Below are positions 1 through 64,000 of a stretch of 64,000 nucleotides of DNA, piece by piece. The stretch's first letter is position 1. Each line of letters opens with the position of its first letter. The DNA is taken from NCBI GenBank assembly GCA_964370925.1, contig CAYJLH010000004.1, forward strand, positions 3,167-67,166. Reading direction: 5' to 3'. The stretch comes from an uncultured Oscillospiraceae bacterium. GTDB taxonomy: Bacteria > Bacillota > Clostridia > Oscillospirales > Oscillospiraceae. The position numbers and the translations under genes were made by a program. Below the pieces are notes generated by a model. The model searched no databases and was not told the origin of the DNA. It saw only the letters and a list, made by a program, of their open reading frames with translations.

Positions 1-14
1 GCTTAGAATAGTTA

Positions 15-43
15 TTGACATAATCATGAGTTTAAAGTATAAT
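15..43 (+). promoter_or_regulatory. sigma-70-type promoter of the valS leader
   Basis: TTGACA 15-20, 17-nt spacer, TATAAT 38-43 (hand counted). Confidence 0.6.
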
Positions 44-298
44 GTATTCGTTAAATGCTGTGAAGAGAAGTAGTATCAAGCTTTTTTGCGTTTCAGAGAG
101 GCGATGTTTGGTGAAAATCGCCCGTAAATACTTGAGAAGTCGTCTCCGAGCTTTGTCGGTGAATTTTATGTAGCCAACAACGTATATTCTGCGTTAAAGA
201 ATTCGAGTGCGGAAATTTTATTTTTCCGAACACAGGTGGTACCACGGTATTTTTTAAAATTATCGCCCTGAGATTTTCTCGGGGCTTTTTTTATTTTT
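44..298 (+). ncRNA. T-box riboswitch leader, valine (GUC) specifier
   Basis: AGAGAG bulge and GGTGAAA distal-loop motif (~95-115). Specifier context GAGAA-GUC-G with GUC at 139-141. T-box core GGTGGTACCACG at 235-246. Terminator GCCCTGAGA/TCTCGGGGC at 265-285 plus T-run. Directly upstream of valS. Confidence 0.85.
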
Positions 299-319
299 AA
301 ATAAGGAGCATTTTTTACT

Positions 320-2941
320 ATGAAAGAACTTCCAAAGATTTACGACCCTAAAGCGGTTGAAAAAAAAATCTATGATATGTGGGTTAAAGGTGGTTATTTT
401 AAGGGCGTTATCGACCCCGAAAAGAAACCTTTTACTATAGTTATCCCACCACCAAATGTCACAGGTCAACTGCATCTTGGACATGCTTTTGACGAGACTA
501 TACAAGACGTTTTAACACGTGTTAAGCGTATGCAAGGCTATTCTGCGCTTTGGATTCCCGGAACTGACCACGCAGGCATAGCAACTCAAATCAAGGTCGA
601 AGAGGAACTTCGTGTTAAAGAGGGAAAAACTCGTTACGACCTCGGACGTGAGGCATTTTTAGAGCGTGTTTGGGATTGGAAGCACAAATACGGTAGCCGT
701 ATTGTCGAACAACTTAAAACTCTTGGTTGCTCATGTGACTGGGATAGAGAGCGCTTTACTATGGACGAGGGTTGCTCAAAAGCTGTGCGCGAAGTTTTTG
801 TTTCACTTTACGAAAAAGGGCTTATTTATAAAGGCAATCGCATTATCAACTGGTGTCCAACTTGCACAACTGCACTTTCTGATGCTGAGGTTAACCACGA
901 AGAAAAACCCGGTAACTTCTGGCACATTAAATATCCAATAAAAGACAGCGACGAATTCTTAATAATTGCCACCACTCGTCCCGAAACTATGCTCGGTGAC
1001 TCCGGTGTCGCTGTTAGCCCCGACGACGAGAGATATGCTCATCTAATCGGCAAAACATGCATACTTCCGCTGATGAACCGTGAAATGCCTATCATCGCCG
1101 ACGAATATGTTGACAAAGAATTTGGTACAGGTTGCGTTAAAATGACACCTTGTCATGACCCTAATGACTTTGAAGTCGGTCAACGTCACAATCTTGAGCA
1201 AATCCTTATCATGGATGAAAACGCTAAGATTATCAACGGCGGAAAATATAACGGCATGGACAGATACGAAGCTCGCCGTGAAATTATAAAAGACCTTGAA
1301 GAACTTGGTTTGTTAGTTAAAATAGAGCCACATAACCACAATGTCGGCACATGCTACCGCTGTGGAACTGTTGTCGAGCCTATCACAAGCCCACAATGGT
1401 TTGTTAAAATGGAACCTCTTGCGAAAGAAGCTATGGAAGTTGTTCGTGACGGGCAGATTAAATTTGTACCTGACCGCTTCGTAAAAACTTATGAAAATTG
1501 GATGGAAAATGCTCATGACTGGTGCATTTCTCGTCAACTTTGGTGGGGACATCGTATCCCTGTTTGGTACTGCTCAGACTGCGACCACATGACAGTTTCT
1601 CGTGAAGATGTCTGCGAATGTGAAAAATGCCAAAGCAAAAATATCGAGCGTGATGAAGATGTTTTGGACACTTGGTTCTCTTCTGCGCTTTGGCCTTTCT
1701 CAACTTTGGGCTGGCCTGATAAAACACCTGATTTAGATTATTTCTACCCAACTGACGTCCTTGTCACAGGTTATGATATTCTATTTTTCTGGGTTGCTCG
1801 TATGATTTTCTCTGCCAATGAGCACACAAAACAAGTGCCTTTCCACACTGTATTTTTCCACGGATTAATCCGTGATGCAGAGGGCAGAAAAATGAGTAAG
1901 AGCCTTGGAAATGGCGTTGACCCACTTGATGTCATCGACACTTACGGCGCTGACGCACTGCGCTTCAACATCATCACAGGCAACAGCCCAGGAAACGACA
2001 TGCGCTATTATAACGAGCGTTGTGAGGCTATGAGAAACTTTGCAAATAAGGTCTTTAATGCTTCTCGTTTCGTTATGATGAACCTTACAATCGAGAAAAA
2101 CGAGCTTCCCGAAAAACTTGAACTTGAGGATAGATGGATTTTATCAAAACTCAATACTCTTGCAAAAGATGTCTGCGACAACTTCGACAAATACGAGCTT
2201 GGAATTGCCGCCGGTAAAATTTATGACTTCATTTGGGACAGCTATTGTGACTGGTATATCGAGCTAATCAAACCACGTCTAAACGGTGACGACAAAGAAC
2301 TAAATCTTTCCGCTCAAAAAGTTATGCTTTATGTTTTGACAGAAATTTTGAAGTTACTACACCCATTTATGCCTTTCATCACAGAGGAAATTTGGCAAGC
2401 ACTCCCCCACGAGGGCGAGGCACTTATGATAGAGCGCTATCCGGAATTCACAGAAAAACTAAACTTCCCACAGGACGAAACTGACTTCGAAACCATCATG
2501 TCTGCTATACGCTCTGTTAGAAGCACACGTGCTGAAATGAATGTTCCTCCATCCAAAAAACCAACTTTGATTATCGTAACAGAGAAAACAGCTGTGTTTG
2601 AAAAAGGCCTAGTTTTCCTATCAAAACTTGCATATGCAGGTAGCGTTGAAATCTCAACAACTGCACCCGAAAGCCTCGACGGAATGGTTAGCGTCGTGAC
2701 TGATGAGGCGAAGATGTTCATGCCAATGGCAGAGCTTGTCGACCTCGACAAGGAGCGTGCGAGAATTCAAAAAGAAATCGAAAAAGCCGAAAAAGAGCTT
2801 GCAATGCAAGAGGGCAAACTGAAAAATGAAAAATTCATTTCAAAAGCGCCCGAGAATATAGTTGCTCAAGAGCGTGAAAAAGCCGAGAAAACAAAAGCAC
2901 TTCTTGAAAACCTCAAAGAGAGCTTAAAAAACCTAGGTTAA
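320..2941 (+). CDS. valS: valyl-tRNA synthetase
   Basis: 873-aa ORF. HIGH-type motif ([13 protein letters not shown]), KMSKS ([10 protein letters not shown]), C-terminal coiled coil. GGAG RBS. Preceded by a Val T-box. Confidence 0.98.
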
Positions 2942-2985
2942 TCGACAACTTTCGAGAGCTTTTTAACTAAATAATGTATAAAATA

Positions 2986-3016
2986 ACACTGTGCAAAATC
3001 GCACAGTGTTTTTTTA
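2986..3016 (+). terminator. rho-independent terminator after valS
   Basis: ACACTGTGC-aaaatc-GCACAGTGT followed by a T7 run. Confidence 0.8.
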
Positions 3017-3055
3017 TACAAAAAATTTCACATACATTCAGAAAGCGGTGAATTA

Positions 3056-3385
3056 ATGAAAATTACATCAAGTAGAAATGACGGGCATCTCTATATTTTT
3101 TTATCTGGAGAGTTAGACCACCATGGAGCAAAGGATGGATTTGTAAAAATCTCAGCCATTTTGGACGAATACATGCCACAAAGTTGCATAATTGATATGT
3201 CAGGACTAACTTTTATGGACAGCTCAGGCATCGCTTTGGTGCTTCGAGTATATAAAACTGTTTCAAATTACGGCGGTGCGACCATGGTCCAAAATCCTTC
3301 AAGGCAACCGTTTAAGGTCTTGGAAGCGGCAAAACTTGAAAGAATTGTAAAAATATTATGTACAACAGCGGAGGGCGAAAGATGA
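3056..3385 (+). CDS. spoIIAA: anti-sigma-F factor antagonist (STAS domain)
   Basis: 109 aa. STAS pattern (FMDSSGIALVLRV). First gene of the conserved spoIIAA-spoIIAB-sigF order. ATGA overlap with the next gene. Confidence 0.9.
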   Translation: MKITSSRNDGHLYIFLSGELDHHGAKDGFVKISAILDEYMPQSCIIDMSGLTFMDSSGIALVLRVYKTVSNYGGATMVQNPSRQPFKVLEAAKLERIVKILCTTAEGER

Positions 3386-3825
3386 ACAAACTAAACTATA
3401 TAAGACTAGAAATTCCAAGTAAAAGTATTAATGAATCCTTTGCGAGGGCAGCGGTTGCGTGCTTTGCGGCACAAACCGACCCTACGCTTGAGGAATTAAA
3501 TGACATAAAAACAGCAGTTAGTGAGGCAATCACCAACTGCATTGTACATGCCTATCCCGAAGAAATCGGCAAAATTTTACTTAAGGCGACAATTTACGAA
3601 GATAACAGCATCGAAATCATCATCCGTGATTGGGGTAACGGAATTTCCGATATTACTAAGGCTCGTGAGCCGATGTTCACAACAGGTGGCGACGACAGGA
3701 GCGGAATGGGTTTTACAATTATGGAGAGTTTTATGGACGAGCTTAAAGTTCGTTCGACAAACGGACGTGGCACGACGGTGACACTCAGACGAAAAATCAC
3801 CAACAGAGGAAAGAGAGCTGAATGA
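3382..3825 (+). CDS. spoIIAB: anti-sigma-F factor / serine kinase
   Basis: HATPase-type motifs EAITNCIVHAY, DWGNGI, SGMGFTIM. Start placed at ATG 3382 (ATGA overlap with the spoIIAA stop) instead of ORF-track 3358. Confidence 0.9.
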   Translation: MNKLNYIRLEIPSKSINESFARAAVACFAAQTDPTLEELNDIKTAVSEAITNCIVHAYPEEIGKILLKATIYEDNSIEIIIRDWGNGISDITKAREPMFTTGGDDRSGMGFTIMESFMDELKVRSTNGRGTTVTLRRKITNRGKRAE

Positions 3826-4526
3826 CGTCAAACGAAGAGCTAATCCGTGCCGCACAACAGGGCGACAACGACGCTATGGAGGCAGTTGTCACCGAAAACA
3901 CCGGTCTTATTTGGAGTGTTGCTAGGAGGTTTTGCGGTCGTGGTGTTGACCTTGACGACCTCTATCAGCTCGGTTGTGTTGGTTTTATTAAAGCGGTGCA
4001 AGGCTTTGACGAGAGCTATGGCACTCGCTTTTCCACCTATGCTGTGCCAAAAATTTCGGGTGAAATTCGCAGATTTTTGCGAGATGACGGCAGTGTTAAA
4101 GTCAGCCGTGGCATAAAAGAGCGTGCAAATGTTATCCGAACCGCACGAAATGTGCTTGAGCAAAAACTGGGAAGAGAGCCTACAATCTCAGAGATTTCAG
4201 AAGAAACCGGTCTTGATATCGAAGAAATTGCAATCGCCGAAACCGCCACAGGACCGACAGAATCGCTCAACCGTGAAAGCGGCGAGGACGGTTTCACTCT
4301 TGAGCATGTCTTGGGAGATTTTAACCAGGAGGAGCGTATGCTCGAGCGTGTCGCTCTCAAAGAAGCGCTTGCTGTGCTTTCTGAACGGGAACAAATGGTT
4401 ATTTCTTTGAGGTTTTTCCATGGACTTACACAGGATAAGACAGCGAAATCTTTGGGTGTTTCTCAGGTTCAAGTTTCTAGGCTTGAGAGGAAGGCTTTGG
4501 TGGCATTACGGGAGTTTTTGGAGTAA
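3822..4526 (+). CDS. sigF: sporulation sigma factor F
   Basis: 234-aa sigma-70 family (FSTYAVPKISGEIRRFLRD; TQDKTAKSLGVSQVQVSRLERKAL). Overlaps the spoIIAB stop. Operon context. Confidence 0.9.
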   Translation: MTSNEELIRAAQQGDNDAMEAVVTENTGLIWSVARRFCGRGVDLDDLYQLGCVGFIKAVQGFDESYGTRFSTYAVPKISGEIRRFLRDDGSVKVSRGIKERANVIRTARNVLEQKLGREPTISEISEETGLDIEEIAIAETATGPTESLNRESGEDGFTLEHVLGDFNQEERMLERVALKEALAVLSEREQMVISLRFFHGLTQDKTAKSLGVSQVQVSRLERKALVALREFLE

Positions 4527-4556
4527 TTTTATCTATGCAAGAACGTGTCTCCGACG

Positions 4557-4584
4557 GTATACTTTTTGAAACCAAAAAGTATAC
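4557..4584. repeat. left terminal 28-nt palindrome (12-bp stem, loop AAAC)
   Basis: GTATACTTTTTG AAAC CAAAAAGTATAC. Confidence 0.9.
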
Positions 4585-4981
4585 AAAAAGTTTCGGGGGT
4601 TTCGTCCCCCGAGCGCCGAAGAGGCGGAAAGGGTGCTGAGAAAGCCACAAAAAAAGTTTGCAAACCCAGAAGCAGTTGCAAACGCACGAAAATATTCATA
4701 ATCCACGGCTATCGCCGCCTCAGCCCGCATCTACTCACTTGCAAAACTTAAAAAGAAAAGCGTATCTTTTTGCGAACTAAATCCCAAGTACAGGCTGACC
4801 TTGCGACTTGTCGCAAATGCGGGGGTATTCCAAAAGGGGGTCAGGCGACCCCCTTTGGTCGCTGGGGTGAGGATTTTTAAGGAGAGGGGAATCACGAAAT
4901 TCCCTCTCCTTAAACGTGTCTTTGCTTACTTTCTGCTCGTACAGAAAGTAAGTCATCGAAGATTATCCTCTACTAATATTT

Positions 4982-5009
4982 GTATACTTTTTGGTTTCAA
5001 AAAGTATAC
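4982..5009. repeat. right terminal 28-nt palindrome (12-bp stem, loop GTTT), exact reverse complement of 4557-4584
   Basis: GTATACTTTTTG GTTT CAAAAAGTATAC. Confidence 0.9.
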
Positions 5010-5050
5010 CCACGGAGTGAACTATTTCAATATCATAAAAAAGGATAAAT

Positions 5051-6682
5051 TCAATTACCTTGTTTCTCTAACGCCGCTCCAACAAGCCCCAAAAACAAAG
5101 GATGCGGATTATTCGGTCTGGTTTTAAACTCAGGATGAAATTGCACTGCCACAAAATAGCTATGCTCTTTTATTTCAACGGCTTCAACTAAACTTCCATC
5201 GGGCGATAAACCTGAAATCAAAAGTCCTTTTTCCGCCATCACTTCCCTATATGAATTATTAAACTCATATCTGTGTCTGTGTCGCTCTGAAATGCTCTTT
5301 TTCGCATACAGTTCCCTCATTTTGCTGTTGTCTTGCAACTCACAAGGGAAAGCTCCAAGGCGCATTGTGCCACCTTTTTCGTTAATATTTATCTGTTCCT
5401 CCATTATGTGAACAACGGGATGCGGCGATATTTCGTCAAATTCTGTCGAATGTGCTTTGTCAAGTTTACATACATTTCTAGCGAATTCAATCGCAGCAAC
5501 TTGCATCCCAAGACAAATCCCAAGAAAAGGCAAATCATTTTCTCTCGCATATTTGCAAGCAGAAATCATGCCCTCAACTCCCCTGTCACCAAAGCCACCG
5601 GGGAGTACCATTCCGTCAACGTCGCCAAGCTCTTCGGCGACATTTTTTTCTGTCAAAAATTCGCTGTCGACCCACTTAATTTCTATTTCTGCACCCTTAC
5701 CATAACCTGCGTGCTCAAGTGCTTCATTGACTGAAAAATACGCGTCGTGGAACTGAACATATTTCCCAACCATCGCAATTCTAACCTGTCTTTTTCGATT
5801 TGCGATTTTTTGGAGCATCTCTTTCCACTCCCTTAAATCACAGTCGTTAGCTTCGATTTCAAACTCACGGCAAACAACCTCATCCAAACCTTTTTCATGT
5901 AGCATTATCGGCGCTTCGTAAAGACATGGAAGAGTATAATTTTCTATGACGCAGTCGGGTTTTACATTGCAAAACATAGATATTTTTTGGAGAATACTGG
6001 GGTTAATCGGCTCGTCAGCTCTCGCTACGATTATGTCAGGTGAAATACCTATAGAGCGCAGTTCTTTGACCGAGTGTTGAGTTGGTTTCGACTTATGTTC
6101 TCCACCGCCTTTTAGATATGGAACTAGGGTCACATGGATAAAAAGACAGTTCGTTTTTCCAACTTCAAGTGCAACTTGTCTTATAGTCTCTAAAAACGGT
6201 TGGCACTCGATATCACCTGTCGTCCCACCTATTTCGGTAATTAAAACATCCGCTCCACTTTGCTCTGCACCGGCATAAATGAACTTTTTAATTTCGTTTG
6301 TAATATGCGGAATTACTTGAACAGTTTGCCCTAAATACCCACCTTTTCTTTCACGACTGAGAACATTATCATAAACTTTTCCCGAAGTCAAATTTGAAAG
6401 TTTTGATAGATTTTCATCTATAAAACGCTCATAATGCCCCAAATCAAGGTCAGTTTCAGCACCGTCATCAGTTACATAAACTTCGCCATGTTGAAATGGA
6501 CTCATAGTTCCGGGGTCAATGTTCATATAAGGGTCGAGTTTTTGAGCTGTCACTTTTAAGCCTCTTTGCTTCAAAAGTCTGCCCAAACTCGCTGCCGTAA
6601 TTCCTTTGCCCAAACCAGAAACAACACCGCCGGTTACAAATATAAATTTAGTATTTCTCTGCTTATTATCACTTGTTTTCAT
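5051..6682 (-). CDS. pyrG: CTP synthase
   Basis: 543 aa. [17 protein letters not shown]-terminus. C-terminal glutamine amidotransferase ([15 protein letters not shown]). Confidence 0.97.
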
Positions 6683-7250
6683 ACAATTTTAAAATCCCCT
6701 CTGCTATTGCTCGCCTTGTCGACCGTGAATCCATCGCCTGTCTTTCTATATACTTGTGTGCCTCCTGCTCGGACATGCTCAAATAAGAAACAAGCACATG
6801 TTTCGCCCTGTCGACTATCCTAATATCTTCAATTTTTTGTACTAACTTTTGGTTTTCTTTTTGCATTTGCGACATTCTTCTATGTGCTGCCCTCGCAAGT
6901 TTTAATGAAAACCAGAACATATTTTTATTTATCGGTTTGGCAACAGTTATAACTCCATAATCTTCAACCAATTCCGATATTTCTTCATAATGCTCACTTT
7001 TTACGATTAATATAACAGTGCTTTTACTTTGTGTTGCAATGAAAGTCGAAAGTTTCTCACCTGATTCGTCTTTCATCGGCGCATTGATAACAACTAAGTC
7101 GAAATCCTGTCCTTGAATTAACCGTCTAGCCTCTGAACCGCTGGTGACAGTCACTATTCTTTCAAGTGAAAAATCTTTCAATGTGTCACTCACAAAAGCT
7201 GTTCCCTTTTCAAATCCGGATACTATAAGAGCCGTTTCAATAACTTCCAC
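6669..7250 (-). CDS. ANTAR-domain RNA-binding antiterminator with pseudo-receiver domain
   Basis: C-terminal ANTAR pattern ([43 protein letters not shown]). The receiver-like N-terminus has Asn at the acceptor position (DLVVINAPM) and no DD pair. Located downstream of glnA. Confidence 0.85.
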
Positions 7251-7276
7251 CGCCTTTACTGTTTACTGAATTTCGA

Positions 7277-8596
7277 TTAATATTGATTAAAATAATTCGC
7301 TTTTACAAACAGTTCTTTATCGCTTGCATTTTCAAGCTCAAGGATTTCATCCGCTTTAATATCTGAATATTTTGACAGTAATTCCTCACCCAAAACCGCC
7401 TTTACAAGCTCAGATTTTTCCGCAATTTTAATCGCTTCAATAAGATTTTCGGGAAGTTTTCGCATTTTTTTCGAAGTATCCGCATTCAATTCCCTGATTT
7501 CTATATCGGTAGGCGCAGGCAGTTTCAACCCATTTTCCATGCCATATAATCCCGCTCCTATGATGAGCGCAAAGGCAATATATGGATTTATAGTTGGGTC
7601 AGGCGAGCGAAGCTCCATTCTCATTCTATCGCCCGACGCTGTTGGAATTCTCACAAGTTGCGACCTATTTTGAGCCGACCACGACACATAAGACGGGGCT
7701 GCTAGTTTTCCAAATCTGTCATATGAATTTATAGTCGGATTTAAAAACAGAGTTATCTCTTCAATTTTTTCAAGCACGCCGGCAACAAAGCTCTCGGCAG
7801 CTTCGCTTAACATTTCGTCCTTTGATCCGAAAATATTTTCACCATTTTTGAAAAGAGAAATGTTTACATGAAGTCCGCTTCCGCTATAATCTTTCAGTGG
7901 TTTTGGCATGAATGATGCGAAAAGTCCATTTCTCGCCGCTATGGCTTTCACGACAGATTTAAAGGTCAACAGATTGTCAGCACAACTTAGCGCATCGCTG
8001 TATTTAAAGTCAATTTCGTTTTGTCCTGGCCCTTTTTCATGGTGAGATGCCTCGGGTTTTAGTCCCATTTCCTCGAGGTTTAAGCAAATATCTCGTCTGA
8101 TATTCTCACCCTTATCGAGCGGTGATATGTCGAGGTAACTACCATAATCTAAGGTGTCATAGGTTGGGTTTGAGTCGTCATCAGTTTTAAATAAGTAAAA
8201 CTCACACTCAACACCGATTTTGCAAACATAGCCTTTTTCCTCAATTTGCTGTAACACTCTTTTTAATATGTATCTGCTGTCCTGAGAAAAAAGCTTCCCG
8301 TCAGGAGTTTTAATATCGCAGTAAAAACGCAAAACCCTCCCCGGTCCCGGTCTCCATGGCAAAACAGTTAATGTATCAGGATCTGGAAACAAAAGAAGGT
8401 CTGATGTCGTGATATCTTTAAATCCGTGTATGGACGATGCATCAAAAGGCACACCGTTTTCGAAAGCGTGTCCCAGCTCTTCGGACATAAGCGAAATGTT
8501 CTTGTGTACTCCAAACGGGTCACAAAAGCTCAGCCTAACAAATCTTACGTCATTTTCTCTTACGAATTGCAGGACCTCTTTCACTGTACTATTCAT
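7277..8596 (-). CDS. glnA: glutamine synthetase, type I
   Basis: 439 aa. Motifs GSGLHVNISL and NRSQLVRIP. Length and N-terminal beta-grasp are typical of GSI. Confidence 0.95.
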   Translation of the reverse strand: MNSTVKEVLQFVRENDVRFVRLSFCDPFGVHKNISLMSEELGHAFENGVPFDASSIHGFKDITTSDLLLFPDPDTLTVLPWRPGPGRVLRFYCDIKTPDGKLFSQDSRYILKRVLQQIEEKGYVCKIGVECEFYLFKTDDDSNPTYDTLDYGSYLDISPLDKGENIRRDICLNLEEMGLKPEASHHEKGPGQNEIDFKYSDALSCADNLLTFKSVVKAIAARNGLFASFMPKPLKDYSGSGLHVNISLFKNGENIFGSKDEMLSEAAESFVAGVLEKIEEITLFLNPTINSYDRFGKLAAPSYVSWSAQNRSQLVRIPTASGDRMRMELRSPDPTINPYIAFALIIGAGLYGMENGLKLPAPTDIEIRELNADTSKKMRKLPENLIEAIKIAEKSELVKAVLGEELLSKYSDIKADEILELENASDKELFVKANYFNQY

Positions 8597-8715
8597 AAAT
8601 CCCTCTCCTCACATTATTAAAATCGTCATAAAAGCGAAAAACGCCCATCAAAACGCAGAAAGAGGCAAAGCCCTCCCCCTGATATGTTTGATGAACGCCC
8701 TTGTTCATTGCTGTC
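8597..8715 (-). promoter_or_regulatory. glnA 5' leader with hexaloop hairpin and terminator-like structure (candidate ANTAR target)
   Basis: RNA sense: ATGAAC-AAGGGC-GTTCAT (8691-8708). Its 3' arm overlaps CATCAAA, which pairs with TTTGATG (8646-8652). That pairing encloses a 10-bp hairpin (8656-8681) and is followed by GGGCGTTTTTCGCTTTT. Confidence 0.45.
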
Positions 8716-8744
8716 AGTATACATGTTTTATCAGTATTTGTCAA
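8716..8744 (-). promoter_or_regulatory. glnA promoter
   Basis: Minus strand: TTGACA (8744-8739), 17 nt, TATACT (8721-8716). Confidence 0.6.
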
Positions 8745-8766
8745 TAAATAATTACTATCTTTTCTG

Positions 8767-8785
8767 TGTAATTCTAACAATTACA
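8767..8785. promoter_or_regulatory. 19-bp perfect palindrome between divergent glnA and asnA promoters (candidate operator)
   Basis: TGTAATT-ctaac-AATTACA. Confidence 0.3.
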
Positions 8786-8835
8786 ATGTATATTAGGCTA
8801 ATTTCAAAAAATTCAGGTTTTTTTCAAAAAAGCTA

Positions 8836-8864
8836 TTGACAAGGCACAATTACTGTGATATACT
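8836..8864 (+). promoter_or_regulatory. asnA promoter
   Basis: TTGACA 8836-8841, 17 nt, TATACT 8859-8864. Confidence 0.6.
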
Positions 8865-8874
8865 TCGGGACATG

Positions 8875-8919
8875 ACAGCAAAGGCGCTGTGAGCTTATGG
8901 CTCGCAGTGCCATTTTTTT
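8875..8919 (+). terminator. leader terminator/attenuator upstream of asnA with overlapping hexaloop hairpin
   Basis: 12-bp stem GGCGCTGTGAGC (8883-8894) / GCTCGCAGTGCC (8900-8911) with 2 G-U pairs, then A+T7. The alternative hairpin ACAGC-AAAGGC-GCTGT (8875-8890) uses the 5' arm. Confidence 0.7.
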
Positions 8920-8938
8920 ATATTTGAAAGGGGCCATC

Positions 8939-9943
8939 ATGAGTATTTTAGAACAAAAAGACTACACTTCCGCATTATCATTGTATTCAACACAAAAAGC
9001 AATCGGAGCACTGAAGAGGATTTTCGAAGATAACTTGGCTCAAGCTTTAAATCTAACACGAGTTTCAGCTCCTCTTATCGTTGAGCCACACACAGGACTA
9101 AACGATGACCTTAACGGTATCGAGCGTCCAGTTGAATTCGATATTAAAGCAACAGAAACTAATGCACAAATCGTTCACTCTCTTGCAAAATGGAAGAGAA
9201 TGGCACTACATAAATACGGCTTCCCTGTCGGCGAAGGATTATACACAGACATGAACGCAATTCGCCGTGATGAGGACATGGACGCACTTCACTCTATATA
9301 TGTTGACCAATGGGATTGGGAAAAAGTTATTGATTTAGAGACTAGAACTGTGGTAACATTGAAAGATATTGCAACAAAAATCATCAATTCAATTTGCGAT
9401 ACACAGGATAAACTCAAAGCTCTATACCCTGAGCTTAAAACAACACTTACTAAAGAAATCGCTTTTATAACAACTCAAGAGCTTGAGGACATGTACCCAG
9501 AGTTAACATCCAAAGAGCGCGAGAATACATATCTAAAAGAACATAAAACAGCATTTGTTATGCAAATCGGCGACAAACTTAAATCCGGTGAAAAGCATGA
9601 CGGCAGAGCGCCTGACTATGACGACTGGTCACTAAACGGCGACATTCTTTTCTGGAACGAAACTTTGCAACAGGCTTTTGAAGTTTCTTCAATGGGTATC
9701 AGAGTTGACCCCAAGGCAATGGATGAGCAGCTCGCAAAAGCAAACTGTGACGACCGCCGTGAAATGCCTTTCCACAAAGCACTTCTAAATAATGAACTCC
9801 CACTTACAATCGGTGGCGGTATCGGTCAATCAAGACTTTGTATGTTATTACTTGAAAAAGCACACATCGGTGAAGTCCAAGTTTCTATCTGGGACAATAA
9901 AACAAAAGAATCATGCGCAAAAGCAGGAATTATATTACTATAG
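8939..9943 (+). CDS. asnA: aspartate-ammonia ligase (asparagine synthetase A)
   Basis: AsnA pattern (VDQWDWEKVI, SSMGIRVD, GGGIGQSRLCMLLL). Start moved to ATG 8939 (RBS GAAAGGGG), because ORF-track start 8897 lies in the terminator loop. Confidence 0.93.
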   Translation: MSILEQKDYTSALSLYSTQKAIGALKRIFEDNLAQALNLTRVSAPLIVEPHTGLNDDLNGIERPVEFDIKATETNAQIVHSLAKWKRMALHKYGFPVGEGLYTDMNAIRRDEDMDALHSIYVDQWDWEKVIDLETRTVVTLKDIATKIINSICDTQDKLKALYPELKTTLTKEIAFITTQELEDMYPELTSKERENTYLKEHKTAFVMQIGDKLKSGEKHDGRAPDYDDWSLNGDILFWNETLQQAFEVSSMGIRVDPKAMDEQLAKANCDDRREMPFHKALLNNELPLTIGGGIGQSRLCMLLLEKAHIGEVQVSIWDNKTKESCAKAGIILL

Positions 9944-9955
9944 GAGAAGATAATA

Positions 9956-12046
9956 ATGAATAATATTCCTAATATGTTTGGTTGCAAAGTTTTTAACGAT
10001 AATGTTATGCGTACCAGACTTCCAAAAGACGTTTACAAAGCACTTCATAAAACTATTGCTGAAGGAAAACAGCTCGATGTTAAAGTTGCAAATGTTATCG
10101 CCACTGCTATGAAAGAGTGGGCAGTTGAAAACGGCGCAACTCACTACACTCACTGGTTCCAACCCATGACAGGGTCAACCGCTGAAAAGCATGATAGCTT
10201 TATTTCTCCTATTAATAATTGTGAAATTATTATGGAGTTTTCAGGTAAAGAGCTTGTTCGTGGTGAACCCGATGCATCAAGCTTCCCCTCTGGTGGACTT
10301 CGTGCGACTTTCGAAGCTAGAGGATACACAGTCTGGGACACAACTTCTTATGCTTTTATAAAAGACGATTCCCTCTGTATCCCAACAGCTTTCTGCTCAT
10401 ACAGCGGTGAGTCGCTCGACAAAAAAACTCCTCTACTACGTTCTATGGAAGCTATTAACAAGCAAGGTTTGCGTATTATCAAGCTTTTCGGTAATAGCAC
10501 TGCAAAGAGAATTATCACAACAGTTGGTGCTGAACAGGAATATTTTCTCGTAGACAAAGAAGTTTATCTAAAACGCCCCGACCTTATAAACTGCGGTAGA
10601 ACTTTATTCGGCGCTCGCCCTCCCAAGGGTCAAGAGCTTGAAGACCACTACTTCGGTTCTATAAAACCAAGAGTTTCGGCTTATATGAAAGAGCTTGACG
10701 AAGAACTTTGGAAAGTTGGCGTTTTCTCAAAAACAAAACATAACGAGGTTGCTCCGGCTCAACATGAGCTTGCGCCCGTTTTCACAACAACTAACCTAGC
10801 GACTGACCAAAACCAAATCACTATGGCACTTATGAAAGACATCGCCCAAAAGCACGGACTTGTTTGTCTTTTACATGAAAAACCCTTTGCTGGGGTTAAT
10901 GGTAGCGGTAAGCACAATAACTGGGCAATTTCGACAGATACAGGTATTAATCTACTTGAACCAGGTGAAACACCTCATGAAAATGCTCAATTCCTATTGT
11001 TCCTAACTGCAATCATCAAAGCCGTTGACGTTTATCAAGACTTGCTCAGAATTTCTGTTGCAAGTGCCGGAAACGACCACAGACTGGGCGCTAACGAAGC
11101 TCCCCCTGCTATTGTTTCTATCTTCCTCGGCGATGAACTTACTGAAATTTTAGACGCACTAAAAAGTGATTCTGATTACGAAGGTAAAGAGCGTATCCAA
11201 ATGGAAATCGGCACAACCGTTCTTCCTCCGTTCCCAAAAGACACAACAGACCGCAACAGAACTTCACCTTTTGCTTTCACAGGCAATAAGTTTGAGTTCA
11301 GAATGCTCGGTTCTTCAATTTCAATCGCAGGTGCAAACATCATCCTAAACTCTGCTGTTGCAGAAATTTTCGAAGAGTTTGCAGATACACTTGAAAAAGC
11401 AGACGATTTCAAATCGGCTCTTACAAAACTTATTAGAGACACAATCAATAAGCACGACCGTATTATTTTCAACGGAAATAACTACTCTCAGGAGTGGGTT
11501 GAAGAAGCAAAAAGACGTGGTCTATCTAACCTACAGACAACTGTTGACGCTCTTCCAACTTTCCGCAGTGAAGAGAGCAAGAGAATGTTTGCTAATCAAT
11601 GTGTTTTCTCTGGTACAGAAATTGATGCGAGATACGAAATCCTTATGGAGGGCTATTGTAAGACCATACATATTGAGGCTCTCACAATGATTGACCTTAC
11701 TAAAAAGGAAATTTTGGCTTCATCTTTTGAGTATCAATCAGAACTTGTTACACTTTTAAACGGCAAAAAAGCAGTTGGAATTGACACAAGCTCAGAGGAA
11801 GCACTTGTTAAGAAGCTAACAGCTTTGACAAAAGATTTGCTTGCAAAAGTCGATCTACTCGAAACAAATGTCATGAAAGCGTCTGAAACTTCAAATGACA
11901 TTTTAGCTCACGCACAGTATTACAGAAATTCTATTTTCTCTGTCATGAATGAACTTAGACTAGTAGTCGACGAGTTGGAAACCATAGTTGCAAAGAAGCA
12001 CTGGAAATTCCCCTCATACATGGAACTACTATACAGTGTAAACTAG
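9956..12046 (+). CDS. glnN: glutamine synthetase, type III
   Basis: 696 aa, the GSIII length class. Motifs NEVAPAQHELAPVF and NGSGKHNNWAIS. Confidence 0.92.
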   Translation: MNNIPNMFGCKVFNDNVMRTRLPKDVYKALHKTIAEGKQLDVKVANVIATAMKEWAVENGATHYTHWFQPMTGSTAEKHDSFISPINNCEIIMEFSGKELVRGEPDASSFPSGGLRATFEARGYTVWDTTSYAFIKDDSLCIPTAFCSYSGESLDKKTPLLRSMEAINKQGLRIIKLFGNSTAKRIITTVGAEQEYFLVDKEVYLKRPDLINCGRTLFGARPPKGQELEDHYFGSIKPRVSAYMKELDEELWKVGVFSKTKHNEVAPAQHELAPVFTTTNLATDQNQITMALMKDIAQKHGLVCLLHEKPFAGVNGSGKHNNWAISTDTGINLLEPGETPHENAQFLLFLTAIIKAVDVYQDLLRISVASAGNDHRLGANEAPPAIVSIFLGDELTEILDALKSDSDYEGKERIQMEIGTTVLPPFPKDTTDRNRTSPFAFTGNKFEFRMLGSSISIAGANIILNSAVAEIFEEFADTLEKADDFKSALTKLIRDTINKHDRIIFNGNNYSQEWVEEAKRRGLSNLQTTVDALPTFRSEESKRMFANQCVFSGTEIDARYEILMEGYCKTIHIEALTMIDLTKKEILASSFEYQSELVTLLNGKKAVGIDTSSEEALVKKLTALTKDLLAKVDLLETNVMKASETSNDILAHAQYYRNSIFSVMNELRLVVDELETIVAKKHWKFPSYMELLYSVN

Positions 12047-12073
12047 TTTAAATCATACAAAAGAATACAAAAA

Positions 12074-12133
12074 GCACAATGACGTGTATTTTCCGAATTA
12101 ATTTTCGGGAACTACACGTCTAATTTTATTTTT
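12074..12133 (+). terminator. intercistronic terminator/attenuator between glnN and amtB
   Basis: Long hairpin GACGTGTA...TACACGTC (12081-12120) with inner TTCCGAA/TTCGGGAA pairing, then TAATTTTATTTTT. The hexaloop hairpin GCAC-AATGAC-GTGT (12074-12087) overlaps its 5' arm. Confidence 0.65.
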
Positions 12134-12146
12134 GGAGGTATTTATT

Positions 12147-13826
12147 ATGTTCTCAGCAGTTGATACAATTTGGACCTTACTAGCCGCCGCATTGGTTTTT
12201 TTCATGCAGGCTGGATTTGCAATGGTGGAAACAGGCTTTACAAGAGCAAAAAACGCCGGTAACATCATCATGAAAAACATCATGGACTTTTCACTGGGCA
12301 CTCTTATGTTCTGGCTAATCGGTTTTGGCTTAATGTTTGGCGGTGATGGAGCATTTATCGGTGGTTTCGACCCCTTTATCAGAGGCGATTATAGCTCATC
12401 TATCCCAACATCAGCTTTCGTAATATTTCAAACAGTTTTCTGTGCAACAGCTGCAACCATCGTTTCGGGTGCAATGGCAGAGCGCACAAAATTTTCAACC
12501 TACTGCATGTACAGCGTTATTTTAAGTGCTATTGTCTACCCAATTTCAGGTCACTGGATATGGGGCGGCGGTTGGCTTTCACAGCTAGGATTTCATGATT
12601 TTGCCGGCTCAACAGCCGTCCACATGGTTGGTGGTGTTGCCGCTTTAATCGGCGCAAAAACTCTTGGTCCTCGTATAGGAAAATACACTAAAGACGGAAA
12701 ATCAAAAGCTATCCCAGGGCACAGCTTAACTCTTGGCGCATTGGGCGTTTTCATTCTTTGGTTCTGCTGGTTTGGATTTAACGGTGGTTCAACCGTTTCA
12801 ATGACAGACGGTTCTATAGAAGCAGCATCAAACATTTTTGTAACCACAAACATAGCTGCCGCTGCAGCAACAGCAGTTGTAATGGTCATCACATGGGTTC
12901 GCTACAAAAAACCTGACGTTTCAATGACATTAAACGGCGCTCTTGCCGGTCTTGTTGCAATCACAGCAGGCTGTGACGTAGTCACTCCAGCAGGTGCATT
13001 CGCAATTGGTATTATAGCTGGTTTCGTTGTCGTATTTGGAATCGAATTTGTTGACAAAGTTCTAAAAATTGACGACCCTGTCGGCGCTGTCGGAGTTCAC
13101 GGCATGGCAGGTGCTGTTGGTACTATCTTAGTCGGTGTGTTCGCCGTTGACGGTGGTTTGCTATATGGCGGTGGGTTTGCTTATCTTGGTGTGCAAACTA
13201 TCGGTGTTCTAGCAGTTATCGCTTGGGTTTCTGTCACAATGTCTATCGTTTTCACAGTTCTTAAAAACACTGTTGGACTACGTGTTACACACGCAGAAGA
13301 AATTGCCGGTCTTGACATTGAGGAACATGGACTATCAAGCAGTTACGCAGACTTTATGCCTGTTCCAATGGGAACAAACTTCAAACGCAGTGAAGATATT
13401 GAAGAAATCCCAGTCGCAGCAGTTGACGTTGACGAGGCTGTCCCTGTAATTAACACAGCAAAAGCAGGCACAAAAATGTCTAAAGTCGTTATTGTCACAA
13501 GTCAGACCAAGTTTGAAACGCTTAAAAAAGCCTTAGACGGGCTTGGAATTACAGGTATGACTGTAACTCAAGTTTTGGGTTGCGGTATGCAGAAAGGCTC
13601 TACAGCGCTTTACCGCGGTGTTCCGGTAGAGACAAAACTTCTTCCCAAAATCAAAATCGAGATTGTTATATGCAAGGTACCGCTATTGCTTTTCATTAAC
13701 ACAGTTAAAAAGGCACTATACACTGGCAACATCGGCGATGGAAAAATCTTCATCTATGACGTTGAAAATGTAATTAAAGTCAGCACAGGCGAAGAGGGAT
13801 ATGAAGCTCTTCAAGACATAGTTTAA
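12147..13826 (+). CDS. amtB: ammonium transporter fused to a C-terminal P-II (GlnK/GlnB-like) domain
   Basis: Amt multi-TM core (FAMVETGFTRAKN, HMVGGVAALIGA, DPVGAVGVHG). A ~50-aa linker. P-II domain (MSKVVIVT...GMTVTQVLGCGMQKGSTALYRG...GDGKIFIYDV). One uninterrupted frame. ATG 12147 after GGAGG. Confidence 0.9.
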   Translation: MFSAVDTIWTLLAAALVFFMQAGFAMVETGFTRAKNAGNIIMKNIMDFSLGTLMFWLIGFGLMFGGDGAFIGGFDPFIRGDYSSSIPTSAFVIFQTVFCATAATIVSGAMAERTKFSTYCMYSVILSAIVYPISGHWIWGGGWLSQLGFHDFAGSTAVHMVGGVAALIGAKTLGPRIGKYTKDGKSKAIPGHSLTLGALGVFILWFCWFGFNGGSTVSMTDGSIEAASNIFVTTNIAAAAATAVVMVITWVRYKKPDVSMTLNGALAGLVAITAGCDVVTPAGAFAIGIIAGFVVVFGIEFVDKVLKIDDPVGAVGVHGMAGAVGTILVGVFAVDGGLLYGGGFAYLGVQTIGVLAVIAWVSVTMSIVFTVLKNTVGLRVTHAEEIAGLDIEEHGLSSSYADFMPVPMGTNFKRSEDIEEIPVAAVDVDEAVPVINTAKAGTKMSKVVIVTSQTKFETLKKALDGLGITGMTVTQVLGCGMQKGSTALYRGVPVETKLLPKIKIEIVICKVPLLLFINTVKKALYTGNIGDGKIFIYDVENVIKVSTGEEGYEALQDIV

Positions 13827-13830
13827 ACAT

Positions 13831-13863
13831 AAAATCCGCTCAAATTTCTTTGAGCGGATTTTG
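13831..13863 (+). terminator. rho-independent terminator after amtB
   Basis: AAAATCCGCTCAAA...TTTGAGCGGATTTT. Confidence 0.85.
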
Positions 13864-14047
13864 CTGTAGAAAACATATTTCGGGGGAGCTTGAGGGGGCG
13901 AAGCCCTCCTCAAATTGGATAAACCGATGTCATTTTCATGTGTGTAATGCACGAAAATGAGCCACTAGGCATTATTTTTCGCAGAAAAATAATCATCGGC
14001 AACTTGCTCGAAAAGTCCTAAAGGATTTTTTGGACAAGCTGAAATAA

Positions 14048-15676
14048 CTAAGATTTTGGTATAATACCATACCCATTTGCGAGTGCATAGTCATGAGCAT
14101 ATGTTCCCACATTACAGCGAATATCGACTTCCATTGCACCCATGCTAAAACCTGTGTCCAATCTACCCTCAATGTTGACAACACTATCAGGTAAGTCGAT
14201 TATGATATCTTCTTGTCCACTAAACATGAATGCACTTCTTCCTATTTCTGTAACACCCTCTGGAACTATAATTTCATCAGGGTCTTCCTTTTGGATGATG
14301 ATAACATAATTACTTGCAATTCGTTTGACTTCCGGAAGATAAACTATCTTCTCGCCATACTCAACAACGTAGTGAACAAGGTTGCTGTCACCAATTATCC
14401 ACGAAGTTCTACCGCCGATATAGTTATCATAATACCAAGCACTGTAAACAAATGAATCACCCGTAACATCAGTCAAACTGTTTGGAATGTATAGTTCATG
14501 CAAGGATTCGCACCCAGAAAAAATATCATCACCCGCAGTGGTCATGCCCTCGGGCAAATATGCCGCTTGCAATTTTTCACTGCCATAAAATGCCTCGTCC
14601 GATATTGATTTTAGGTTGGTTGAAAAAGTCACAGTTGTCAAACTGTCATTTTTGTAAAATGAACGCACACCAATTCTCTCGACAGTGTTTGCCATTACAA
14701 CAGTTTCTATGGATTCATTTTCCAAAAATGCAAAGGCATCTATAACTCTAATCCCCTCGGGAATTGTAATATTTTTACTACTTCCGACATATTTAACCAA
14801 GACATCGTTTATTATAACCATTCCATCTTGTGCATCGCCAATCGGATAATCAGAAAAATCGAAAGATGCTATACCTAGCTTCAAGTTTCGCGGAATATCT
14901 TGTAACGCCCAGCCACTGTAAGCCATTTGGTCTGAAAGACTGTCTTCGTTCCAATGGCTAAACGCAAAGTCGCCGACTTCTTCAAGTGTAGATGGCAAAT
15001 CACCAAAAACTATACTATCTTCGTCTGCATCATAACCACTGAAAGCTCGATTTCCTACATATTTCAGACCCTCATTTAATTTGGCATACTCCAAACTATA
15101 GCAACTGAAAAATGCGTAATCGCCTATAGATTCAAGGGTTTCTGGGAAAATTACCGCCGTTATATAGTCATCATAGAATGCATATTCGGGAATGTGTTTT
15201 GCACCCTCAGGGATGACTAAAACTGCATAATCAGGTACTTCCATAGGAATTACATTTCCATTTTCATCGATTTCAGCCGTAAATTGCTCACGGCTTGCAT
15301 ACTCAGACGGAATTCCTGTCTCATCTTCTACAGGCTCTTGTATAGCCACTTCTTCTGAATAATCAACAGTTTCAGATGTAAATATACCCATAATAGACGA
15401 GAAATTGGACATTATAGCAAAAAATGCAATCAAAAATACAATTGAAACTAAAGGATTTCTTTTCTTGCTTTTAGAACCAGCTTTTGTATTTTTCATTCGC
15501 TCTTTTTCCTCAGCTAGTTCTCTTGCTCTTCTTGCCAGTTCTTGAACTTCATCAAAATCTTTTTGTTTTTGGCTTTTTTCTTTTCCAAAATCTACTGTGT
15601 GAAGTCCGCCACAACCTGGGCAAACTCCCTCACTTTTCTTTTCGTTAAAACTTCTTCCACACCAATCGCAATTCAT
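14048..15676 (-). CDS. membrane-anchored BspA-type leucine-rich-repeat protein with N-terminal zinc ribbon
   Basis: CDWCG...CPGCGG, one TM segment, then repeated IPEG..xIgxxAF modules (IPEGVTEIGRSAF, IPEGIRVIDAFAF). Confidence 0.7.
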   Translation of the reverse strand: MNCDWCGRSFNEKKSEGVCPGCGGLHTVDFGKEKSQKQKDFDEVQELARRARELAEEKERMKNTKAGSKSKKRNPLVSIVFLIAFFAIMSNFSSIMGIFTSETVDYSEEVAIQEPVEDETGIPSEYASREQFTAEIDENGNVIPMEVPDYAVLVIPEGAKHIPEYAFYDDYITAVIFPETLESIGDYAFFSCYSLEYAKLNEGLKYVGNRAFSGYDADEDSIVFGDLPSTLEEVGDFAFSHWNEDSLSDQMAYSGWALQDIPRNLKLGIASFDFSDYPIGDAQDGMVIINDVLVKYVGSSKNITIPEGIRVIDAFAFLENESIETVVMANTVERIGVRSFYKNDSLTTVTFSTNLKSISDEAFYGSEKLQAAYLPEGMTTAGDDIFSGCESLHELYIPNSLTDVTGDSFVYSAWYYDNYIGGRTSWIIGDSNLVHYVVEYGEKIVYLPEVKRIASNYVIIIQKEDPDEIIVPEGVTEIGRSAFMFSGQEDIIIDLPDSVVNIEGRLDTGFSMGAMEVDIRCNVGTYAHDYALANGYGIIPKS

Positions 15677-15723
15677 TTAACTTCTCCGTTTTCTTATTTA
15701 AAAATCACTGTTTTACCGAATTT

Positions 15724-15753
15724 GAGTGGATAGGCTAAATTACCTATCCACTC
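15724..15753 (-). terminator. hairpin downstream of the signalling operon
   Basis: GAGTGGATAGG-8 nt-CCTATCCACTC (11-bp perfect stem). No clean U-run on the minus strand. Confidence 0.45.
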
Positions 15754-15759
15754 AATAAT

Positions 15760-17292
15760 TTAAAATTGTGCTATAAATCTGTCTAAAATGACTGCCATTT
15801 CAGCGCGAGTTAGTAGTTTATCAGGAGCTAAAAGTCCCTCGTCAGTACCTTTTACTATGCCAGCGGAAACGGCCCACTGCATAGCCTGAACCGACCAATC
15901 AGGCAGGCTTGAGGCATCCGAAAATTCATCAAGAGTTGCCACTTCAAAATCTTCCATTCCCAAATCAATCCCGTAGCGATATAGGAAAGTTACGCATTGC
16001 GCTCTTGTGAGTGAATCATTTGGCAAAAATCTATCCCCGTCGCCCTGTGCAATTTCTGTAAATGCCGCCCATTTCGCAGCTTTTTCATAGTATGAATTTG
16101 CCTCCAAATCGGAGAAGCTCACGCTTCCATCAATGACAGTATTTGGACGAAGTGCTGTTTCAACTCTTGAGAGCGAGGTAATGAACATCGCACGATTTAC
16201 AGTTGAATTCGGTGAAAATTCACCACCACCTGTGCCATTTACAATTTTATCAGCACTGATTTCAGCAACGGCAGAAGCAAACCAATCACTTGCATTGACA
16301 TCACTAAAAGTAGTATTATTAGCGCTTAAATCTAAAGTGTTAACCATATTAGTGAAGCTATCTGCGATATAAAGTTCGTCGTCTACAAGCGCTAATCCAA
16401 CCGGGTTTACAGGCGATAGACCATCTTCAAATCCACCTGTCAAAATCACCGTTTCAGCTCTGCCATCGACAATTTTTCTAACCGCACCATTTCCACTATC
16501 CGAAATGTACAATTCTCCATCATTTGCTATAACTTCTATAGGAGCAGAGAAAAGTGCATTTTTGCCGTTTATAAATCCGTCAATGCCCTCTGTAGAGCCT
16601 GTCAAAGTTGTAACAACTCCATCTTCAATTGCACAAATGCGGTTATTTTCAGTGTCAGCCACATATAAAATTCCATTTTCGTATTCAAGCCCTGTTGGTG
16701 AATTGAAAAGTGCGTCGTCGACGTCTCCATCTGCCCTACCCGCTTCATTTGGTGTTCCTGCAAAGAGTGTAACTTTGCCGTCAGTGTCCATTTTTCTTAT
16801 AACATGGTTGCCACTGTCAGAAATATACACGTTACCCTCTTCATCAACTGCAAGACCTGTCGGGCGGTTGAATTCAACGTCACGGCGTGTTCCATTGCTG
16901 TAACCCTCGTCACTGCCAGCGATTAGTTCAACTGTTCCATTTTCGAGATTTAGCAGTCTAATTCTATGGTTTTCGCTGTCACTAATTGCGTATCCGTCAC
17001 CATATTCCACAATATCCCAAGGAGAGAAAAATCTCGCCTCTTCAACAGTTCCATCTCTATAACTGCCCGAGGGTGTTCCATCAGCATTAGTAGCTCCAAG
17101 CGCACCGGCAATTACTGTAAACTCACCATTTTCAAGTTGCCAAATTTGATGATTATATGTATCTGTAATAATCATACTCCCATCACTGTCAGCTAAAATT
17201 GACGAAGCCGAAATAGGCGTTTCTGCTGCCAAAGTTGTCACACTTCCGACCAAACCTATGGCAAAAGCAGTGGATAAAATTGTCTTTTTCAT
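15760..17292 (-). CDS. secreted NHL-repeat protein with C-terminal SLH (S-layer homology) domains
   Basis: Signal peptide. NHL-like repeats (SDSGNHVIRKMD, ADTENNRICAI, SDSENHRIRLL). Three SLH-like segments (FSDV..WFA.., FSDL..YYEKAAKWA, FSDA..WSVQAMQWA). Confidence 0.8.
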   Translation of the reverse strand: MKKTILSTAFAIGLVGSVTTLAAETPISASSILADSDGSMIITDTYNHQIWQLENGEFTVIAGALGATNADGTPSGSYRDGTVEEARFFSPWDIVEYGDGYAISDSENHRIRLLNLENGTVELIAGSDEGYSNGTRRDVEFNRPTGLAVDEEGNVYISDSGNHVIRKMDTDGKVTLFAGTPNEAGRADGDVDDALFNSPTGLEYENGILYVADTENNRICAIEDGVVTTLTGSTEGIDGFINGKNALFSAPIEVIANDGELYISDSGNGAVRKIVDGRAETVILTGGFEDGLSPVNPVGLALVDDELYIADSFTNMVNTLDLSANNTTFSDVNASDWFASAVAEISADKIVNGTGGGEFSPNSTVNRAMFITSLSRVETALRPNTVIDGSVSFSDLEANSYYEKAAKWAAFTEIAQGDGDRFLPNDSLTRAQCVTFLYRYGIDLGMEDFEVATLDEFSDASSLPDWSVQAMQWAVSAGIVKGTDEGLLAPDKLLTRAEMAVILDRFIAQF

Positions 17293-17319
17293 TTCTATAT
17301 CTCCTAACTACCTTTTGTA

Positions 17320-19125
17320 CTACAGAATTTTCTCAACTGAAAAGACTTCAAATGGTTCACTTTTTCCTTTTAAACTTAGAGTTCCAAGCGATTTGAATTC
17401 ACCTTGGCCTTCAAGTGCATCCGCAACCGCACGACTTACCAATATTTGTCCTGATTTGGAATTGCTTTCAAGTCTTGCCGCTGTGTTAACTGTATCGCCG
17501 ATAGCTGTGTAGTCCATTCTTTTCGGAGAACCTATGTTACCGACAACAGCAGAACCAAAGTGAACACCAATACCAAAGTCAACACTATGTCCAAATTCTG
17601 CCATCAGTTCTTCTCCAAGAGCTTTTGCACCCTCTCTCATGTCAACCGCAGCTTTGACTGCAAGGTAAATCGGGTTTTCCTGTGGAAGTGGCGCTCCCCA
17701 AAATGCCATGGTGCAGTCACCGATATACTTATCAAGTGTGCCTCGATTTTGGAAAATACAGCTACTTGTTAATGTCAAATATTTATTTACTATTTCAACA
17801 ACCTGTCTTGCGTCAAGTTTTTCTGACATAGTCGTAAAGCCTCGAATGTCGACAAATAAAACAGCAATATCTTTCAAATCTCCGCCAAGTTCAAGTGCTT
17901 GTGGGTCGCCTTTTAAAAGCTCGTTTGCAATTTCAGGCGCGAGGTATCTGTGCAATGTATTTGTAACTTTTCGCTTTTCAAATGTTGCTCTTGTGTAGTT
18001 TGCTCCTACCGAAATCACGTACGCAACCGTCAGTGCTAATGGCAAATACACGATATGTATTACATATCCCGAGTTAAACGCAAAGATACAAAATCCTACG
18101 CACGCTAGGACAGACGCAAACCAAACTGCTGTCGAAATGCGTATTCCTCGGTCATAGAACCAGAAAAACGCTAAAAATGTGATTAAAAATATCGCTATTG
18201 CCTGAGGAACTTTTGATACTTCTTCTTTTAGTTCTCCGCTCAAAAGTGCTGCGACTGCGTTAGCTTGGTATTCAACTCCGTACATTTTTACAGAGTGGTC
18301 TACAGCTGTAATGTAGTCGTCCTGCATCCCCTGTGAGTATGGCCCGATTAGTACAATTTTGTCTGCAAATAGCTGTGGGTCAAGCTCTTGATATACAAGG
18401 TCTGCAATAGAAAATCCATCGTCAAACGCACCTGGCGCAGATTGATAATTCAAATACCACATATGCCTTGGGTCTGTGGGTGGAACTGCAAAATCAGTCT
18501 CGCCCTGAGATTCCATATACATATTATATACAGCGCGGTGAAACGAGGGTATTTCTCTTCCATCGGGTAAGTCAATTTGCCAAATAGCATGGCGCAAAAT
18601 TCCATCAAAGTCTAACATACCGTTGATGTGACCTTGCTCTGTGACTTCTTTTAAAGCTTCGTACGGTTCTTCATACTGCAAAACTGCAAAAGTATCCAGA
18701 TAAAAAGAGCCGTCGTCGTTTACAACAAGTTCCTCGCCAAATGTTGCCGTTGAACCTGTAACGACATTTCCATATCTTCCCGATGCTTCAACCAAGGCGG
18801 CGTCGGCGTCGGGATATTCACTTTCACCTATATAAGTCGTATCAATTCCGATTACTGCCGGGCGATTTTCGGGATCTTGATTTAAATACTCAATCGCCTC
18901 CGCCATGATATCTCTAGGCCACGGCATAGGGCCGAATTCATCAACCGCCCTTTCATCCATACCAATAAGTATTATTTCGGATGGTGGGGTTTTCGGCTGT
19001 TGGTAGGCTACGTCGGCTAACACGTTAGCCTGTGTGAGCATGATATCAGTGGAATAGAGCACTGTGAAAAACAGTGCTCCAACCGTAGCTAGCAGAAAAC
19101 GCTGAATTTGCTTGCGTTTATTCAT
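17320..19125 (-). CDS. CHASE2-domain class III adenylate/guanylate cyclase
   Basis: N-terminal TM. Periplasmic-type CHASE2 pattern (IILIGMDERAVDEFGPMPWPRD). Three TMs. Cyclase core (VLFVDIRGFTTMSE, KYIGDCTMAFWG, IGDTVNTAARLES). Confidence 0.85.
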   Translation of the reverse strand: MNKRKQIQRFLLATVGALFFTVLYSTDIMLTQANVLADVAYQQPKTPPSEIILIGMDERAVDEFGPMPWPRDIMAEAIEYLNQDPENRPAVIGIDTTYIGESEYPDADAALVEASGRYGNVVTGSTATFGEELVVNDDGSFYLDTFAVLQYEEPYEALKEVTEQGHINGMLDFDGILRHAIWQIDLPDGREIPSFHRAVYNMYMESQGETDFAVPPTDPRHMWYLNYQSAPGAFDDGFSIADLVYQELDPQLFADKIVLIGPYSQGMQDDYITAVDHSVKMYGVEYQANAVAALLSGELKEEVSKVPQAIAIFLITFLAFFWFYDRGIRISTAVWFASVLACVGFCIFAFNSGYVIHIVYLPLALTVAYVISVGANYTRATFEKRKVTNTLHRYLAPEIANELLKGDPQALELGGDLKDIAVLFVDIRGFTTMSEKLDARQVVEIVNKYLTLTSSCIFQNRGTLDKYIGDCTMAFWGAPLPQENPIYLAVKAAVDMREGAKALGEELMAEFGHSVDFGIGVHFGSAVVGNIGSPKRMDYTAIGDTVNTAARLESNSKSGQILVSRAVADALEGQGEFKSLGTLSLKGKSEPFEVFSVEKIL

Positions 19126-19148
19126 TTTAGCTCCTTTTAGTCATATCA

Positions 19149-21707
19149 TTAATAATTTGTCATAATAAAATATCCTGAAGCATCGGCATTATCTGCCACT
19201 GTTCCACCGCTAGAAATAACATCCGTTTTATCTTTCGCCCTTGCAACCGCAGCTGCATAGGCATAAGTTATACTTGGACTTCCAGACATAATATCAACAG
19301 CATATCCTTCACCGACTGTATCTTTTGTGATAAATCCCTTTACGAAGTTGAGAGTTGATGTGCCATCTTCTAGTGATACCGCCGAGCCATCTGTACTTGA
19401 ATTTGATATTTCTACACCATTAATTGTCAATTCACTTCCCGAAGAAACCAAAACAGTTTTATCATCACTAGAAATTAGTTTTCCATTTCCACCGACTATG
19501 GTCACATCATTATCTATTGTCATACGTGCTTCTTGAGTATCTGATGGGTTCACTCCCAAGTCGAATGTAAAGCCTCCAAGATTTAATTCTATTTCATTAT
19601 CGATAATCAAACCATTAAATGAATCAGAGAGCGCAGTATTTTCGTATAAGCTGATAGTATCACCATCTACAGCACTGTCAAAAACCGCTTGTAGACTTTG
19701 CTCATACATGTATCCATTGCCTCTTTCTCCATCAAATCTCATTGAAATAAGGTCAACATTATTAGATAATTTAGATATTAACCCAGAAGTTTTTAGCAAG
19801 AATAATTCACCAACATTCGACACTAGGCAACCATTAAATTCAACATCACCACTGCCACTATCAAAAACACCTGTATTTTCTAGTGTCTTATCCGACAATG
19901 TAATATCACCTTTATTTATTATTGTCCCTGTGTTATGAAGTTGGACTCCGGCTGGTGCAGTCAATTCACCCCCAACTGTTAAGGTGCCATAAGCTTCATT
20001 TGTAAATCTACCAGCATTTCCAAATCCACCATTGGCTGTTACATCACCGTTGTTTACAACTGTTCCAAAGGTAGATGCAGCATTGTCTTCAAGATTTAAG
20101 AACGAACCCTCAGTTTCGACAGTACCGTTCAAAGTCATCACACCTTGGTTTTGGATTTGATTAGCTGTGATACTTGCAGAATTTCCGTTTGTAAACTCAC
20201 CACCAAAATCATTTAGAAAAACATCTGCAACTTCAATTTTTCCTTGGTTTGTGATTTTTCCTACGGAGCGTAAATCTTGTGAAACTTTTATTTCTGATAA
20301 AGCTGTATTGTTTGTAATTTCACCATTGTTATAACAGGTCATCTTGCTCGCATCAGAATTTGTAATTTCCAATATTCCGTCGTTTGAAAGTATGCCCTCT
20401 TCAACAGATAATTGATTTACAGTTAGTTTGTCACCTGATGAAATGTAAACTCTGGCTGACTTGCCAAGGCTTGTCGAACCAACATACAAGACATCTTCTA
20501 ATGTTGCATTTCCATTTAAAATAAAGCTGTTATTGCTTAGAATAAATGTTTGAATTCCAGCACCTATTTTAAGTTCACCACCATCAGAAACGACAAGTGA
20601 ACCCTCAACTTGAATTTGTGGAGTTCCTGATGCTGCAATGAATTCAACATCCGCACCCGACTGAATATAAACACCTTTTCCTGTTGGAATTAGTGCAGAT
20701 TCACTAATTGTAATGTCTTTTTCTCCTGAAATTACAACATTTTTAACACCCTCAACACTTAGCTGAGTTATTAGTTCTTCAAATGTAGAGCCTGTAAAGA
20801 GTACTGTGGGTGATACATTTCCATCGCTATCATCGTCACTGCTTCCACCGCTACTGGGTCGGCTTGGTTCTTCCTCTTCTGCGGCTTCTTCGTCTAATTT
20901 TTCGTTCTCTTCGGCCTCAACATCGATTTCAGCTTGTGCAGTTTCGACAATGGCTTCTTGTTTTTCTTCTTCCGCTTTTAATTCTTCTTGCGCATTCTCA
21001 ATTAGAGTATTCGAATCTAAACCACTTTGTTCCTGAACAACCGCTTGAAGCTCTTCGTCTTTCTCAACTTCAACTTTTACGAAAGCCGGAACTATTTCCT
21101 CTGTAAGTGGAGTGATTTCGGGCGCATTTCCGCTTTGTTCTTCGACACTGGCTTTGAAGCCCGCTTCTAAAATTTCTGTTTCGACTTCTGTTGTCCCTTG
21201 CTTTACAGAACTGACTTCAACGCGACCCGAAAGCAAAGAAACTTCACTGCCATTTTCATTCAATTCAACAAATCCTGATGTCCCTCTGATACCTGTAACC
21301 ATACTAGACGTTCTGACTGTCATGGTTTCGGTTTCTTTAAGAGGCGCTGTTACATTGAAAAATAGCTTTCCTGTTGACAGTAAAAGCTCAAGCTGTTCGC
21401 CTTTCTTTTTAACTGTGCAAGTTGTCAATGAGTCGAGCTTCACGACCTTATCATCATCAAGGCTTATATAAGCATAGCTTGAAGATGAAGTTGTGATTTT
21501 ATACCCATTATTGAGTTTCATTCCCTCTCTTGCGGTTATCGTGTTGCCTGCTGCGTTTTTTAAAGTTATAGTTCCCTCTATAACTTCAAGGCGCAAAGTT
21601 GATGAAACTGCGCTGTCCGCAGCTATAGCCACTGTTCCCAAAAGCATTGCAACTATTAGGAAAATTGCAACTGATTTGGAAGCACCGGCAAGTTTTGATT
21701 GATGCAT
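19149..21707 (-). CDS. exported FecR-domain protein with acidic linker and long beta-helix-like repeat region
   Basis: Start at ATG 21707 (RBS AGGGGGA). Signal/anchor sequence. FecR-like N-domain (GYKITTSSSSYAYISLDDDKVVKL...VRTSSMVTGIRGT). Glu/Asp-rich linker. Repeats of the xNxGxIxxxG type. Confidence 0.65.
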   Translation of the reverse strand: MHQSKLAGASKSVAIFLIVAMLLGTVAIAADSAVSSTLRLEVIEGTITLKNAAGNTITAREGMKLNNGYKITTSSSSYAYISLDDDKVVKLDSLTTCTVKKKGEQLELLLSTGKLFFNVTAPLKETETMTVRTSSMVTGIRGTSGFVELNENGSEVSLLSGRVEVSSVKQGTTEVETEILEAGFKASVEEQSGNAPEITPLTEEIVPAFVKVEVEKDEELQAVVQEQSGLDSNTLIENAQEELKAEEEKQEAIVETAQAEIDVEAEENEKLDEEAAEEEEPSRPSSGGSSDDDSDGNVSPTVLFTGSTFEELITQLSVEGVKNVVISGEKDITISESALIPTGKGVYIQSGADVEFIAASGTPQIQVEGSLVVSDGGELKIGAGIQTFILSNNSFILNGNATLEDVLYVGSTSLGKSARVYISSGDKLTVNQLSVEEGILSNDGILEITNSDASKMTCYNNGEITNNTALSEIKVSQDLRSVGKITNQGKIEVADVFLNDFGGEFTNGNSASITANQIQNQGVMTLNGTVETEGSFLNLEDNAASTFGTVVNNGDVTANGGFGNAGRFTNEAYGTLTVGGELTAPAGVQLHNTGTIINKGDITLSDKTLENTGVFDSGSGDVEFNGCLVSNVGELFLLKTSGLISKLSNNVDLISMRFDGERGNGYMYEQSLQAVFDSAVDGDTISLYENTALSDSFNGLIIDNEIELNLGGFTFDLGVNPSDTQEARMTIDNDVTIVGGNGKLISSDDKTVLVSSGSELTINGVEISNSSTDGSAVSLEDGTSTLNFVKGFITKDTVGEGYAVDIMSGSPSITYAYAAAVARAKDKTDVISSGGTVADNADASGYFIMTNY

Positions 21708-21735
21708 TTGTTTTTTCCCCCTAAAACTTTTCAAG

Positions 21736-23184
21736 TTAAATATAAAGTGCTTTTTCCCAAGCACGACTATCCGCAAACAGTCTGAATAATTCTCGATCGA
21801 GTTTTCCCTCTTCGACCATTTCTGCCAAAATTATCAGAGCTTTTTCAGGTGAAACACCGCTTTTATATGGTCTATCCAATGCAGTTATCCCCTCAAATAT
21901 ATCCAAAATTGTCAAAAGCCTTGTTTCCATGTCTAGTGTTTCACCACTTTTGCAGTCGGGATAGCCTGTCCCGTCTAAAAACTCATGGTGCGCCCCTGCC
22001 CATTTCGGTACATTTTTATAGTCACCGTCAAACCTAATTTTTTCAAGTATATCGCGAGTGACTCTTACATGGCTTTCCATTACCTGTCTTTCCGTCGCTG
22101 TCAACGTGCCTTTTCTGATACACAGTGCATCGATTTCATCCTCTGTCAGCCAAGTACATTCCTCGCCATGTTGGTTTGTATATTTACGTCTGCCCAATGC
22201 AATTATTTCCTCGAGTCGTGAATCTTCAACATATCCCATGGAATTAATTACAATAACTTGCTCTCTTGCATAGTTTAGCTCTTCTAAAAACTTTGTGCAG
22301 TCTTTCTGTTGTTCCAAGGCTTCGACCTTACCCAGAAGCGCAATTATGTCAAATCTTGTCATAATCTCTTCCAATTTTTCTTCAAGCCTTGTTCCCTTGT
22401 TCATAACTTCAAGCGGTATGACAAGTTTTCCAACATCATGTAGCCAAATACTCATCAAAAATTGGCGTCTGTGTCGCTCATCAAATTTAATGCTTGAATT
22501 TATTTCATCCAAATAGTCCATGAAAGCATTGGCATATTTAACCATATTCGTCGTGTGATGGACATTATATGGTGTTCTATGGTAAATTACAGTTGAAAAA
22601 GTCTCAACAATAGACTCCATCAAGTCCTGCATTTTTCTTGTGTAATTCATATTCGTAAGGCTTACAGCCGCTTGTGATGCCAAAGCAAGCAAAATAATTT
22701 CGCTCTCAGGGATAAATGCAATAGTCACATCATCCTCATCTTTTGCATTAATCAACTGCATAACGCCAATGATTTCGCCCCTGTCATTTTCCATAGGAAC
22801 AACCATCATAGATTTAGTTACATAACCTGTTAAAGAATCGTAACGAATAGGCCCTGAGAAGTCGAAAAGTTCACTTCTTCTAACATCAGGGATATTCACC
22901 AAACGATTTTCAAGCACAGAATAAGCGCAGACATGCGAGTGATTTAGGGCAACAGGCGGTAAGTCAATTTTTCCGTGTACGCCACCCTTTAAAATATCGA
23001 GCGACTTTGTCACCATCACTTTAAATTCAAGTGCATCATTTTCTAAAATATATATCGTTCCACCATCACATTGAGTGATGCTCATTGCTTCTGTCAATAT
23101 GCGTTCCAAAAGTCGGTCGCCGTTTTTCTCAACCGCCATTGCAATATTTAAAGCTAAAAGTCTATGGATACTTACACCTTTCAT
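21736..23184 (-). CDS. GAF-domain HD-GYP phosphodiesterase
   Basis: GAF-like N-terminus (GGTIYILEND...GVMQLINA). HD (WLHDVGKL) and HHEFLDGTGYP motifs. Confidence 0.85.
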   Translation of the reverse strand: MKGVSIHRLLALNIAMAVEKNGDRLLERILTEAMSITQCDGGTIYILENDALEFKVMVTKSLDILKGGVHGKIDLPPVALNHSHVCAYSVLENRLVNIPDVRRSELFDFSGPIRYDSLTGYVTKSMMVVPMENDRGEIIGVMQLINAKDEDDVTIAFIPESEIILLALASQAAVSLTNMNYTRKMQDLMESIVETFSTVIYHRTPYNVHHTTNMVKYANAFMDYLDEINSSIKFDERHRRQFLMSIWLHDVGKLVIPLEVMNKGTRLEEKLEEIMTRFDIIALLGKVEALEQQKDCTKFLEELNYAREQVIVINSMGYVEDSRLEEIIALGRRKYTNQHGEECTWLTEDEIDALCIRKGTLTATERQVMESHVRVTRDILEKIRFDGDYKNVPKWAGAHHEFLDGTGYPDCKSGETLDMETRLLTILDIFEGITALDRPYKSGVSPEKALIILAEMVEEGKLDRELFRLFADSRAWEKALYI

Positions 23185-23987
23185 ATGGAGAAAACCTCCC
23201 CTCTTTTTGCGAAAAAGCTATTTTCCATCTCGGATTTCAGCTTATTTTCCTCAAATTTGAGTTCGTCATCGGTGCGATTTGGGTCGTGGTGGAAAATACA
23301 AAGGTGCTCAGCGCCGGCTTCCTTTGCTAGTTTTGCCGTTGTCATTATACTAGAATGACCAAAACCTCTGTGAGTTTCAAGCTCCTCTTCCGTATACTGT
23401 CCATCGCAAATTAAAAGTGAGCAGTTTTTTGCAAACTCAATAAGCTTGCCACGGCTGTTTTCCGTAATTTCATAATCGGTTGAATACACCAAGGTTTTTC
23501 CGTCATAACTGATTTTATAGGCGGTACAACCACCGGGGTGTTGACCTTCCATGATTTCTATTTCAACATCGCCAATAGAAAATCCACCTGTAAGCTCTTT
23601 AAATTCAACTTTCGATGTAAATGCACCAGAATCAACCGCCCAAAGTGGAGGTTTCATCAGAGTTTCAAGTTGCTCCCTCGGCCCTCCGACTGCACGTTTC
23701 ACCGCATAAATCGTCACTTGGCAGTTTTCGTTATACAATATTCTTGAAATAGGCAGACCCAACAAATGGTCAGCATGGGGATGTGAAATCAAAATATGTA
23801 GATTATTTTCGTTTTCCTTTAGCAGAGCAGGTAAAGAAACAAAACCACTGCCCGCGTCCAAAACTATGCATTGTTCGCCAACACGCAAAAACACACATGC
23901 CGTCGCCCCTCCGTATTCAGAGTACATAGGCCCATCAATGGGAACTGAACCACGCGCTCCGAGTATTGTGGCTTCGAATTTTCGCAT
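23181..23987 (-). CDS. metallo-beta-lactamase-fold hydrolase
   Basis: HxHxDH motif (ISHPHADHLLG). ATG 23987 after GGAG. ATGA-type overlap with the HD-GYP gene. Confidence 0.8.
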   Translation of the reverse strand: MRKFEATILGARGSVPIDGPMYSEYGGATACVFLRVGEQCIVLDAGSGFVSLPALLKENENNLHILISHPHADHLLGLPISRILYNENCQVTIYAVKRAVGGPREQLETLMKPPLWAVDSGAFTSKVEFKELTGGFSIGDVEIEIMEGQHPGGCTAYKISYDGKTLVYSTDYEITENSRGKLIEFAKNCSLLICDGQYTEEELETHRGFGHSSIMTTAKLAKEAGAEHLCIFHHDPNRTDDELKFEENKLKSEMENSFFAKRGEVFSI

Positions 23988-24141
23988 TAACAATCTCCTT
24001 TTATTATAAATAGTATTATTTTATATTTTCAAAAAATTTTTATTAAGACCAGACAATATTTTATCATAACTCGCGAATTTTGAAAAGACGTTATGTGTGA
24101 ACATTTCGATAATTTTCGCCAAAATTCGTAAGTTTTTCTTG

Positions 24142-25653
24142 TTACTGTTTATACGTTCCATCAGTATCGACTATAACTGCACCGATACTCTCGTCCCAGA
24201 CTAGCGAAAAGTCAATAATTTCCGCTAAATCCCTAAGTTTTATGAAGTTATTTCCATTTATATTGTACGCTGTTGGCGACACAATTTCTGAGTTAAATTC
24301 GAGCTGTGAATTACTCAAAGCAAAGGATGACGGCGCACCCTGAGCGAGTGATGCCATTTCTCCACCGACCGTGCTATATTCACTGTTCGGCATAATAGAA
24401 ACCATGTTTTGTGAAGCAACCCAATTTACTGCAAATTGCTTCTCTGTTCCGTCCAGCACATAGGCAAGGTCACGCAATTTTACATAGTTATTTCCTGAAA
24501 CATTATAGGTCGGAAACTTCACAAGTTCTCCATTTACATAAACATCTGATGAAGTTGGAATTGCAGCTGTTTTAGTGAATACCAAAACAGACGCAAGCTC
24601 TCGCCCTGCGCTTGTCACAAATGAACCATTTTCATAGAGCATACTCGATGCTCCTCCGTCAAGGCTCATTGCATTTGTTGCGCCAATTGATTGTAAATAG
24701 CTTGCAATTTGTGCAAACGATGCTGTTCCTGTGCCTAGGACAACACTTCCGTCGGACATTGTTGCGACAAAACTTCTCTGTAAAACAGATGTAGCATTTT
24801 GTTTTGGGTCTGCGTCTAGGGATGCGTTGTATGAAGAGTTACCATTTACATTTTGCCCATTGTGGATTAACATTCTTCCGCCACCCACAATATCAACTCC
24901 ACTGCCCGAAAGCGAGCCACCAGAATAGCTTATGCTCGGTTTAAACTCCACACTGCTTCCAACAGAGGGCACCATGCCCCACGCAGAATGTGAACTTCTT
25001 GAACCTGCATTGAAAACAAGCAAAGCTTGACCACTTTGCAAAGTCACGCTTTGACCTTCTGAATAAGTAGTTGAAACCATACCATTTTGAATTAGATAAG
25101 CCGTTGCACCACTTCCAACTGTGTATGGCAAGGTCATTTCATCTGTTATTTTTATTATTGCCTCTGAATTTTCATTTTTTCCGTTAACTGTCCAGATATT
25201 AGCCGGACCATTTCCATTTACGTATGCTTGAGGTGTGATATCAACTCTGTCAATGATTGCCTTTCCATCTTGTGTCAAAATCAAGGCATTGTGCTCACCA
25301 CCGCCGGCGAGAACTTCCCCGTTTTGCACTAGGTTTGTCAAAATCAGTGGGCAATTGTCAGGAAAAGTAATATTTGAATCACTGTAATATGAGTTGAAAA
25401 ATAATCCGTTGACAGCTGCAACCACATTTTTGCCGCTACCTGCCGCTGTATTAATAAATTCTGATGCTGAAATGTCATGATTTACTGAACCATAGGCGGT
25501 CATAACTTCGCCTATAACCGTTCCATCCATCGGAACTCTAACAATATTTAGTGAACTACCACCTGCCGAAACTGTTTCGTATGCTGATGCCGAAATCGAA
25601 AGCGCCGAAAAGCATAAAGTTAAACCCATAAGCAAACTCAAAATTTTTTTCAT
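24142..25653 (-). CDS. secreted phosphodiester glycosidase (NAGPA/DUF2233-like) with copper-amine-oxidase-N-like repeats
   Basis: Signal peptide. AAVNGLFFNS...MSLDGGASSML pattern. Two C-terminal YVKLRDLA/FIKLRDLA stalk repeats. Confidence 0.65.
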   Translation of the reverse strand: MKKILSLLMGLTLCFSALSISASAYETVSAGGSSLNIVRVPMDGTVIGEVMTAYGSVNHDISASEFINTAAGSGKNVVAAVNGLFFNSYYSDSNITFPDNCPLILTNLVQNGEVLAGGGEHNALILTQDGKAIIDRVDITPQAYVNGNGPANIWTVNGKNENSEAIIKITDEMTLPYTVGSGATAYLIQNGMVSTTYSEGQSVTLQSGQALLVFNAGSRSSHSAWGMVPSVGSSVEFKPSISYSGGSLSGSGVDIVGGGRMLIHNGQNVNGNSSYNASLDADPKQNATSVLQRSFVATMSDGSVVLGTGTASFAQIASYLQSIGATNAMSLDGGASSMLYENGSFVTSAGRELASVLVFTKTAAIPTSSDVYVNGELVKFPTYNVSGNNYVKLRDLAYVLDGTEKQFAVNWVASQNMVSIMPNSEYSTVGGEMASLAQGAPSSFALSNSQLEFNSEIVSPTAYNINGNNFIKLRDLAEIIDFSLVWDESIGAVIVDTDGTYKQ

Positions 25654-25795
25654 GACAGTTATTACCTTTCAAAACATATTGTAATTTTATTATTTTTCCA
25701 CTATGAAAATTATATCACTTTTTTTCTTCGTTGTAAACAATATATACTAGACTTTACTCATTTTCTGTAGTAAAATTGGTAAAGGTGGTGATTAT

Positions 25796-26302
25796 ATGAA
25801 ATGTACAAACTGTAATGAAGAATTCAGCATCAAACTTGACAGATGCCCATATTGTAAACAGGAAGTTATCACCTATGTTGTAAAGGAAGAGCAGTTTGTA
25901 AATCGTGGAAGAGTTAGAAATAACTGGGTAAAAGAGATGATAGACAGACCATATTTAAACGCACTTTTAGCCTCGAGTTTTGCAATTGTCTTATACAAGA
26001 GTGCAGATTTGTTTTATGTCTGGAGCAATCCTTTTTCTCTTGTTCCATTTATTGTAGTTTTATATACCCTCATATATTTCGTAATCCCATGGCTTTATTC
26101 GGATGCAATAATCCTCACAATGGCTTATATATACGAAGTTAAATACGGCACAGAAATTTTCGATTGGAAAGAAAAAAAAATTCAAATTGCCTGCTTTGCC
26201 ATACTCCCCTTCTATGTAAATGCGGTTTATATGATACTGAGCTTTGCTCTCATCATCGTATTTTTAATCGTAAAGCTTGTTTACAGAACAACGAGAAAAT
26301 AA
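25796..26302 (+). CDS. zinc-ribbon membrane protein, function unknown
   Basis: CTNC...CPYC N-terminus followed by ~4 hydrophobic segments. Confidence 0.5.
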   Translation: MKCTNCNEEFSIKLDRCPYCKQEVITYVVKEEQFVNRGRVRNNWVKEMIDRPYLNALLASSFAIVLYKSADLFYVWSNPFSLVPFIVVLYTLIYFVIPWLYSDAIILTMAYIYEVKYGTEIFDWKEKKIQIACFAILPFYVNAVYMILSFALIIVFLIVKLVYRTTRK

Positions 26303-26307
26303 AAAAC

Positions 26308-26358
26308 ACCGCAAGAATAAAGTTTCATTAGAAATTTTGTGCTTGCGGTATTATTTTT
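26308..26358. terminator. bidirectional terminator hairpin
   Basis: ACCGCAAG...CTTGCGGT flanked by an A-run and a T-run, between convergent genes. Confidence 0.6.
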
Positions 26359-26362
26359 GCAA

Positions 26363-27748
26363 TTAATGCTCTAGTTTTTTATCCGAAATTTTCGAGATTA
26401 CATTTTTGTTAATTCTAATTAGAAAAATCACACCTAGCGAGAGTGACATGAGTTCAGCAATTGGAATCGCCCACCAAACTGCATTTAGGTTTCCTGTCAA
26501 CGACAGCAAATAAGCTGCGGGTAAAAGTACAACAAGTTGTCTGCAAAACGACATTATCATACTGTACACTCCATTTCCCAAACCTTGGAAAACACCCGAG
26601 CTTGCCATACAAAATCCTCCAAACACATAGCTCAGAGCACCGACACGCATGGCAACTCTACCAATTTCTAGCATATCCTCCGACGCATCAAAGAGTAGCA
26701 ACAATTGGTCTGGAAATAATTGAAACACAACAAGTCCAACTAGCATCAAAGCTTCTGCATATAGTATGGCGAGTTTTATTGTTTTCTTAATCCTATCGCC
26801 GTTTCCGGCGCCGTAGTTATATGCAATTATAGGAATAACACCGCTGTTTAGTCCTAAAACAGGTAAAACAAAAAGGCTTTGAATTTTGAAATATATTCCA
26901 AGTATGGCAGTAGCTGTTTCAGTGAATGAAATTAAAATCAAGCTCAATCCATAAGATGTGACAGAACCAATCGACTGCATAATTATTGACGGCAAGCCAA
27001 CTTTGTAAATCGTTAGTATTGTCTTTTTATCTGGATATAGATTTTTCTTTTCGACCTTAATCTCATGGTTATATTTAATATTGAGCCAAATTCCCAGAGC
27101 CGCAGCAACCGCTTGACCTATAACAGTGGCAATAGCCGCACCCGAAATTCCAAGCTCAGGAAATCCGAACATACCAAAAATCAAAATTGGGTCTAAGATA
27201 ATATTGATTATAGCACCAACACCTTGAATAACCATGGATAAAACTGTTCGCCCTGTTGCCTGTAGCAATCGTTCGGTTATAATTTGAAAAAACACACCAA
27301 ACGAAAAAACACTGCAAATCATGAGGTACTCTGTTCCAAGTTCGACAATTTCCGTATTATCAGTTATGCTTCTGAAATAAACACCGCTGAAAAGCAGTCC
27401 TAATACTACAAAAAGCAATGAATTTATTATCGCAGTGAAATAACCATTGCCCGCAGTTTTGTTTACACTTTCATTGTCTTTTGCTCCGAGTGAGCGCGAA
27501 AGCGACGAGTTCATACCAACCGCTGCACCAACACCCATAGCGATTATTATAATTTGTACAGGGAAGGCAAGTGATACCGCTGTCAGTGCATTTTCCGAAA
27601 GTCGACTTACGAAAATGCTGTCAACGACATTATACAAAGCTTGAATTAGCATTGAAATAATAATAGGTGTTGACATAGTTATCAAAAGTTTTCCAACCGG
27701 AAGCGTGCCCATTTTGTTTTCTGCTACTGTTTTTAAATTGTTAGACAT
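26363..27748 (-). CDS. MATE family efflux transporter
   Basis: 461 aa, 12-TM pattern, typical MATE N-terminus (LLITMSTPIIISMLIQALYNVVDSIFV). Confidence 0.9.
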   Translation of the reverse strand: MSNNLKTVAENKMGTLPVGKLLITMSTPIIISMLIQALYNVVDSIFVSRLSENALTAVSLAFPVQIIIIAMGVGAAVGMNSSLSRSLGAKDNESVNKTAGNGYFTAIINSLLFVVLGLLFSGVYFRSITDNTEIVELGTEYLMICSVFSFGVFFQIITERLLQATGRTVLSMVIQGVGAIINIILDPILIFGMFGFPELGISGAAIATVIGQAVAAALGIWLNIKYNHEIKVEKKNLYPDKKTILTIYKVGLPSIIMQSIGSVTSYGLSLILISFTETATAILGIYFKIQSLFVLPVLGLNSGVIPIIAYNYGAGNGDRIKKTIKLAILYAEALMLVGLVVFQLFPDQLLLLFDASEDMLEIGRVAMRVGALSYVFGGFCMASSGVFQGLGNGVYSMIMSFCRQLVVLLPAAYLLSLTGNLNAVWWAIPIAELMSLSLGVIFLIRINKNVISKISDKKLEH

Positions 27749-27931
27749 TTATTATTCCTCTTTATCTGCGTGAAAAGTTTCGTTATTTATCATACCATAG
27801 ATTATTTTATATTCAAGACAAGAAAAACTTTTAGTATGATTACACAAAGTTTTTTGTCCATTAAGTACTTTTTAGTGCATTAGAACAGTGTGGATTGACA
27901 AAATATATTCAAATTGTCCTGTTTGGAGATA

Positions 27932-27960
27932 TTGACTACCATTTTTATATGTGATATAAT
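27932..27960 (+). promoter_or_regulatory. promoter of the XRE-cupin regulator gene
   Basis: TTGACT 27932-27937, 17 nt (with TG at -15/-14), TATAAT 27955-27960. Confidence 0.6.
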
Positions 27961-27990
27961 TCTACTATAATAAAAAGGGGAGGGTTTTCG

Positions 27991-28560
27991 ATGATAGGAG
28001 GCAAACTTAAAGACATCCGAAAAAGCGCTGGGATGACCTTACAAGAGTTGTCCGCTATGACTGAACTGTCTACCGCTTACCTTAGCAACGTCGAACGTGA
28101 AGCCACCAGTCCCACCTTGCAAAATTTGGCAAAAATCTCAAAATCTTTGAGAATTGAAATTACCGAACTTTTTTCCGGTGAGCCTTCATTAAAAGAAGTT
28201 GTGCGTAAAGATGAGCGTCGTGAAGTTTTTCATAATAATTCAGTAGCAAAATACGAACTCACAACCAATGGTTCTGAGAACATCAAGGGACTTTGTGTCA
28301 CCTTGCCCGCAGACTTTAAAGATGAAATCGTTTCCGTTGGTCATGACGGGGACGAATTTGGAATCATCACTGAGGGAAAAGTACTTGTGCGAATCACCGG
28401 CAATGAATACGTTTTAGAGCCGGGTGACTCCGTATATATCCCTGCGCATACGCCACATAACATACGCAATGTCGGAGATTTAGACGCTGTTTCGTATTGG
28501 TCATTTGTTCGTAAATCACCCGAAGCCAGTTATGTAGATACCGACCACTTTTTCTCATAA
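27991..28560 (+). CDS. XRE-family HTH regulator with C-terminal cupin domain
   Basis: HTH (LKDIRKSAGMTLQELSAMTELSTAYLSNVERE) plus cupin motif (GDSVYIPAHTPHNIRNVG). Confidence 0.85.
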   Translation: MIGGKLKDIRKSAGMTLQELSAMTELSTAYLSNVEREATSPTLQNLAKISKSLRIEITELFSGEPSLKEVVRKDERREVFHNNSVAKYELTTNGSENIKGLCVTLPADFKDEIVSVGHDGDEFGIITEGKVLVRITGNEYVLEPGDSVYIPAHTPHNIRNVGDLDAVSYWSFVRKSPEASYVDTDHFFS

Positions 28561-28578
28561 TTACATAAAATCGAATTT

Positions 28579-28610
28579 ACAGGACTGCTTAACGCAGTCC
28601 TGTATTTTTA
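28579..28610. terminator. terminator between convergent genes
   Basis: ACAGGACTGC-ttaac-GCAGTCCTGT then ATTTTTAT. Confidence 0.75.
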
Positions 28611-28624
28611 TATAGTATATTTTG

Positions 28625-29998
28625 CTAGTTTTGTTTTAAATGCTTTGAATCTTCACCATACATAAGCTTCTTAAATGTAAATTTAAACATAATTGCCGTT
28701 GTTGTAACAGCGATAATATCCGCAACAGCTTCCGCCAAGAAAACAGCTGTCGCTTTGTCCTCAAAAAACATAGGTAAAATATGTATCAGAGGCACAAGAA
28801 GGATTACTTTTCGCAAAAATGCAAGGAAAAGAGAAATTTTTGCGTATCCGACCGCTAAATATGTAGTTTGGCAAGCAATTTGAATTCCAAAAATCACCAT
28901 ACCTGCAAAATAAATTCGCATAGGTCTTACAGAATACGCAAGAAGCTCTGGGTCACTGTTAAAAATCCTCACAAGTTGCTCAGGGAAAAGCATTATAACT
29001 GTACACATTACTACAGAATATGTGAGACAGATTTTTAGCATTACAAAAAAACTTTCTCTGAGTCTGTCTAACTTTTTTGCACCGAAATTGTAACTTAAAA
29101 TAGGCTGTGCGCCCTGAGTAAATCCAAACATTGGCATAGTCATAAACTGCATCAATTTCAAAAACACTGTCATTGCACCAACAGCAATATCGCCTCCATA
29201 AATTTGAAGTGAGCGATTGAAAGTGACAAGCACTAAGCTCTCAGTAATTGCCATTACAAAAGGAGCCGATCCTAAAGAAACGCTTTTTTTAAGTAAAACG
29301 GGGTCAATTTTCATGTACTGTGGCTTAATTTTTAGCGCCGATTTTCTAAACAAAAACACTGTAGCCCAAACAGCTGAAATTGCCTGAGAAATAACAGTGG
29401 CAACCGCCGCGCCTTTAACGCCCATGTTGAGTAGGAATATGAAAATGGGGTCAAGTATAATGTTTGCAACCGCACCGACAGCAACCGTCACCATCGCAAT
29501 TTTTGTATAACCCTGTGCCGTTATAAATGCATTCAGCCCTAGAGATAACATGACAAATACAGTTCCGATTAAATATGTATCTGTATAATCTTTAGCATAG
29601 CCTATAGTGTCTTCACTTGCGCCAAAGGTCATCAAAATCGTTTCCGATGATGCGAGCAAAGCAAAAGTCAGGGCAATTCCGATTATAATTAGTGCTGAAA
29701 AACATGTGCCTAAAATCCGCTCGGCTCTCTCGAGATTTTTCTCACCCATACTTATGGACACAAGTGGCGCACCACCTCTTGCAATAAGCGAGGAAAACGC
29801 CGCAACCGCTACCAGAACGGGCATACTAACACCAACACCTGTCAGGGCGAGTCTGCCAATTTCGGGGATATTACCGATATAAATACTGTCAACAACATTG
29901 TACAGCACATTTACTAATTGAGCTACCACAACCGGCATGGCAAGTCTCAACATCAATGGTCTTATAGGCTCTGTTCCTAAAAACTCTCTATTGTTCAC
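28625..29998 (-). CDS. MATE family efflux transporter
   Basis: 457 aa, MATE N-terminal pattern (LRLAMPVVVAQLVNVLYNVVDSIYIG). GTG start 6 nt after AGGAGGG. Confidence 0.9.
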   Translation of the reverse strand: MNNREFLGTEPIRPLMLRLAMPVVVAQLVNVLYNVVDSIYIGNIPEIGRLALTGVGVSMPVLVAVAAFSSLIARGGAPLVSISMGEKNLERAERILGTCFSALIIIGIALTFALLASSETILMTFGASEDTIGYAKDYTDTYLIGTVFVMLSLGLNAFITAQGYTKIAMVTVAVGAVANIILDPIFIFLLNMGVKGAAVATVISQAISAVWATVFLFRKSALKIKPQYMKIDPVLLKKSVSLGSAPFVMAITESLVLVTFNRSLQIYGGDIAVGAMTVFLKLMQFMTMPMFGFTQGAQPILSYNFGAKKLDRLRESFFVMLKICLTYSVVMCTVIMLFPEQLVRIFNSDPELLAYSVRPMRIYFAGMVIFGIQIACQTTYLAVGYAKISLFLAFLRKVILLVPLIHILPMFFEDKATAVFLAEAVADIIAVTTTAIMFKFTFKKLMYGEDSKHLKQN

Positions 29999-30218
29999 TT
30001 AGTCCCTCCTTGAAAACGAATGTTTCTATTATATACCCATTCTCGCAATATTTCAAGTTTTTTAACTAATTTTTATGGACAGCTAAAATCCCCTACGCCA
30101 CAGTAAGCACACAGGCGACCCGATGATACCTCCGAAAATTTGGTTTGAACTAAACTTTCAGAACGGCTCAAAGGGTCGCCCATTTTAATTTTTATTCACT
30201 TTTATGGAGCGCTACAAC

Positions 30219-30440
30219 TCAGCCTCCGGCAACTGGTGGAAATAATGCGACAATGTCGTCAGCTTTCACAGTGTCCTCAGGTTTTGAGTGCATACCATTA
30301 ATAAGACAAATTGCAAGGTCATCAACAGAGATATTAAGTTCTGCCAAAATATCAGAAATTGTATTCATTTTTTCAGGTGACATGAAGATTATTTTATCTC
30401 TGCCCTCTCTGAAAAATGCAAAAAGTCTCACTTCAATCAT
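30219..30440 (-). CDS. MoaD/ThiS-family ubiquitin-like sulfur-carrier protein
   Basis: 73 aa ending FPPVAGG (C-terminal Gly-Gly). Immediately downstream of AOR. Confidence 0.75.
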   Translation of the reverse strand: MIEVRLFAFFREGRDKIIFMSPEKMNTISDILAELNISVDDLAICLINGMHSKPEDTVKADDIVALFPPVAGG

Positions 30441-30462
30441 AGTTATGCTCCATTCGATTTAC

Positions 30463-32268
30463 TTATTTATATTCGCTAAGTCCCAAACGCTCAAGAGTTG
30501 CCTCTGTTGGGAAAGCAGAATCCCAACCACGTACGTCATAATATTGTGGAAGAGTTACAGGTAGTTCACTAATCATACCCTTAGATGGGCCGTCTGGGAT
30601 AACTTCTTCAAGCAAACGCTTAGGAAGCTTATCGTCCTCGGGTTTCATGCCTGCGTGCTTATTAAATTGGCGCTCAATATTATAAATACGCTCACCAACT
30701 TCAAGCAATTGCTCCGGTGTGTAAGTTGTGCCTGTTGCAGCATTTAAAAGACCTGCATATTGTGGCGCACCCATAGCAAATGATGAGAACAAGCAAAGTC
30801 CCATGCTGTCAATAACAGCAGTTAGGTCTTGGAATATTTTACACCAAGTTGCTTTGCCCTCTGTTGCTGTGCGGTCTAGTTGCTCAGGAAGTCCTAGAAC
30901 CTCTGGGGAAATTAGATATCCACGAACATGGCAACCGCCACGGTTACTTGTTGCATAAGTTATGCCAATTCCTTGAATAGCACGTGGGTCATATGCTGGA
31001 AGCTCTTGCTTCTTAACGCTCATTGAAACTTCTGGATGACCATAATGCTCACAAAGTCTAAAGCTACCGTCAGCCATTAGTTTTGCAAGTGGAATTTTTC
31101 CTTCACCCATGCGCTTTGTCCACTCGATGATAGCTTCTGAACTACCCCAAGCTAGTGGAACACCCTCACATTCCTCTTCCTTGATTGCGCCGATTTGGTA
31201 AAGTTCCATAGCCGCAGCGATAGTACAAGGAGTTGAAATCGCATCGAGTCCGTATTCATTACACCAGTAGTTTGCCTCATTGATAGCAGTAAGGTCACTG
31301 ATATTACAGTTACCGCCGTATGCCCATAGTGGCTCATACTCAGGGCCACCAGTGACTTTTCCGTCGATTTCAATCATACGACCGCAACCCATAGGACAGC
31401 GATGGCAGAAACTTTGCTTTACAAGGTGTTTTTCTCTTAATGTTTCTCCCGATGTCTCGTCAGCCGGTGGGAAATATGCTTCTTGCCAGTTACGAGTTGG
31501 GAAAGCTCCTGTGTTATTGATAATGTTAACCAGAACAGCTGTACCATAAGTTGGTAGACCCTGACCGGTAACACCGTTTTCACGAATTAGTTTCATGCTC
31601 TCAGCTGTTACCGCTTTCAAAGCGTCAGCATCAGCTGGTTTAATAACTGTACGTGATGCACTTACTGTGATAGCCTTAAAATTCTTGCTACCCATAACCG
31701 CACCAACACCACTACGACCTGCCGCACGGTGCTTATCATTCATGATACATGCAAGCAGTGATAGATTTTCACCTGATGGGCCAATGTTCAAAACTGCACA
31801 CTTTGGATAAATTTCTTTCAATTTATCGTCAATGTGTTCGCTCATCATGCCCATATAGGGACTTGCGTCCAAAAGTTCAATCTTATCGTCCTCAATGTTG
31901 AGGTAAACAGGTTTTTCTGATTTTCCCTCGACAATAATTCCGTCATAACCTGCATATTTAAGTTTTGCACCCCAAACACCACCTGAGTTTGATGACGCAA
32001 TCATGCCTGTTAGCGGTGATTTTGTCACAACCATGTATCTACCGGCTGTTGGTGAAGCTGTTCCTGTCATTGGACCTGCTAGGAACACCAATTTGTTTTG
32101 TGGGCTTAGTGGTTCAACAGTTGCGACACCCTCATCCATCAAAATTTTTGTACCCAATCCACGACCGCCAATAAACTTTATAGCATCGTCTAAGTTTAGG
32201 TCTTCAACTTTGATAGCGCCCTCTGTTAGGTTAACACGAATAATTTTTCCGCAATATGATGTTGACAT
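30463..32268 (-). CDS. aor: aldehyde:ferredoxin oxidoreductase (tungstopterin enzyme family)
   Basis: AOR pattern (GKIIRVNLT...GGRGLG..., CHRCPMGCGR Fe-S motif, YATSNRGGCH). Start at ATG 32268 after GAGGAGGA. ORF-track extension to 32394 rejected. Confidence 0.93.
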   Translation of the reverse strand: MSTSYCGKIIRVNLTEGAIKVEDLNLDDAIKFIGGRGLGTKILMDEGVATVEPLSPQNKLVFLAGPMTGTASPTAGRYMVVTKSPLTGMIASSNSGGVWGAKLKYAGYDGIIVEGKSEKPVYLNIEDDKIELLDASPYMGMMSEHIDDKLKEIYPKCAVLNIGPSGENLSLLACIMNDKHRAAGRSGVGAVMGSKNFKAITVSASRTVIKPADADALKAVTAESMKLIRENGVTGQGLPTYGTAVLVNIINNTGAFPTRNWQEAYFPPADETSGETLREKHLVKQSFCHRCPMGCGRMIEIDGKVTGGPEYEPLWAYGGNCNISDLTAINEANYWCNEYGLDAISTPCTIAAAMELYQIGAIKEEECEGVPLAWGSSEAIIEWTKRMGEGKIPLAKLMADGSFRLCEHYGHPEVSMSVKKQELPAYDPRAIQGIGITYATSNRGGCHVRGYLISPEVLGLPEQLDRTATEGKATWCKIFQDLTAVIDSMGLCLFSSFAMGAPQYAGLLNAATGTTYTPEQLLEVGERIYNIERQFNKHAGMKPEDDKLPKRLLEEVIPDGPSKGMISELPVTLPQYYDVRGWDSAFPTEATLERLGLSEYK

Positions 32269-32313
32269 AAAAAAATCCTCCTCATTTTTGAATAATATTT
32301 CGATTTTACGTAA

Positions 32314-32390
32314 AAATAAGCACGCAAAACCAAAATCCTTTCCAAATACGGGAGGCATCACAATTACGGCGGATACCCTTAGGCTTATTT
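32314..32390 (-). ncRNA. candidate Moco/Wco (molybdenum/tungsten cofactor) riboswitch aptamer
   Basis: RNA: AAAUAAGC-CUAAGGGUAUCCGCCGUAAUUGUGAUGCCUCCCGUAUUUGGAAAGGAUUUUGGUUUUGCGU-GCUUAUUU. It has an 8-bp closing helix and an internal GGUAUC/GAUGCC helix. GCCUCCC and GGAAAGG strings match my memory of the Moco motif. Located in the AOR 5' UTR. Confidence 0.5.
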
Positions 32391-32421
32391 CCATATCAAA
32401 TAAGCTCGGATTTATAGTACT

Positions 32422-32450
32422 ATATTACCATAATTCAAATCGACTGTCAA
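32422..32450 (-). promoter_or_regulatory. promoter of the riboswitch-aor-moaD unit
   Basis: Minus strand: TTGACA (32450-32445), 17 nt, TAATAT (32427-32422). A second TTGACA lies 8 nt upstream. Confidence 0.55.
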
Positions 32451-32472
32451 TTATAGTCTGTCAAAAAAGTAT

Positions 32473-32512
32473 AAAAAGGACCATGGGAATGTTTAGTTAA
32501 CCTCCCATGGTC
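32473..32512 (-). terminator. terminator of the ECF operon (overlaps the stop of its last gene)
   Basis: GACCATGGGA-14 nt-TCCCATGGTC (10-bp stem) followed on the minus strand by CTTTTTATACTTTTTT. Confidence 0.7.
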
Positions 32513-33411
32513 ATATGATTTACCAAAAATCTCCTGTAAAATTCCTCTCTAATCTGAAAACTACCAATCATTTTAAGTTCCGACCTCGTAATAGGGATAT
32601 TAAACCTATTATCTGCGCCAATTTCTGTCACGCTAAGTCTTATATCTTTGAAAGCAAACAAGTCCTCCGCCAGCGAATAAACACCGTCCATTTCATCGAA
32701 AAATGAAAAAAGTTGCGCCCTTGAATATGCTAGATTTTTGACTTCAAGTTCCTCTTTCGTATCGCTGTTCCAAAAAAGTTCTTCTTTGACCTCAGCATAA
32801 AAAGCAGTAGCCCTTTCTAGCATATCTTCCTCAGTTCGTCTGCGTTTGCACATTTCAGAAATTTCAAGTTTGTACATTTCTTCGATACGTTTTCCGCAAA
32901 TTCCACGCATAGTAAAAGTGCGAATTAGCAAAGCACATGTCCGCTTTTTCCAGTCTGTAAAACTTGGATTATATGTGGCGGCAAATGCAATGATTTTTCC
33001 GCAATCTTCTGCGATATCGCCCTCCGAAATGTGGCTTTCGAAGTCAATTCCGACACAAATTTCGTCTTTTTCACTGAAAATATAGTTGCGTAAATTGTTA
33101 TCAACACGCAGTTTACCAGTCGCTTTGTGGTATTCTAGTAACCACTCCGCGAGTGCTATTGCGTGTTTTTCCTCCATATTTTCCACTAATTCGGAGTATA
33201 AAATTCCGTCGATATGCTTGTAACAGAGCATGTTTTCTGATGTCGAAACCAAGCTTGGAACTGCAACTTTTTTTGACTGTAAAAGGGCAATCATAGCCTT
33301 TTCACGTTCAAAATCCTCTGTATTTTTGAAAAGTTTTTTTACAATTTCCCCATCACCCCTTACAGTATTTCTTTTGGAAATAAAGGTGATTTCAGTGGAA
33401 TTTTCTTGCAT
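32497..33411 (-). CDS. hypothetical protein with protein-kinase/APH-like N-terminal fold (tentative)
   Basis: 304 aa. IVKKLF...EREKAMIALL...YKHIDG...RVDNNLRNYIF...VGIDFE resembles the Lys/Glu/catalytic-loop/DFG-like order of small kinases. TAATG overlap with the upstream gene. Confidence 0.4.
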   Translation of the reverse strand: MQENSTEITFISKRNTVRGDGEIVKKLFKNTEDFEREKAMIALLQSKKVAVPSLVSTSENMLCYKHIDGILYSELVENMEEKHAIALAEWLLEYHKATGKLRVDNNLRNYIFSEKDEICVGIDFESHISEGDIAEDCGKIIAFAATYNPSFTDWKKRTCALLIRTFTMRGICGKRIEEMYKLEISEMCKRRRTEEDMLERATAFYAEVKEELFWNSDTKEELEVKNLAYSRAQLFSFFDEMDGVYSLAEDLFAFKDIRLSVTEIGADNRFNIPITRSELKMIGSFQIREEFYRRFLVNHMTMGG

Positions 33412-34175
33412 TATTTCAAGCCTCCACGCTTAAAGCTAATCTCAATATCTCCGTCCTCAGTATAGCCGTTTAGCTCTTTAACTACAGACAAAACAGCATT
33501 TTTTAAGAGATTTTCGACAAACGGAACCATTTCAATGTTATGACCATCGACCTTTAGCTCAATACTTGGCTTTTTCAGTACGCAATCCTCGGCTGTCGCC
33601 TGTTTTTTCAAGATTTTACCTGTCAATTCCCTACATGTACAGCCACACGCATCACAACATTTCGGATCCATATTCGGCATAGGTGAAATCGCATGTTGCA
33701 TGACAAATTGAACGAGTTTTTCAGGCTCGTCAAGAGCATGAATTACGGGATAATCACCAAAACTTTTTCTCCCATCATTTGCCAAAACACCCGAAACTCC
33801 GACCACTCTTTCGTCAAGTCTCTCCAAAACTTCTTGCTCAGTGTGAGCCGTCAAAATTCTGGGGACATTGAGGTCCGTAACTCCCTCTAAAATCACATAA
33901 TCATGGTCATAGTGTCGCAAAATATCCTCAATCGGTAGCATGGTTTGGTACAGAACATCTGTCTCAAACATTCCTCTCGCTGTGACTAATTGCGAGCCTG
34001 CATTTTTATGACGGTTAGTATTTGAGTCCTCCACAGGGTCAATTTTAAAAAGTTCGAAGTGTATTTCTTTAACCGAGCCGACAGAAAACCCAAGCTTTCT
34101 AAGTCCGCTGATAATCGTCTCGCACACAGTTGTTTTTCCAGACTTTGTAATGCCATTAACTGCAATAACTTTCAT
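33411..34175 (-). CDS. MobB-like P-loop protein with Cys-rich C-terminal extension
   Basis: MKVIAVNGITKSGKTT...VGSVKEIHFE...NRHKNAGS resembles MobB. Extra domain with CCDACGCTC. Confidence 0.65.
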   Translation of the reverse strand: MKVIAVNGITKSGKTTVCETIISGLRKLGFSVGSVKEIHFELFKIDPVEDSNTNRHKNAGSQLVTARGMFETDVLYQTMLPIEDILRHYDHDYVILEGVTDLNVPRILTAHTEQEVLERLDERVVGVSGVLANDGRKSFGDYPVIHALDEPEKLVQFVMQHAISPMPNMDPKCCDACGCTCRELTGKILKKQATAEDCVLKKPSIELKVDGHNIEMVPFVENLLKNAVLSVVKELNGYTEDGDIEISFKRGGLK

Positions 34176-34187
34176 AATTTTTCCTCC

Positions 34188-34916
34188 CTATCCATAGTAA
34201 AAAATCATAGTCGTAGCCGAAATTGCGAGCAATAAAACTATGGCGACAACATCAATTCCAACCATTTTTACTTCTATAAAACTCGTGCGTTTTTTCATTG
34301 CACCAAAACCTCTAGCCTCCATTGCCATTGCCAAATCCTGTGATTTTATAACAGCGTCGGCAACAACAGGCGAGAGTAAATATCCGTATAATTTTATCCT
34401 TTTTCCGAAGGGAATTTTTTCAACTTCAATCCCTCTAAGTTGAATTGAAACCATTGCATCTGTAAAACTTTCCATAAAAAATGGAATAAATCTTAGCGTC
34501 AACATAATCATAAATGAAAAAGTATAAGGCACATGCAATTTTGAAAGCGAGGCTATAACCCGCCTGCTGTTTTCACTTTCCATGATTGCCGCTGAGGAAA
34601 TCAATGTAAAAAATCGAAGTCCCATGGTCACACCACGCAAAAATCCGTCGGTGTAAATAATTACGAATTCCCCGTATGAAAGCAGTGGTTCACCCGACCT
34701 TACAAATATAATTTGAATCACGCAAACTCCGATTAATATGTTTATAAAGCGTTTTAATTTGTTAAAAAGGAATTTGTAATTCGCCCCAAAAAGTAGCATT
34801 AACACAAAGGAAAACACGGCAATTCCGAGCAAATACAGCCAATCTTTGAACAAAATCGACATTGATGTCGTTAACAAAATCCCAAGCAGTTTTACCCGTG
34901 GGTCAGCATTTTTCAT
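34188..34916 (-). CDS. ecfT: ECF transporter transmembrane (T) component
   Basis: 242 aa, CbiQ/EcfT-like multi-TM protein with ARG motif (AMAMEARGFG). Follows two ECF-type ATPases. Confidence 0.85.
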   Translation of the reverse strand: MKNADPRVKLLGILLTTSMSILFKDWLYLLGIAVFSFVLMLLFGANYKFLFNKLKRFINILIGVCVIQIIFVRSGEPLLSYGEFVIIYTDGFLRGVTMGLRFFTLISSAAIMESENSRRVIASLSKLHVPYTFSFMIMLTLRFIPFFMESFTDAMVSIQLRGIEVEKIPFGKRIKLYGYLLSPVVADAVIKSQDLAMAMEARGFGAMKKRTSFIEVKMVGIDVVAIVLLLAISATTMIFYYG

Positions 34917-35574
34917 TTACAATTCCTCCTTTCGACACTTTGACAATGCGTGCCTCAGGAAAGCGAGAAAAAAGCTCCGTATCATGGGAAATCACAGCAA
35001 TTCCAAGTCCTGATTTCACAAGCTCATCCATAATCGTGTATAAGGTTTTGCGGTTTGCCACATCTAAGCCTGTTGTAGGCTCGTCAAGCATGAGATATTT
35101 GATGTCTTGCATAAGAATTGAGGCAAGCGCAAGCCTTTGTTTTTCGCCACGACTGAGACGATATGTGCTTCGTTTTGCCAGATGTTTTAGTGAAAATCTG
35201 TCCAAAAGTTCTATGGCTTTTTTTGCGATTTCATCGGGGTTTTGGTCTAAAACCGAACCTATAAATGTCATCTCATCCCAGACTGTTGCCGTAAAAATCT
35301 GCTTTGACGGCTCTTGAAAAAGGTAGCCTACATATTTTCCCATTTGCCCAAGAGTGAAGTTTGTTGCGTCATTTCCAAAAACCGTATGCCCCATGCCCTC
35401 ACATTTTAAAATCCCTGCACAGAGCTTCAAAAGAGTTGATTTTCCGCTTCCGTTATTCCCCTCAACAAGACAAATTTCGCCTGTTTTCAAGGTGAATTCT
35501 TCGGCAGTAAATCTAAAAGCGTTTCTTGGATACTGAAAGGAAATATTTTTAAGTGTGATTGCATGTTCACTCAT
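34903..35574 (-). CDS. ecfA: ECF transporter ATPase component
   Basis: Walker A GNNGSGKST, signature LSRGEKQRLALA, Walker B LMLDEPT. Confidence 0.9.
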   Translation of the reverse strand: MSEHAITLKNISFQYPRNAFRFTAEEFTLKTGEICLVEGNNGSGKSTLLKLCAGILKCEGMGHTVFGNDATNFTLGQMGKYVGYLFQEPSKQIFTATVWDEMTFIGSVLDQNPDEIAKKAIELLDRFSLKHLAKRSTYRLSRGEKQRLALASILMQDIKYLMLDEPTTGLDVANRKTLYTIMDELVKSGLGIAVISHDTELFSRFPEARIVKVSKGGIVNEKC

Positions 35575-36263
35575 AAACTCTCTCCTCCGCTCCCCTTTTG
35601 TGCCACAAGTTTTCCATCAATAAATGCATAAATTTTATCAGCAATAAACAGATTTTCCTCGTCGTGTTCGACCATCAAAATTGCTTTCCCACGCTTTTTC
35701 AGCTCGACTATACAATCCATAATCCTTGCTGTTGCCTCCCTGTCGAGCTGGCTTAAAGCCTCGTCGAACAATAGCACCTGTGGGTCTAGCGTTAAAACTG
35801 CCCCCAAGGCAACAAGCTGTTTTTGGCCACCCGAAAGACGTGTAGGACTGTGAAATCTATAGTCCTCCATGCCGACAATTTTTAGAGCTTCATCAATTCT
35901 TTTTGCGATTTCTTCCCTCGGTAAACCTATGTTTTCAGGACCAAAAGCGAGTTCATCCTCAACCGTAGGTGCAAAAAGTTGTGCATCAGGATTTTGGAAA
36001 ACTATGCCGACTTGTCGCACAACTTCATGCAACGGCATTTCGGCTACAGCCTTACCCGAAAGTAGTGCTTCGCCCTTTAATTCGCCCTCTATACTCCTCG
36101 GAATTAGCCCCGCTAATATCAGACAAAGTGTTGATTTTCCGCAACCTGATGGCCCTGTAATCGCAACACATTCACCCGAATTTATAGATAGATTTGCACC
36201 GCTTATAAGTGGATTTTGCCCTAGGTAGGAGAAGAAAATCTCCCTTGCTTCAAGCTGTATCAT
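35571..36263 (-). CDS. ecfA: ECF transporter ATPase component (second)
   Basis: Walker A GPSGCGKST, LSGGQKQLVALG, LLFDEAL. Start at ATG 36263 (ATGA overlap with the upstream stop). Confidence 0.9.
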   Translation of the reverse strand: MIQLEAREIFFSYLGQNPLISGANLSINSGECVAITGPSGCGKSTLCLILAGLIPRSIEGELKGEALLSGKAVAEMPLHEVVRQVGIVFQNPDAQLFAPTVEDELAFGPENIGLPREEIAKRIDEALKIVGMEDYRFHSPTRLSGGQKQLVALGAVLTLDPQVLLFDEALSQLDREATARIMDCIVELKKRGKAILMVEHDEENLFIADKIYAFIDGKLVAQKGSGGESL

Positions 36264-36793
36264 TGTATCACAACTTCCTGTACAAATTTGCACCAACGCT
36301 GTGAAAATTCTGAGCTTTTTATAATCATTAGGTATGGCCCCATGCCACCCTCTGATTTTGGTTTTAACGGTTCATCATCCATCGCAAGGCAGATATAAAC
36401 ATTATCCTCCGTCATGATTTCCTCTTTTGTCAGCGCTGAGGTATAACCGTCAAGTGAGCGCACTTCTATAGTTTCACTCGAAATTTCCATATCCGCAAAT
36501 TCGAAAACATCCTTTAATTCAACGCCCGAAAAACTAACATCAGTCGGGTCTGTATTGCTCGTATCCATAACCGCAGAAACGGGTACAGGGTTAAGTGACA
36601 ACATGTCATCCATAGTGATTTGAACCGTTGTTTCACCTGATTTTAGCTCAAAAACCGCATTCATTTCAAGCTCTTTTTTGTAGCTGACATCGCCGGCATT
36701 TAGCCTTGAAAAAATTGTAATCATAATAACAAGCACTGCAATGATTACAAGCAATATTTTTGCCTGATTATTAACATTTTTCTTGTATTCCAT
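36260..36793 (-). CDS. membrane-anchored exported protein with one YedY/sulfite-oxidase-like molybdopterin-binding-type module
   Basis: N-terminal TM. FSGVELKDVF..IEVRSLDGYTSALTKEEI..YICLAMDDEPL..GPYLMIIKSSEFSQRWCKFVQEVVI. Confidence 0.5.
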   Translation of the reverse strand: MEYKKNVNNQAKILLVIIAVLVIMITIFSRLNAGDVSYKKELEMNAVFELKSGETTVQITMDDMLSLNPVPVSAVMDTSNTDPTDVSFSGVELKDVFEFADMEISSETIEVRSLDGYTSALTKEEIMTEDNVYICLAMDDEPLKPKSEGGMGPYLMIIKSSEFSQRWCKFVQEVVIQ

Positions 36794-36805
36794 AGTTTTA
36801 CCCCT

Positions 36806-38287
36806 CTATTTTATCGTGAAAAATGGAATACACATATCTTCGTACTTAAACTCGCCGTGGTCTCCCAATTTTTCACCAATACTTGTGTCATGTTGTCCGT
36901 GGTCAGAAATTATATAAGTAGTCCCCGAAAAAGCGGAAAGCATTTCGTTGACATAGCCCTCGATTTCATCGAGTTTTTTTATTGCTTCGTCTGAATACGT
37001 CCCATAAGTGTGGGAAATATCGTCATAGCCGTGGAAGTGTACAAAGACTAATTCGTGTTCCTCTTCTATCGTTTTCATGGCAGAAGCAAAAACTTCATCG
37101 TCAGTCGAGCCGTCAGCATTTTCATCTGCGTTTAAAATCGGCGAAACACTTGAATTCACAAGTTTTGAATATCCCTCAACCAAAACACCATCGACATTTT
37201 CAAACATGTCAGGCACTAAAAGTTCACGCTCTGAGCGCTCAGTTACGCCGTTTATGTCCGGTGTTTCCCCAGTTATCATCGCCGCAAGTGCCACATTTGA
37301 TATACTGGGCATAACTGTACGCATTTTTTCCACTGTATGCTCTTTCGAAAGTTCTAAGCCGTGCATTTCGTATGCTTTATAGCCCAGCCCGTCGATATGA
37401 ATTACCAAAACATCTCCCTCAGTGTTTTCAACTATGCCTTTCAGGTCTGTTATAGATGCCTCGGGTGCATCTTCCCAAACTCCAACTATGTCATGAATTC
37501 GGGTTTTTCCGTCGGCATCAACGTAGTCGGCAGTGTTTCCTCTCCAGTCGAAATAACCGTCAAGAGATACCATTTGCTCTGACCCATCACCGAAATAAGC
37601 AAGCGCTTCCCCACCATTTGAGTCAATATAGCTCGAAATCGGAACCATAGGTCGGCGAGTATAGGCGCTAACACCAAGTCCGTTTTTTTCTGCATTTCCC
37701 TCGACGACAGACATTATAACACTATCTTCAAGGAACAAATTTCCGTACGAAATTTCATAACCGCTCTCACCCGAAATTGTGCGCAAACACGCCTGTTCAG
37801 GGTGCATAATTTCTGCAACTAGTACAATATAGTCGATGTTTCTGATGCCTGCCTGTGGCGGAAAATTGGGAGCACTTATGGAAAATCCCGCAGTTTCATT
37901 CCAATAAAGCAAAATACTTTCATCAATATCATCTTTTGAGATTTCAGCCATAACACCATCCGGTGAATGAAAAATCACTTTAATTTCACTACCCAAAGGA
38001 ACAGCTTCATTTAGCACATTTATAAGCGGTATTGCCGGAAAATTTTCTCCATCTTTTTCAACTGTTGTGGTTTCATAATCCGAAAAGTCCGTCAGCGTAA
38101 TTTCGGTTTCGACATCGCCTGTTATGGTAATAGGGCTTCGCTCTCCCGACAAAAATGAGATTTCAGTCGGTGCAACTTCTTCTGTTTGTGGTGATATCTG
38201 AGGTGAGTTACTCGCCTGTTCCTGACATCCCGAGAATATAAAAAGCGTCGCAAGCGATAGAACTGTTAAGCTAATTTTCTTTTTCAC
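36806..38287 (-). CDS. lipoprotein: YedY-like module plus alkaline-phosphatase-superfamily (NPP-type phosphodiesterase/pyrophosphatase) domain
   Basis: GTG 38287, 6 nt after GGAGG. Lipobox IFSGC. FPAIPLINVLNEA..VIFHSPDGVMAEISKDDI module. AP-type motifs VIHIDGLGY, MPSISNVALAAMITGETP, FVHFHGYDDISH, ISDHGQHD. Confidence 0.6.
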   Translation of the reverse strand: MKKKISLTVLSLATLFIFSGCQEQASNSPQISPQTEEVAPTEISFLSGERSPITITGDVETEITLTDFSDYETTTVEKDGENFPAIPLINVLNEAVPLGSEIKVIFHSPDGVMAEISKDDIDESILLYWNETAGFSISAPNFPPQAGIRNIDYIVLVAEIMHPEQACLRTISGESGYEISYGNLFLEDSVIMSVVEGNAEKNGLGVSAYTRRPMVPISSYIDSNGGEALAYFGDGSEQMVSLDGYFDWRGNTADYVDADGKTRIHDIVGVWEDAPEASITDLKGIVENTEGDVLVIHIDGLGYKAYEMHGLELSKEHTVEKMRTVMPSISNVALAAMITGETPDINGVTERSERELLVPDMFENVDGVLVEGYSKLVNSSVSPILNADENADGSTDDEVFASAMKTIEEEHELVFVHFHGYDDISHTYGTYSDEAIKKLDEIEGYVNEMLSAFSGTTYIISDHGQHDTSIGEKLGDHGEFKYEDMCIPFFTIK

Positions 38288-38918
38288 TGGTTTCCTCCAA
38301 CTCTTTGGGCATAGGTACTGAAAAACCATTGCCTTTTTGTTTTTCATCTTTTGTGATTTGTCTGCCTTGCAAAATCCCGAGGCGTCTTACGTTAGAGCCG
38401 ATTGAATGTGCAACCAAACCACCCAAACCGCCAGATAGTGCAGATGCAGTTAGTGATAGCATCAATGGAACAAAAGATAGGTTGAAAATCGCAAGATTCA
38501 CCGAAAAGCTACCTGCCATGTTGGCAACAACTCCGCCAAGAAAACAGCAAATCGCACAATCTGCCCTGTGCCTCATAATCAAATATAAAAGGTCAATTGC
38601 AATTCCGGGCATGGTGTAAGTTAGAATACTCGCCGCACCATGAGAGCCAAGCGCGCCTGTTAGTGTAACAACCGCACCTTGTATCAAAGCAACGACAAAA
38701 GCCGTTCCCCATTTTCCTGTAATGCTCTCCCCCAACACAAGGAAAGCCATATAAAAACCGCCTGCAACCACACCGCCGGGTATAAAAAGTGGCCCTGTGA
38801 TGATTTGTGCAAGCGGAACAATAATCGCCTTAATTGCTATGCCCATAGCAGCAACCATGGACATAATGCAGTAATCTGCCAGTGTGAAATATGGTCTTTT
38901 TATTTTCAAGAGTAACAC
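38271..38918 (-). CDS. ECF transporter substrate-specific (S) component-like membrane protein, unknown specificity
   Basis: ~6 hydrophobic helices, Gly/Ala-rich (PLFIPGGVVAGGFYMAFLV). Located inside the ECF operon. The true start is possibly TTG 38909. Confidence 0.55.
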   Translation of the reverse strand: MLLLKIKRPYFTLADYCIMSMVAAMGIAIKAIIVPLAQIITGPLFIPGGVVAGGFYMAFLVLGESITGKWGTAFVVALIQGAVVTLTGALGSHGAASILTYTMPGIAIDLLYLIMRHRADCAICCFLGGVVANMAGSFSVNLAIFNLSFVPLMLSLTASALSGGLGGLVAHSIGSNVRRLGILQGRQITKDEKQKGNGFSVPMPKELEETSEKEN

Positions 38919-38929
38919 TCCTTTTCACT

Positions 38930-38961
38930 ATTAGGGCAGATGCATCTGCACCTACCCTAAT
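38930..38961 (-). other. intercistronic stem-loop between the lipoprotein and S-component genes
   Basis: ATTAGGG...CCCTAAT enclosing the palindrome CAGATGCATCTG. No U-run. Confidence 0.35.
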
Positions 38962-38994
38962 AAAATAACTCGTCATCTTGTAGTATTACAAGAA

Positions 38995-40575
38995 TTAATC
39001 AATAACAATTTGAACTAGATATTTCGCCCAGTTATTTGCTGTGAAGTTTTCGCTGACTGCAAACCAAACTTTGCCGTCGCCATCGCTTTCGATATATTCG
39101 CCATCTTGATATAGTGCAAACATTGATTGTGGGTCGTTTAGCATGTCGGGTGTTAGTTTGATTTCATATCCGTCAGAAGCGATAACTGTTATTGTGCTTT
39201 CTGGGTCAGCACCAACAAAGTTTGCAATTTCTGACCAGTGAACACCTTTGTAAACACCGACAACTGTTTCACCAAAAGAGTTTGTGCGTGAGATTTCATG
39301 CTCTAGTTGTGGTAGTGCCATAAAATCTTCTTCTGTGATAGCTTTTGCTTCGCCACCAACTGTGATAGTTAAAAGTGCGCCTTCAACAGCTTCTGTTTCA
39401 ACTTCTTCGCCTGCTTCTTCTGACACTGTTTCACCTGAAACCAATTCGCCTGATGGAACAATTGAAGCTAGGTATTTGACTTTTCCGCCGCCTTTAGCAT
39501 CGCCAAAGTCATAACCTTCGAATTCAGCTCTGATATAGCCCTCTTCTTCGTCTGGATAGATTTTTCCGAATTCAATAGCGTCACCAGGAATAACTGTCTC
39601 ATATCCGTCGCTTGCGATGAATTTATACTCGCTGTAACCGTTAATTCCCAGTGTATCAAGTAGTGTTGCAACATCTGTTTCTGTTCCGAAATAAATAGCT
39701 GTTGAACCAGCTTTAACTAGGTCAAGTTGCTTAACACGCATGCCTAGGTTTAGTGTTTCTGAGAAATATTGTGGTGCATTTGTTTCCATATCTTCGCTAC
39801 CCTCAAGTTTTGAAACATAGCAAGTGAAGAATACATCAGCATTTTCTGTTTTTTCGTGTCCATCACGAGCAATTAAAGTAAATACTTCTGTTTCATTTTC
39901 AGGAAGGAATGCATCAAAATATGCTTGAAGTGAGTATGATTCAACCATTGTTCCGTCATAGTCTAAAGTTTCAGGTGTTAAAGTTGTCGCATTTTCAAAG
40001 AAAAATTGAACTTCTGCAACCATTTCTTCGCTTGCAGCCGCAGCTTCACCTGCACCAATTTCAATCATTGATAAATCTTTAACCCAGAACATAGCGCGTT
40101 TTTCAGGAACTGCACTTCTAGGTGTTTCAAGGACTTCACCGTTAAATGTAAGAACGATGTAAGCGCCTGTTTCTGCATATTCGTCGGCTGGTACGTTCAT
40201 AACATAACCGTCAGCCGCTGTGAAAGTCAAGCCACCGACATCTGCCAAGTTGATTCCATTTTCTTCAAGAACTTTTGCAATTGAAATGCCCTCAAAAACG
40301 ATTTCTGAGCTTTCGCCTTTTGAGTCTAGTGATGTTGTTTCAATTGTTTCAAGCTCCATAGCTTTCATGTCTGCACCGGTAAGTACGATGTCAACACCCT
40401 CACCTTTGATTGCAATTTCATAATCGTCAGCAAGTCCGCCCTCAGTTGATGCCTCGGGGCTAACTTCAGCACTTGCCACGGGGCTTTCTTCCGGAGCATC
40501 TGTTTCACTTGAACATCCGGCAAACACCAGCATAAGCAAAACAAGCGCAAGGGATAATAGTGTATGCTTTTTCAT
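38995..40575 (-). CDS. lipoprotein with three YedY/sulfite-oxidase-like molybdopterin-binding-type modules
   Basis: Lipobox VFAGC. Modules FEGISIAKVLEENGI..TFTAADGYVMNVPADEY..LTFNGEVL..MFWVKDLSMIEI; LLDTLGINGYSEYKFIASDGYETVIPGDAIE; YKGVHWSEIANFVG..VIASDGYEIKLTPDML..ALYQDGEYI..NNWAKYLVQIVI. Confidence 0.55.
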   Translation of the reverse strand: MKKHTLLSLALVLLMLVFAGCSSETDAPEESPVASAEVSPEASTEGGLADDYEIAIKGEGVDIVLTGADMKAMELETIETTSLDSKGESSEIVFEGISIAKVLEENGINLADVGGLTFTAADGYVMNVPADEYAETGAYIVLTFNGEVLETPRSAVPEKRAMFWVKDLSMIEIGAGEAAAASEEMVAEVQFFFENATTLTPETLDYDGTMVESYSLQAYFDAFLPENETEVFTLIARDGHEKTENADVFFTCYVSKLEGSEDMETNAPQYFSETLNLGMRVKQLDLVKAGSTAIYFGTETDVATLLDTLGINGYSEYKFIASDGYETVIPGDAIEFGKIYPDEEEGYIRAEFEGYDFGDAKGGGKVKYLASIVPSGELVSGETVSEEAGEEVETEAVEGALLTITVGGEAKAITEEDFMALPQLEHEISRTNSFGETVVGVYKGVHWSEIANFVGADPESTITVIASDGYEIKLTPDMLNDPQSMFALYQDGEYIESDGDGKVWFAVSENFTANNWAKYLVQIVID

Positions 40576-40624
40576 TCTGTTTCTCCTTATTTCATCTTCA
40601 TTTTTTCAGCTTTCGCATCATGGT

Positions 40625-40664
40625 ATTTTAACATATTTTCTTGATAAATGTCAAGCAATGTCAA
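40625..40664 (-). promoter_or_regulatory. promoter of the ECF operon
   Basis: Minus strand: tandem TTGACA boxes (40664-40659 and 40654-40649). The proximal box is 18 nt from TAAAAT (40630-40625). Confidence 0.5.
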
Positions 40665-40702
40665 CATTTTCGAATAGTCAAAATGCCCAAATCACAAACT
40701 TT

Positions 40703-41359
40703 TCAAAGCAGTATTTCAAACTCATTTTTTGAAAATTTTATTATGCCCTCTTTCTGCATTTTCGATAGTTCATTTGAAAGCGCACTTCTATCCGCACATA
40801 GAAAACTCGCGAGTTGTTCACGATTTAACTCTATAGTAAACTTTTTAGCGCCTCTCCTTGAATAGTTGAAATATGCCATAATCTTTTCCCTCAGAGTTTT
40901 CTTAGAAATAATATCAATTTTTTGGTTTAGATACAGACTTTTTCTGGCTATAACCTTTAGCATATTGGAAATTAGTGTCTGATGAAACCTACATGATGAA
41001 CTACATGTCGTAACAATTTTCCTATAGTCTAAAAACAAAACCCGACTTTTCGCCCCTGCGACTATCGAAACAGGGCTTTGAAAAATATCCGCACACGCGA
41101 AAACCTCCAAAAAGATATCCCCGTCAGATATCTCGGCAATTATTGTTTCATTTCCGTTTTCATCAGACTTCATAACTCTAACTTCACCCGAAATTACTAT
41201 TCCTACAAAATCTATTTTGTCACCTAAGTGTAAAATATACTCATTTTTGGCGTAGCTCTTTTCAAATGCGGATATGCAATTAAACATAGCATTAAAATCT
41301 TCTCTTGTGATATTATCGAATATAGGATGTGCACATACTAAATCAAAATAATTTTTCAT
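40703..41359 (-). CDS. Crp/Fnr-family transcriptional regulator (HcpR-like by context)
   Basis: cNMP-binding-like N-terminus and C-terminal HTH (REQLASFLCADRSALSNELSKMQKEGII). Start at ATG 41359 after AAAGGGG. Divergent from hcp. Confidence 0.8.
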   Translation of the reverse strand: MKNYFDLVCAHPIFDNITREDFNAMFNCISAFEKSYAKNEYILHLGDKIDFVGIVISGEVRVMKSDENGNETIIAEISDGDIFLEVFACADIFQSPVSIVAGAKSRVLFLDYRKIVTTCSSSCRFHQTLISNMLKVIARKSLYLNQKIDIISKKTLREKIMAYFNYSRRGAKKFTIELNREQLASFLCADRSALSNELSKMQKEGIIKFSKNEFEILL

Positions 41360-41373
41360 AATACCCCTTTTTC

Positions 41374-41398
41374 GTTGTGTAGACAACAGATTTGTTGT
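41374..41398. promoter_or_regulatory. overlapping palindromes in the crp/hcp intergenic region (candidate operator)
   Basis: GTTGT-gtag-ACAAC (41374-41387) and ACAACA-gatt-TGTTGT (41383-41398), just upstream of TATAAT 41405-41410. Confidence 0.35.
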
Positions 41399-41445
41399 GT
41401 TGATTATAATACAATGTGGATACAGAAGTCAAGGAGGCTTAACAA

Positions 41446-42117
41446 ATGAGCAAAAAAGTTATAAAGATAGATGCCGACAAATGCATAGGCTGTGGTCTAT
41501 GTGCAGCGACATGTAAGCAAAGTGCAATCGAAATGATTGACGGAAAAGCAGTTGTAACATCAGAAGATTATTGCGACGGAATTGGAAATTGTCTTCGCGT
41601 ATGCCCTGTAAACGCAATTAGTTTTTCAGATAAAGATGTAAGCAAATCAGAGGACAGACCCAAACATTCAACTTGCCCCGGTAGCAGAGCAAAAATGATT
41701 TCATCTGACGAAAATGTTGCAGATGTAAAAATAAAATCCGCCCTACGTCAATGGCCAGTGCAAATTAAATTAATTCCCGAAAGTGCGCCTTATTTTGAAA
41801 ATGCAGACTTGCTTATCGCCGCAGATTGCTCCGCATTTGCATATGCAAATTTTCATGCGGAATTTATCAAAGATAAGATTACTATAATCGGATGTCCAAA
41901 ACTCGATAGTGTTGACTACACGAATAAATTAAGTTCAATCATCAATAATAACAGTATCAAGTCAGTTACAGTCGTGAGAATGGAAGTTCCATGCTGTGGT
42001 GGTATCGAAAACGCCGCAGTTAACGCAGTGAAAAACAGTGGAAAAAAATTACCGCTTAATGTAGTTACTATTACAATTAACGGTGAAATTTTAAAAAATA
42101 AGAAAGTTGAGGATTAG
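41446..42117 (+). CDS. 4Fe-4S dicluster ferredoxin-domain protein
   Basis: CIGCGLCAATC and CDGIGNCLRVCP motifs. Co-oriented with and adjacent to hcp. Confidence 0.75.
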   Translation: MSKKVIKIDADKCIGCGLCAATCKQSAIEMIDGKAVVTSEDYCDGIGNCLRVCPVNAISFSDKDVSKSEDRPKHSTCPGSRAKMISSDENVADVKIKSALRQWPVQIKLIPESAPYFENADLLIAADCSAFAYANFHAEFIKDKITIIGCPKLDSVDYTNKLSSIINNNSIKSVTVVRMEVPCCGGIENAAVNAVKNSGKKLPLNVVTITINGEILKNKKVED

Positions 42118-42121
42118 TCAA

Positions 42122-43732
42122 ATGAGTGAAATGTTCTGTTTCCAATGTCAGCAGACCGCACACAACGTCGCTTGCGAAGGCAAGAGCGGTGTTTGCGGAA
42201 AAAAATCCAACAATGCACAGCTTCAAGACGAATTGACAAGTGCATTAATCGGGCTTGCACGTTGCCTAGACGGTGATACAAAACCCACAGAGGACACAGC
42301 AAGAATTGTAATCGAGGGGCTTTTTACCACCATTACGAACGTAAACTTCAACGATGACACAGTGCAGAAAATGATTGAGCTTGTCCACAATGAAAAGTCT
42401 GTAATCGTTCCCGGTTGTGCCGGATGCACCTCTGCATGTAACAGAAACGATGATTATCACATGGACTATCTTTGGAAAGAACACGAAGATATTCGCTCGC
42501 TGAAATCATTGATTTTGTTCGGTATTCGTGGTATGTCCGCTTATGCACATCATGCGATGGTTTTAGGCTACGAAAGCGAAGAAATCAACCAATTTTTGTA
42601 CAAGGCGCTGTTTTATATCGGCTCTGATTGTGGCGCGAATGAACTTCTTCCAATCGTACTTGAAGTCGGAAAAGTGAACTTACAGTGCATGGAACTTCTG
42701 GACAAAGCCAACACCGAAAGTTACGGCACACCAGTGCCCACAAGCGTTTCACTAACTATTGAAAAAGGCCCATTTATCGTCATCAGCGGACATGATTTGC
42801 ACGATCTTAAACTTCTTTTAGAACAAACAAAAGACAAGGGCATAAACATCTATACACACAGCGAAATGCTACCAGCTCACGCCTATCCAAAACTCAAAGA
42901 GTACAAGCATTTAAAAGGAAATTTCGGCACTGCGTGGCAAAGTCAGCAGAGCGAATTCCACAACATTCCCGCACCGATTTTGTTCACCACTAACTGCCTA
43001 ATGCCAGTTCGTGAGAGCTATAAAGACAGAGTTTTCACAACGTCTGTTGTGTCATATCCAGAGCTTGTGCACATTGGAAACGACAAAGATTTTTCGGCTG
43101 TAATCGCAAAGGCCTTAGAGTGTGGCGGTTACGACGAGGACAAGCAAATGACAGGCATCAACGGCGGTAAAACTGTCATGACAGGCTTTGGTCACGGTAC
43201 TGTTTTATCTGTTGCAGATAAGGTCATTGACGCCGTTAAGGGTGGAAAAATCAAACACTTTTTCCTAGTCGGCGGTTGTGATGGCGCTCAATCTGGCAGA
43301 AACTATTACACTGAGTTTGTAAAACAAAGCCCTAAGGACAGCATTATTTTAACTCTCGCTTGTGGTAAATATCGTTTCAATGATTTAGACCTTGGAGATA
43401 TAGAGGGCTTGCCTCGTATCATGGACATGGGACAATGTAACGACGCTTATAGTGCAATTAAAGTTGCCGTTGCTTTGTCTGAGGCTTTTGGATGCACAGT
43501 CAATGAATTACCTCTATCCATGGTGCTTTCTTGGTACGAACAAAAAGCGGTTGCAATACTTCTAACACTTCTTTACCTCGGAATTAAAGACATCTATTTA
43601 GGGCCAACTCTACCAGCTTTTGTGTCAAAAAATGTGCTTGATATTTTGGTCAAAAACTATAATATTTCGCCAATTAGCACTCCTGAAGAGGACTTAAAAA
43701 AAATTCTTGGTGAAGTTGCTGTCGCAAACTAA
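42122..43732 (+). CDS. hcp: hydroxylamine reductase / hybrid-cluster protein
   Basis: N-terminal CFQCQQT...C...C cluster motif, ~536 aa, conserved GGCDG and MGQCNDAYS segments. ATG 42122 is 8 nt after GAGGA. Confidence 0.93.
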   Translation: MSEMFCFQCQQTAHNVACEGKSGVCGKKSNNAQLQDELTSALIGLARCLDGDTKPTEDTARIVIEGLFTTITNVNFNDDTVQKMIELVHNEKSVIVPGCAGCTSACNRNDDYHMDYLWKEHEDIRSLKSLILFGIRGMSAYAHHAMVLGYESEEINQFLYKALFYIGSDCGANELLPIVLEVGKVNLQCMELLDKANTESYGTPVPTSVSLTIEKGPFIVISGHDLHDLKLLLEQTKDKGINIYTHSEMLPAHAYPKLKEYKHLKGNFGTAWQSQQSEFHNIPAPILFTTNCLMPVRESYKDRVFTTSVVSYPELVHIGNDKDFSAVIAKALECGGYDEDKQMTGINGGKTVMTGFGHGTVLSVADKVIDAVKGGKIKHFFLVGGCDGAQSGRNYYTEFVKQSPKDSIILTLACGKYRFNDLDLGDIEGLPRIMDMGQCNDAYSAIKVAVALSEAFGCTVNELPLSMVLSWYEQKAVAILLTLLYLGIKDIYLGPTLPAFVSKNVLDILVKNYNISPISTPEEDLKKILGEVAVAN

Positions 43733-43753
43733 ATTTTCATCCCCCTAGGGGGC

Positions 43754-43782
43754 TTGCGAAAGTGTTTTTTACACTGTACAAT
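43754..43782 (+). promoter_or_regulatory. promoter of the PIG-L-like gene
   Basis: TTGCGA, 17 nt, TACAAT. Confidence 0.45.
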
Positions 43783-43811
43783 GGTAAAAAATATAAGTAG
43801 CGGAGGAAATT

Positions 43812-44555
43812 ATGGCTAAGAGAATTTTGTTACTGGGTGTTTATGGAATGGAGCTTGTCGAGTGCGGTGGAGTGCTCGCCAAGAATGTAATAGATGGTGG
43901 AAAAAGTTATGCTTCTATAATGCTTGCCGGCCCTTTGATGAGGGATAATGTATCGCAAGCAGCGGAAATACTTGGAGTAAACAAAGTATATTTTAACGAT
44001 TTCAAAACAGGCGAAGTTAATTTCGACAGAGAGCATAAATTAGCTCTTATCAAAATTATTCGTGAAGTAAAGCCTGATATCGTAATCACTCAGGACCCTG
44101 AGCACATAGTTTCAGACCTTGACCCTGACAGACGGCCCGCAATGATTTTAATACTTGAAGCACTAGCACTTGCGTCTAGGGACTTCGGTCTTGACGCAAT
44201 GCCAGAGCTTGAGCCACATTCTGTTCCCAAAATTTACTACATGAGCCCTGTAAATCCAAACTGCACCGTTAATATCGCAAGCGTTTGGCATTTAAAGGAA
44301 AAAGGCATGGATGTTTTAGAGTCTCAAATGACATTTAGTGGTAAATATTATGAGAGAAAGTTCTCAGAAACTGAACTAGAAGTTTTAGTACCTGGTTTCA
44401 AGAACTTAGACTCTTACTACAAAAAAGGCAGAAGTGTTGCAAGCTCCATTGACAAAGCCATACACATGTTTTATGGCGCTGGCGGACATGGAACTTTCGC
44501 TCTAGCCGAGGCATATAGATTTGAAGGTCGATTTGAATTCGAAGAATTATGGTAA
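43812..44555 (+). CDS. LmbE/PIG-L-like protein lacking the canonical metal-binding motifs (tentative)
   Basis: Layout ILLLGVYGMELVECGGVLAK...AAEILGV...IREVKPDIVITQDP resembles PIG-L deacetylases. The HPDD and HxDH positions read YGME and DPDR. Confidence 0.45.
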   Translation: MAKRILLLGVYGMELVECGGVLAKNVIDGGKSYASIMLAGPLMRDNVSQAAEILGVNKVYFNDFKTGEVNFDREHKLALIKIIREVKPDIVITQDPEHIVSDLDPDRRPAMILILEALALASRDFGLDAMPELEPHSVPKIYYMSPVNPNCTVNIASVWHLKEKGMDVLESQMTFSGKYYERKFSETELEVLVPGFKNLDSYYKKGRSVASSIDKAIHMFYGAGGHGTFALAEAYRFEGRFEFEELW

Positions 44556-44592
44556 TTATCCTTGAATTTCAGCCCCAAAGATTTACAATATT

Positions 44593-44631
44593 AAAAACAA
44601 GCTCTCCGACACCATTGGAGAGCTTGTTTTT
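44593..44631. terminator. bidirectional terminator
   Basis: AAAAACAAGCTCTCC-9 nt-GGAGAGCTTGTTTTT. Confidence 0.85.
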
Positions 44632-44691
44632 GATTTATTATTCAATAAATTAGTTCAAATAGAAAAAGCCTAAGTTGTGGCATTTTGGAGT

Positions 44692-45399
44692 TTAATTACA
44701 CGCTTTTATAAACTCGTCAAATAAAATTTTCATGCTGTTTTCAGCCACAAGCATAGCCTCAGGATGCCATTGAACACTTACGCAAAATGGATAGTCTTCA
44801 AATTCTACAGCTTCAATTATTCCATCAGATGTATGACCTACAGCTACTAAGCCTTTGCCAAGGTCTTTTATGCTTTGGTGGTGAAAACTGCTCGCCATAA
44901 CTTCATCGCCGTAATACTCGTGAAGTTTAGAACCTTTTTTAATTGTAACTTTATGGCATATATCGCTATAAGAGCCTGTTTGATAATGCTTCATAACTTT
45001 ACATTGTGAGGGAATATCTTGATAAAGCGTTCCGCCACACACTATATTTAATGCTTGATGACCACGGCAGATTGCCAAAATCGGTTTTTTTGCCTCTATC
45101 GCCTTTTTGGTAATCTCAAGGTGACATTTATCGACAAACATAAATGTTTCACCTAATTGTGGATGTGGTTCTTCGTTGTAAAACAGTGGGTTAATATCAT
45201 CCCCACCACTCAAAACAAAGCCATCCATAGCTTCTATAGTTTCATTTAAAAGGATTTCGTCCGTCATATTTGGAATTAAAAATGGAAGTCCGCCCGATTT
45301 TATAACAGCATCACTATATGCTGCGTTTAGTGCATTTCTCGGTAATCCACTTGTCGGATTGACCATTTGAAAAGTTGTTATGCCTATTCTGGGTTTCAT
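44692..45399 (-). CDS. class I glutamine amidotransferase, gamma-glutamyl hydrolase (peptidase C26) family
   Basis: ILAICRGHQALN nucleophile-elbow Cys, SFHHQ, VQWHPE. Confidence 0.85.
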   Translation of the reverse strand: MKPRIGITTFQMVNPTSGLPRNALNAAYSDAVIKSGGLPFLIPNMTDEILLNETIEAMDGFVLSGGDDINPLFYNEEPHPQLGETFMFVDKCHLEITKKAIEAKKPILAICRGHQALNIVCGGTLYQDIPSQCKVMKHYQTGSYSDICHKVTIKKGSKLHEYYGDEVMASSFHHQSIKDLGKGLVAVGHTSDGIIEAVEFEDYPFCVSVQWHPEAMLVAENSMKILFDEFIKACN

Positions 45400-45640
45400 G
45401 TGTTACCTCTCTCATTTTACTTCAACACAGTATATCATTACACCAGAATTTTATCAAGTACTGATATATAATATATTAATATGTCACGTCATAGCATGTG
45501 TACTCTTTATCGAAATTGTATCCTTGTTTTTTCGAAAGTTCGAGTGAATGTAAATTCGCCGCTTCACGCCCTTTTCTCTATTATAACAGATGAGTTCTCT
45601 TTGACAAGTAGGCGTTGACATTTTTTAGGTATCTCATCTC

Positions 45641-45669
45641 TTGCATTTTTTAATAACTAGCAGTATAAT
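45641..45669 (+). promoter_or_regulatory. promoter of the C11 peptidase gene
   Basis: TTGCAT, 17 nt, TATAAT. Confidence 0.6.
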
Positions 45670-45709
45670 TGTAAATATGAGGTAATTACAAATTTTTAAG
45701 GAGGCTGTT

Positions 45710-47752
45710 ATGAAAAAAATAATTCCTATCATACTTGCACTTGTATTGGTAATTGGTTTCTTCGCATGTGATGACGAGGGCTACGAAGATTATGACGACG
45801 AATACGAGGCTTATAACGACAGAGACGATGAGAATGAAGACGATGAGGATGAGACATATTTCGACGACGACGAGGACGACGTTTATCGTGGAGACCACGA
45901 CCTTGAATGGGTTATGTACTGGTATCTCTGTGGTAGTGACCTCGAATCTTATTACGGCAGTGCATCTGATGATTTATTCGAAATGATGGATGTTGATTTA
46001 CCCGAAAATGTCGCAATTATTATTCAAACAGGCGGTGCTACTTCTTGGTACAACGATTTTGTTGACCCGAATTATTTAGAGCGTTACATCTACAGCAGTG
46101 ATGGCTTAGAATTAATCGAGCAAGCACCACTTGCAAACATGGGCGAAGCATCGACGCTCAGTGACTTTTTGAATTTTGCCGAAACAAACTACCCTGCAAA
46201 TCGCACTATGTTGAATTTCTGGAATCACGGCGGTGGTTCTTTAACAGGTGCAGCTTTTGATGAGCTATTCTACAACGACTCACTTACTTTAGGTGAGATG
46301 TACAGCTCACTTGAACAAGTTTACGGAGCAAATCCAGAAACTTATCCGCTTGATATTGTCGGTTTTGATACTTGTCTAATGGCAACGCTCTCAACCGCCA
46401 ATGCTTTTGCAAGCCACGCAAATTACTTGGTTGCTTCGCAAGAGCTCGAACCGGGAAATGGTTGGTATTACAGCGGAATTATGGATGCACTAGCTGAAAA
46501 TCCAACAATCAGCCCCAAAAATTTGGGGGTTGTCATTTGTGATACATATGTTGATGGTTGCGAATATTGGGATACAGATGACGAAATCACTCTGTCTGTC
46601 ACCGACCTTTCAAAGCTCCCAGAACTCATTGATGCTTATGAACGATTTGGAATTGAAGCATTTAGCTTTGCAATTGAAAATCCGGTTTTCTTTAACCACC
46701 TAGCTCAAACCGCAAAAGAATCCGAGAACTACGGCGGAAACACTCGTCAACAGGGTTACACAAACATGGTTGACCTTGGGCAGTTGGTTCTTAACACGCA
46801 AGATATGCTCCCCGAAAACTCACAGGCTGTTCTCGATGCATTGGACGAAGCTGTTGTTTACAAAGTCGACAGCATTTATCGCCCCGACGGCATGGGACTT
46901 TCAACTTATTACACCTATGACAAGGACATAGATAACCTCTATGCATTTATGGACGTAAACCCTGCTCCCGCCTTTAACTACTTATACCACTATGGACTCA
47001 CAGGGCATTTGGACGAAAATGGAGTTCAATACCTCAATGATTCATTAAATTACTACGAACCACTTCCGGTAATTAAAACGCTCAGCTCTGTTTCACAATG
47101 GGAGGGAATTATCCCCTATATTGACGACGAGGGCAGTGCAGTCATCGACCTCGGTCCTGAGGCTTACGACATTTTATCTTTCATAACTTTTGAATTATAT
47201 TATTCGCCTGTTGAGGACGATTTACTTCTGTCACTTGGCTCTGACAATGACATAAACGCAGACTGGGACAACGGAGTTTTTGCCGATAACTTCCGCGGCG
47301 TTTGGGGGCATTTAGACGGCGCTCTTTGCTATATGGATTTAGTTTATGAGGGTGACGACTTCAACGAATATTCCGTTCCTGTTTATTTAAATGGAGAAGA
47401 ATATAACCTAAATGTCATTTATGACTTTAACTATGAGGAATATATAATTCTAGGCGCAAGAAAACCACTTTCTGACCTTGGTGCAGCCGATAAAAACATG
47501 GTCGATTTGGAAGTTGGTAACACAGTGGATATCATAAGCTACGCAAGCTCTTTTGACCCTGATGAAGATTTCTATGCTGTTGTGACTGATAGCATAGTCG
47601 TCAGTGAATACACATCGTTCACCGAAGAATCACTACCTGATGGATATTATTTCCTAACTTTCCGCATGGAAGATGCCCAAGGAAACATATATTACTCAGA
47701 TATCGTGACATATGAGTCATATGAGGGTGAATGGTTCACTTATTACGAATAA
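45710..47752 (+). CDS. clostripain-family (C11) cysteine peptidase lipoprotein with polyacidic N-terminal region
   Basis: Lipobox GFFAC. ~45-aa Asp/Glu/Tyr-rich tract. Catalytic His/Cys contexts NFWNHGGG and VGFDTCLMA. Confidence 0.8.
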   Translation: MKKIIPIILALVLVIGFFACDDEGYEDYDDEYEAYNDRDDENEDDEDETYFDDDEDDVYRGDHDLEWVMYWYLCGSDLESYYGSASDDLFEMMDVDLPENVAIIIQTGGATSWYNDFVDPNYLERYIYSSDGLELIEQAPLANMGEASTLSDFLNFAETNYPANRTMLNFWNHGGGSLTGAAFDELFYNDSLTLGEMYSSLEQVYGANPETYPLDIVGFDTCLMATLSTANAFASHANYLVASQELEPGNGWYYSGIMDALAENPTISPKNLGVVICDTYVDGCEYWDTDDEITLSVTDLSKLPELIDAYERFGIEAFSFAIENPVFFNHLAQTAKESENYGGNTRQQGYTNMVDLGQLVLNTQDMLPENSQAVLDALDEAVVYKVDSIYRPDGMGLSTYYTYDKDIDNLYAFMDVNPAPAFNYLYHYGLTGHLDENGVQYLNDSLNYYEPLPVIKTLSSVSQWEGIIPYIDDEGSAVIDLGPEAYDILSFITFELYYSPVEDDLLLSLGSDNDINADWDNGVFADNFRGVWGHLDGALCYMDLVYEGDDFNEYSVPVYLNGEEYNLNVIYDFNYEEYIILGARKPLSDLGAADKNMVDLEVGNTVDIISYASSFDPDEDFYAVVTDSIVVSEYTSFTEESLPDGYYFLTFRMEDAQGNIYYSDIVTYESYEGEWFTYYE

Positions 47753-47818
47753 TCATAAAATCCCCCTTTACAATCACGTGACCATGTGATATAATCATAG
47801 CATAAAGGTGGTGAGGCA

Positions 47819-48346
47819 ATGATAAGACTGCCGGGAACGATTATCGAAACCGAAGAAAACAACGCAAGACAGGTTTTCACTTCCATTTTTTCAACGGGTG
47901 GTGTAACACTTTCACAGGTCTGCAATATAACCGAACTTGAAACATATGTCATTCAAAACTGGGTAAAGAGGGGATATATCGCGTCTCCTACGAACAAAAA
48001 GTATGATGTTAATCAGCTTTGTCGAATTATTATCGTCAATATTTTGAAAGATGTATTTTCAATTGAGCAAGTATGCGGAATTTTGGAAGCCGCTTCTCGT
48101 TGCCCCGATGTCGACGACAGTAAGCTTTATTTTCTGTTCGTGGATGTAGTCTTTTTTTCAAAATCAAGCATGTCTAATTTTGAAAATGCCATTGCTGAGA
48201 TAAAACCTAAGCTCGGTAACAGCAAGGCTTATGAAAAACACCTATGCGCAATTTTGAAAATTATGTTCACCGCTTATGTTTCAAAAAAGCACAAACAAGA
48301 TGCATTATCACAATACAAATCACTGGGAATTTCAGAGAAAGGGTGA
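47819..48346 (+). CDS. DUF1836-like protein (from memory)
   Basis: TLSQVCNITELETYVIQNWVKRGYIASPTNKKYDVNQLCRIIIVNILKDVFSIEQV matches my recollection of the family pattern. Confidence 0.45.
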   Translation: MIRLPGTIIETEENNARQVFTSIFSTGGVTLSQVCNITELETYVIQNWVKRGYIASPTNKKYDVNQLCRIIIVNILKDVFSIEQVCGILEAASRCPDVDDSKLYFLFVDVVFFSKSSMSNFENAIAEIKPKLGNSKAYEKHLCAILKIMFTAYVSKKHKQDALSQYKSLGISEKG

Positions 48347-48353
48347 GGAATTT

Positions 48354-48941
48354 ATGTTAGAATGGTGGAACAGTTTAAGTTTTATACAGCAGATTTTAGG
48401 CGCAGTCGCCATACCATCGACCGTTATTTTATTGATACAAACCATTGCCGTTGCAGCCTCAGGTTTTGATGGTGACGGAGATATAGACACAGTCGATGTA
48501 GACGATGTTGATGATATCTCAAGTTTTGACGCAGCAGGAGTACAAATTTTTACAATTCGTGGGTTTATAACTTTCTTCTGCATTTTCGGTTGGTCGGGCA
48601 TTTGGCTTTTAGGAACTGACCTTGGCACAGTAATTTCATTTTTTGTCGCTTTTCTCCTCGGCGCTTCGGCGATGATGGGAACAGCTTATCTTGTGAAATT
48701 TTTTCTCACTCTCCAAGACAAGGGAAACCAGAATATCAATGACGCGCTTGGCTCAAGCGGAACTGTCTACATAAATGTACCGAAAGACCGCAACGGGCTT
48801 GGAAAAGTAACCGCCATTGTTTCTGGTCGATTGTCAGAGTTTGACGCCATGACAGACGACGAAGAAGACCTGAAAACAGGCGCATCTGTGACTATAATTT
48901 CAATAACCGAGCCAAATATTTTGATAGTCACAAAAAAATAG
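48354..48941 (+). CDS. NfeD-like membrane protein
   Basis: ATG 48354 after GGGTGAGGA. TM segments and a C-terminal OB-like tail (GLGKVTAIVSGRLSEFDAMT). Immediately upstream of flotillin. Confidence 0.7.
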   Translation: MLEWWNSLSFIQQILGAVAIPSTVILLIQTIAVAASGFDGDGDIDTVDVDDVDDISSFDAAGVQIFTIRGFITFFCIFGWSGIWLLGTDLGTVISFFVAFLLGASAMMGTAYLVKFFLTLQDKGNQNINDALGSSGTVYINVPKDRNGLGKVTAIVSGRLSEFDAMTDDEEDLKTGASVTIISITEPNILIVTKK

Positions 48942-48989
48942 TTTATTCCAATTTGGTTTAAAAAATATATATTTGAAGGAGTGTATCTT

Positions 48990-50444
48990 ATGCCATTAGA
49001 AGTATTAATCCTAATCGTTGTAGTCGTTGTGCTCATCTTTTCACTGCTCATAGTTTTACTGACAAGATACCGAAAATGCCCATCCGACAAAATCATGGTC
49101 ATCTACGGTAAAGTTGGTCAAAACAAAGACGGCTCGGCAAGAAGCGCCAGATGTATTCATGGTGGTGCGGCATTTATCGTGCCTGTCATCCAATCGTATG
49201 AATACCTAGACCTAACTCCCCTATCTATCCCTGTCGACCTTAGAAACGCACTTTCAAGGCAGAACATACGTATAGACGTACCCAGTAGATTTACTGTCGG
49301 TATTTCAACAGAACATGGCGTTATGCAAAACGCAGCCGAAAGACTTTTGGGTCTTAAATTACCTGAAATTCAAGAGCTTGCAAAGGACATTATCTTCGGT
49401 CAATTAAGACTTATCATCGCAACTATGGATATCGAGGAAATTAACACAGACCGTGATAAATTCCTTGCTGCTGTCTCGAATAACGTCGAAACTGAGCTTA
49501 AGAAAATTGGTCTTAGACTGATTAACGTCAACGTAACTGACATCACTGATGAATCAGGATATATCTTGGCTCTTGGTAAAGAAGCCGCTGCAAAAGCGAT
49601 AAATGACGCTAAAAAATCTGTTGCAGAAAAAGAGCGTGATGGTGCTATCGGTCAAGCAATTGCCGAAACCGACCAACGTGTTAAAGTTTCTGACGCCGAG
49701 GCTCAGGCGATTAGTGGTGAAAACGATGCACAAGTTGCAATTTCACTCAGCCACGCCCAACGTCGTGAAAAAGAAGCGGAAGCTCTTAAAATCGCTACCA
49801 GTGCCGAAAAAATCCAAGCCGCTAAAGCACTTGAAGATGCTTATGCTGCTGAAAAAGAAGCCGAAGCTGCTCGTTTCGCAAGAGAGCAAGCGACACTCGA
49901 AGCCGATGTTATCGTTAAAGCTCAAATCGCAAAACGTAAGCTTGAACTAGAAGCGGAAGCAAAAGCGGAAGAAACTCGCCGACATGCAAAGGGTGAAGCT
50001 GACGCTATATTCATGAAAATGGAAGCCGAAGCTCGTGGTATCGAAGAAATTCTAACCCGTCAGGCGAAAGGTCTTGCAGAGATTGTCAGAGCCGCCGGCG
50101 GAGATGCGAACAGCGCATTAAAGCTTATGCTTACTGACAAAATGGAAGAGCTACTTCGTATTCAAGTTGACTCTATCAAGAATATCAAGTTCGATAAAAT
50201 CACTGTTTGGGATGGTGGCAACGGAACTGCCGACGGCAAAACTTCAACCGCAAATTTCCTCTCCGGTCTTATGAAGAGCATCCCCCCTATTAACGACATG
50301 TTTGATATGGCTGGAATGAAGCTACCCGAATATCTCGGAAAAAATGCCGGTGATATTTCTGACATTGAGGACTTGATAAGCCAGAAATTGTCTGCTCAAA
50401 TACCAGTCCCCGTTCAGGCTGTGGAAGTGGAAGAAGAGGCATAA
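48990..50444 (+). CDS. flotillin-like SPFH/Band-7 protein
   Basis: N-terminal TM, SPFH core, long Ala/Glu-rich coiled coil (EAEALKIATSAEKIQAAKALEDAYAAEKEAEAAR). ATG 48990 is 8 nt after GAAGGAG. Confidence 0.85.
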   Translation: MPLEVLILIVVVVVLIFSLLIVLLTRYRKCPSDKIMVIYGKVGQNKDGSARSARCIHGGAAFIVPVIQSYEYLDLTPLSIPVDLRNALSRQNIRIDVPSRFTVGISTEHGVMQNAAERLLGLKLPEIQELAKDIIFGQLRLIIATMDIEEINTDRDKFLAAVSNNVETELKKIGLRLINVNVTDITDESGYILALGKEAAAKAINDAKKSVAEKERDGAIGQAIAETDQRVKVSDAEAQAISGENDAQVAISLSHAQRREKEAEALKIATSAEKIQAAKALEDAYAAEKEAEAARFAREQATLEADVIVKAQIAKRKLELEAEAKAEETRRHAKGEADAIFMKMEAEARGIEEILTRQAKGLAEIVRAAGGDANSALKLMLTDKMEELLRIQVDSIKNIKFDKITVWDGGNGTADGKTSTANFLSGLMKSIPPINDMFDMAGMKLPEYLGKNAGDISDIEDLISQKLSAQIPVPVQAVEVEEEA

Positions 50445-50472
50445 ATTAAACAAAAAAATTGTTTTGTTTAAT
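50445..50472 (+). terminator. AT-rich hairpin after the flotillin gene
   Basis: ATTAAACAAAA-6 nt-TTTTGTTTAAT. Confidence 0.5.
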
Positions 50473-50498
50473 TTATAATAAGAAATGAACTAAAATTC

Positions 50499-50560
50499 AA
50501 AAACACCGTAATTCAGATGGCAGAGTTTTTAATTAAATTTTGCAATTACGGTGTTTTTTT
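50499..50560 (+). terminator. second terminator-like hairpin (15-bp stem, 30-nt loop)
   Basis: AAAAACACCGTAATT...AATTACGGTGTTTTT plus T-run. Confidence 0.6.
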
Positions 50561-50618
50561 ACTTTCAATATTCAATTTTGGGTTAAACTATGCTATAGTA
50601 ATATTATTAAACTAACAG

Positions 50619-52394
50619 ATGAGTAAAGGAATGGTCATATTTATGTCAAATTGGAACTTAGATGCACTCTATAAAGGATACGACAGCGCAGAATTTTTGG
50701 CTGACTTCAAAAGCTTACCTAAGCTAATCAATATGCTTGACGAGTTCACAGCGAAAAACAAGGAGCTAAGTGTTAAAACTTGTGATGAACTTCTCGAACT
50801 TTTGATGAAATTCGAGGTACTCGCCAGCAAATTACAAAGCTACATTTTCCTAAATTCCGCTACTGATACCACCGACGCCGTCACAATAGGATATCGCACT
50901 AAAATAGGTGTTATTTTGTCAAAATCCGCAAAAAGTATGAGTATAATAAAGAAATTACTCACAAATATCGACCTTGAAGCTTTCGAAAAAGAGAGTAAAT
51001 TAATAGCTGAACACCACTTCATGATAAGCGAAATTAAGGAAACAGGCAAATATTTGCTTAGCGATGAAGTCGAAGAAGTTATCAGCAAAATGCAACTTAA
51101 TGCCGCCGAAGCGTGGAGCAACTTACAAGAATATTTGACCTCAACTGTTAAAGTTGACTACGACGGCAAGGAAGTGACACTTTCAGAAATCCGAAATTTA
51201 GCCTACAGCAGTGATGCCTCTGTCCGCAAATCCGCCTACGAGGCCGAGATTTCCGCTTACGAAAAAATCAAAGATGCGACTGCATTTTCACTTAACAGCA
51301 TTAAGGGGCAGGCTGATATGCTCGCCGAGCTTCGTGGCTATAAATCTGTTCTTGATATGACCCTGATTGACTCTCGCATGAGCGAAGAAACGCTAAAATC
51401 TATGTTTAGTGCGATTAAAAAATATCTTCCGAAATTTCATGAGTATCTAGCGCATAAGGCTACTTTACTCGGACACAAAAACGGACTCCCCTTCTACGAT
51501 TTATTCGCGGAAATGAAGTCCGAAAACCCTCAAAAATTCACAATAGAAGAGGCAAAAGACTATTTAGTCAAGAATTTTGCGAGCTTCTCCCCTGCTGTCA
51601 GTGATTTAGTCATAGAGGCATATGAAAATGACTGGATAGATTTTTACCCTCAAAAAGGAAAAGTCGGTGGCGCTTTTTGTGATAATTTACCCTATATAAA
51701 ACAGAGCCGAATTTTACTAAATTTCGACGGTTCTATGTCGGATATTGTCACATTGGCGCATGAATTGGGACACGCTTATCACGGAAAATGCATAGAAAAC
51801 GAGTCTGCTTTAAACACAAATTACACCATGCCCGTTGCCGAAACTGCCTCAACTTTCAACGAAACTATCATCATGAATGCTGCGATAGCGGATGCAAAAA
51901 GCAAAGACGAAAAAGCCATGCTTATCGAGACTATGCTACAGGATTTCACACAGGTTATATGCGATATTTACTCACGATTCATCTTCGAAAGTGAAGTTGT
52001 AGACCGCAGAAAAACCGAATTTTTGCAAAGTTCTGACCTGTGCTCTATTATGATTAATGCACAAAAAGAAGCCTATGGAAAGGGTCTTGACGAGAATTTC
52101 TTGCATCCGTATATGTGGGTTAATAAAGGTCACTATTATATTGCCGGCTTGAATTTTTATAATTTCCCCTATGCATTTGGCGCACTTTTTGCAAAAGGTT
52201 TGTTTGCTCAATTCAAAAAAGAGCCACAGATTTTTGTTGAAAAATACGATAAACTTCTAAATGCAACCGTCACCGCAACTTGTGAAGATGTCGCAAAAAT
52301 GGCTGATATTGATATCACTAAAGAGGATTTTTGGCTGGATTCATTGGAGCTTATGTGCGAATATATAGATGAATTTATTAAACTTACAAGTTAA
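50619..52394 (+). CDS. pepF: oligoendopeptidase F family (M3B) metallopeptidase
   Basis: HELGHAYH zinc motif, ~590 aa. The start could be ATG 50619, 50631 or 50643. Confidence 0.85.
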   Translation: MSKGMVIFMSNWNLDALYKGYDSAEFLADFKSLPKLINMLDEFTAKNKELSVKTCDELLELLMKFEVLASKLQSYIFLNSATDTTDAVTIGYRTKIGVILSKSAKSMSIIKKLLTNIDLEAFEKESKLIAEHHFMISEIKETGKYLLSDEVEEVISKMQLNAAEAWSNLQEYLTSTVKVDYDGKEVTLSEIRNLAYSSDASVRKSAYEAEISAYEKIKDATAFSLNSIKGQADMLAELRGYKSVLDMTLIDSRMSEETLKSMFSAIKKYLPKFHEYLAHKATLLGHKNGLPFYDLFAEMKSENPQKFTIEEAKDYLVKNFASFSPAVSDLVIEAYENDWIDFYPQKGKVGGAFCDNLPYIKQSRILLNFDGSMSDIVTLAHELGHAYHGKCIENESALNTNYTMPVAETASTFNETIIMNAAIADAKSKDEKAMLIETMLQDFTQVICDIYSRFIFESEVVDRRKTEFLQSSDLCSIMINAQKEAYGKGLDENFLHPYMWVNKGHYYIAGLNFYNFPYAFGALFAKGLFAQFKKEPQIFVEKYDKLLNATVTATCEDVAKMADIDITKEDFWLDSLELMCEYIDEFIKLTS

Positions 52395-52401
52395 TGAAAA
52401 T

Positions 52402-52431
52402 AAAAAAATCCGCCTCACGGCGGATTTTTTT
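52402..52431. terminator. bidirectional terminator
   Basis: AAAAAAATCCGCC-tcac-GGCGGATTTTTTT. Confidence 0.85.
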
Positions 52432-52438
52432 ATAAGAT

Positions 52439-54061
52439 TTAGCCAACAGTGCTGACTTTTTCACGTACTGAAAGTACAGAAGTCGGTGTAACTGATAGCT
52501 CGTCAATTCCAATTCTGCAGAAGAACTCAGTTAGTTCTAAATCTGCACCAAGCTCACCACAAATACCAATCATGATACCGTTATCGTGAGCATTTTTTGC
52601 TGCTGTTTCGATTAGACGCAAAATAGCATCGTGGTGGATATCGCAGAACTGTTCAATGCTCTCATTTTGACGGTCAACAGCCATTGTGTATTGTGTCAAG
52701 TCGTTTGTTCCTACGCTGAAGAAGTCAACTTCTTTTGCAAGTAGGTCAGAAATAATCGCAGCAGCTGGAGTTTCAATCATAATTCCAACTGGAACTTCAA
52801 GTTTGAATTCAACTTTTTCTGCAATTAGTTCTCTCTTAACTTCTTCTAGGATTTCTTTTGCCTTACGTACTTCCCATACAGATGTTACCATAGGTAGCAT
52901 GATGTAGATATTTCCGTGTGTAGCCGCTCTCAAAAGTGCTCTAAGTTGAGTTTTGAAAATTTCTGGCTTTGTTAGGCAAATTCTAAGCGCACGAAGACCC
53001 ATAGCTGGATTTTCTTCGATTGGTAGGTTGAAATATGATGCTTGTTTATCAGCACCAATGTCAAGTGTACGGATGATGACGGGTTTGCCATTCATTTTCT
53101 TTGCAACTGCGCTGTATGCACTGTATTGCTCTTCCTCTGTGGGATAGTCATTGCTCTCAAGGTATAGGAATTCACTTCTGAATAGACCAATACCCTCTGC
53201 GCCGTTTTCAAGAACTGCATCAACGTCAGCAACACAACCGATATTTGCATAAACACCCATGTGTCTGCCTGATTTTGTTACTGTTTCTTTGTCTTTAAAC
53301 TTTAGAAGTCTGTCTTGCTCTTCTTCAAGTTTCTTTTTCTTTGCCATTTTGTCGGCTAGAATTGCCTCATCAGGCTCAACAATAACTTCACCTGTTTCAC
53401 CATCTAGGACTATCATTTTTCCGTCATATTCTTCAAGTAGACTTTCACCTAGACCGATAACAGCAGGAATTCCCAATGTTCTTGAGAAAATCGCTGTGTG
53501 TGAATTTTTACTACCCATTGCTGTCGCAATGCCGAGAACTCTTTCACGATCAAATTGAGCGGTTTCACTTGGAGTAAAGTCGTCACCAGCATAGATTGAT
53601 GGCTCTGAGTATGAAGCCTTGTCCATAGCAACACCCATCAAAATTTCAATAACTCTGCGTGAAACGTCGAAAACGTCAACCGCACGAGCTTTCATATATT
53701 CATCTTCCATCTCAGCAAACATAGAAGAAAATTGCTTTGCAACTTCGCTAACCGCATATTCTGCGTTTGACTTATTATCTTTTATGTAATCCACAATTGT
53801 GTCGTGGTAATCTAAGTCCTCGAGCATCATTTGGTGAATTTCAAATAGCAGTGAGTTTTGTTGTCCGAGTTTTGCAGCAGTTTCAACCGCAAGATGTCCC
53901 AGTTGAGTTATTGCTAGGCTTCTTGCTTTTTCAAAGCGGTCTACTTCCGCCTCTACGTCTGCAACCTCTGTAAAACTGACTTCTAGTGCCTTTTGTCCGC
54001 AGAAATTTATTTTTCCGATTGCTATACCCTTTGATACGCCTGTTCCCTGTAGCTTAATCAT
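52439..54061 (-). CDS. ptsI: phosphoenolpyruvate-protein phosphotransferase (PTS enzyme I)
   Basis: 540 aa. Phospho-His region GSKNSHTAIFSRTLGIPAV. C-terminal PEP-utilising motif (SVGTNDLTQY). Confidence 0.95.
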   Translation of the reverse strand: MIKLQGTGVSKGIAIGKINFCGQKALEVSFTEVADVEAEVDRFEKARSLAITQLGHLAVETAAKLGQQNSLLFEIHQMMLEDLDYHDTIVDYIKDNKSNAEYAVSEVAKQFSSMFAEMEDEYMKARAVDVFDVSRRVIEILMGVAMDKASYSEPSIYAGDDFTPSETAQFDRERVLGIATAMGSKNSHTAIFSRTLGIPAVIGLGESLLEEYDGKMIVLDGETGEVIVEPDEAILADKMAKKKKLEEEQDRLLKFKDKETVTKSGRHMGVYANIGCVADVDAVLENGAEGIGLFRSEFLYLESNDYPTEEEQYSAYSAVAKKMNGKPVIIRTLDIGADKQASYFNLPIEENPAMGLRALRICLTKPEIFKTQLRALLRAATHGNIYIMLPMVTSVWEVRKAKEILEEVKRELIAEKVEFKLEVPVGIMIETPAAAIISDLLAKEVDFFSVGTNDLTQYTMAVDRQNESIEQFCDIHHDAILRLIETAAKNAHDNGIMIGICGELGADLELTEFFCRIGIDELSVTPTSVLSVREKVSTVG

Positions 54062-54079
54062 TAATATTCCTCCAAGATT

Positions 54080-55027
54080 TTATTTTTTCTCCATGAAATC
54101 CTTAATTTTTGCATAGATGCCATCTGCATCCAAACCATATTTTTTGATAAGTTCTGCCGCTGGGCCAGACTCGCCAAATACATCATTGATACCGATTTTC
54201 AAAACTTTTGTCGGTGCATTTTCGGATAGTGTATCACAAACTGCACTTCCAAGTCCGCCAATAACGGAATGCTCTTCAATAGTAACAACTCTGCCTGTTT
54301 CTTTCGCAGCAGAAATGATTAGTTCTTCATCTAGGGGCTTAATTGTGTGTATATTTATAACTTTTGCTTCGATTCCCTCTTGCGCCAATCTTTCGGCAAC
54401 AACCAATGTTTCGGATACGGGCAGACCTGTAGCAACCAAAGTTATGTCTTTACCCTCACGCAAAACGATTCCTTTTCCGATTTCGAACTTGTAATCGGGT
54501 TTATCATTGATAACAGGAACAGGCATTCTTCCAAAACGTAGATACACAGGGCCATAATGCTCATAAGCTGCTTCAACTGCTGCTTTTGCCTCTACATCGT
54601 CTGATGGATTTAAAACAACCATTCCGGGAATTGTTCTCATAAGCGCAAGGTCTTCGTTGCATTGGTGAGTTGCACCGTCTTCACCAACAGAAATTCCGGC
54701 ATGAGTTGCGCCGATTTTTACATTTAATTTTGGGTAGCCAACAGAGTTTCTAACTTGCTCGAAAGCTCTTCCAGCTGCAAACATAGCAAATGAGCTTGCA
54801 AATGCAACTTTTCCTGTTGCTGCAAGACCTGCTGCTACGCCAACCATGTTAGATTCTGCAATACCGCAGTTTATGTGTCTTTCAGGGAATGCCTTTTTGA
54901 AAACACCTGTTTTTGTTGCACCGGCTAAGTCAGAATCAAGCACAACAACATTGTCATATTTCTCGCCTAAAGTAACCAAAGCGTTACCATAGCTATCTCT
55001 AGTTGCAATCTTTTTTACTTCTGACAT
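54080..55027 (-). CDS. transketolase, C-terminal subunit
   Basis: 315 aa, pyrimidine-binding and C-terminal domains (GIAESNMVGVAAGLA). Overlaps the N-terminal subunit gene. Confidence 0.93.
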   Translation of the reverse strand: MSEVKKIATRDSYGNALVTLGEKYDNVVVLDSDLAGATKTGVFKKAFPERHINCGIAESNMVGVAAGLAATGKVAFASSFAMFAAGRAFEQVRNSVGYPKLNVKIGATHAGISVGEDGATHQCNEDLALMRTIPGMVVLNPSDDVEAKAAVEAAYEHYGPVYLRFGRMPVPVINDKPDYKFEIGKGIVLREGKDITLVATGLPVSETLVVAERLAQEGIEAKVINIHTIKPLDEELIISAAKETGRVVTIEEHSVIGGLGSAVCDTLSENAPTKVLKIGINDVFGESGPAAELIKKYGLDADGIYAKIKDFMEKK

Positions 55028-55851
55028 ATAGCTTCACCAACCTTTTCTAATTCTGCCATTGCAATTTCAAATTCCTCAGCATTAGGAGCTTTACCATGCC
55101 AACCAGCGTTGTTTTCCATAAAGCTGATGCTTTTTCCTTTAACGGTTTTTGCAATGATTGCTGTGGGTTTTCCTTTAATCGTCTTTGCTTCGTCAAATGC
55201 AGCTTGCAATTCTTCGAAATTATGACCATCGACATTAATAACATGAAAATTGAAAGCTTCAAATTTCTTGTCAATTGGATATGGTGAGTTGACATCGCAA
55301 ACAGCACCGTCGATTTGCAAGTTGTTATTGTCAACAATAACGACTAGATTATCTAGGTTTCTGTGTCCTGCAAGCATAGAAGCTTCCCAAACTTGACCCT
55401 CTTGAAGTTCACCATCGCCGACCAATGTGTAAACTCTGTAATCATCATTTGATAGCTTAGCGGAAATCGCCATTCCAACAGCAGTCGAAATACCTTGTCC
55501 CAGTGAACCTGAGGACATGTCAACTCCTGGAATATTTTTCATATCGGGATGTCCTTGAAGATAAGAGCCCACCTTACGTAGTGTTGCTAAATCCTCAACA
55601 GGGAAAAATCCTCTGTGCGCAAGCGCTGAGTAATAACCCGGCGCTGTGTGTCCTTTTGAAAGAACAAAGCGATCACGCTTCTCCATTTTGGGGTTTTTAG
55701 GGTCGATGTTTAGTTCTTTGAAGAAAAGATATGTATATATCTCTGTTGCAGACAAAGAACCACCGGGATGACCTGATTTTGCATTGAAAACAGCAGTTAG
55801 AATACCTTTTCTAACTTCGTTTGCCATCTTCTTAAGTTCTAATAAATTCAT
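55015..55851 (-). CDS. transketolase, N-terminal (TPP-binding) subunit
   Basis: GHPGGSLS, GDGELQEG motifs. ATG 55851 is 5-6 nt after GAAGGAG. Confidence 0.93.
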   Translation of the reverse strand: MNLLELKKMANEVRKGILTAVFNAKSGHPGGSLSATEIYTYLFFKELNIDPKNPKMEKRDRFVLSKGHTAPGYYSALAHRGFFPVEDLATLRKVGSYLQGHPDMKNIPGVDMSSGSLGQGISTAVGMAISAKLSNDDYRVYTLVGDGELQEGQVWEASMLAGHRNLDNLVVIVDNNNLQIDGAVCDVNSPYPIDKKFEAFNFHVINVDGHNFEELQAAFDEAKTIKGKPTAIIAKTVKGKSISFMENNAGWHGKAPNAEEFEIAMAELEKVGEAICQK

Positions 55852-56089
55852 GTACGCTCCTTCACTCATCAATAGTTTTTGACAAATTTTTACTCAAATA
55901 AGTTTAGCTAATAACATTTTTACATTGTATCATTTTTCTTGCTTTCAGTCACTACTTTTTCAAAATTTTTTTTGCAAATTATCATACAAATAAAATCATT
56001 TTTTTGTAACATTTGTCAATTTCTTAGCGAATGTTCATAAAAAATGACTGATATGATAATTACCTAAATTATCCTAAAAACTTATATCC

Positions 56090-57454
56090 CTAGATTGACG
56101 ATAAATATAGGTCTAACATTATCGCAACCATAATATTATATCTATATCTTGTTACTGGCTCTTCCTCTTCATTTTCAGCTAATTCTGTCGCTTCTTCCTT
56201 GGCAATTGTCACCTCATCGACTAGGCTCATATCCACAGAGTTTGAGCGAAATGTAGAAATTTTAATGCTGTCATCTGTTATTATTACATTTGAAATATTC
56301 GGCACATATTCCTGATTTGCAACCGCAACATAGTTAAAACTTGAAAGCTCGTTATGCAATCCATAATACTTGCTGCCACTAGTTGAATTTGCGGTGATAT
56401 AAAGCACTTCGCCCTCTTTTGGCATTAGTATATCACCAGATTTCGCAGGCTCACTTGGTATAACAGGGTTTGCGCCATTCATCAAATGGCTTCTCGTGTA
56501 AACATGGTCATGCCCTGTGAAAACCACATCAACACCAAGCTGACTGAACACAGGCACAAGGCTATCACGCATACTGTAAACTATTGGATCTTTTGCATGT
56601 GAACCCGCGCTATATGGGGCATAATGAGTGTATACAATCGCCCACTCGTGAGGAACAGCGCTCATAGTTTCTTGCATAAATTGTGCGTGGTTTGCCTCAC
56701 TCAAACTGCTATTCGTATTTAAATTCATAAATAGCACATCGCCTTGGACGAAATACGAGTTTGCACCGTCGACCCCTGTTTTACTAACTGTAGACCCATA
56801 TCCGCTTACGTTTGGCACTGCAAAATGGGCAGAATAAATATCACTGTTTACATCGTGATTGCCAACCGTGACAGCAACAGGAAATTTTCTGACCTGTTCG
56901 GGAGTTGTAAATGCGTCATATTCCGCCTCATTAGATGGGTTGTCTACTTGGTCACCCATGGACAAAACGAAGTCTGTTTCAGGGAATTTTGCTATTCCAT
57001 TTGAAATACTTGTGACCCAAGCATTTGTAAGTCCACTCAGATTGTATGTTCCAAATTGCGTGTCCCCTACCACCAGAAAATTGAGCTCCGCTTCAACATC
57101 GGTCGTGGTGAATGAATAAATTTCAGACCCAGTACTACCGCAGTAGACCTGATAGTAATAGTCTGTATTTTGTTCTAAATCTGTCGCTTTTGCAGAATAT
57201 CCGAAAGTTCCGGTTTTGCTTGCGGTTATTTCCGCCGTTAGTTCTGTCGCTTCGCTCATGTCAGCATTTCTTGAAATATACGCCTTGCTTCCCTCCGCTT
57301 TTTGATTGCTGTACCACGCGAACATGCGCTCTGTTTCGTCACTTCCAACCTGTAAAATAATATTCTCAGGAGCGATTAAGCTTGCGCTTGCAAGCACTCC
57401 TATATTTATAAAAGTCGAAAAAATTAGCGCCGTGCTTAAAAGTAGTTTTTTCAT
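56090..57454 (-). CDS. secreted metallophosphoesterase (purple-acid-phosphatase-like) with C-terminal hydrophobic anchor
   Basis: Signal peptide. GDTQ, GDQVD, GNHD, GHDHVY calcineurin-like motifs. Confidence 0.75.
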   Translation of the reverse strand: MKKLLLSTALIFSTFINIGVLASASLIAPENIILQVGSDETERMFAWYSNQKAEGSKAYISRNADMSEATELTAEITASKTGTFGYSAKATDLEQNTDYYYQVYCGSTGSEIYSFTTTDVEAELNFLVVGDTQFGTYNLSGLTNAWVTSISNGIAKFPETDFVLSMGDQVDNPSNEAEYDAFTTPEQVRKFPVAVTVGNHDVNSDIYSAHFAVPNVSGYGSTVSKTGVDGANSYFVQGDVLFMNLNTNSSLSEANHAQFMQETMSAVPHEWAIVYTHYAPYSAGSHAKDPIVYSMRDSLVPVFSQLGVDVVFTGHDHVYTRSHLMNGANPVIPSEPAKSGDILMPKEGEVLYITANSTSGSKYYGLHNELSSFNYVAVANQEYVPNISNVIITDDSIKISTFRSNSVDMSLVDEVTIAKEEATELAENEEEEPVTRYRYNIMVAIMLDLYLSSI

Positions 57455-57466
57455 ACATCCGTCCTT

Positions 57467-57820
57467 TTAATAGCTTTTTAAAAATGCCTTTATTTCTTTA
57501 ATCTCAGCCTCCGTTAGCTCTTTTTTCGAACCGAGCGCCGTCAAAAATTTCGCCAGCGAGCCATCGAAGTTGTCGTCTAAAAACTTCATACTCATAGTCG
57601 CCTCGAGTTCAGTTTTTGACACTAGTGAGGTTACTATACCGCAATCATTGCGAAAAATTTCCCTGTCGCAAAGTCGCTTTAGTATAGTGTATGTAGTTGA
57701 TTTTTTCCAGCTCAACTCCGCTTCGGCGATTTTAACCAAACCGCCCGAGGTCAATGGTTCGTTATCCCATATTAAGTTTGCAAAACGCATTTCAACTTCG
57801 CCTAGTCTATATTCCGCCAT
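57467..57820 (-). CDS. BlaI/MecI/CopY-family transcriptional repressor
   Basis: 117 aa winged helix (WKKSTTYTILKRLCDREI). Confidence 0.85.
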   Translation of the reverse strand: MAEYRLGEVEMRFANLIWDNEPLTSGGLVKIAEAELSWKKSTTYTILKRLCDREIFRNDCGIVTSLVSKTELEATMSMKFLDDNFDGSLAKFLTALGSKKELTEAEIKEIKAFLKSY

Positions 57821-57850
57821 AATTCTACCTCTTTCAAAGTTTTTAGCTAC

Positions 57851-57879
57851 AGTTTACACCATGTAGACCGATTTGTCAA
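57851..57879 (-). promoter_or_regulatory. promoter of the blaI-like operon with embedded TACA-N3-TGTA dyad
   Basis: Minus strand: TTGACA (57879-57874), 17 nt, TAAACT (57856-57851). Dyad TACAccaTGTA at 57855-57865. Confidence 0.45.
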
Positions 57880-57898
57880 TTATTCTCAATTAATAAAA

Positions 57899-57927
57899 TT
57901 GACAATCGAACTCACATTTATTATAAT
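57899..57927 (+). promoter_or_regulatory. consensus promoter of the divergent lipoprotein gene
   Basis: TTGACA, 17 nt, TATAAT (both hexamers perfect). Confidence 0.65.
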
Positions 57928-57961
57928 GGTTGCACATCAAAAATTTGACAGGAGACTTAAA

Positions 57962-59080
57962 ATGAAAAAGGTAACCCTTTCCATATTATTTTCTATTTTT
58001 GCTTTTTCAGCAACTGCTTGTGGAGCACCAGGTGCTGATGTTATAGTAACTCCCACACCCGAGCCAGAGGACAAGGTCTCGGAAATTGTTGACGATGCAT
58101 TGAATTTGGTCGACTCTACTTTAGACTTTGCCACTGATATTTTAGGTGGCGATGATGAAAATTCAGACAGTACAAATACAGATGTCGATACCACTAGCGG
58201 AGACAAAATCGGCGATATTGTCGACACTGCCTTGGATTTAACGGGTGAAGTTTTGGATGTAACCATTGACGTAGTTTCAGAAATCGGTAACAATGATGAC
58301 GACACAAATGATAATGGCAGAACTTGGCAAGACGAGGCAATAGCTGTCGCCACACAAATTCACACCGCTTTAAGCACGCATGACAGTGCTTTAGTGAAAA
58401 GTTTGTTCTCAACTAAAATTCAAAATATTTCAGATATTGACTCACAAATAGACAGTTTTTTGTCGAATTTTGATGGAAGTGATTTTGAGTATGAAGATGT
58501 AACAATTGAAAAACTTGAAAATGATGGTCTTGGAATTTGGGAAGATGTAGAAACTATTGCTACTTTTTTCGATGTCACGACAAATACCGGTAAGGAATAT
58601 GACCAAATTTCAATCGCTATGATTTTTTCCAGTGGTGAGGATGAATTAGTCGGCTTGAAGAGTATCACATTGATTGAGTCGAGCGGAAAAAGCGCTTTTT
58701 CACTCAGACCGCTAACTATAAATTTCTTCGAAGATATGGACGGAGATGACCTACCTGCTGAAATTGAAAATGCAATCGGCACTAGCGACACCATTTGGGA
58801 CACAGACGGCGACGGAATTCGTGATGTTAATGAATTTTTGCCCAGCGAAATGCTGTTTGGAGGCTCAAGCACAAAATATGTTGATAGACTTGAAATAGCC
58901 GAGGAGTATTTGAGCCGAAAAATCGAAACTCTTGTCATGGTCGACTCTTACCATCTTGGTGAGGAAATTTCTGTATATTACGACTACGATTTTGACGGAA
59001 ACGGCTACCTAAGCGAGGGTGAATATGACATGTTTTCCCAAAAACATGGAACTTTGCCCTCATATCGCCTAAATTATTGA
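57962..59080 (+). CDS. acidic lipoprotein with Ca-binding-loop-like motifs, function unknown
   Basis: ATG 57962. Lipobox SATAC. DTDGDGIRDVNEF and DYDFDGNGYLSEGEYD loops. Confidence 0.5.
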   Translation: MKKVTLSILFSIFAFSATACGAPGADVIVTPTPEPEDKVSEIVDDALNLVDSTLDFATDILGGDDENSDSTNTDVDTTSGDKIGDIVDTALDLTGEVLDVTIDVVSEIGNNDDDTNDNGRTWQDEAIAVATQIHTALSTHDSALVKSLFSTKIQNISDIDSQIDSFLSNFDGSDFEYEDVTIEKLENDGLGIWEDVETIATFFDVTTNTGKEYDQISIAMIFSSGEDELVGLKSITLIESSGKSAFSLRPLTINFFEDMDGDDLPAEIENAIGTSDTIWDTDGDGIRDVNEFLPSEMLFGGSSTKYVDRLEIAEEYLSRKIETLVMVDSYHLGEEISVYYDYDFDGNGYLSEGEYDMFSQKHGTLPSYRLNY

Positions 59081-59169
59081 TAATATTTTAACTTAACATA
59101 TTTACAATTATGTAATTTGGCTGTATAATGATTTAATGTATTAAACTAATAGAAAGTCTGAGGTCCACC

Positions 59170-61047
59170 ATGATTAACGCACTGGAAAATTTTATTTTAC
59201 CACCAGAGCTTGAGGACATTATTTACAAATGCAAAAGTGTTATTGTCCCCCAAAGCAAAAATAGCCTTTATCAGTTCATTTTCGGTAATGAATACATAGA
59301 CGAAATTGATGTCTATTATAAGATAGGTGACAAGAAAGTTCCCGAAGCCACGGTTACACGTTGTAAAAACGGCGCTGTTGTTAACTACTGCGAAGATTAT
59401 ATGAGACGACGTGACCCAAACTGCATGTATATTTCCGACGATAAGCCAACAGATAAGCCACTTTTTAGTGAGGCATTCGGCTATGACTTTTCGGAATTAC
59501 AAGAGGACACATTCAGCTGGCTAAAAAAACAGGAACTGATTATCGTTCCTTTCCGTGTTGGTAGTTTAGAATATGGCTATGACACATTGTTAGTTTGTCC
59601 AAGAAATGCGGCTTTCTTTGCTTTTGCGCTATCACAGCTTCAATTCTTCCTACCTCCACAATCAATCAGCAAATTTAAACCCAGAGCGATTGTCTACGTC
59701 GCTCCACCTTTTAGACATACCCATTTCAAAGGCAAACAAGTTTGTGTTCACAACCGCCTTGACGATTGCCACGAAATCTATGCATATAACCTCTACCCAG
59801 GCCCATCTGCGAAAAAAGGCATTTATAGTGTTTTGCTCGACATCGGTGAGCAAGAGGGTTGGGTAACTGCTCACGCATCCGCTTGTACGGTCATTACACC
59901 TTATGAAAACACGCTCGTAATGATGCACGAGGGTGCTTCCGGTGGTGGTAAAAGTGAGTTACTCCAAGACGTTAGACGTGAAATTGACGGTCGTGTTTTG
60001 GTCGGTGTTAACACGCTTACAGGCGAATCAACGCATATCACAATGAGTGATACGTGTACACTTATGCCGATTACAGACGACATTGCAATGTGTCACCCAA
60101 AATTCCAGTCTGACAGCGGAAAACTTGCTCTCTATGACGGTGAGGCTGGTTGGTTTTTGCGTGTTGACGGCATTACGGAATATGGTTCTGACCCACTTTA
60201 TGAGAGAATTTCTCTACATTCAAAAGAACCTCTTGTATTTTTCAATTTGCAAGCTGTTCCTCAGTCAACTTGTCTTTTATGGGAACACACTTTGGACAGC
60301 ACAGGCGAGCCTTGCCCAAATCCACGTGTTATCATCCCACGTGAAATGGTCAGCAATATAGTTTCTGAATATGCAGAGGTTGATGTGCGTAGCTTTGGTG
60401 TTCGTATGCCACCATCATATTCCGCAAAAGTCGACTACGGCATCATGGGACTAATGCAAATCGTACCCCCTGCTTTGGCTTGGCTTTGGAGACTTGTCGC
60501 TCCTCGTGGATTTAAAAACCCAAGTATCAATAGTGGTTCAGCACTTGTCAGTGAGGGTGTTGGCTCTTATTGGCCATTCGCAACGGGAAAACGTGTAAAA
60601 CAAGCAAATTTACTTTTGGAGCAAATTTTAAACACTCCAAATACAAAATACATCCTACTTCCAAACCAACATATCGGTGTTTATAAAGTTGGATTTAGTC
60701 CTGAATGGATTTCTCGTGAATATCTCGCACGTCGTGGTGGTGTTAATATGAAAATGGATAGACTAACACCTGCACGTTGCCCTCTAATGGGTTATTCCTT
60801 AAACGAAATGAAGCTTGACGGTCAAAAAATCCGTTCAAAATTCTTGCATCCCGAAGTTCAAGATACTTTAGGACTTGACGGTTATGACAAGGGTGCAAAA
60901 ATTCTTTACGACTTTTTTGCACAAGAGCTTGCACTATTCGATGTTGAAGACCTCCACCCTATCGGAAAAGAGATTTTAGAAGTTTTCAAAAACAATGGTA
61001 CAGTCAAAGACTACGAAGCAATTATTCCAATGGGTCTACCCAGATAA
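59170..61047 (+). CDS. uncharacterised 625-aa protein with HprK/PEPCK-like P-loop (possibly the DUF4914 family, from memory)
   Basis: MHEGASGGGKSELLQD Walker-A-like motif in mid-protein. No TM segments. Confidence 0.4.
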   Translation: MINALENFILPPELEDIIYKCKSVIVPQSKNSLYQFIFGNEYIDEIDVYYKIGDKKVPEATVTRCKNGAVVNYCEDYMRRRDPNCMYISDDKPTDKPLFSEAFGYDFSELQEDTFSWLKKQELIIVPFRVGSLEYGYDTLLVCPRNAAFFAFALSQLQFFLPPQSISKFKPRAIVYVAPPFRHTHFKGKQVCVHNRLDDCHEIYAYNLYPGPSAKKGIYSVLLDIGEQEGWVTAHASACTVITPYENTLVMMHEGASGGGKSELLQDVRREIDGRVLVGVNTLTGESTHITMSDTCTLMPITDDIAMCHPKFQSDSGKLALYDGEAGWFLRVDGITEYGSDPLYERISLHSKEPLVFFNLQAVPQSTCLLWEHTLDSTGEPCPNPRVIIPREMVSNIVSEYAEVDVRSFGVRMPPSYSAKVDYGIMGLMQIVPPALAWLWRLVAPRGFKNPSINSGSALVSEGVGSYWPFATGKRVKQANLLLEQILNTPNTKYILLPNQHIGVYKVGFSPEWISREYLARRGGVNMKMDRLTPARCPLMGYSLNEMKLDGQKIRSKFLHPEVQDTLGLDGYDKGAKILYDFFAQELALFDVEDLHPIGKEILEVFKNNGTVKDYEAIIPMGLPR

Positions 61048-61060
61048 TAATAGTAACATG

Positions 61061-61088
61061 AAAAAATCCGCTTTTTAGCGGATTTTTT
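61061..61088 (+). terminator. rho-independent terminator
   Basis: AAAAAATCCGCT-tttt-AGCGGATTTTTT. Confidence 0.85.
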
Positions 61089-61221
61089 CTCGTATTATTA
61101 AGTATTTTTACAATTTACAACAATTTTTTTATTAGAGTAAAAAAACTATTTACCAAATAGCCCCTTTTGTGATAAAATAGAGTAGGGAAAACCTTTTAAT
61201 TTGACTATGAGGAGAATATAT

Positions 61222-61596
61222 ATGATATCTAACGGAAGAAAAGTCCACCACATCAACATGCAAGTCCCTAATTTAGAAAAAGCAATTGAATTTTACACCA
61301 CTGCTCTCGGTTACGAAGTTAAGGCTCGTTATAATAACGGTATTCGTGACATAATTTTCATCACAGATGGAAATACCATTTTTGAACTTATTGAAGAAGC
61401 TTCACTTGAAACCTCTGTCATGGAGCATATCGCCTATGTTTCCGAGGATATTGAAGCGGAATATAAATATTTCCAAGAACTTGATAGTAGTATGATTCTA
61501 ACTGAAATCAAATACGTAGATTTTTTGAATATTTATATCTTTTTCATCAAAGGCGCAGGCAATGAGAGAATTGAATTTTGTCAGGAGAAAGGGTGA
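61222..61596 (+). CDS. VOC (glyoxalase/bleomycin-resistance) family protein
   Basis: KVHHINMQVPNLEKAIEFYTTALGYEV. ATG 61222 is 6 nt after GAGGAGA. Confidence 0.75.
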   Translation: MISNGRKVHHINMQVPNLEKAIEFYTTALGYEVKARYNNGIRDIIFITDGNTIFELIEEASLETSVMEHIAYVSEDIEAEYKYFQELDSSMILTEIKYVDFLNIYIFFIKGAGNERIEFCQEKG

Positions 61597-61601
61597 TTTT
61601 T

Positions 61602-62105
61602 GTGAATTCAATTTTTAAAAGACGAAGCGTTAGAGCTTTTACACAAAGAGAAGTTGAAAACGAGAAAATAGATCAAGTAATTAGAGCTGCTATGCAAGCT
61701 CCCTCCGCTGCAAATCAGCAGCCTTGGGAATTTATTGTCGTTAGAGGTGCTGAAAATTTAGAGGCACTTTCCTTATACAGCCCATATGCAGCATGTCTTA
61801 AAGGTGCTGATGTCGGAATTGTCGTCGTCGGAAACCAAAGCAAGTTTAAATTCCCCGATCTTTGGGAACAAGACCTAGCCGCTGCAACACAAAATTTGAT
61901 GTTACAGGCAACAGAGCTCGGTTTGGGAACTGTTTGGTTTGGAACTGCACCTGACACCGCTAGAATGTTGTATATCAAAAGGCTCTATAATTTAGCTGAT
62001 GACCTACTTCCTTTTAGTGTAATCGCAGTGGGTTATCCTCAGGACGAAAATGCAAATCAGTTCATTGACAGATATGATGAATCAAGAATCAGATATGTTG
62101 GCTAA
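61602..62105 (+). CDS. nitroreductase family protein
   Basis: FKRRSVRAF...APSAANQQPWEF. GTG 61602 follows the VOC stop and AGGAGAAAGGG (ATG 61578 is the alternative). Confidence 0.8.
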   Translation: MNSIFKRRSVRAFTQREVENEKIDQVIRAAMQAPSAANQQPWEFIVVRGAENLEALSLYSPYAACLKGADVGIVVVGNQSKFKFPDLWEQDLAAATQNLMLQATELGLGTVWFGTAPDTARMLYIKRLYNLADDLLPFSVIAVGYPQDENANQFIDRYDESRIRYVG

Positions 62106-62109
62106 AGCA

Positions 62110-62140
62110 GAAAATCCGCTCTATTTTGAGCGGATTTTTT
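62110..62140. terminator. bidirectional terminator
   Basis: GAAAATCCGCTC-6 nt-GAGCGGATTTTTT. Confidence 0.85.
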
Positions 62141-62146
62141 AATTTA

Positions 62147-63421
62147 CTACACTTCCTTAGGCAAATATTTCTTCGACATTTGAAGTAAAACTCCACCAAC
62201 AAGAAAAAATACAGTAATAGATAAAATTGACAGGGAACTACGTCCGGTTACACTTTTCGTGAATGCATACATCGCAGGCCCGAGAACTGATGCAAATTTA
62301 CCGAAAATCTCATAAAAACCAAAATATTCGTTTGATTTTTCCTTGGGCACCATCATACCAAAGTAAGAGCGTGAAAGTGCTTGAATTCCACCCTGAGCAG
62401 TTCCAACCAAAATTGCCAAAGCCCAAAACAGAACCAACGCTTGGGAGTTATTCAAATATCCTTCTTCAATTCCAAATCCCATATAAAAACCAAGCACACA
62501 AATCACCAGATAAATTCCTATCGCAAGGCTTATAATATTAAGCGTTCCAAATTTTCCGGCAAGTTTGCTGAACAAAATCGCAAAAGGAAACGCAACCAAT
62601 TGCGTCACCAATAGCGCCAAAATCATTCCAACAGAGTCGAGTCCCAATGATGCACCATAAGCCGTCGACATTTTTATAACCGTTCCAACACCGTCTATAT
62701 AGAAAAAGTATGAGACTATAAAAAGTGCAAGTCCACGATTTTTCAAAATTTCTCGAAAGCATTTATAAACAGAGGAAAATGCCTCTTTCACTTGTCCACT
62801 TTCGGGGATATCTCTGCCGTATGTTTGCTTGTAGTTTGTCAAAATCGGAATCGAAAATACTGTCCACCAAATTACGCAGAGTACAATTGAAATTTTTGTC
62901 GCTGTTATTGTGTCAATTCCTATAGACTCACCAAAGCTAATTAACAAAATAGAAATCACAAACGGAATCGTGCTTCCGCCTATATAACCCATAGAATATG
63001 CCCACGCAGAAACTCTATTCATGCGGTCCGGCGTTGTGATATCAGTTAGCATACTGTCGGCAAAAAGTAAAGAGCCATTAAATCCAACATTTGACAATAC
63101 ATAGCCAAGCAAAAGCAATTGCCAGCTGTTAAAAATTGCACATGACGCCGTCGCCACTAGCCCCAAAATCAAAAAAATCAAAAAGAGCTTCTTTTTGTAG
63201 CCTTTATAATCTCCAAAAGAACCTAAAATCGGAGCAAGTACAGCAGAAATTGAGGTTGCAATCGAACCACCAATACCCAACCACATATCCCCATCCCCAC
63301 CTGATACCATACCGGTGAAATACACAGGAAAAATTGCCGCGAGCATAATAGTAGCAAAGGAGGAATTTGCCCAGTCGTAGGTAATCCAGCTCTTTTCAAG
63401 GCGCGTGAATTTTTTGTCCAT
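62147..63421 (-). CDS. MFS transporter, UMF1/Atg22-like family
   Basis: WITYDWANSSFATIM N-terminal signature, ~12 TM. ATG 63421 after GGGAGA. Confidence 0.8.
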   Translation of the reverse strand: MDKKFTRLEKSWITYDWANSSFATIMLAAIFPVYFTGMVSGGDGDMWLGIGGSIATSISAVLAPILGSFGDYKGYKKKLFLIFLILGLVATASCAIFNSWQLLLLGYVLSNVGFNGSLLFADSMLTDITTPDRMNRVSAWAYSMGYIGGSTIPFVISILLISFGESIGIDTITATKISIVLCVIWWTVFSIPILTNYKQTYGRDIPESGQVKEAFSSVYKCFREILKNRGLALFIVSYFFYIDGVGTVIKMSTAYGASLGLDSVGMILALLVTQLVAFPFAILFSKLAGKFGTLNIISLAIGIYLVICVLGFYMGFGIEEGYLNNSQALVLFWALAILVGTAQGGIQALSRSYFGMMVPKEKSNEYFGFYEIFGKFASVLGPAMYAFTKSVTGRSSLSILSITVFFLVGGVLLQMSKKYLPKEV

Positions 63422-63527
63422 GTAAATTTTTCTCCCTAAATTAATCGTATTGCCTATTATATCAAAATTTTCCTCTTTTTTCAATTAATTTAGAGTAAAA
63501 TTAAAAATTTGACATGCATTTTACAAG

Positions 63528-63560
63528 AAAAATCTATGTGAAAAAATTCACATAGATTTT
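63528..63560. terminator. terminator after the MCP gene
   Basis: TCTATGTGAA-aaaa-TTCACATAGA flanked by A and T runs. Confidence 0.75.
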
Positions 63561-63579
63561 AGTTTAATTGTTTTATAAA

Positions 63580-64000
63580 TTAATATTCGTCTGTATTGTA
63601 TCCGCTGTAATCCGCCTCACTGAGAACAAATCCAGAAACAAGTTCATTAAGGATTTCAGATTGCCCTGAAAGTTCTTCACTCGCCGCCGCGCTTTCCTCA
63701 GCTGTTGCTGTGTTTGTTTGAACAACTGCGGAAATTTGTTCAATACCGTTACCGACAACCTGTGCGCCTGCCGACTGTGCAATTGCCGCTGAAGCAATGT
63801 TGTCAACTAATGTGCTTAGTTCGTCAGCATTTTTAATCGCTTCACTAATAGATTCAGATGTGTCATGTGCGATTTTGCTACCAACGCCGACAACCGCAAC
63901 CGTTTCTTCAATAAGCACAGCAGTGTCTTTTGCGGACTGTGCAGATTTTGTCGCAAGGCTACGAACTTCATCAGCAACAACAGCAAAACCTTTACCAGCA
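63580..64000 (-). CDS. methyl-accepting chemotaxis protein, C-terminal part (5' end outside window)
   Basis: The frame stays open to the window edge. Signalling-domain pattern GKGFAVVADEVRSLATKSAQSAKDT...EQISAVVQTNTATAEESAAASEEL. Confidence 0.85.
   Translation of the reverse strand, partial: AGKGFAVVADEVRSLATKSAQSAKDTAVLIEETVAVVGVGSKIAHDTSESISEAIKNADELSTLVDNIASAAIAQSAGAQVVGNGIEQISAVVQTNTATAEESAAASEELSGQSEILNELVSGFVLSEADYSGYNTDEY

Follow-up and report, generated by a model that had tools for sequence, protein, structure and literature searches.

Closest described systems

PruR is a periplasmic pterin-binding protein that has been crystallised with neopterin. Its ligands, monapterin and neopterin, are small non-Moco pterins, its pocket is truncated, and two residues that touch the pterin, N102 and Y104, are both required for function (PMC11194511). 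Moco riboswitches classically govern molybdate and tungstate transporters (PMC2408646). A search of the literature gave no earlier description of a system for import and salvage of molybdopterin-type pterins, the function that we suggest below for an ECF importer operon carrying PruR-like proteins.

Organization of the transporter operon

The window, by which we mean the whole stretch of 64,000 nucleotides analysed, comes from an uncultured Oscillospiraceae bacterium. It contains nine tightly packed genes on the minus strand (40575-32497). In brief, these are, from 5' to 3', modL3, the S component, a module and NPP lipoprotein, mod1, EcfA, EcfA', EcfT, MobB/4-Cys and a kinase, and they are followed downstream by a Moco riboswitch, AOR and a MoaD-like gene. 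A promoter, TTGACA-18-TAAAAT with a TG extension (40625..40654, minus strand; 11/12 matches in a consensus scan), is located ahead of the first gene, and no riboswitch was found between the two.

The modL3 and S genes are separated by 76 nt, in which sequence reading gave an intercistronic hairpin (38931..38960, minus strand), TTAGGG..GCAGATGCATCTGC..CCCTAA, with no T-run after it. The S and NPP genes overlap by 17 nt if the GTG at 38287, preceded by a GGAGG ribosome-binding site, is taken as the NPP start. Gaps of 12 nt lie between NPP and mod1 and between EcfT and MobB. The mod1/EcfA (ATG at 36263) and EcfA/EcfA' junctions are ATGA overlaps, EcfA' and EcfT overlap by 14 nt, and MobB and the kinase are joined as TAATG. 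Directly 3' of the kinase stop, a terminator-like hairpin (32463..32511, minus strand; sequence reading) closes the operon, with a 9-bp stem, ACCATGGGA / TCCCATGGT, a 14-nt loop and a T-run. A simple terminator scan gave no match here because of the loop size. The nine genes, the ATGA, TAATG, 14-nt and 17-nt overlaps and the single promoter of the original prediction were all located; its 10-bp GC-rich terminator is present as the hairpin with T-run, but we count 9 bp in the stem.

The ECF importer

We read the operon's products as an ECF-type importer of the dedicated kind (group I). The S component (38271..38918, minus strand), counted from the GTG at 38918, is 215 aa long, and the identical deposited protein has 212 aa. 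It belongs to ABC_cobalt (PF09819, E 1.1e-10) and not to the CbiM/NikM family, and has 567 close relatives. An exhaustive profile search gave only 333 clusters at 50 % identity among 1.84 billion representatives, and we thus regard S as a compact family of its own. Neither its sequence nor the family profile found a solved S-component relative at E <= 10, in line with the prediction that S lies outside the characterised families. Fusion proteins of S with NPP and of S with a module exist; they suggest physical coupling and count for the salvage reading.

ECF ATPase A (35571..36263 within the ORF 35571-36296, minus strand) starts at the ATG at 36263 and matches ABC_tran (2.6e-25), with TIGR04520 ECF_ATPase_1 as best NCBIfam match (2.4e-60). 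ECF ATPase A' (34903..35574, minus strand) likewise matches ABC_tran (4.7e-25), here with TIGR04521 ECF_ATPase_2 as best NCBIfam match (6.6e-39). The T component (34188..34916, minus strand) matches CbiQ (1.7e-27) and TIGR02454 (1.8e-22).

Extracytoplasmic modules with a PruR-like fold

The modL3 gene (38995..40575, minus strand) encodes a module lipoprotein of 526 aa with lipobox FAGC, a Pfam Oxidored_molyb match (E 8.7e-8) and DGY and W-x-K motifs. Three modules had been predicted in it. By domain HMM two are strong, module 1 (aa 54-151, nt 40123-40416, E 5e-15) and module 3 (aa 402-525, nt 39001-39372, E 6e-10), but module 2 (aa 301-365, nt 39481-39675, E 0.025) is weak. The mod1 gene (36260..36793, minus strand; Oxidored_molyb E 3.8e-7) encodes a membrane-anchored single-module protein of 177 aa, with a TM helix at aa 9-32 and the module at aa 46-177 (nt 36263-36658). 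A fourth module had been proposed on the NPP lipoprotein. Its N-terminal domain (approximately nt 37898-38140) is indeed homologous to the module (hhalign profile-profile, 86 %, E 5e-6), but it is degenerate and lacks the Tyr of DGY. Among related modules, DG[Y/F/W] is present in 170/194, and W-x-K in 93 of the 105 that are complete.

For the predicted model of mod1 (pLDDT 92.2) the best structural match among solved structures is PruR. This is also the top PDB match by sequence profile, in which the invariant L-D-G-Y of the modules aligns with L-N-D-Y of PruR. The pterin-contact Tyr of PruR is thus conserved in the modules, which are about as short as PruR. The modules had been predicted to resemble YedY/MsrP. 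Model and profile comparisons bear out the Moco-domain fold, held in common with sulfite oxidase, but PruR, a non-enzymatic pterin binder, is nearer than YedY/MsrP. Pfam matches of the modules begin near position 59 of the 169 in the profile; the modules are truncated. Of 163 module proteins, 62 have a lipobox and 95 a hydrophobic anchor or signal, and no Tat signals were found beyond 3 weak RR motifs. The module proteins thus carry signals for the Sec or lipoprotein route and not for Tat, and on these counts we read the modules as non-enzymes.

NPP ectoenzyme, MobB-like protein and kinase

The NPP lipoprotein (36806..38287 within the ORF 36806-38347, minus strand), with lipobox FSGC, carries an NPP/alkaline-phosphatase-type domain C-terminal to the degenerate module (Phosphodiest 6e-12; Metalloenzyme 1.2e-5). 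Its bimetal site, D299, D422, H426, D462, H463, H466 and H477, is invariant in 40/40 homologues, and the catalytic site is intact. The MobB-like protein (33411..34175, minus strand; MobB 3.6e-12) is a cytoplasmic P-loop protein with a C-terminal four-cysteine domain. It matches NF011064 (MobB/FeS) at 1.2e-37, under the equivalog cut-off. Invariant in the family are G8, G13, K14 and T15 together with C174, C177, C181 and C198, and the gene is found in 53/80 loci.

The RIO/Bud32/APH-like kinase (32497..33411, minus strand) has a core of aa 1 to about 205 (pLDDT 85-95 in the model), followed by a clade-specific extension of about 100 aa (pLDDT <50) that ends in NHMTMGG. A Pfam scan of the window copy gave no match; among 42 family members, RIO1 is matched by 30 and APH by 28. 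All catalytic residues are kept as family invariants (K26, E37, D104-x-N106-L-R-N109 and D123-F-E125). PDB profile matches are RIO2 and Bud32, at about 5e-8.

The AOR unit and its Moco riboswitch

Behind the operon, a promoter scan found TTGACA-17-TAATAT with a TG extension (32422..32450, minus strand). The adjoining Moco/Tuco riboswitch aptamer (32319..32423, minus strand) is probably of the short form and scores 45.8 bits with RF01055, above the gathering score of 36, and 75.4 bits with our own model built from locus matches. It is 105 nt long. AOR leaders of three related loci, L008, L009 and L013, have 103-106 nt, and the one of L013 lacks P3 and has a short P2. The aldehyde:ferredoxin oxidoreductase gene, AOR (30463..32268, minus strand), likely starts at the ATG at 32268, which has a ribosome-binding site ahead. 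Its identity rests on the reading of its sequence in the original prediction and on the orthologues in the same three loci, where they come after the same transporter operon. The last gene (30219..30440, minus strand) encodes a MoaD/ThiS-like protein with a C-terminal GG (ThiS family 5.9e-9; moaD_arch 4.2e-7, under the cut-off). The separate promoter, riboswitch candidate and MoaD-like GG protein of this unit were all foreseen, as were the two ECF ATPases, EcfT, the alkaline-phosphatase/NPP-type domain, the MobB-like P-loop protein with Cys-rich tail and the kinase/APH-like protein; the matches above agree with each.

Conservation and gene linkage

The same order of transporter genes is seen in 80 species-level genomes of anaerobic Clostridia, and we compared the operon with +-10 kb flanks in the 80 species loci. 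RF01055 is directly upstream of the operon, on the same strand, in 7/9 loci checked with Rfam, C. aceticum included. The model built from RF01055 locus matches gave 70 matches over 1.36 Mb and places one to three operon-leading Moco riboswitches in 45/80 loci, in tandem in 10 of those 45. The operon thus belongs to the Moco-riboswitch regulon in related genomes, whereas the copy in the window is led by no riboswitch. In C. aceticum, promoter, aptamer, intrinsic terminator and first gene follow each other. Its neighbours there are two ABC systems, one Tup-like and one of the Peripla_BP_2/FecCD kind. A separate Moco RNA accompanies each, and we therefore judge the operon non-redundant with oxyanion importers.

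Mo/W genes are found in the flanks of 29/80 loci. NuoE-NuoF-FDH-alpha(-MobA-FdhD) lie co-directionally behind the kinase gene in approximately 15 loci, and MoeA is located inside the operon, between MobB/FeS and kinase, in two (L076 and L080). Nearby genes also include MoeB-like (7-8 loci), Tup-like (4-5) and AOR (4). The predicted linkage to Mo/W-cofactor genes is thus conserved, and far stronger than the window alone could reveal; that to AOR recurs, but NAD-type formate dehydrogenase is the commonest linked enzyme. Genes for FMN-binding lipoproteins (16 loci) and ApbE (8), inside or adjoining the operon, point to an extracytoplasmic redox step. No folate genes were found among the annotated recurrent flanking families.

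Proposed function

We place the importer in the molybdenum/tungsten-cofactor economy of the anaerobic Clostridia. We suggest, with somewhat more confidence than doubt, that the system imports and salvages an extracellular pterin of the molybdopterin type. The most likely candidate ligands are Moco/Tuco, metal-free MPT, the dinucleotides of these, or a precursor or breakdown product related to them. This agrees with the salvage idea of the original prediction, strengthened here by the riboswitch-led operons, the linkage to Mo/W genes and the PruR-like fold with its pterin-contact Tyr. An organic substrate is favoured by the invariant NPP bimetal site, the catalytic kinase residues and the PF09819 S component.

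The scheme that we infer, including substrate identity, transport direction, step order and the roles of kinase and MobB/4-Cys proteins, would be as follows. PruR-like modules, displayed on lipoproteins, on the membrane-anchored single-module protein and, in some genomes, on S-layer-anchored proteins, would capture the ligand and hand it inward. The NPP-type ectoenzyme, where encoded, would remove a nucleotide or phosphate, and S, EcfT and EcfAA' would bring the product in. The kinase-like and MobB/4-Cys proteins may then process it in the cytoplasm for delivery to MoeA, MobA and FdhD, with formate dehydrogenase or AOR as the enzymes that finally receive it.

Several observations count against this scheme. 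The NPP gene is missing from about a quarter of complete loci and the kinase gene from some, and the nearest solved relatives of the kinase include RIO and Bud32, which are protein-kinase-like ATPases. The window operon has no riboswitch, and the classical riboswitch targets are oxyanion transporters. The pocket of PruR is truncated and the modules are about as short, so that there may be no room for a whole Moco. In free form Moco and MPT are very labile, which makes an environmental supply uncertain. MoeA is a metal insertase and would be superfluous if the imported cofactor were metal-loaded.

The main alternative, which we consider rather unlikely, is that the system takes up tungsten or molybdenum, be it as an oxyanion, a thio-anion or a complexed form, as do CbiMNQO and NikMNQO, ECF metal importers with extracytoplasmic accessory proteins. 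The MobB/4-Cys protein, with its P-loop and four invariant cysteines, would then be a cytoplasmic metallochaperone feeding MoeA. The mod and tup transporters are typical Moco-riboswitch targets, Tup-like genes and MoeA adjoin or sit within the operon, the operon is coupled to enzymes of high W/Mo demand, and alkaline-phosphatase-type sites bind oxyanions. However, the S component falls outside the CbiM/NikM type, the modules show a pterin-binder fold with the conserved stacking Tyr, the intact NPP and the kinase have no obvious part in metal uptake, and in C. aceticum two ABC importers under riboswitch control already lie beside the operon.

The Listeria FmnA/EetB/RibU system exports FAD. By analogy, the modules could be extracytoplasmic pterin- or Moco-dependent redox proteins with flavinylated FMN-binding partners, for which the ECF importer supplies or exports the cofactor. 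The FMN_bind lipoproteins and ApbE, the sulfite oxidase fold and the label of putative sulphite oxidase that Regulski et al. gave to related genes of S. wolfei speak for this reading. We find it improbable: the modules are truncated, lack Tat signals and best match non-enzymatic PruR proteins, the operon is co-transcribed with MoeA and with FDH, a cytoplasmic cofactor user accompanied by MobA and FdhD, and an extracellular NPP with a cytoplasmic kinase suits import more than export. Import of a non-molybdopterin pterin (neopterin-type, monapterin-type or folate-related), with a regulatory or indirect Mo/W link, would fit the ligands of PruR and a pocket perhaps too small for Moco, but has equally little probability given the Moco riboswitches, the MobB-like genes, the MoeA in two loci, the lack of folate genes in the annotated flanking families and a Moco synthesis (GTP -> cPMP -> MPT) in which, to our knowledge, simple pterins are never intermediates.

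Taken as a whole, the operon is a strong candidate for an uptake route of the molybdopterin cofactor or of a pterin precursor, which would be the first one known.

The transporter operon and its surroundings

The nine minus-strand genes at 40575-32497, which the original prediction grouped into one operon, were borne out as such by ORF, Pfam and NCBIfam analyses, with small corrections. In brief, the first gene encodes a lipoprotein of 526 aa (Oxidored_molyb 8.7e-8 in Pfam), followed by an S component (PF09819, E 1.1e-10), an alkaline phosphatase type lipoprotein, NPP (Phosphodiest 6e-12, Metalloenzyme 1.2e-5), a membrane anchored protein of 177 aa with a single Oxidored_molyb/PruR-like module (Oxidored_molyb 3.8e-7), two ATPases, A and A', a T component (CbiQ/EcfT 1.7e-27), a MobB-like protein (PF03205 MobB 3.6e-12, 46.8 bits against a cut-off of 26.6) and finally a kinase-like protein of 304 aa, for which Pfam gave no match. 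For both ATPases, the best models in NCBIfam, TIGR04520 ECF_ATPase_1 (2.4e-60) and TIGR04521 ECF_ATPase_2 (6.6e-39), matched below the equivalog cut-offs. By Pfam and NCBIfam, S, T and two A-type ATPases are encoded together, which defines a group I ECF transporter.

The gene junctions are as originally described, with two ATGA overlaps, one overlap of 14 nt, one TAATG and two gaps of 12 nt; the S and NPP genes overlap by 17 nt, provided that NPP starts at the GTG at 38287. A strong promoter-like site is located at 40654-40625 (minus strand), and a hairpin with a T-run, read from the sequence at 32511-32463 (minus strand), directly follows the last stop codon. The 76-nt gap between the lipoprotein and S genes contains an imperfect inverted repeat of 30 nt (TTAGGG..GCAGATGCATCTGC..CCCTAA; 38931-38960, minus strand) with no T-run after it. 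This repeat may stabilise the mRNA or serve as a processing site, with higher expression of the first gene as a result.

Downstream lies the aldehyde:ferredoxin oxidoreductase (AOR) unit, also on the minus strand, with a promoter at 32450-32422, a Moco riboswitch at 32319-32423, the AOR gene with a likely start at 32268, and a gene for a MoaD/ThiS-like protein ending in GG. The riboswitch, a candidate in the original prediction, matches RF01055 with 45.8 bits, above the Rfam gathering score of 36. A search of the leader of the transporter operon for a second copy (40300-41700, E <= 10) gave nothing above chance. A Crp/Fnr-type regulator (cNMP_binding and HTH_Crp_2) is encoded directly upstream on the same strand as the operon, at 40703-41386 (minus strand), and might substitute for riboswitch control in this lineage.

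Apart from the operon and the AOR unit, the neighborhood encodes this regulator, MATE pumps, and a ferredoxin together with a hybrid-cluster protein. There are no Mo/W genes in the rest of it, and the Moa, Moe, Mog and Mob proteins of Escherichia coli gave no match within the 64 kb. A T-box leader (RF00230, 143.9 bits) at 51-273 (plus strand), unrelated to the operon, precedes an 873-aa ORF at 320-2941, presumably an aminoacyl-tRNA synthetase.

Conservation of the operon

The S component has hundreds of close relatives, and a scan of one genome per species found 137. For a census we retained 80 interrelated loci, picked by similarity to the S component, with flanks of up to 10 kb; genes were called as simple longest ORFs and tagged with the proteins of the window. 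The loci come from Christensenellaceae, Oscillospiraceae, Pelotomaculum, Desulfoscipio, Sporotomaculum, Anaerovirgula, Acidaminobacter, Natronincola, Limnochordia and others. Across the 80 loci the gene order is nearly fixed: (multi-module lipoprotein)-S-(NPP)-single module-A-A'-T-MobB/FeS-kinase. The S component and the single module are each present in 71 of the 80, the T component in 63, MobB/FeS in 53, the multi-module lipoprotein in 52, NPP in 46 and the kinase in 42, and many loci end early at contig ends. About 15 complete operons do not contain the NPP gene. The partners of the modules are ECF components in 80/80 loci, rather than DcpA-type GGDEF/EAL enzymes or TorS/BaeS-type sensors.

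A variant is found in Pelotomaculum, Desulfoscipio and relatives (loci L050, L056, L060, L063, L070-L074, L078 and L081). Downstream of S come multi-module proteins that are giant (850-1225 aa) or SLH-anchored, with a MotA/ExbB-like protein, DUF2149 and, in many cases, ApbE; two to three tandem Moco riboswitches precede the genes. Near most of these loci the ECF ATPase, MobB and kinase genes are absent. The ExbB-like protein, a putative energiser, sits here in Gram-positive lineages.

In seven loci (L025, L026, L028, L030, L032, L036 and L037) a gene for an Amidohydro_1 protein of about 380 aa lies directly upstream of S. This sub-group has neither NPP nor the multi-module lipoprotein, and genes for PadR and HAAS regulators precede Amidohydro_1. 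Just 3' of the operon in L013, from an Oscillospiraceae MAG, group II intron domains were found at 13198-13468 (RF02001, 123 bits; RF01998, 50 bits).

Riboswitch control and linkage to Mo/W genes

The operon clearly belongs to the supply of Mo/W cofactors. Besides the copy in the window, 13 further matches to RF01055 at Rfam level were found in nine loci, and in seven of the nine loci tested, Clostridium aceticum included, the RNA lies directly upstream of the transporter operon on the same strand. A home-made covariance model, trained on 12 sequences that were all Rfam matches, gave 70 matches in 1.36 Mb, and the new ones were strikingly position-specific. A Moco riboswitch leads the operon in 45 of the 80 species loci (75 assessable), with two or three in tandem in 10. 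Linkage to Mo/W genes, which had been proposed from a single genome, is conserved: in addition to the leading riboswitches, 29/80 loci have Mo/W genes in their flanks, and 59/80 have one or the other.

In C. aceticum the aptamer extends to 8652, and the first gene begins at 8858. The order of promoter, aptamer, intrinsic terminator and first gene is the usual form of an attenuating riboswitch, of which this leader is a candidate. A simple terminator scan found no terminators in the triple leader of L071, one of the Pelotomaculum-type loci. According to the Rfam alignment, the P3 hairpin is absent from the C. aceticum transporter leader, a form that Regulski et al. (PMC2408646) associated with the tungsten cofactor, and the transporter leader in L013 has P3 with a long insertion in it. 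A division into AOR-linked RNAs without P3 and transporter-linked RNAs with P3 was rejected, since the C. aceticum transporter leader also lacks P3 and the difference in the Rfam alignments is one of P2 length.

The C. aceticum locus (L001) contains three Moco riboswitches within 11 kb (8530-8652, 18676-18800 and 19017-19136), one each for the transporter operon, a Tup-like ABC importer and a Peripla_BP_2/FecCD-type ABC importer, the last of which may be of the MolBC-A type. A few kb upstream lie a cobalamin riboswitch and MoeA.

Several cofactor genes accompany the operon. In about 15 loci, genes for NuoE-like and NuoF-like proteins with the alpha subunit of formate dehydrogenase (FDH), then MobA and FdhD, follow the kinase gene in the same direction. 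In L076 and L080 the MoeA gene separates MobB/FeS from the kinase gene; in L001 and L085 it lies upstream of the operon. The census flanks also harbor MoeB-like genes (7-8 loci), Tup-like binding proteins (4-5) and AOR (4). A search of the flanks with the E. coli Moa, Moe, Mog and Mob proteins gave MoaA, MoaC and Mog in L064 alone. Regulski et al. (PMC2408646) reported a 'putative sulphite oxidase' and unknown genes behind Moco RNAs in S. wolfei and recognised no transporter there; these genes are probably the same kind of system.

The modules resemble the pterin binding protein PruR

The AlphaFold2 model of the single-module protein, based on 47 homologues, has a mean pLDDT of 92.2 and shows a membrane helix at the N-terminus, followed by a compact domain rich in beta structure. 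In a Foldseek search against the PDB, the top seven matches were all PruR (E 8e-7 to 2e-5, TM about 0.7 over the whole PruR chain), and sulfite dehydrogenases and sulfite oxidases ranked after these. The likeness to YedY and sulfite oxidases noted in the original prediction is therefore correct as regards the Moco-domain fold, but the closest structure is PruR and not YedY. Like PruR, the modules have a truncated SUOX fold of about 130-150 residues and are located outside the cytoplasm. PruR is also the best PDB match of the sequence profile of the module family (E 0.005 and 0.009).

PruR holds the pterin ring between Y104 and W160 with a hydrogen bond from N102, mutation of these residues impairs its function, and it has a shortened pocket without the Mo-ligating Cys (PMC11194511). 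In the profile alignment, L-D-G-Y of the family falls on L-N-D-Y of PruR, i.e. D115 on N102 and Y117 on Y104; W167 is a candidate equivalent of W160, at a position beyond the aligned stretch. D115 and G116 are invariant in the family, Y117 is kept in at least 90 % and R166-W167-C168-K169 is almost invariant. In the census, DG[Y/F/W] is kept in 170 of 194 modules and W-x-K in 93 of 105 complete modules. As for the number of modules in the window, a domain HMM built from the single-module family strongly detected two of the three expected in the first lipoprotein and the third weakly. The one expected at the N-terminus of NPP is homologous (hhalign 86 %, E 5e-6) but degenerate, the Tyr of DGY being lost.

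It should be noted that PruR is a single soluble, periplasmic protein of Proteobacteria (Agrobacterium, Vibrio, Klebsiella; PDB 7kou, 7kom, 7kp2, 7rkb) that regulates a DcpA-type c-di-GMP enzyme (PMC11194511). The modules, in contrast, are repeated, anchored to lipid, membrane or S-layer, and encoded with, sometimes fused to, an ECF S component, and their identity to PruR is only 14-16 %.

Other components of the system

Neither sequence nor profile searches found a solved relative of the S component, up to E <= 10. When 1.84 billion representatives were searched exhaustively with the profile, only 333 clusters at 50 % identity were obtained, and the S component is therefore a compact family of its own, outside any family with a known substrate. 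Among the longer matches are S-NPP fusions of 561-687 aa (P0185, P0186, P0198) and S-module fusions of 360-379 aa (P0188, P0190, P0194; locus L019 is also listed for fusions), which speaks for an action of both extracytoplasmic parts at the S component. Other long matches, P0181-P0183 (303-357 aa), have C-terminal regions without a Pfam match.

NPP has the predicted alkaline phosphatase type domain, with an intact bimetal site: D299, D422, H426, D462, H463, H466 and H477 are invariant in 40/40 homologues. The consensus includes MPSISN..TG, and the nucleophile column is not among the columns with at least 90 % identity. The MobB-like protein was likewise recognised correctly, its family having an invariant P-loop (G8, G13, K14, T15) and four invariant Cys. 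With E. coli MobB as query, 19 members of the family were detected (1e-8 to 1e-4), and the full-length match of the window protein to NF011064 (MobB/FeS, PRK14494) has an E-value of 1.2e-37 and 129.6 bits against a cut-off of 418.

A word-seeded search for kinase homologues gave only six matches, and the family set was instead made up of the operon-linked census genes. In these 42 sequences the protein is a minimal one of about 200 aa with invariant K26, E37, D104, N109 and D123, i.e. the catalytic Lys, Glu, D-x-N-L-R-N and D-F-E, and Pfam assigns RIO1 to 30 and APH to 28 of the members, in agreement with the kinase/APH-like call made on the window. Against the PDB, the family profile matched RIO2 and Bud32 at about 5e-8, and also APH. 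In the fold search, Bud32 and RIO ranked intermixed with choline, MTR, APH and macrolide kinases (E 2e-4 to 1e-3), which gives no separation of protein from small-molecule kinases.

The window kinase has a C-terminal extension of about 100 aa (32497-32799, minus strand), also present in P0174-P0176, L008 and L009, and its last residues, ...NHMTMGG, are identical in all of these. The other 38 operon-linked kinases are without it. In loci with the extension, AOR-MoaD(-MoeB-like) is encoded in the immediate neighborhood. Sulfur carriers of the MoaD/ThiS type characteristically end in Gly-Gly. The extension has a pLDDT below 50, matches nothing in Pfam at E <= 10 and does not resemble the adjacent MoaD.

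Comparison with known transport and salvage systems

The group I ECF vitamin importers YkoEDC, QrtTUVW and CbrTUV likewise have S, EcfT and two EcfA in one operon, and would share riboswitch control by the cognate cofactor and a salvage logic with the present system. YkoEDC, for thiamine-related compounds, belongs to the same Pfam family, PF09819, as the S component. Compared with the ECF systems described in the literature searched, the operon adds binding modules, an ectoenzyme, the MobB/4-Cys protein and a kinase. ModABC, TupABC, WtpABC and MolBC-A are part of the same Moco riboswitch regulon, and Tup-like genes adjoin the operon in several genomes. However, these are type I/II ABC importers with a classical oxyanion binding protein, whereas the operon encodes an ECF (type III) importer with modules of a pterin binding fold.

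Two further systems are similar in arrangement. In the Isd/NEAT haem relay of Gram-positive bacteria and in BtuG-type B12 capture, surface ligand binding modules stand ahead of a membrane importer for a scarce cofactor. The operon and its variants similarly place repeated small modules on wall or S-layer, lipid anchored and membrane-proximal proteins; there is no homology, and transfer between modules is predicted. In NAD salvage by Haemophilus, NadN, a periplasmic pyrophosphatase/nucleotidase, trims the dinucleotide cofactor, PnuC imports the dephosphorylated core and the cytoplasmic kinase NadR traps it. The operon has the same ectoenzyme-importer-kinase arrangement with unrelated proteins and substrate, and with activities that are predicted only.

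What the system carries

Salvage of a pterin cofactor of the molybdopterin type fits the data best, and we consider this predicted substrate fairly likely. The modules share both the fold and the main contact residue with a protein shown to bind pterins, and a predicted phosphodiesterase outside the cell together with a predicted kinase inside match a trim-import-trap pattern. The known substrates of S components outside the CbiM/NikM group of ECF systems are organic micronutrients, which also argues for a pterin, as does the presence of two riboswitch-controlled ABC importers beside the operon in C. aceticum. Finally, the linked genes belong to late steps (MoeA, MoeB-like, MobA, FdhD) and not to MoaA/MoaC. 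We suggest that PruR-type surface modules would capture and relay the labile pterin, the ectoenzyme would trim it, the ECF transporter would import the trimmed form, and the kinase and the MobB/4-Cys protein would feed it back into late cofactor assembly.

The chief alternative, in which a tungsten or molybdenum species is imported, would agree with oxyanion transporters being the classical targets of the riboswitch, with the linkage of MoeA to the operon and with the Cys-rich MobB-like protein. Given the pterin binding fold of the modules and the two ABC importers of C. aceticum, we regard it as unlikely.

Molybdopterin-type salvage is also preferred over a role of the modules as extracytoplasmic redox enzymes, which we regard as improbable. 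FMN-binding lipoproteins with a flavinylation motif, including a family with GATVTS, are encoded in or beside the operon in 16 loci (e.g. L011, L015-L019, L047, L067, L076, L080), and the flavin transferase ApbE in eight, which suggests an extracytoplasmic flavin-dependent redox step in some lineages; neither gene is in the window. The Pfam matches of the modules themselves are confined to roughly the C-terminal two-thirds of the domain (about positions 59-163 of the 169 in the profile), and, compared with SUOX-family enzymes (YedY/MsrP, SorA, sulfite oxidase), the modules are without Tat export and without a catalytic partner domain. The 163 module proteins contain 62 lipoboxes, 95 hydrophobic anchors or signals and three weak RR motifs. 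With essentially no twin-arginine motif they are therefore exported unfolded, and are not pre-loaded Moco enzymes. For lack of Tat signals, and with PruR, which is not an enzyme, as the best match, we rejected an extracytoplasmic Moco enzyme as the main explanation. The NCBI name 'molybdopterin-dependent oxidoreductase' is probably a misnomer for the modules. Import of a non-Moco pterin is equally improbable: such pterins are the ligands of PruR, whereas the modules occur in Clostridia under a Moco riboswitch.

Novelty and implications

We found no description of an ECF system for Moco, molybdopterin, tungstate or pterin in the full-text literature searched, the 2009 ECF-family survey aside, and no transporter for Moco, molybdopterin or cPMP in the literature searched. 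A 2026 review of pterins in bacteria (PMC13259868) states that the way in which these compounds cross membranes is not known. The core of the transporter belongs to a known kind, and the novelty lies in the predicted substrate class, the relay by modules, the ectoenzyme and the combination of a MobB/4-Cys protein with a kinase. Possibly, this is the first dedicated uptake and salvage route for the Mo/W pterin cofactor, or for a pterin precursor, in any organism.

At least 137 species-level genomes carry the system, from syntrophs, acetogens and Clostridia of guts or digesters. It would explain the 'sulphite oxidase-like' and unknown genes behind clostridial Moco riboswitches, as well as the role of PruR-like domains outside Proteobacteria, and the current names 'molybdopterin-dependent oxidoreductase' and 'hypothetical protein' probably need correcting. 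It would also explain an economy in cofactor synthesis under a heavy demand for W/Mo enzymes such as FDH and AOR. If our reading is true, anaerobic communities share Moco/Tuco much as they share B12, and the operon provides concrete proteins for studies of cofactor cross-feeding.

Follow-up and report, generated by a model that had tools for sequence, protein, structure and literature searches.

The Moco RNA motif was defined by Regulski et al. in 2008. P3 is absent from 58 of its 176 members, and this absence correlates with tungsten-cofactor genes. A GNRA tetraloop on P4 and its receptor in P2 are almost universal in that set, and a few members lack the receptor. The E. coli moaA element exerts OFF control, with the ribosome binding site (RBS) inside P1. 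Direct binding of the cofactor is unproven even for the E. coli RNA, because the ligand is unstable (PMC2408646).

A 2024 study of E. limosum describes five P3-less RF01055 riboswitches, termed 'Tuco', one of which precedes the AOR-family operon WOR1. Under tungsten limitation the WOR1 mRNA was unchanged, the activity was <10%, and control at the RBS was predicted. The focA and fetABC1 leaders are of the terminator type and show OFF behavior (PMC11725836). P3-less Tuco riboswitches in front of AOR-family operons are therefore an already published kind. The element described here, from an uncultured Oscillospiraceae bacterium, is only modestly novel, in its inferred ON polarity and its compact architecture.

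Identification and Architecture of the Aptamer

The whole window, by which we mean the complete 64,000-nt stretch of DNA analysed here, was scanned against Rfam. Two matches lie above the gathering score, RF01055 and a T-box. The RF01055 (Moco/Tuco aptamer) match covers 32423-32319 on the minus strand, with 45.8 bits against a gathering score of 36 (E 9.6e-8), and is full-length (model positions 1-135). The Moco/Wco-type riboswitch predicted by the initial annotation is thus confirmed. Against our custom covariance model R1, the window aptamer scores 99 bits. A valyl-tRNA synthetase gene (320-2941) follows the T-box leader (RF00230, 51-273, plus strand, 143.9 bits).

A sequence check found every leader motif listed by the initial annotation in its place on the minus strand, where all leader features described below are located. 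The aptamer is a compact, P3-lacking form (32319..32423) with a core bounded by P1 (32413-32333). P1, assigned from the Rfam alignment and covariation, pairs AAAUCC (32413-32408) with GGAUUU (32338-32333); four of its 6 bp are A-U. The P2 hairpin (32383..32405) has an 8-bp stem of GCUUAUUU (32405-32398) and AAAUAAGC (32390-32383) and the 7-nt loop GAUAUGG. P4 (32353..32378) pairs GGGUAUC (32378-32372) with GAUGCCU (32359-32353), thus including the GGUAUC/GAUGCC helix, and carries the 12-nt loop CGCCGUAAUUGU. P5 is formed by CC (32352-51) and GG (32343-42) within CCUCCCGUAUUUGG, as given by the Rfam alignment. The conserved 3' core (32333..32352) comprises P5, the junction GUAUUU, AAA, and the P1 3' strand GGAUUU, and consists of invariant columns. 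The segments GCCUCCC (32356-32350) and GGAAAGG (32343-32337) are both present. The core elements CCGAG, GCCUCCC, and UUUGGAAAGG all occur in the window and are invariant or nearly so in an alignment of 16 sequences. The Rfam alignment has gaps at the P3 columns, and P2 and P4 are separated by CCUAA only; P3 is absent, as had been proposed.

Neither a GNRA tetraloop on P4 nor a receptor bulge in P2 is found in the window, where the P4 loop is CGCCGUAAUUGU and P2 is plain. This is not disqualifying for RF01055, since a few members in the set of Regulski et al. also lack the receptor. The window shares P1, P2, P4, P5, and the lack of P3 with the P3-less Tuco elements (E. limosum WOR1, PMC11725836, and the 58 of PMC2408646), and differs from them in having a 12-nt P4 loop instead of GNRA and a P2 without the receptor bulge. 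It shares the core CCGAG, GCCUCCC, and UUUGGAAAGG, the helices P1, P2, P4, and P5, and (by prediction for the window) control of translation initiation with E. coli moaA, which differs in having P3 and the tetraloop-receptor contact. The leader element is a real, ordinary member of RF01055 in its P3-less form, in front of an AOR gene.

Promoter, Start Codon, and Gene Context

The downstream gene (30463..32268, minus strand) encodes a 601-aa protein of the AOR family with the Pfam domains AFOR_N (3e-75) and AFOR_C (9e-139), which bears out the description of this region as an AOR leader. A MoaD/ThiS-like small protein of 73 aa (30219..30440, minus strand) is co-transcribed with AOR and is the last gene of the regulated unit. 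The next gene, MatE, is preceded by an 11/12 promoter match. The order AOR-ThiS(-ThiF) is found in relatives. WOR1 of E. limosum is similar in that an AOR-family tungstoenzyme is accompanied by a MoaD-like gene, a terminator is lacking, and control is predicted to act at the RBS (PMC11725836). E. coli moaA differs in serving cofactor biosynthesis, whereas the gene here is a cofactor-using enzyme.

The leader has its own promoter, as initially suggested. It consists of TTGACA (32450-32445), a 17-nt spacer ending in TGg, and TAATAT (32427-32422), spanning 32422..32450. The promoter scan gives a sigma-70-type match of 10/12 with an extended -10 (TG present). The predicted transcription start is at about 32415, a few nt 5' of P1. 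The same TTGACA-17-TAATAT promoter is found at the same distance in the three closest relatives (L001-L003; loci of the comparative set carry the prefix L).

The public protein P0001 has 643 aa and starts at ATG 32394, which lies within the P2 loop of the aptamer. Judged from the orthologue starts at MSTSY and the GGAGGA Shine-Dalgarno (SD) sequence, the true AOR start is ATG 32268 (601 aa). Over-extended gene calls of 609, 616, and 652 aa were also seen in several relatives.

A long operon lies directly upstream (32497-40575, minus strand). It encodes two proteins with molybdopterin-binding oxidoreductase domains (526 and 177 aa), an ECF-type transporter (a PF09819 S-like component, two ATPases, and a CbiQ T component), a PglZ/phosphodiesterase-like protein, a MobB/FeS protein, and a 304-aa protein without a family match. 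This operon may be a pterin or Mo/W-related uptake or processing cluster. No riboswitch for it was found in the window. A terminator-like hairpin read from the sequence marks its end (32463..32510, minus strand), with a stem of CCAUGGGA (32510-32503) and UCCCAUGG (32488-32481) and a U-rich tail behind it; its loop contains the stop codon of the 304-aa ORF (32497). As this loop is longer than 8 nt, the hairpin was missed by the terminator scan.

Further upstream, a Crp/Fnr-type regulator (40703-41386, minus strand) is divergent from a ferredoxin-like gene (41446-42117) and a hybrid-cluster protein (Prismane, 42107-43732), which fits an anaerobic lifestyle of the host. Another ORF of 601 aa (17320-19125) was considered as an AOR paralogue and rejected, as it encodes a CHASE2 adenylate/guanylate cyclase.

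Conservation and Covariation

AOR relatives were collected from genomes (28 loci), metagenomes (17 loci, none closer than 75%), and by a protein route (12 loci). The aptamer is directly upstream of AOR in 35 other loci, as detected with RF01055 or the custom model R1. Twenty of these 35 are outside the seed of the custom model, including 5 from Mailhella/Desulfovibrionaceae and all 12 protein-route loci. Of the helix cells in the 16-sequence alignment, 93.6% are paired under the Rfam assignment, compared to 33-53% when the partners are slid. Double changes occur in 15 of the 23 pairs of this alignment, and 0 of 500 shuffles reach the observed values. Compensatory changes are seen in all 8 pairs of P2; P1 shows double changes in 4 of 6 pairs, with 91% of cells paired. 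From the pairing, the covariation, and the shuffles we conclude that the aptamer and its fold are secure.

Five Mailhella/Desulfovibrionaceae MAGs (L006, L008, L019, L029, and L040) have a low-GC version (0.32-0.39) of the aptamer about 25-140 nt 5' of AOR, and their AOR is about 75% identical to the Firmicute genes. This suggests horizontal transfer. Their aptamers are below the Rfam gathering score and are detected by the custom model alone. Some AOR loci have larger additional RF01055 matches on the opposite strand (L011:2034-2205, L021:1969-2099 and 4885-5011, all on the minus strand, and L038), which probably belong to divergently transcribed Moco-regulated neighbors. A Clostridiales-1 sRNA (RF01699) lies about 1.5 kb 5' of the AOR riboswitch in L002 (148-301, 100 bits) and L003 (626-761, 55 bits).

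The Duplicated Strands

The initial annotation had proposed that AAAUAAGC swaps between two copies of GCUUAUUU, with the upstream pairing giving a small alternative hairpin and the downstream pairing closing the aptamer and acting as a terminator. The three 8-mers all exist: a sequence check places the GCUUAUUU copies at 32405-32398 and 32321-32314, and there are indeed 61 nt between AAAUAAGC and the downstream ('third') copy. Local shuffling of the 64-nt downstream region gave an 8-nt Watson-Crick complement of the P2 3' strand in 2/300 cases, so that such a match is uncommon. The 8-mer GCUUAUUU itself occurs 7 times in the window versus 4.8 expected, which is not unusual.

The rest of the model does not hold. 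The supposed small hairpin is P2 of the aptamer, a constitutive helix with full covariation, and the aptamer is closed not by the third copy but by P1 (AAAUCC/GGAUUU). The helix of AAAUAAGC with the third copy is worth -3.1 kcal/mol, compared to -7.1 for P2. In the ensemble this helix has a probability of about 0, whereas P2 reaches 0.975. When it is forced, the best structure has -26.3 instead of -45.9 kcal/mol, a cost of about 20. As for covariation in AOR leaders, it is present throughout P2; a complement to the P2 3' strand beyond chance is found downstream in 0 of the 35 related AOR leaders, and the three closest relatives (86-87% AOR identity) have complement runs of only 3. Between the third copy and the RBS there are 32 nt rather than about 45, and the copy is followed by UU and then ACG rather than by a U-rich tail. 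It is mostly located in the loop (32320-32313) of the hairpin H described below, and is probably an incidental part of it.

The terminator scan made no call between 32100 and 32700, and candidate terminators after the third copy or after H were rejected on this basis. In the absence of an intrinsic terminator, P1 cannot double as a terminator stem, contrary to the initial suggestion. Strand swapping between the copies has next to no chance of being correct, and the structural and mechanistic model built on it (duplicated strands, P1 as terminator) is largely refuted and, we conclude, wrong.

Predicted Expression Platform

The free minimum free energy (MFE) fold of the leader is -45.3 kcal/mol (z = -4.3). 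It consists of P2, a hairpin H, and a long-range helix between the aptamer core and the SD region. H (32297..32336) has 16 bp, AUUUUGGUUUUGCGUG with UACGUAAAAUCGAAAU, and about -17 kcal/mol. Its base overlaps the P1 3' strand, as do equivalent hairpins in L001-L004 and L020, and takes AUUU from that strand in the free MFE fold. The pre-SD and SD region (32276..32292) consists of UUCAAAAAUGA (32292-32282) and GGAGGA (32281-32276), and pairs with 32354-32338 in the free fold. In this core:SD helix, CCUCC-CGU-UUUGGA (32354-32338) faces UUCAAA-AUG-GGAGG (32292-32277), with -15.7 kcal/mol. The candidate anti-SD is thus the conserved 3' core plus CC at 32354-53. The SD is paired to the core with a probability of 0.90 in the free ensemble. 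The probability that it is unpaired is 0.02 in the free ensemble versus 0.68 with the aptamer enforced. In prefix folding, P1 has a probability of 0.91 on completion of the aptamer and of 0.92 at 32303, falling to 0 after GGAGG is transcribed. In nearest-neighbor terms the aptamer fold is less stable than the sequestered one by about 12 kcal/mol, so that switching would need kinetic trapping or a large tertiary or ligand energy.

Based on these foldings, we propose that a P3-less RF01055 element with its own promoter controls the AOR and MoaD-like operon as a translational ON switch, with a probability of about 0.6 in our estimate. The aptamer would be the most stable fold as long as only the aptamer is transcribed. 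As H and the SD region emerge, the ligand-free RNA would refold, with the H 3' strand capturing AUUU of the P1 3' strand. The core CCUCC-CGU-UUUGGA would then pair with UUCAAA-AUG-GGAGG, burying the SD and blocking translation. The invariant CCUCCC-GUAUUUGGA would be the aptamer strand that pairs with the pre-SD and GGAGG when ligand is absent. A pterin cofactor would lock the aptamer within a window of about 50 nt before the SD is made, keeping CCUCCC and P1 engaged. With the aptamer locked the SD would stay open, and AOR would be translated only when cofactor is available.

The add adenine riboswitch of Vibrio vulnificus is a translational ON switch in which the 3' half of the ligand-free aptamer pairs with the SD region, and the ligand frees the SD. 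The predicted behavior of the window is alike, with a 3' part of the aptamer pairing to the SD without ligand and releasing it on binding. The two differ in that aptamer family and ligand are unrelated, and in that the anti-SD of the window is the invariant pocket CCUCCC, which is complementary to any Gram-positive SD. The window also appears to differ from the Tuco elements (PMC11725836) in that its SD partner is apparently the aptamer core and not a separate sequestor hairpin.

The generality of this complementarity is one argument against the ON reading, as the core:SD pairing is generic for any GGAGG site. Chimeric leaders with the SD regions of 45 unrelated GGAGG genes are still sequestered by the core (median P 0.98). 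The core:SD duplex of the window is average among controls (3/14, and 38% of 45). For an extension beyond CCUCC:GGAGG, the window has p = 0.30, and combining 17 related, non-independent leaders by Fisher's method gives p = 0.028. We therefore rejected the pairing as evidence of selection, as it is generic in controls and the extension test is weak, and kept it as a physical mechanism. In these models, it is a built-in physical property of the aptamer beside a Gram-positive SD and is not demonstrably selected.

H itself could act at another level. With the following AUAUUAUUC and an open P1, it might terminate transcription weakly, cause pausing, or be a site of processing, giving transcriptional or RNA-stability control. 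It is strong (-17 kcal/mol) and competes with P1. In L002 and L003 the hairpin equivalent to H is directly followed by UUUU, and termination signals for E. coli moaA were seen in RNA-seq (TaRTLEt preprint). Against this, no terminator is called in the window, just 4 of the 8 nt in the tail of H are U, a U tract is missing behind the hairpin in L001 and L004, and most of H (12 bp) stays in the aptamer-enforced fold, so that it is not strongly ligand-dependent. We regard such control as quite improbable here, and favor translational ON control.

Orthologous Leaders and Switch Polarity

The same opening of the SD is predicted in L001-5, L011, L046-49, L055, and L057, where its unpaired probability rises from 0.00-0.05 in the free RNA to 0.19-0.75 with the aptamer enforced. 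The Erysipelotrichaceae leaders behave differently. Their free RNA forms H (the P1 3' strand with UGUGCGGCCC) and a canonical terminator. With the aptamer enforced, an 8-bp antiterminator of UGCGGCCC and GGGUCGCA is formed, the latter taken from the terminator. This arrangement reads as a transcriptional ON switch in the foldings. L023 shows the same fold behavior. In the group of L009, L052, and L054, the free fold has the SD region paired to an extended P1 3' strand. Together, three other platform designs in orthologous leaders appear to point to ON, as in the window. The ON reading is favored because the SD opens with the aptamer enforced and because these other designs share the polarity.

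The Erysipelotrichaceae set (L013-L015, L027, L031, L032, and L036) has about 70 nt from aptamer to AOR and retains a GAAA tetraloop on P4. Its four strands form a relay of P1, H, antiterminator, and terminator (CAAGGGxCG..CCCUUG-U6-7).

A second argument against ON comes from precedent, as the experimentally characterized Moco-family switches behave as OFF switches. In the corresponding model for the window, the same aptamer would let the cofactor repress AOR, through a sequestor/anti-sequestor pair that our foldings did not capture or through Rho. E. coli moaA is OFF (PMC2408646), and focA and fetABC1 of E. limosum go up under tungsten limitation. For WOR1 an RBS sequestor with an anti-sequestor overlapping an aptamer helix is described, conventionally read as repression by the ligand; the study gives no direction for WOR1, whereas we infer ON for the window (PMC11725836).

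The predicted folds of the window speak against this model. In moaA the RBS is in the P1 3' strand, so that the ligand represses (PMC2408646), whereas the SD of the window is 52 nt beyond P1 and outside it. The SD of the window finds no strong pairing partner when the aptamer is enforced (unpaired probability 0.68). The H 3' strand was considered as an SD sequestor and rejected because its complementarity is negligible (-2.6 kcal/mol, versus -15.7 for core:SD); an anti-sequestor/sequestor OFF design is therefore not visible. The terminator-type orthologous leaders gain the antiterminator with the aptamer enforced and not without it. Repressing a cofactor-dependent enzyme when its cofactor is present would also be physiologically odd. 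We consider an OFF switch unlikely.

It is also conceivable that the element is constitutively folded or vestigial, with no ligand-dependent switching here. The Rfam score exceeds the gathering score only moderately, the Mailhella leaders showed no switch or alternative fold in the same foldings, and the controls gave no selection signature on the window's own SD region. At the same time, the core nucleotides are intact and compensatory changes maintain the helices throughout 36 leaders. With its 6 bp, of which 4 are A-U, P1 is weak and has a competing hairpin alongside, as expected of a switch. A loss of switching is thus very unlikely in our view, and a translational ON switch remains the preferred reading.

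Ligand and Metal Specificity

The tungsten form of the pterin cofactor is the most likely ligand, judging from the AOR family of the gene and the lack of P3 in the aptamer. The P3-less form is found before AOR in the window and 33 relatives. P3 is present in L049 (354-474; GCCGGGG..CCCCGGC; AOR 79% identity) and L056 (316-441; GCCGA..UCGGC; 76%). These two leaders run counter to the reported rule that Moco RNAs with P3 accompany Mo genes and those without it W genes. With P3 in these two leaders before AOR orthologues, the absence of P3 alone is a shaky indicator of the metal. Of the P3-less tungsten sensor first suggested, the missing P3 stands and the rule that links P3 to the metal is weakened. 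No tungstate transporter gene was found within the window.

A Candidate Loop-Loop Contact

In the compact clade, which lacks the tetraloop-receptor contact, the P2 loop (32391-32397 in the window) ends in ..UAUGG and the P4 loop (32360-32371) contains CCGUA... The two loops could pair over 5 bp in the window (UAUGG:CCGUA), over 7 bp in L005 and L047, and over 9-10 bp with a bulge in the Mailhella leaders. Loop complementarity was noted in L005, L006, L008, and L047. With variable register, cognate loop pairs give -4.43 compared to -3.37 kcal/mol for non-cognate pairs (permutation p 0.0016, Fisher 1e-5). With fixed register the covariation is not significant (69.9% vs 67.6%; 122 of 500 shuffles as high). 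Since only GG:CC is invariant, the contact remains a lead, and a P2-P4 kissing loop in place of the tetraloop-receptor is suggestive.

The RF01055 scores of the compact clade are near the gathering threshold, and the Mailhella copies are below it. One may speculate that this clade is a compact RF01055 subclass, marginal to Rfam, without P3 and the tetraloop-receptor, with a P2-loop:P4-loop contact instead, with CCUCCC doubling as anti-SD, and activated by the cofactor (ON). We put this forward tentatively, and it is more doubtful than the ON reading of the window itself.

Implications

The leader analysis corrects the start codon of AOR, and suggests that AOR and the MoaD-like gene form a cofactor-regulated unit. 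The P3-bearing aptamers before AOR call for caution with the rule that a P3-less element means tungsten. If a compact ON subclass exists, its polarity would be opposite to that of every characterized Moco-family riboswitch. The four platform designs in front of AOR orthologues are all predicted to be ON; if so, bacteria would use this family to make tungstoenzymes only when their cofactor is present. The idea of ON polarity would thus bear on the use of tungsten by gut anaerobes.
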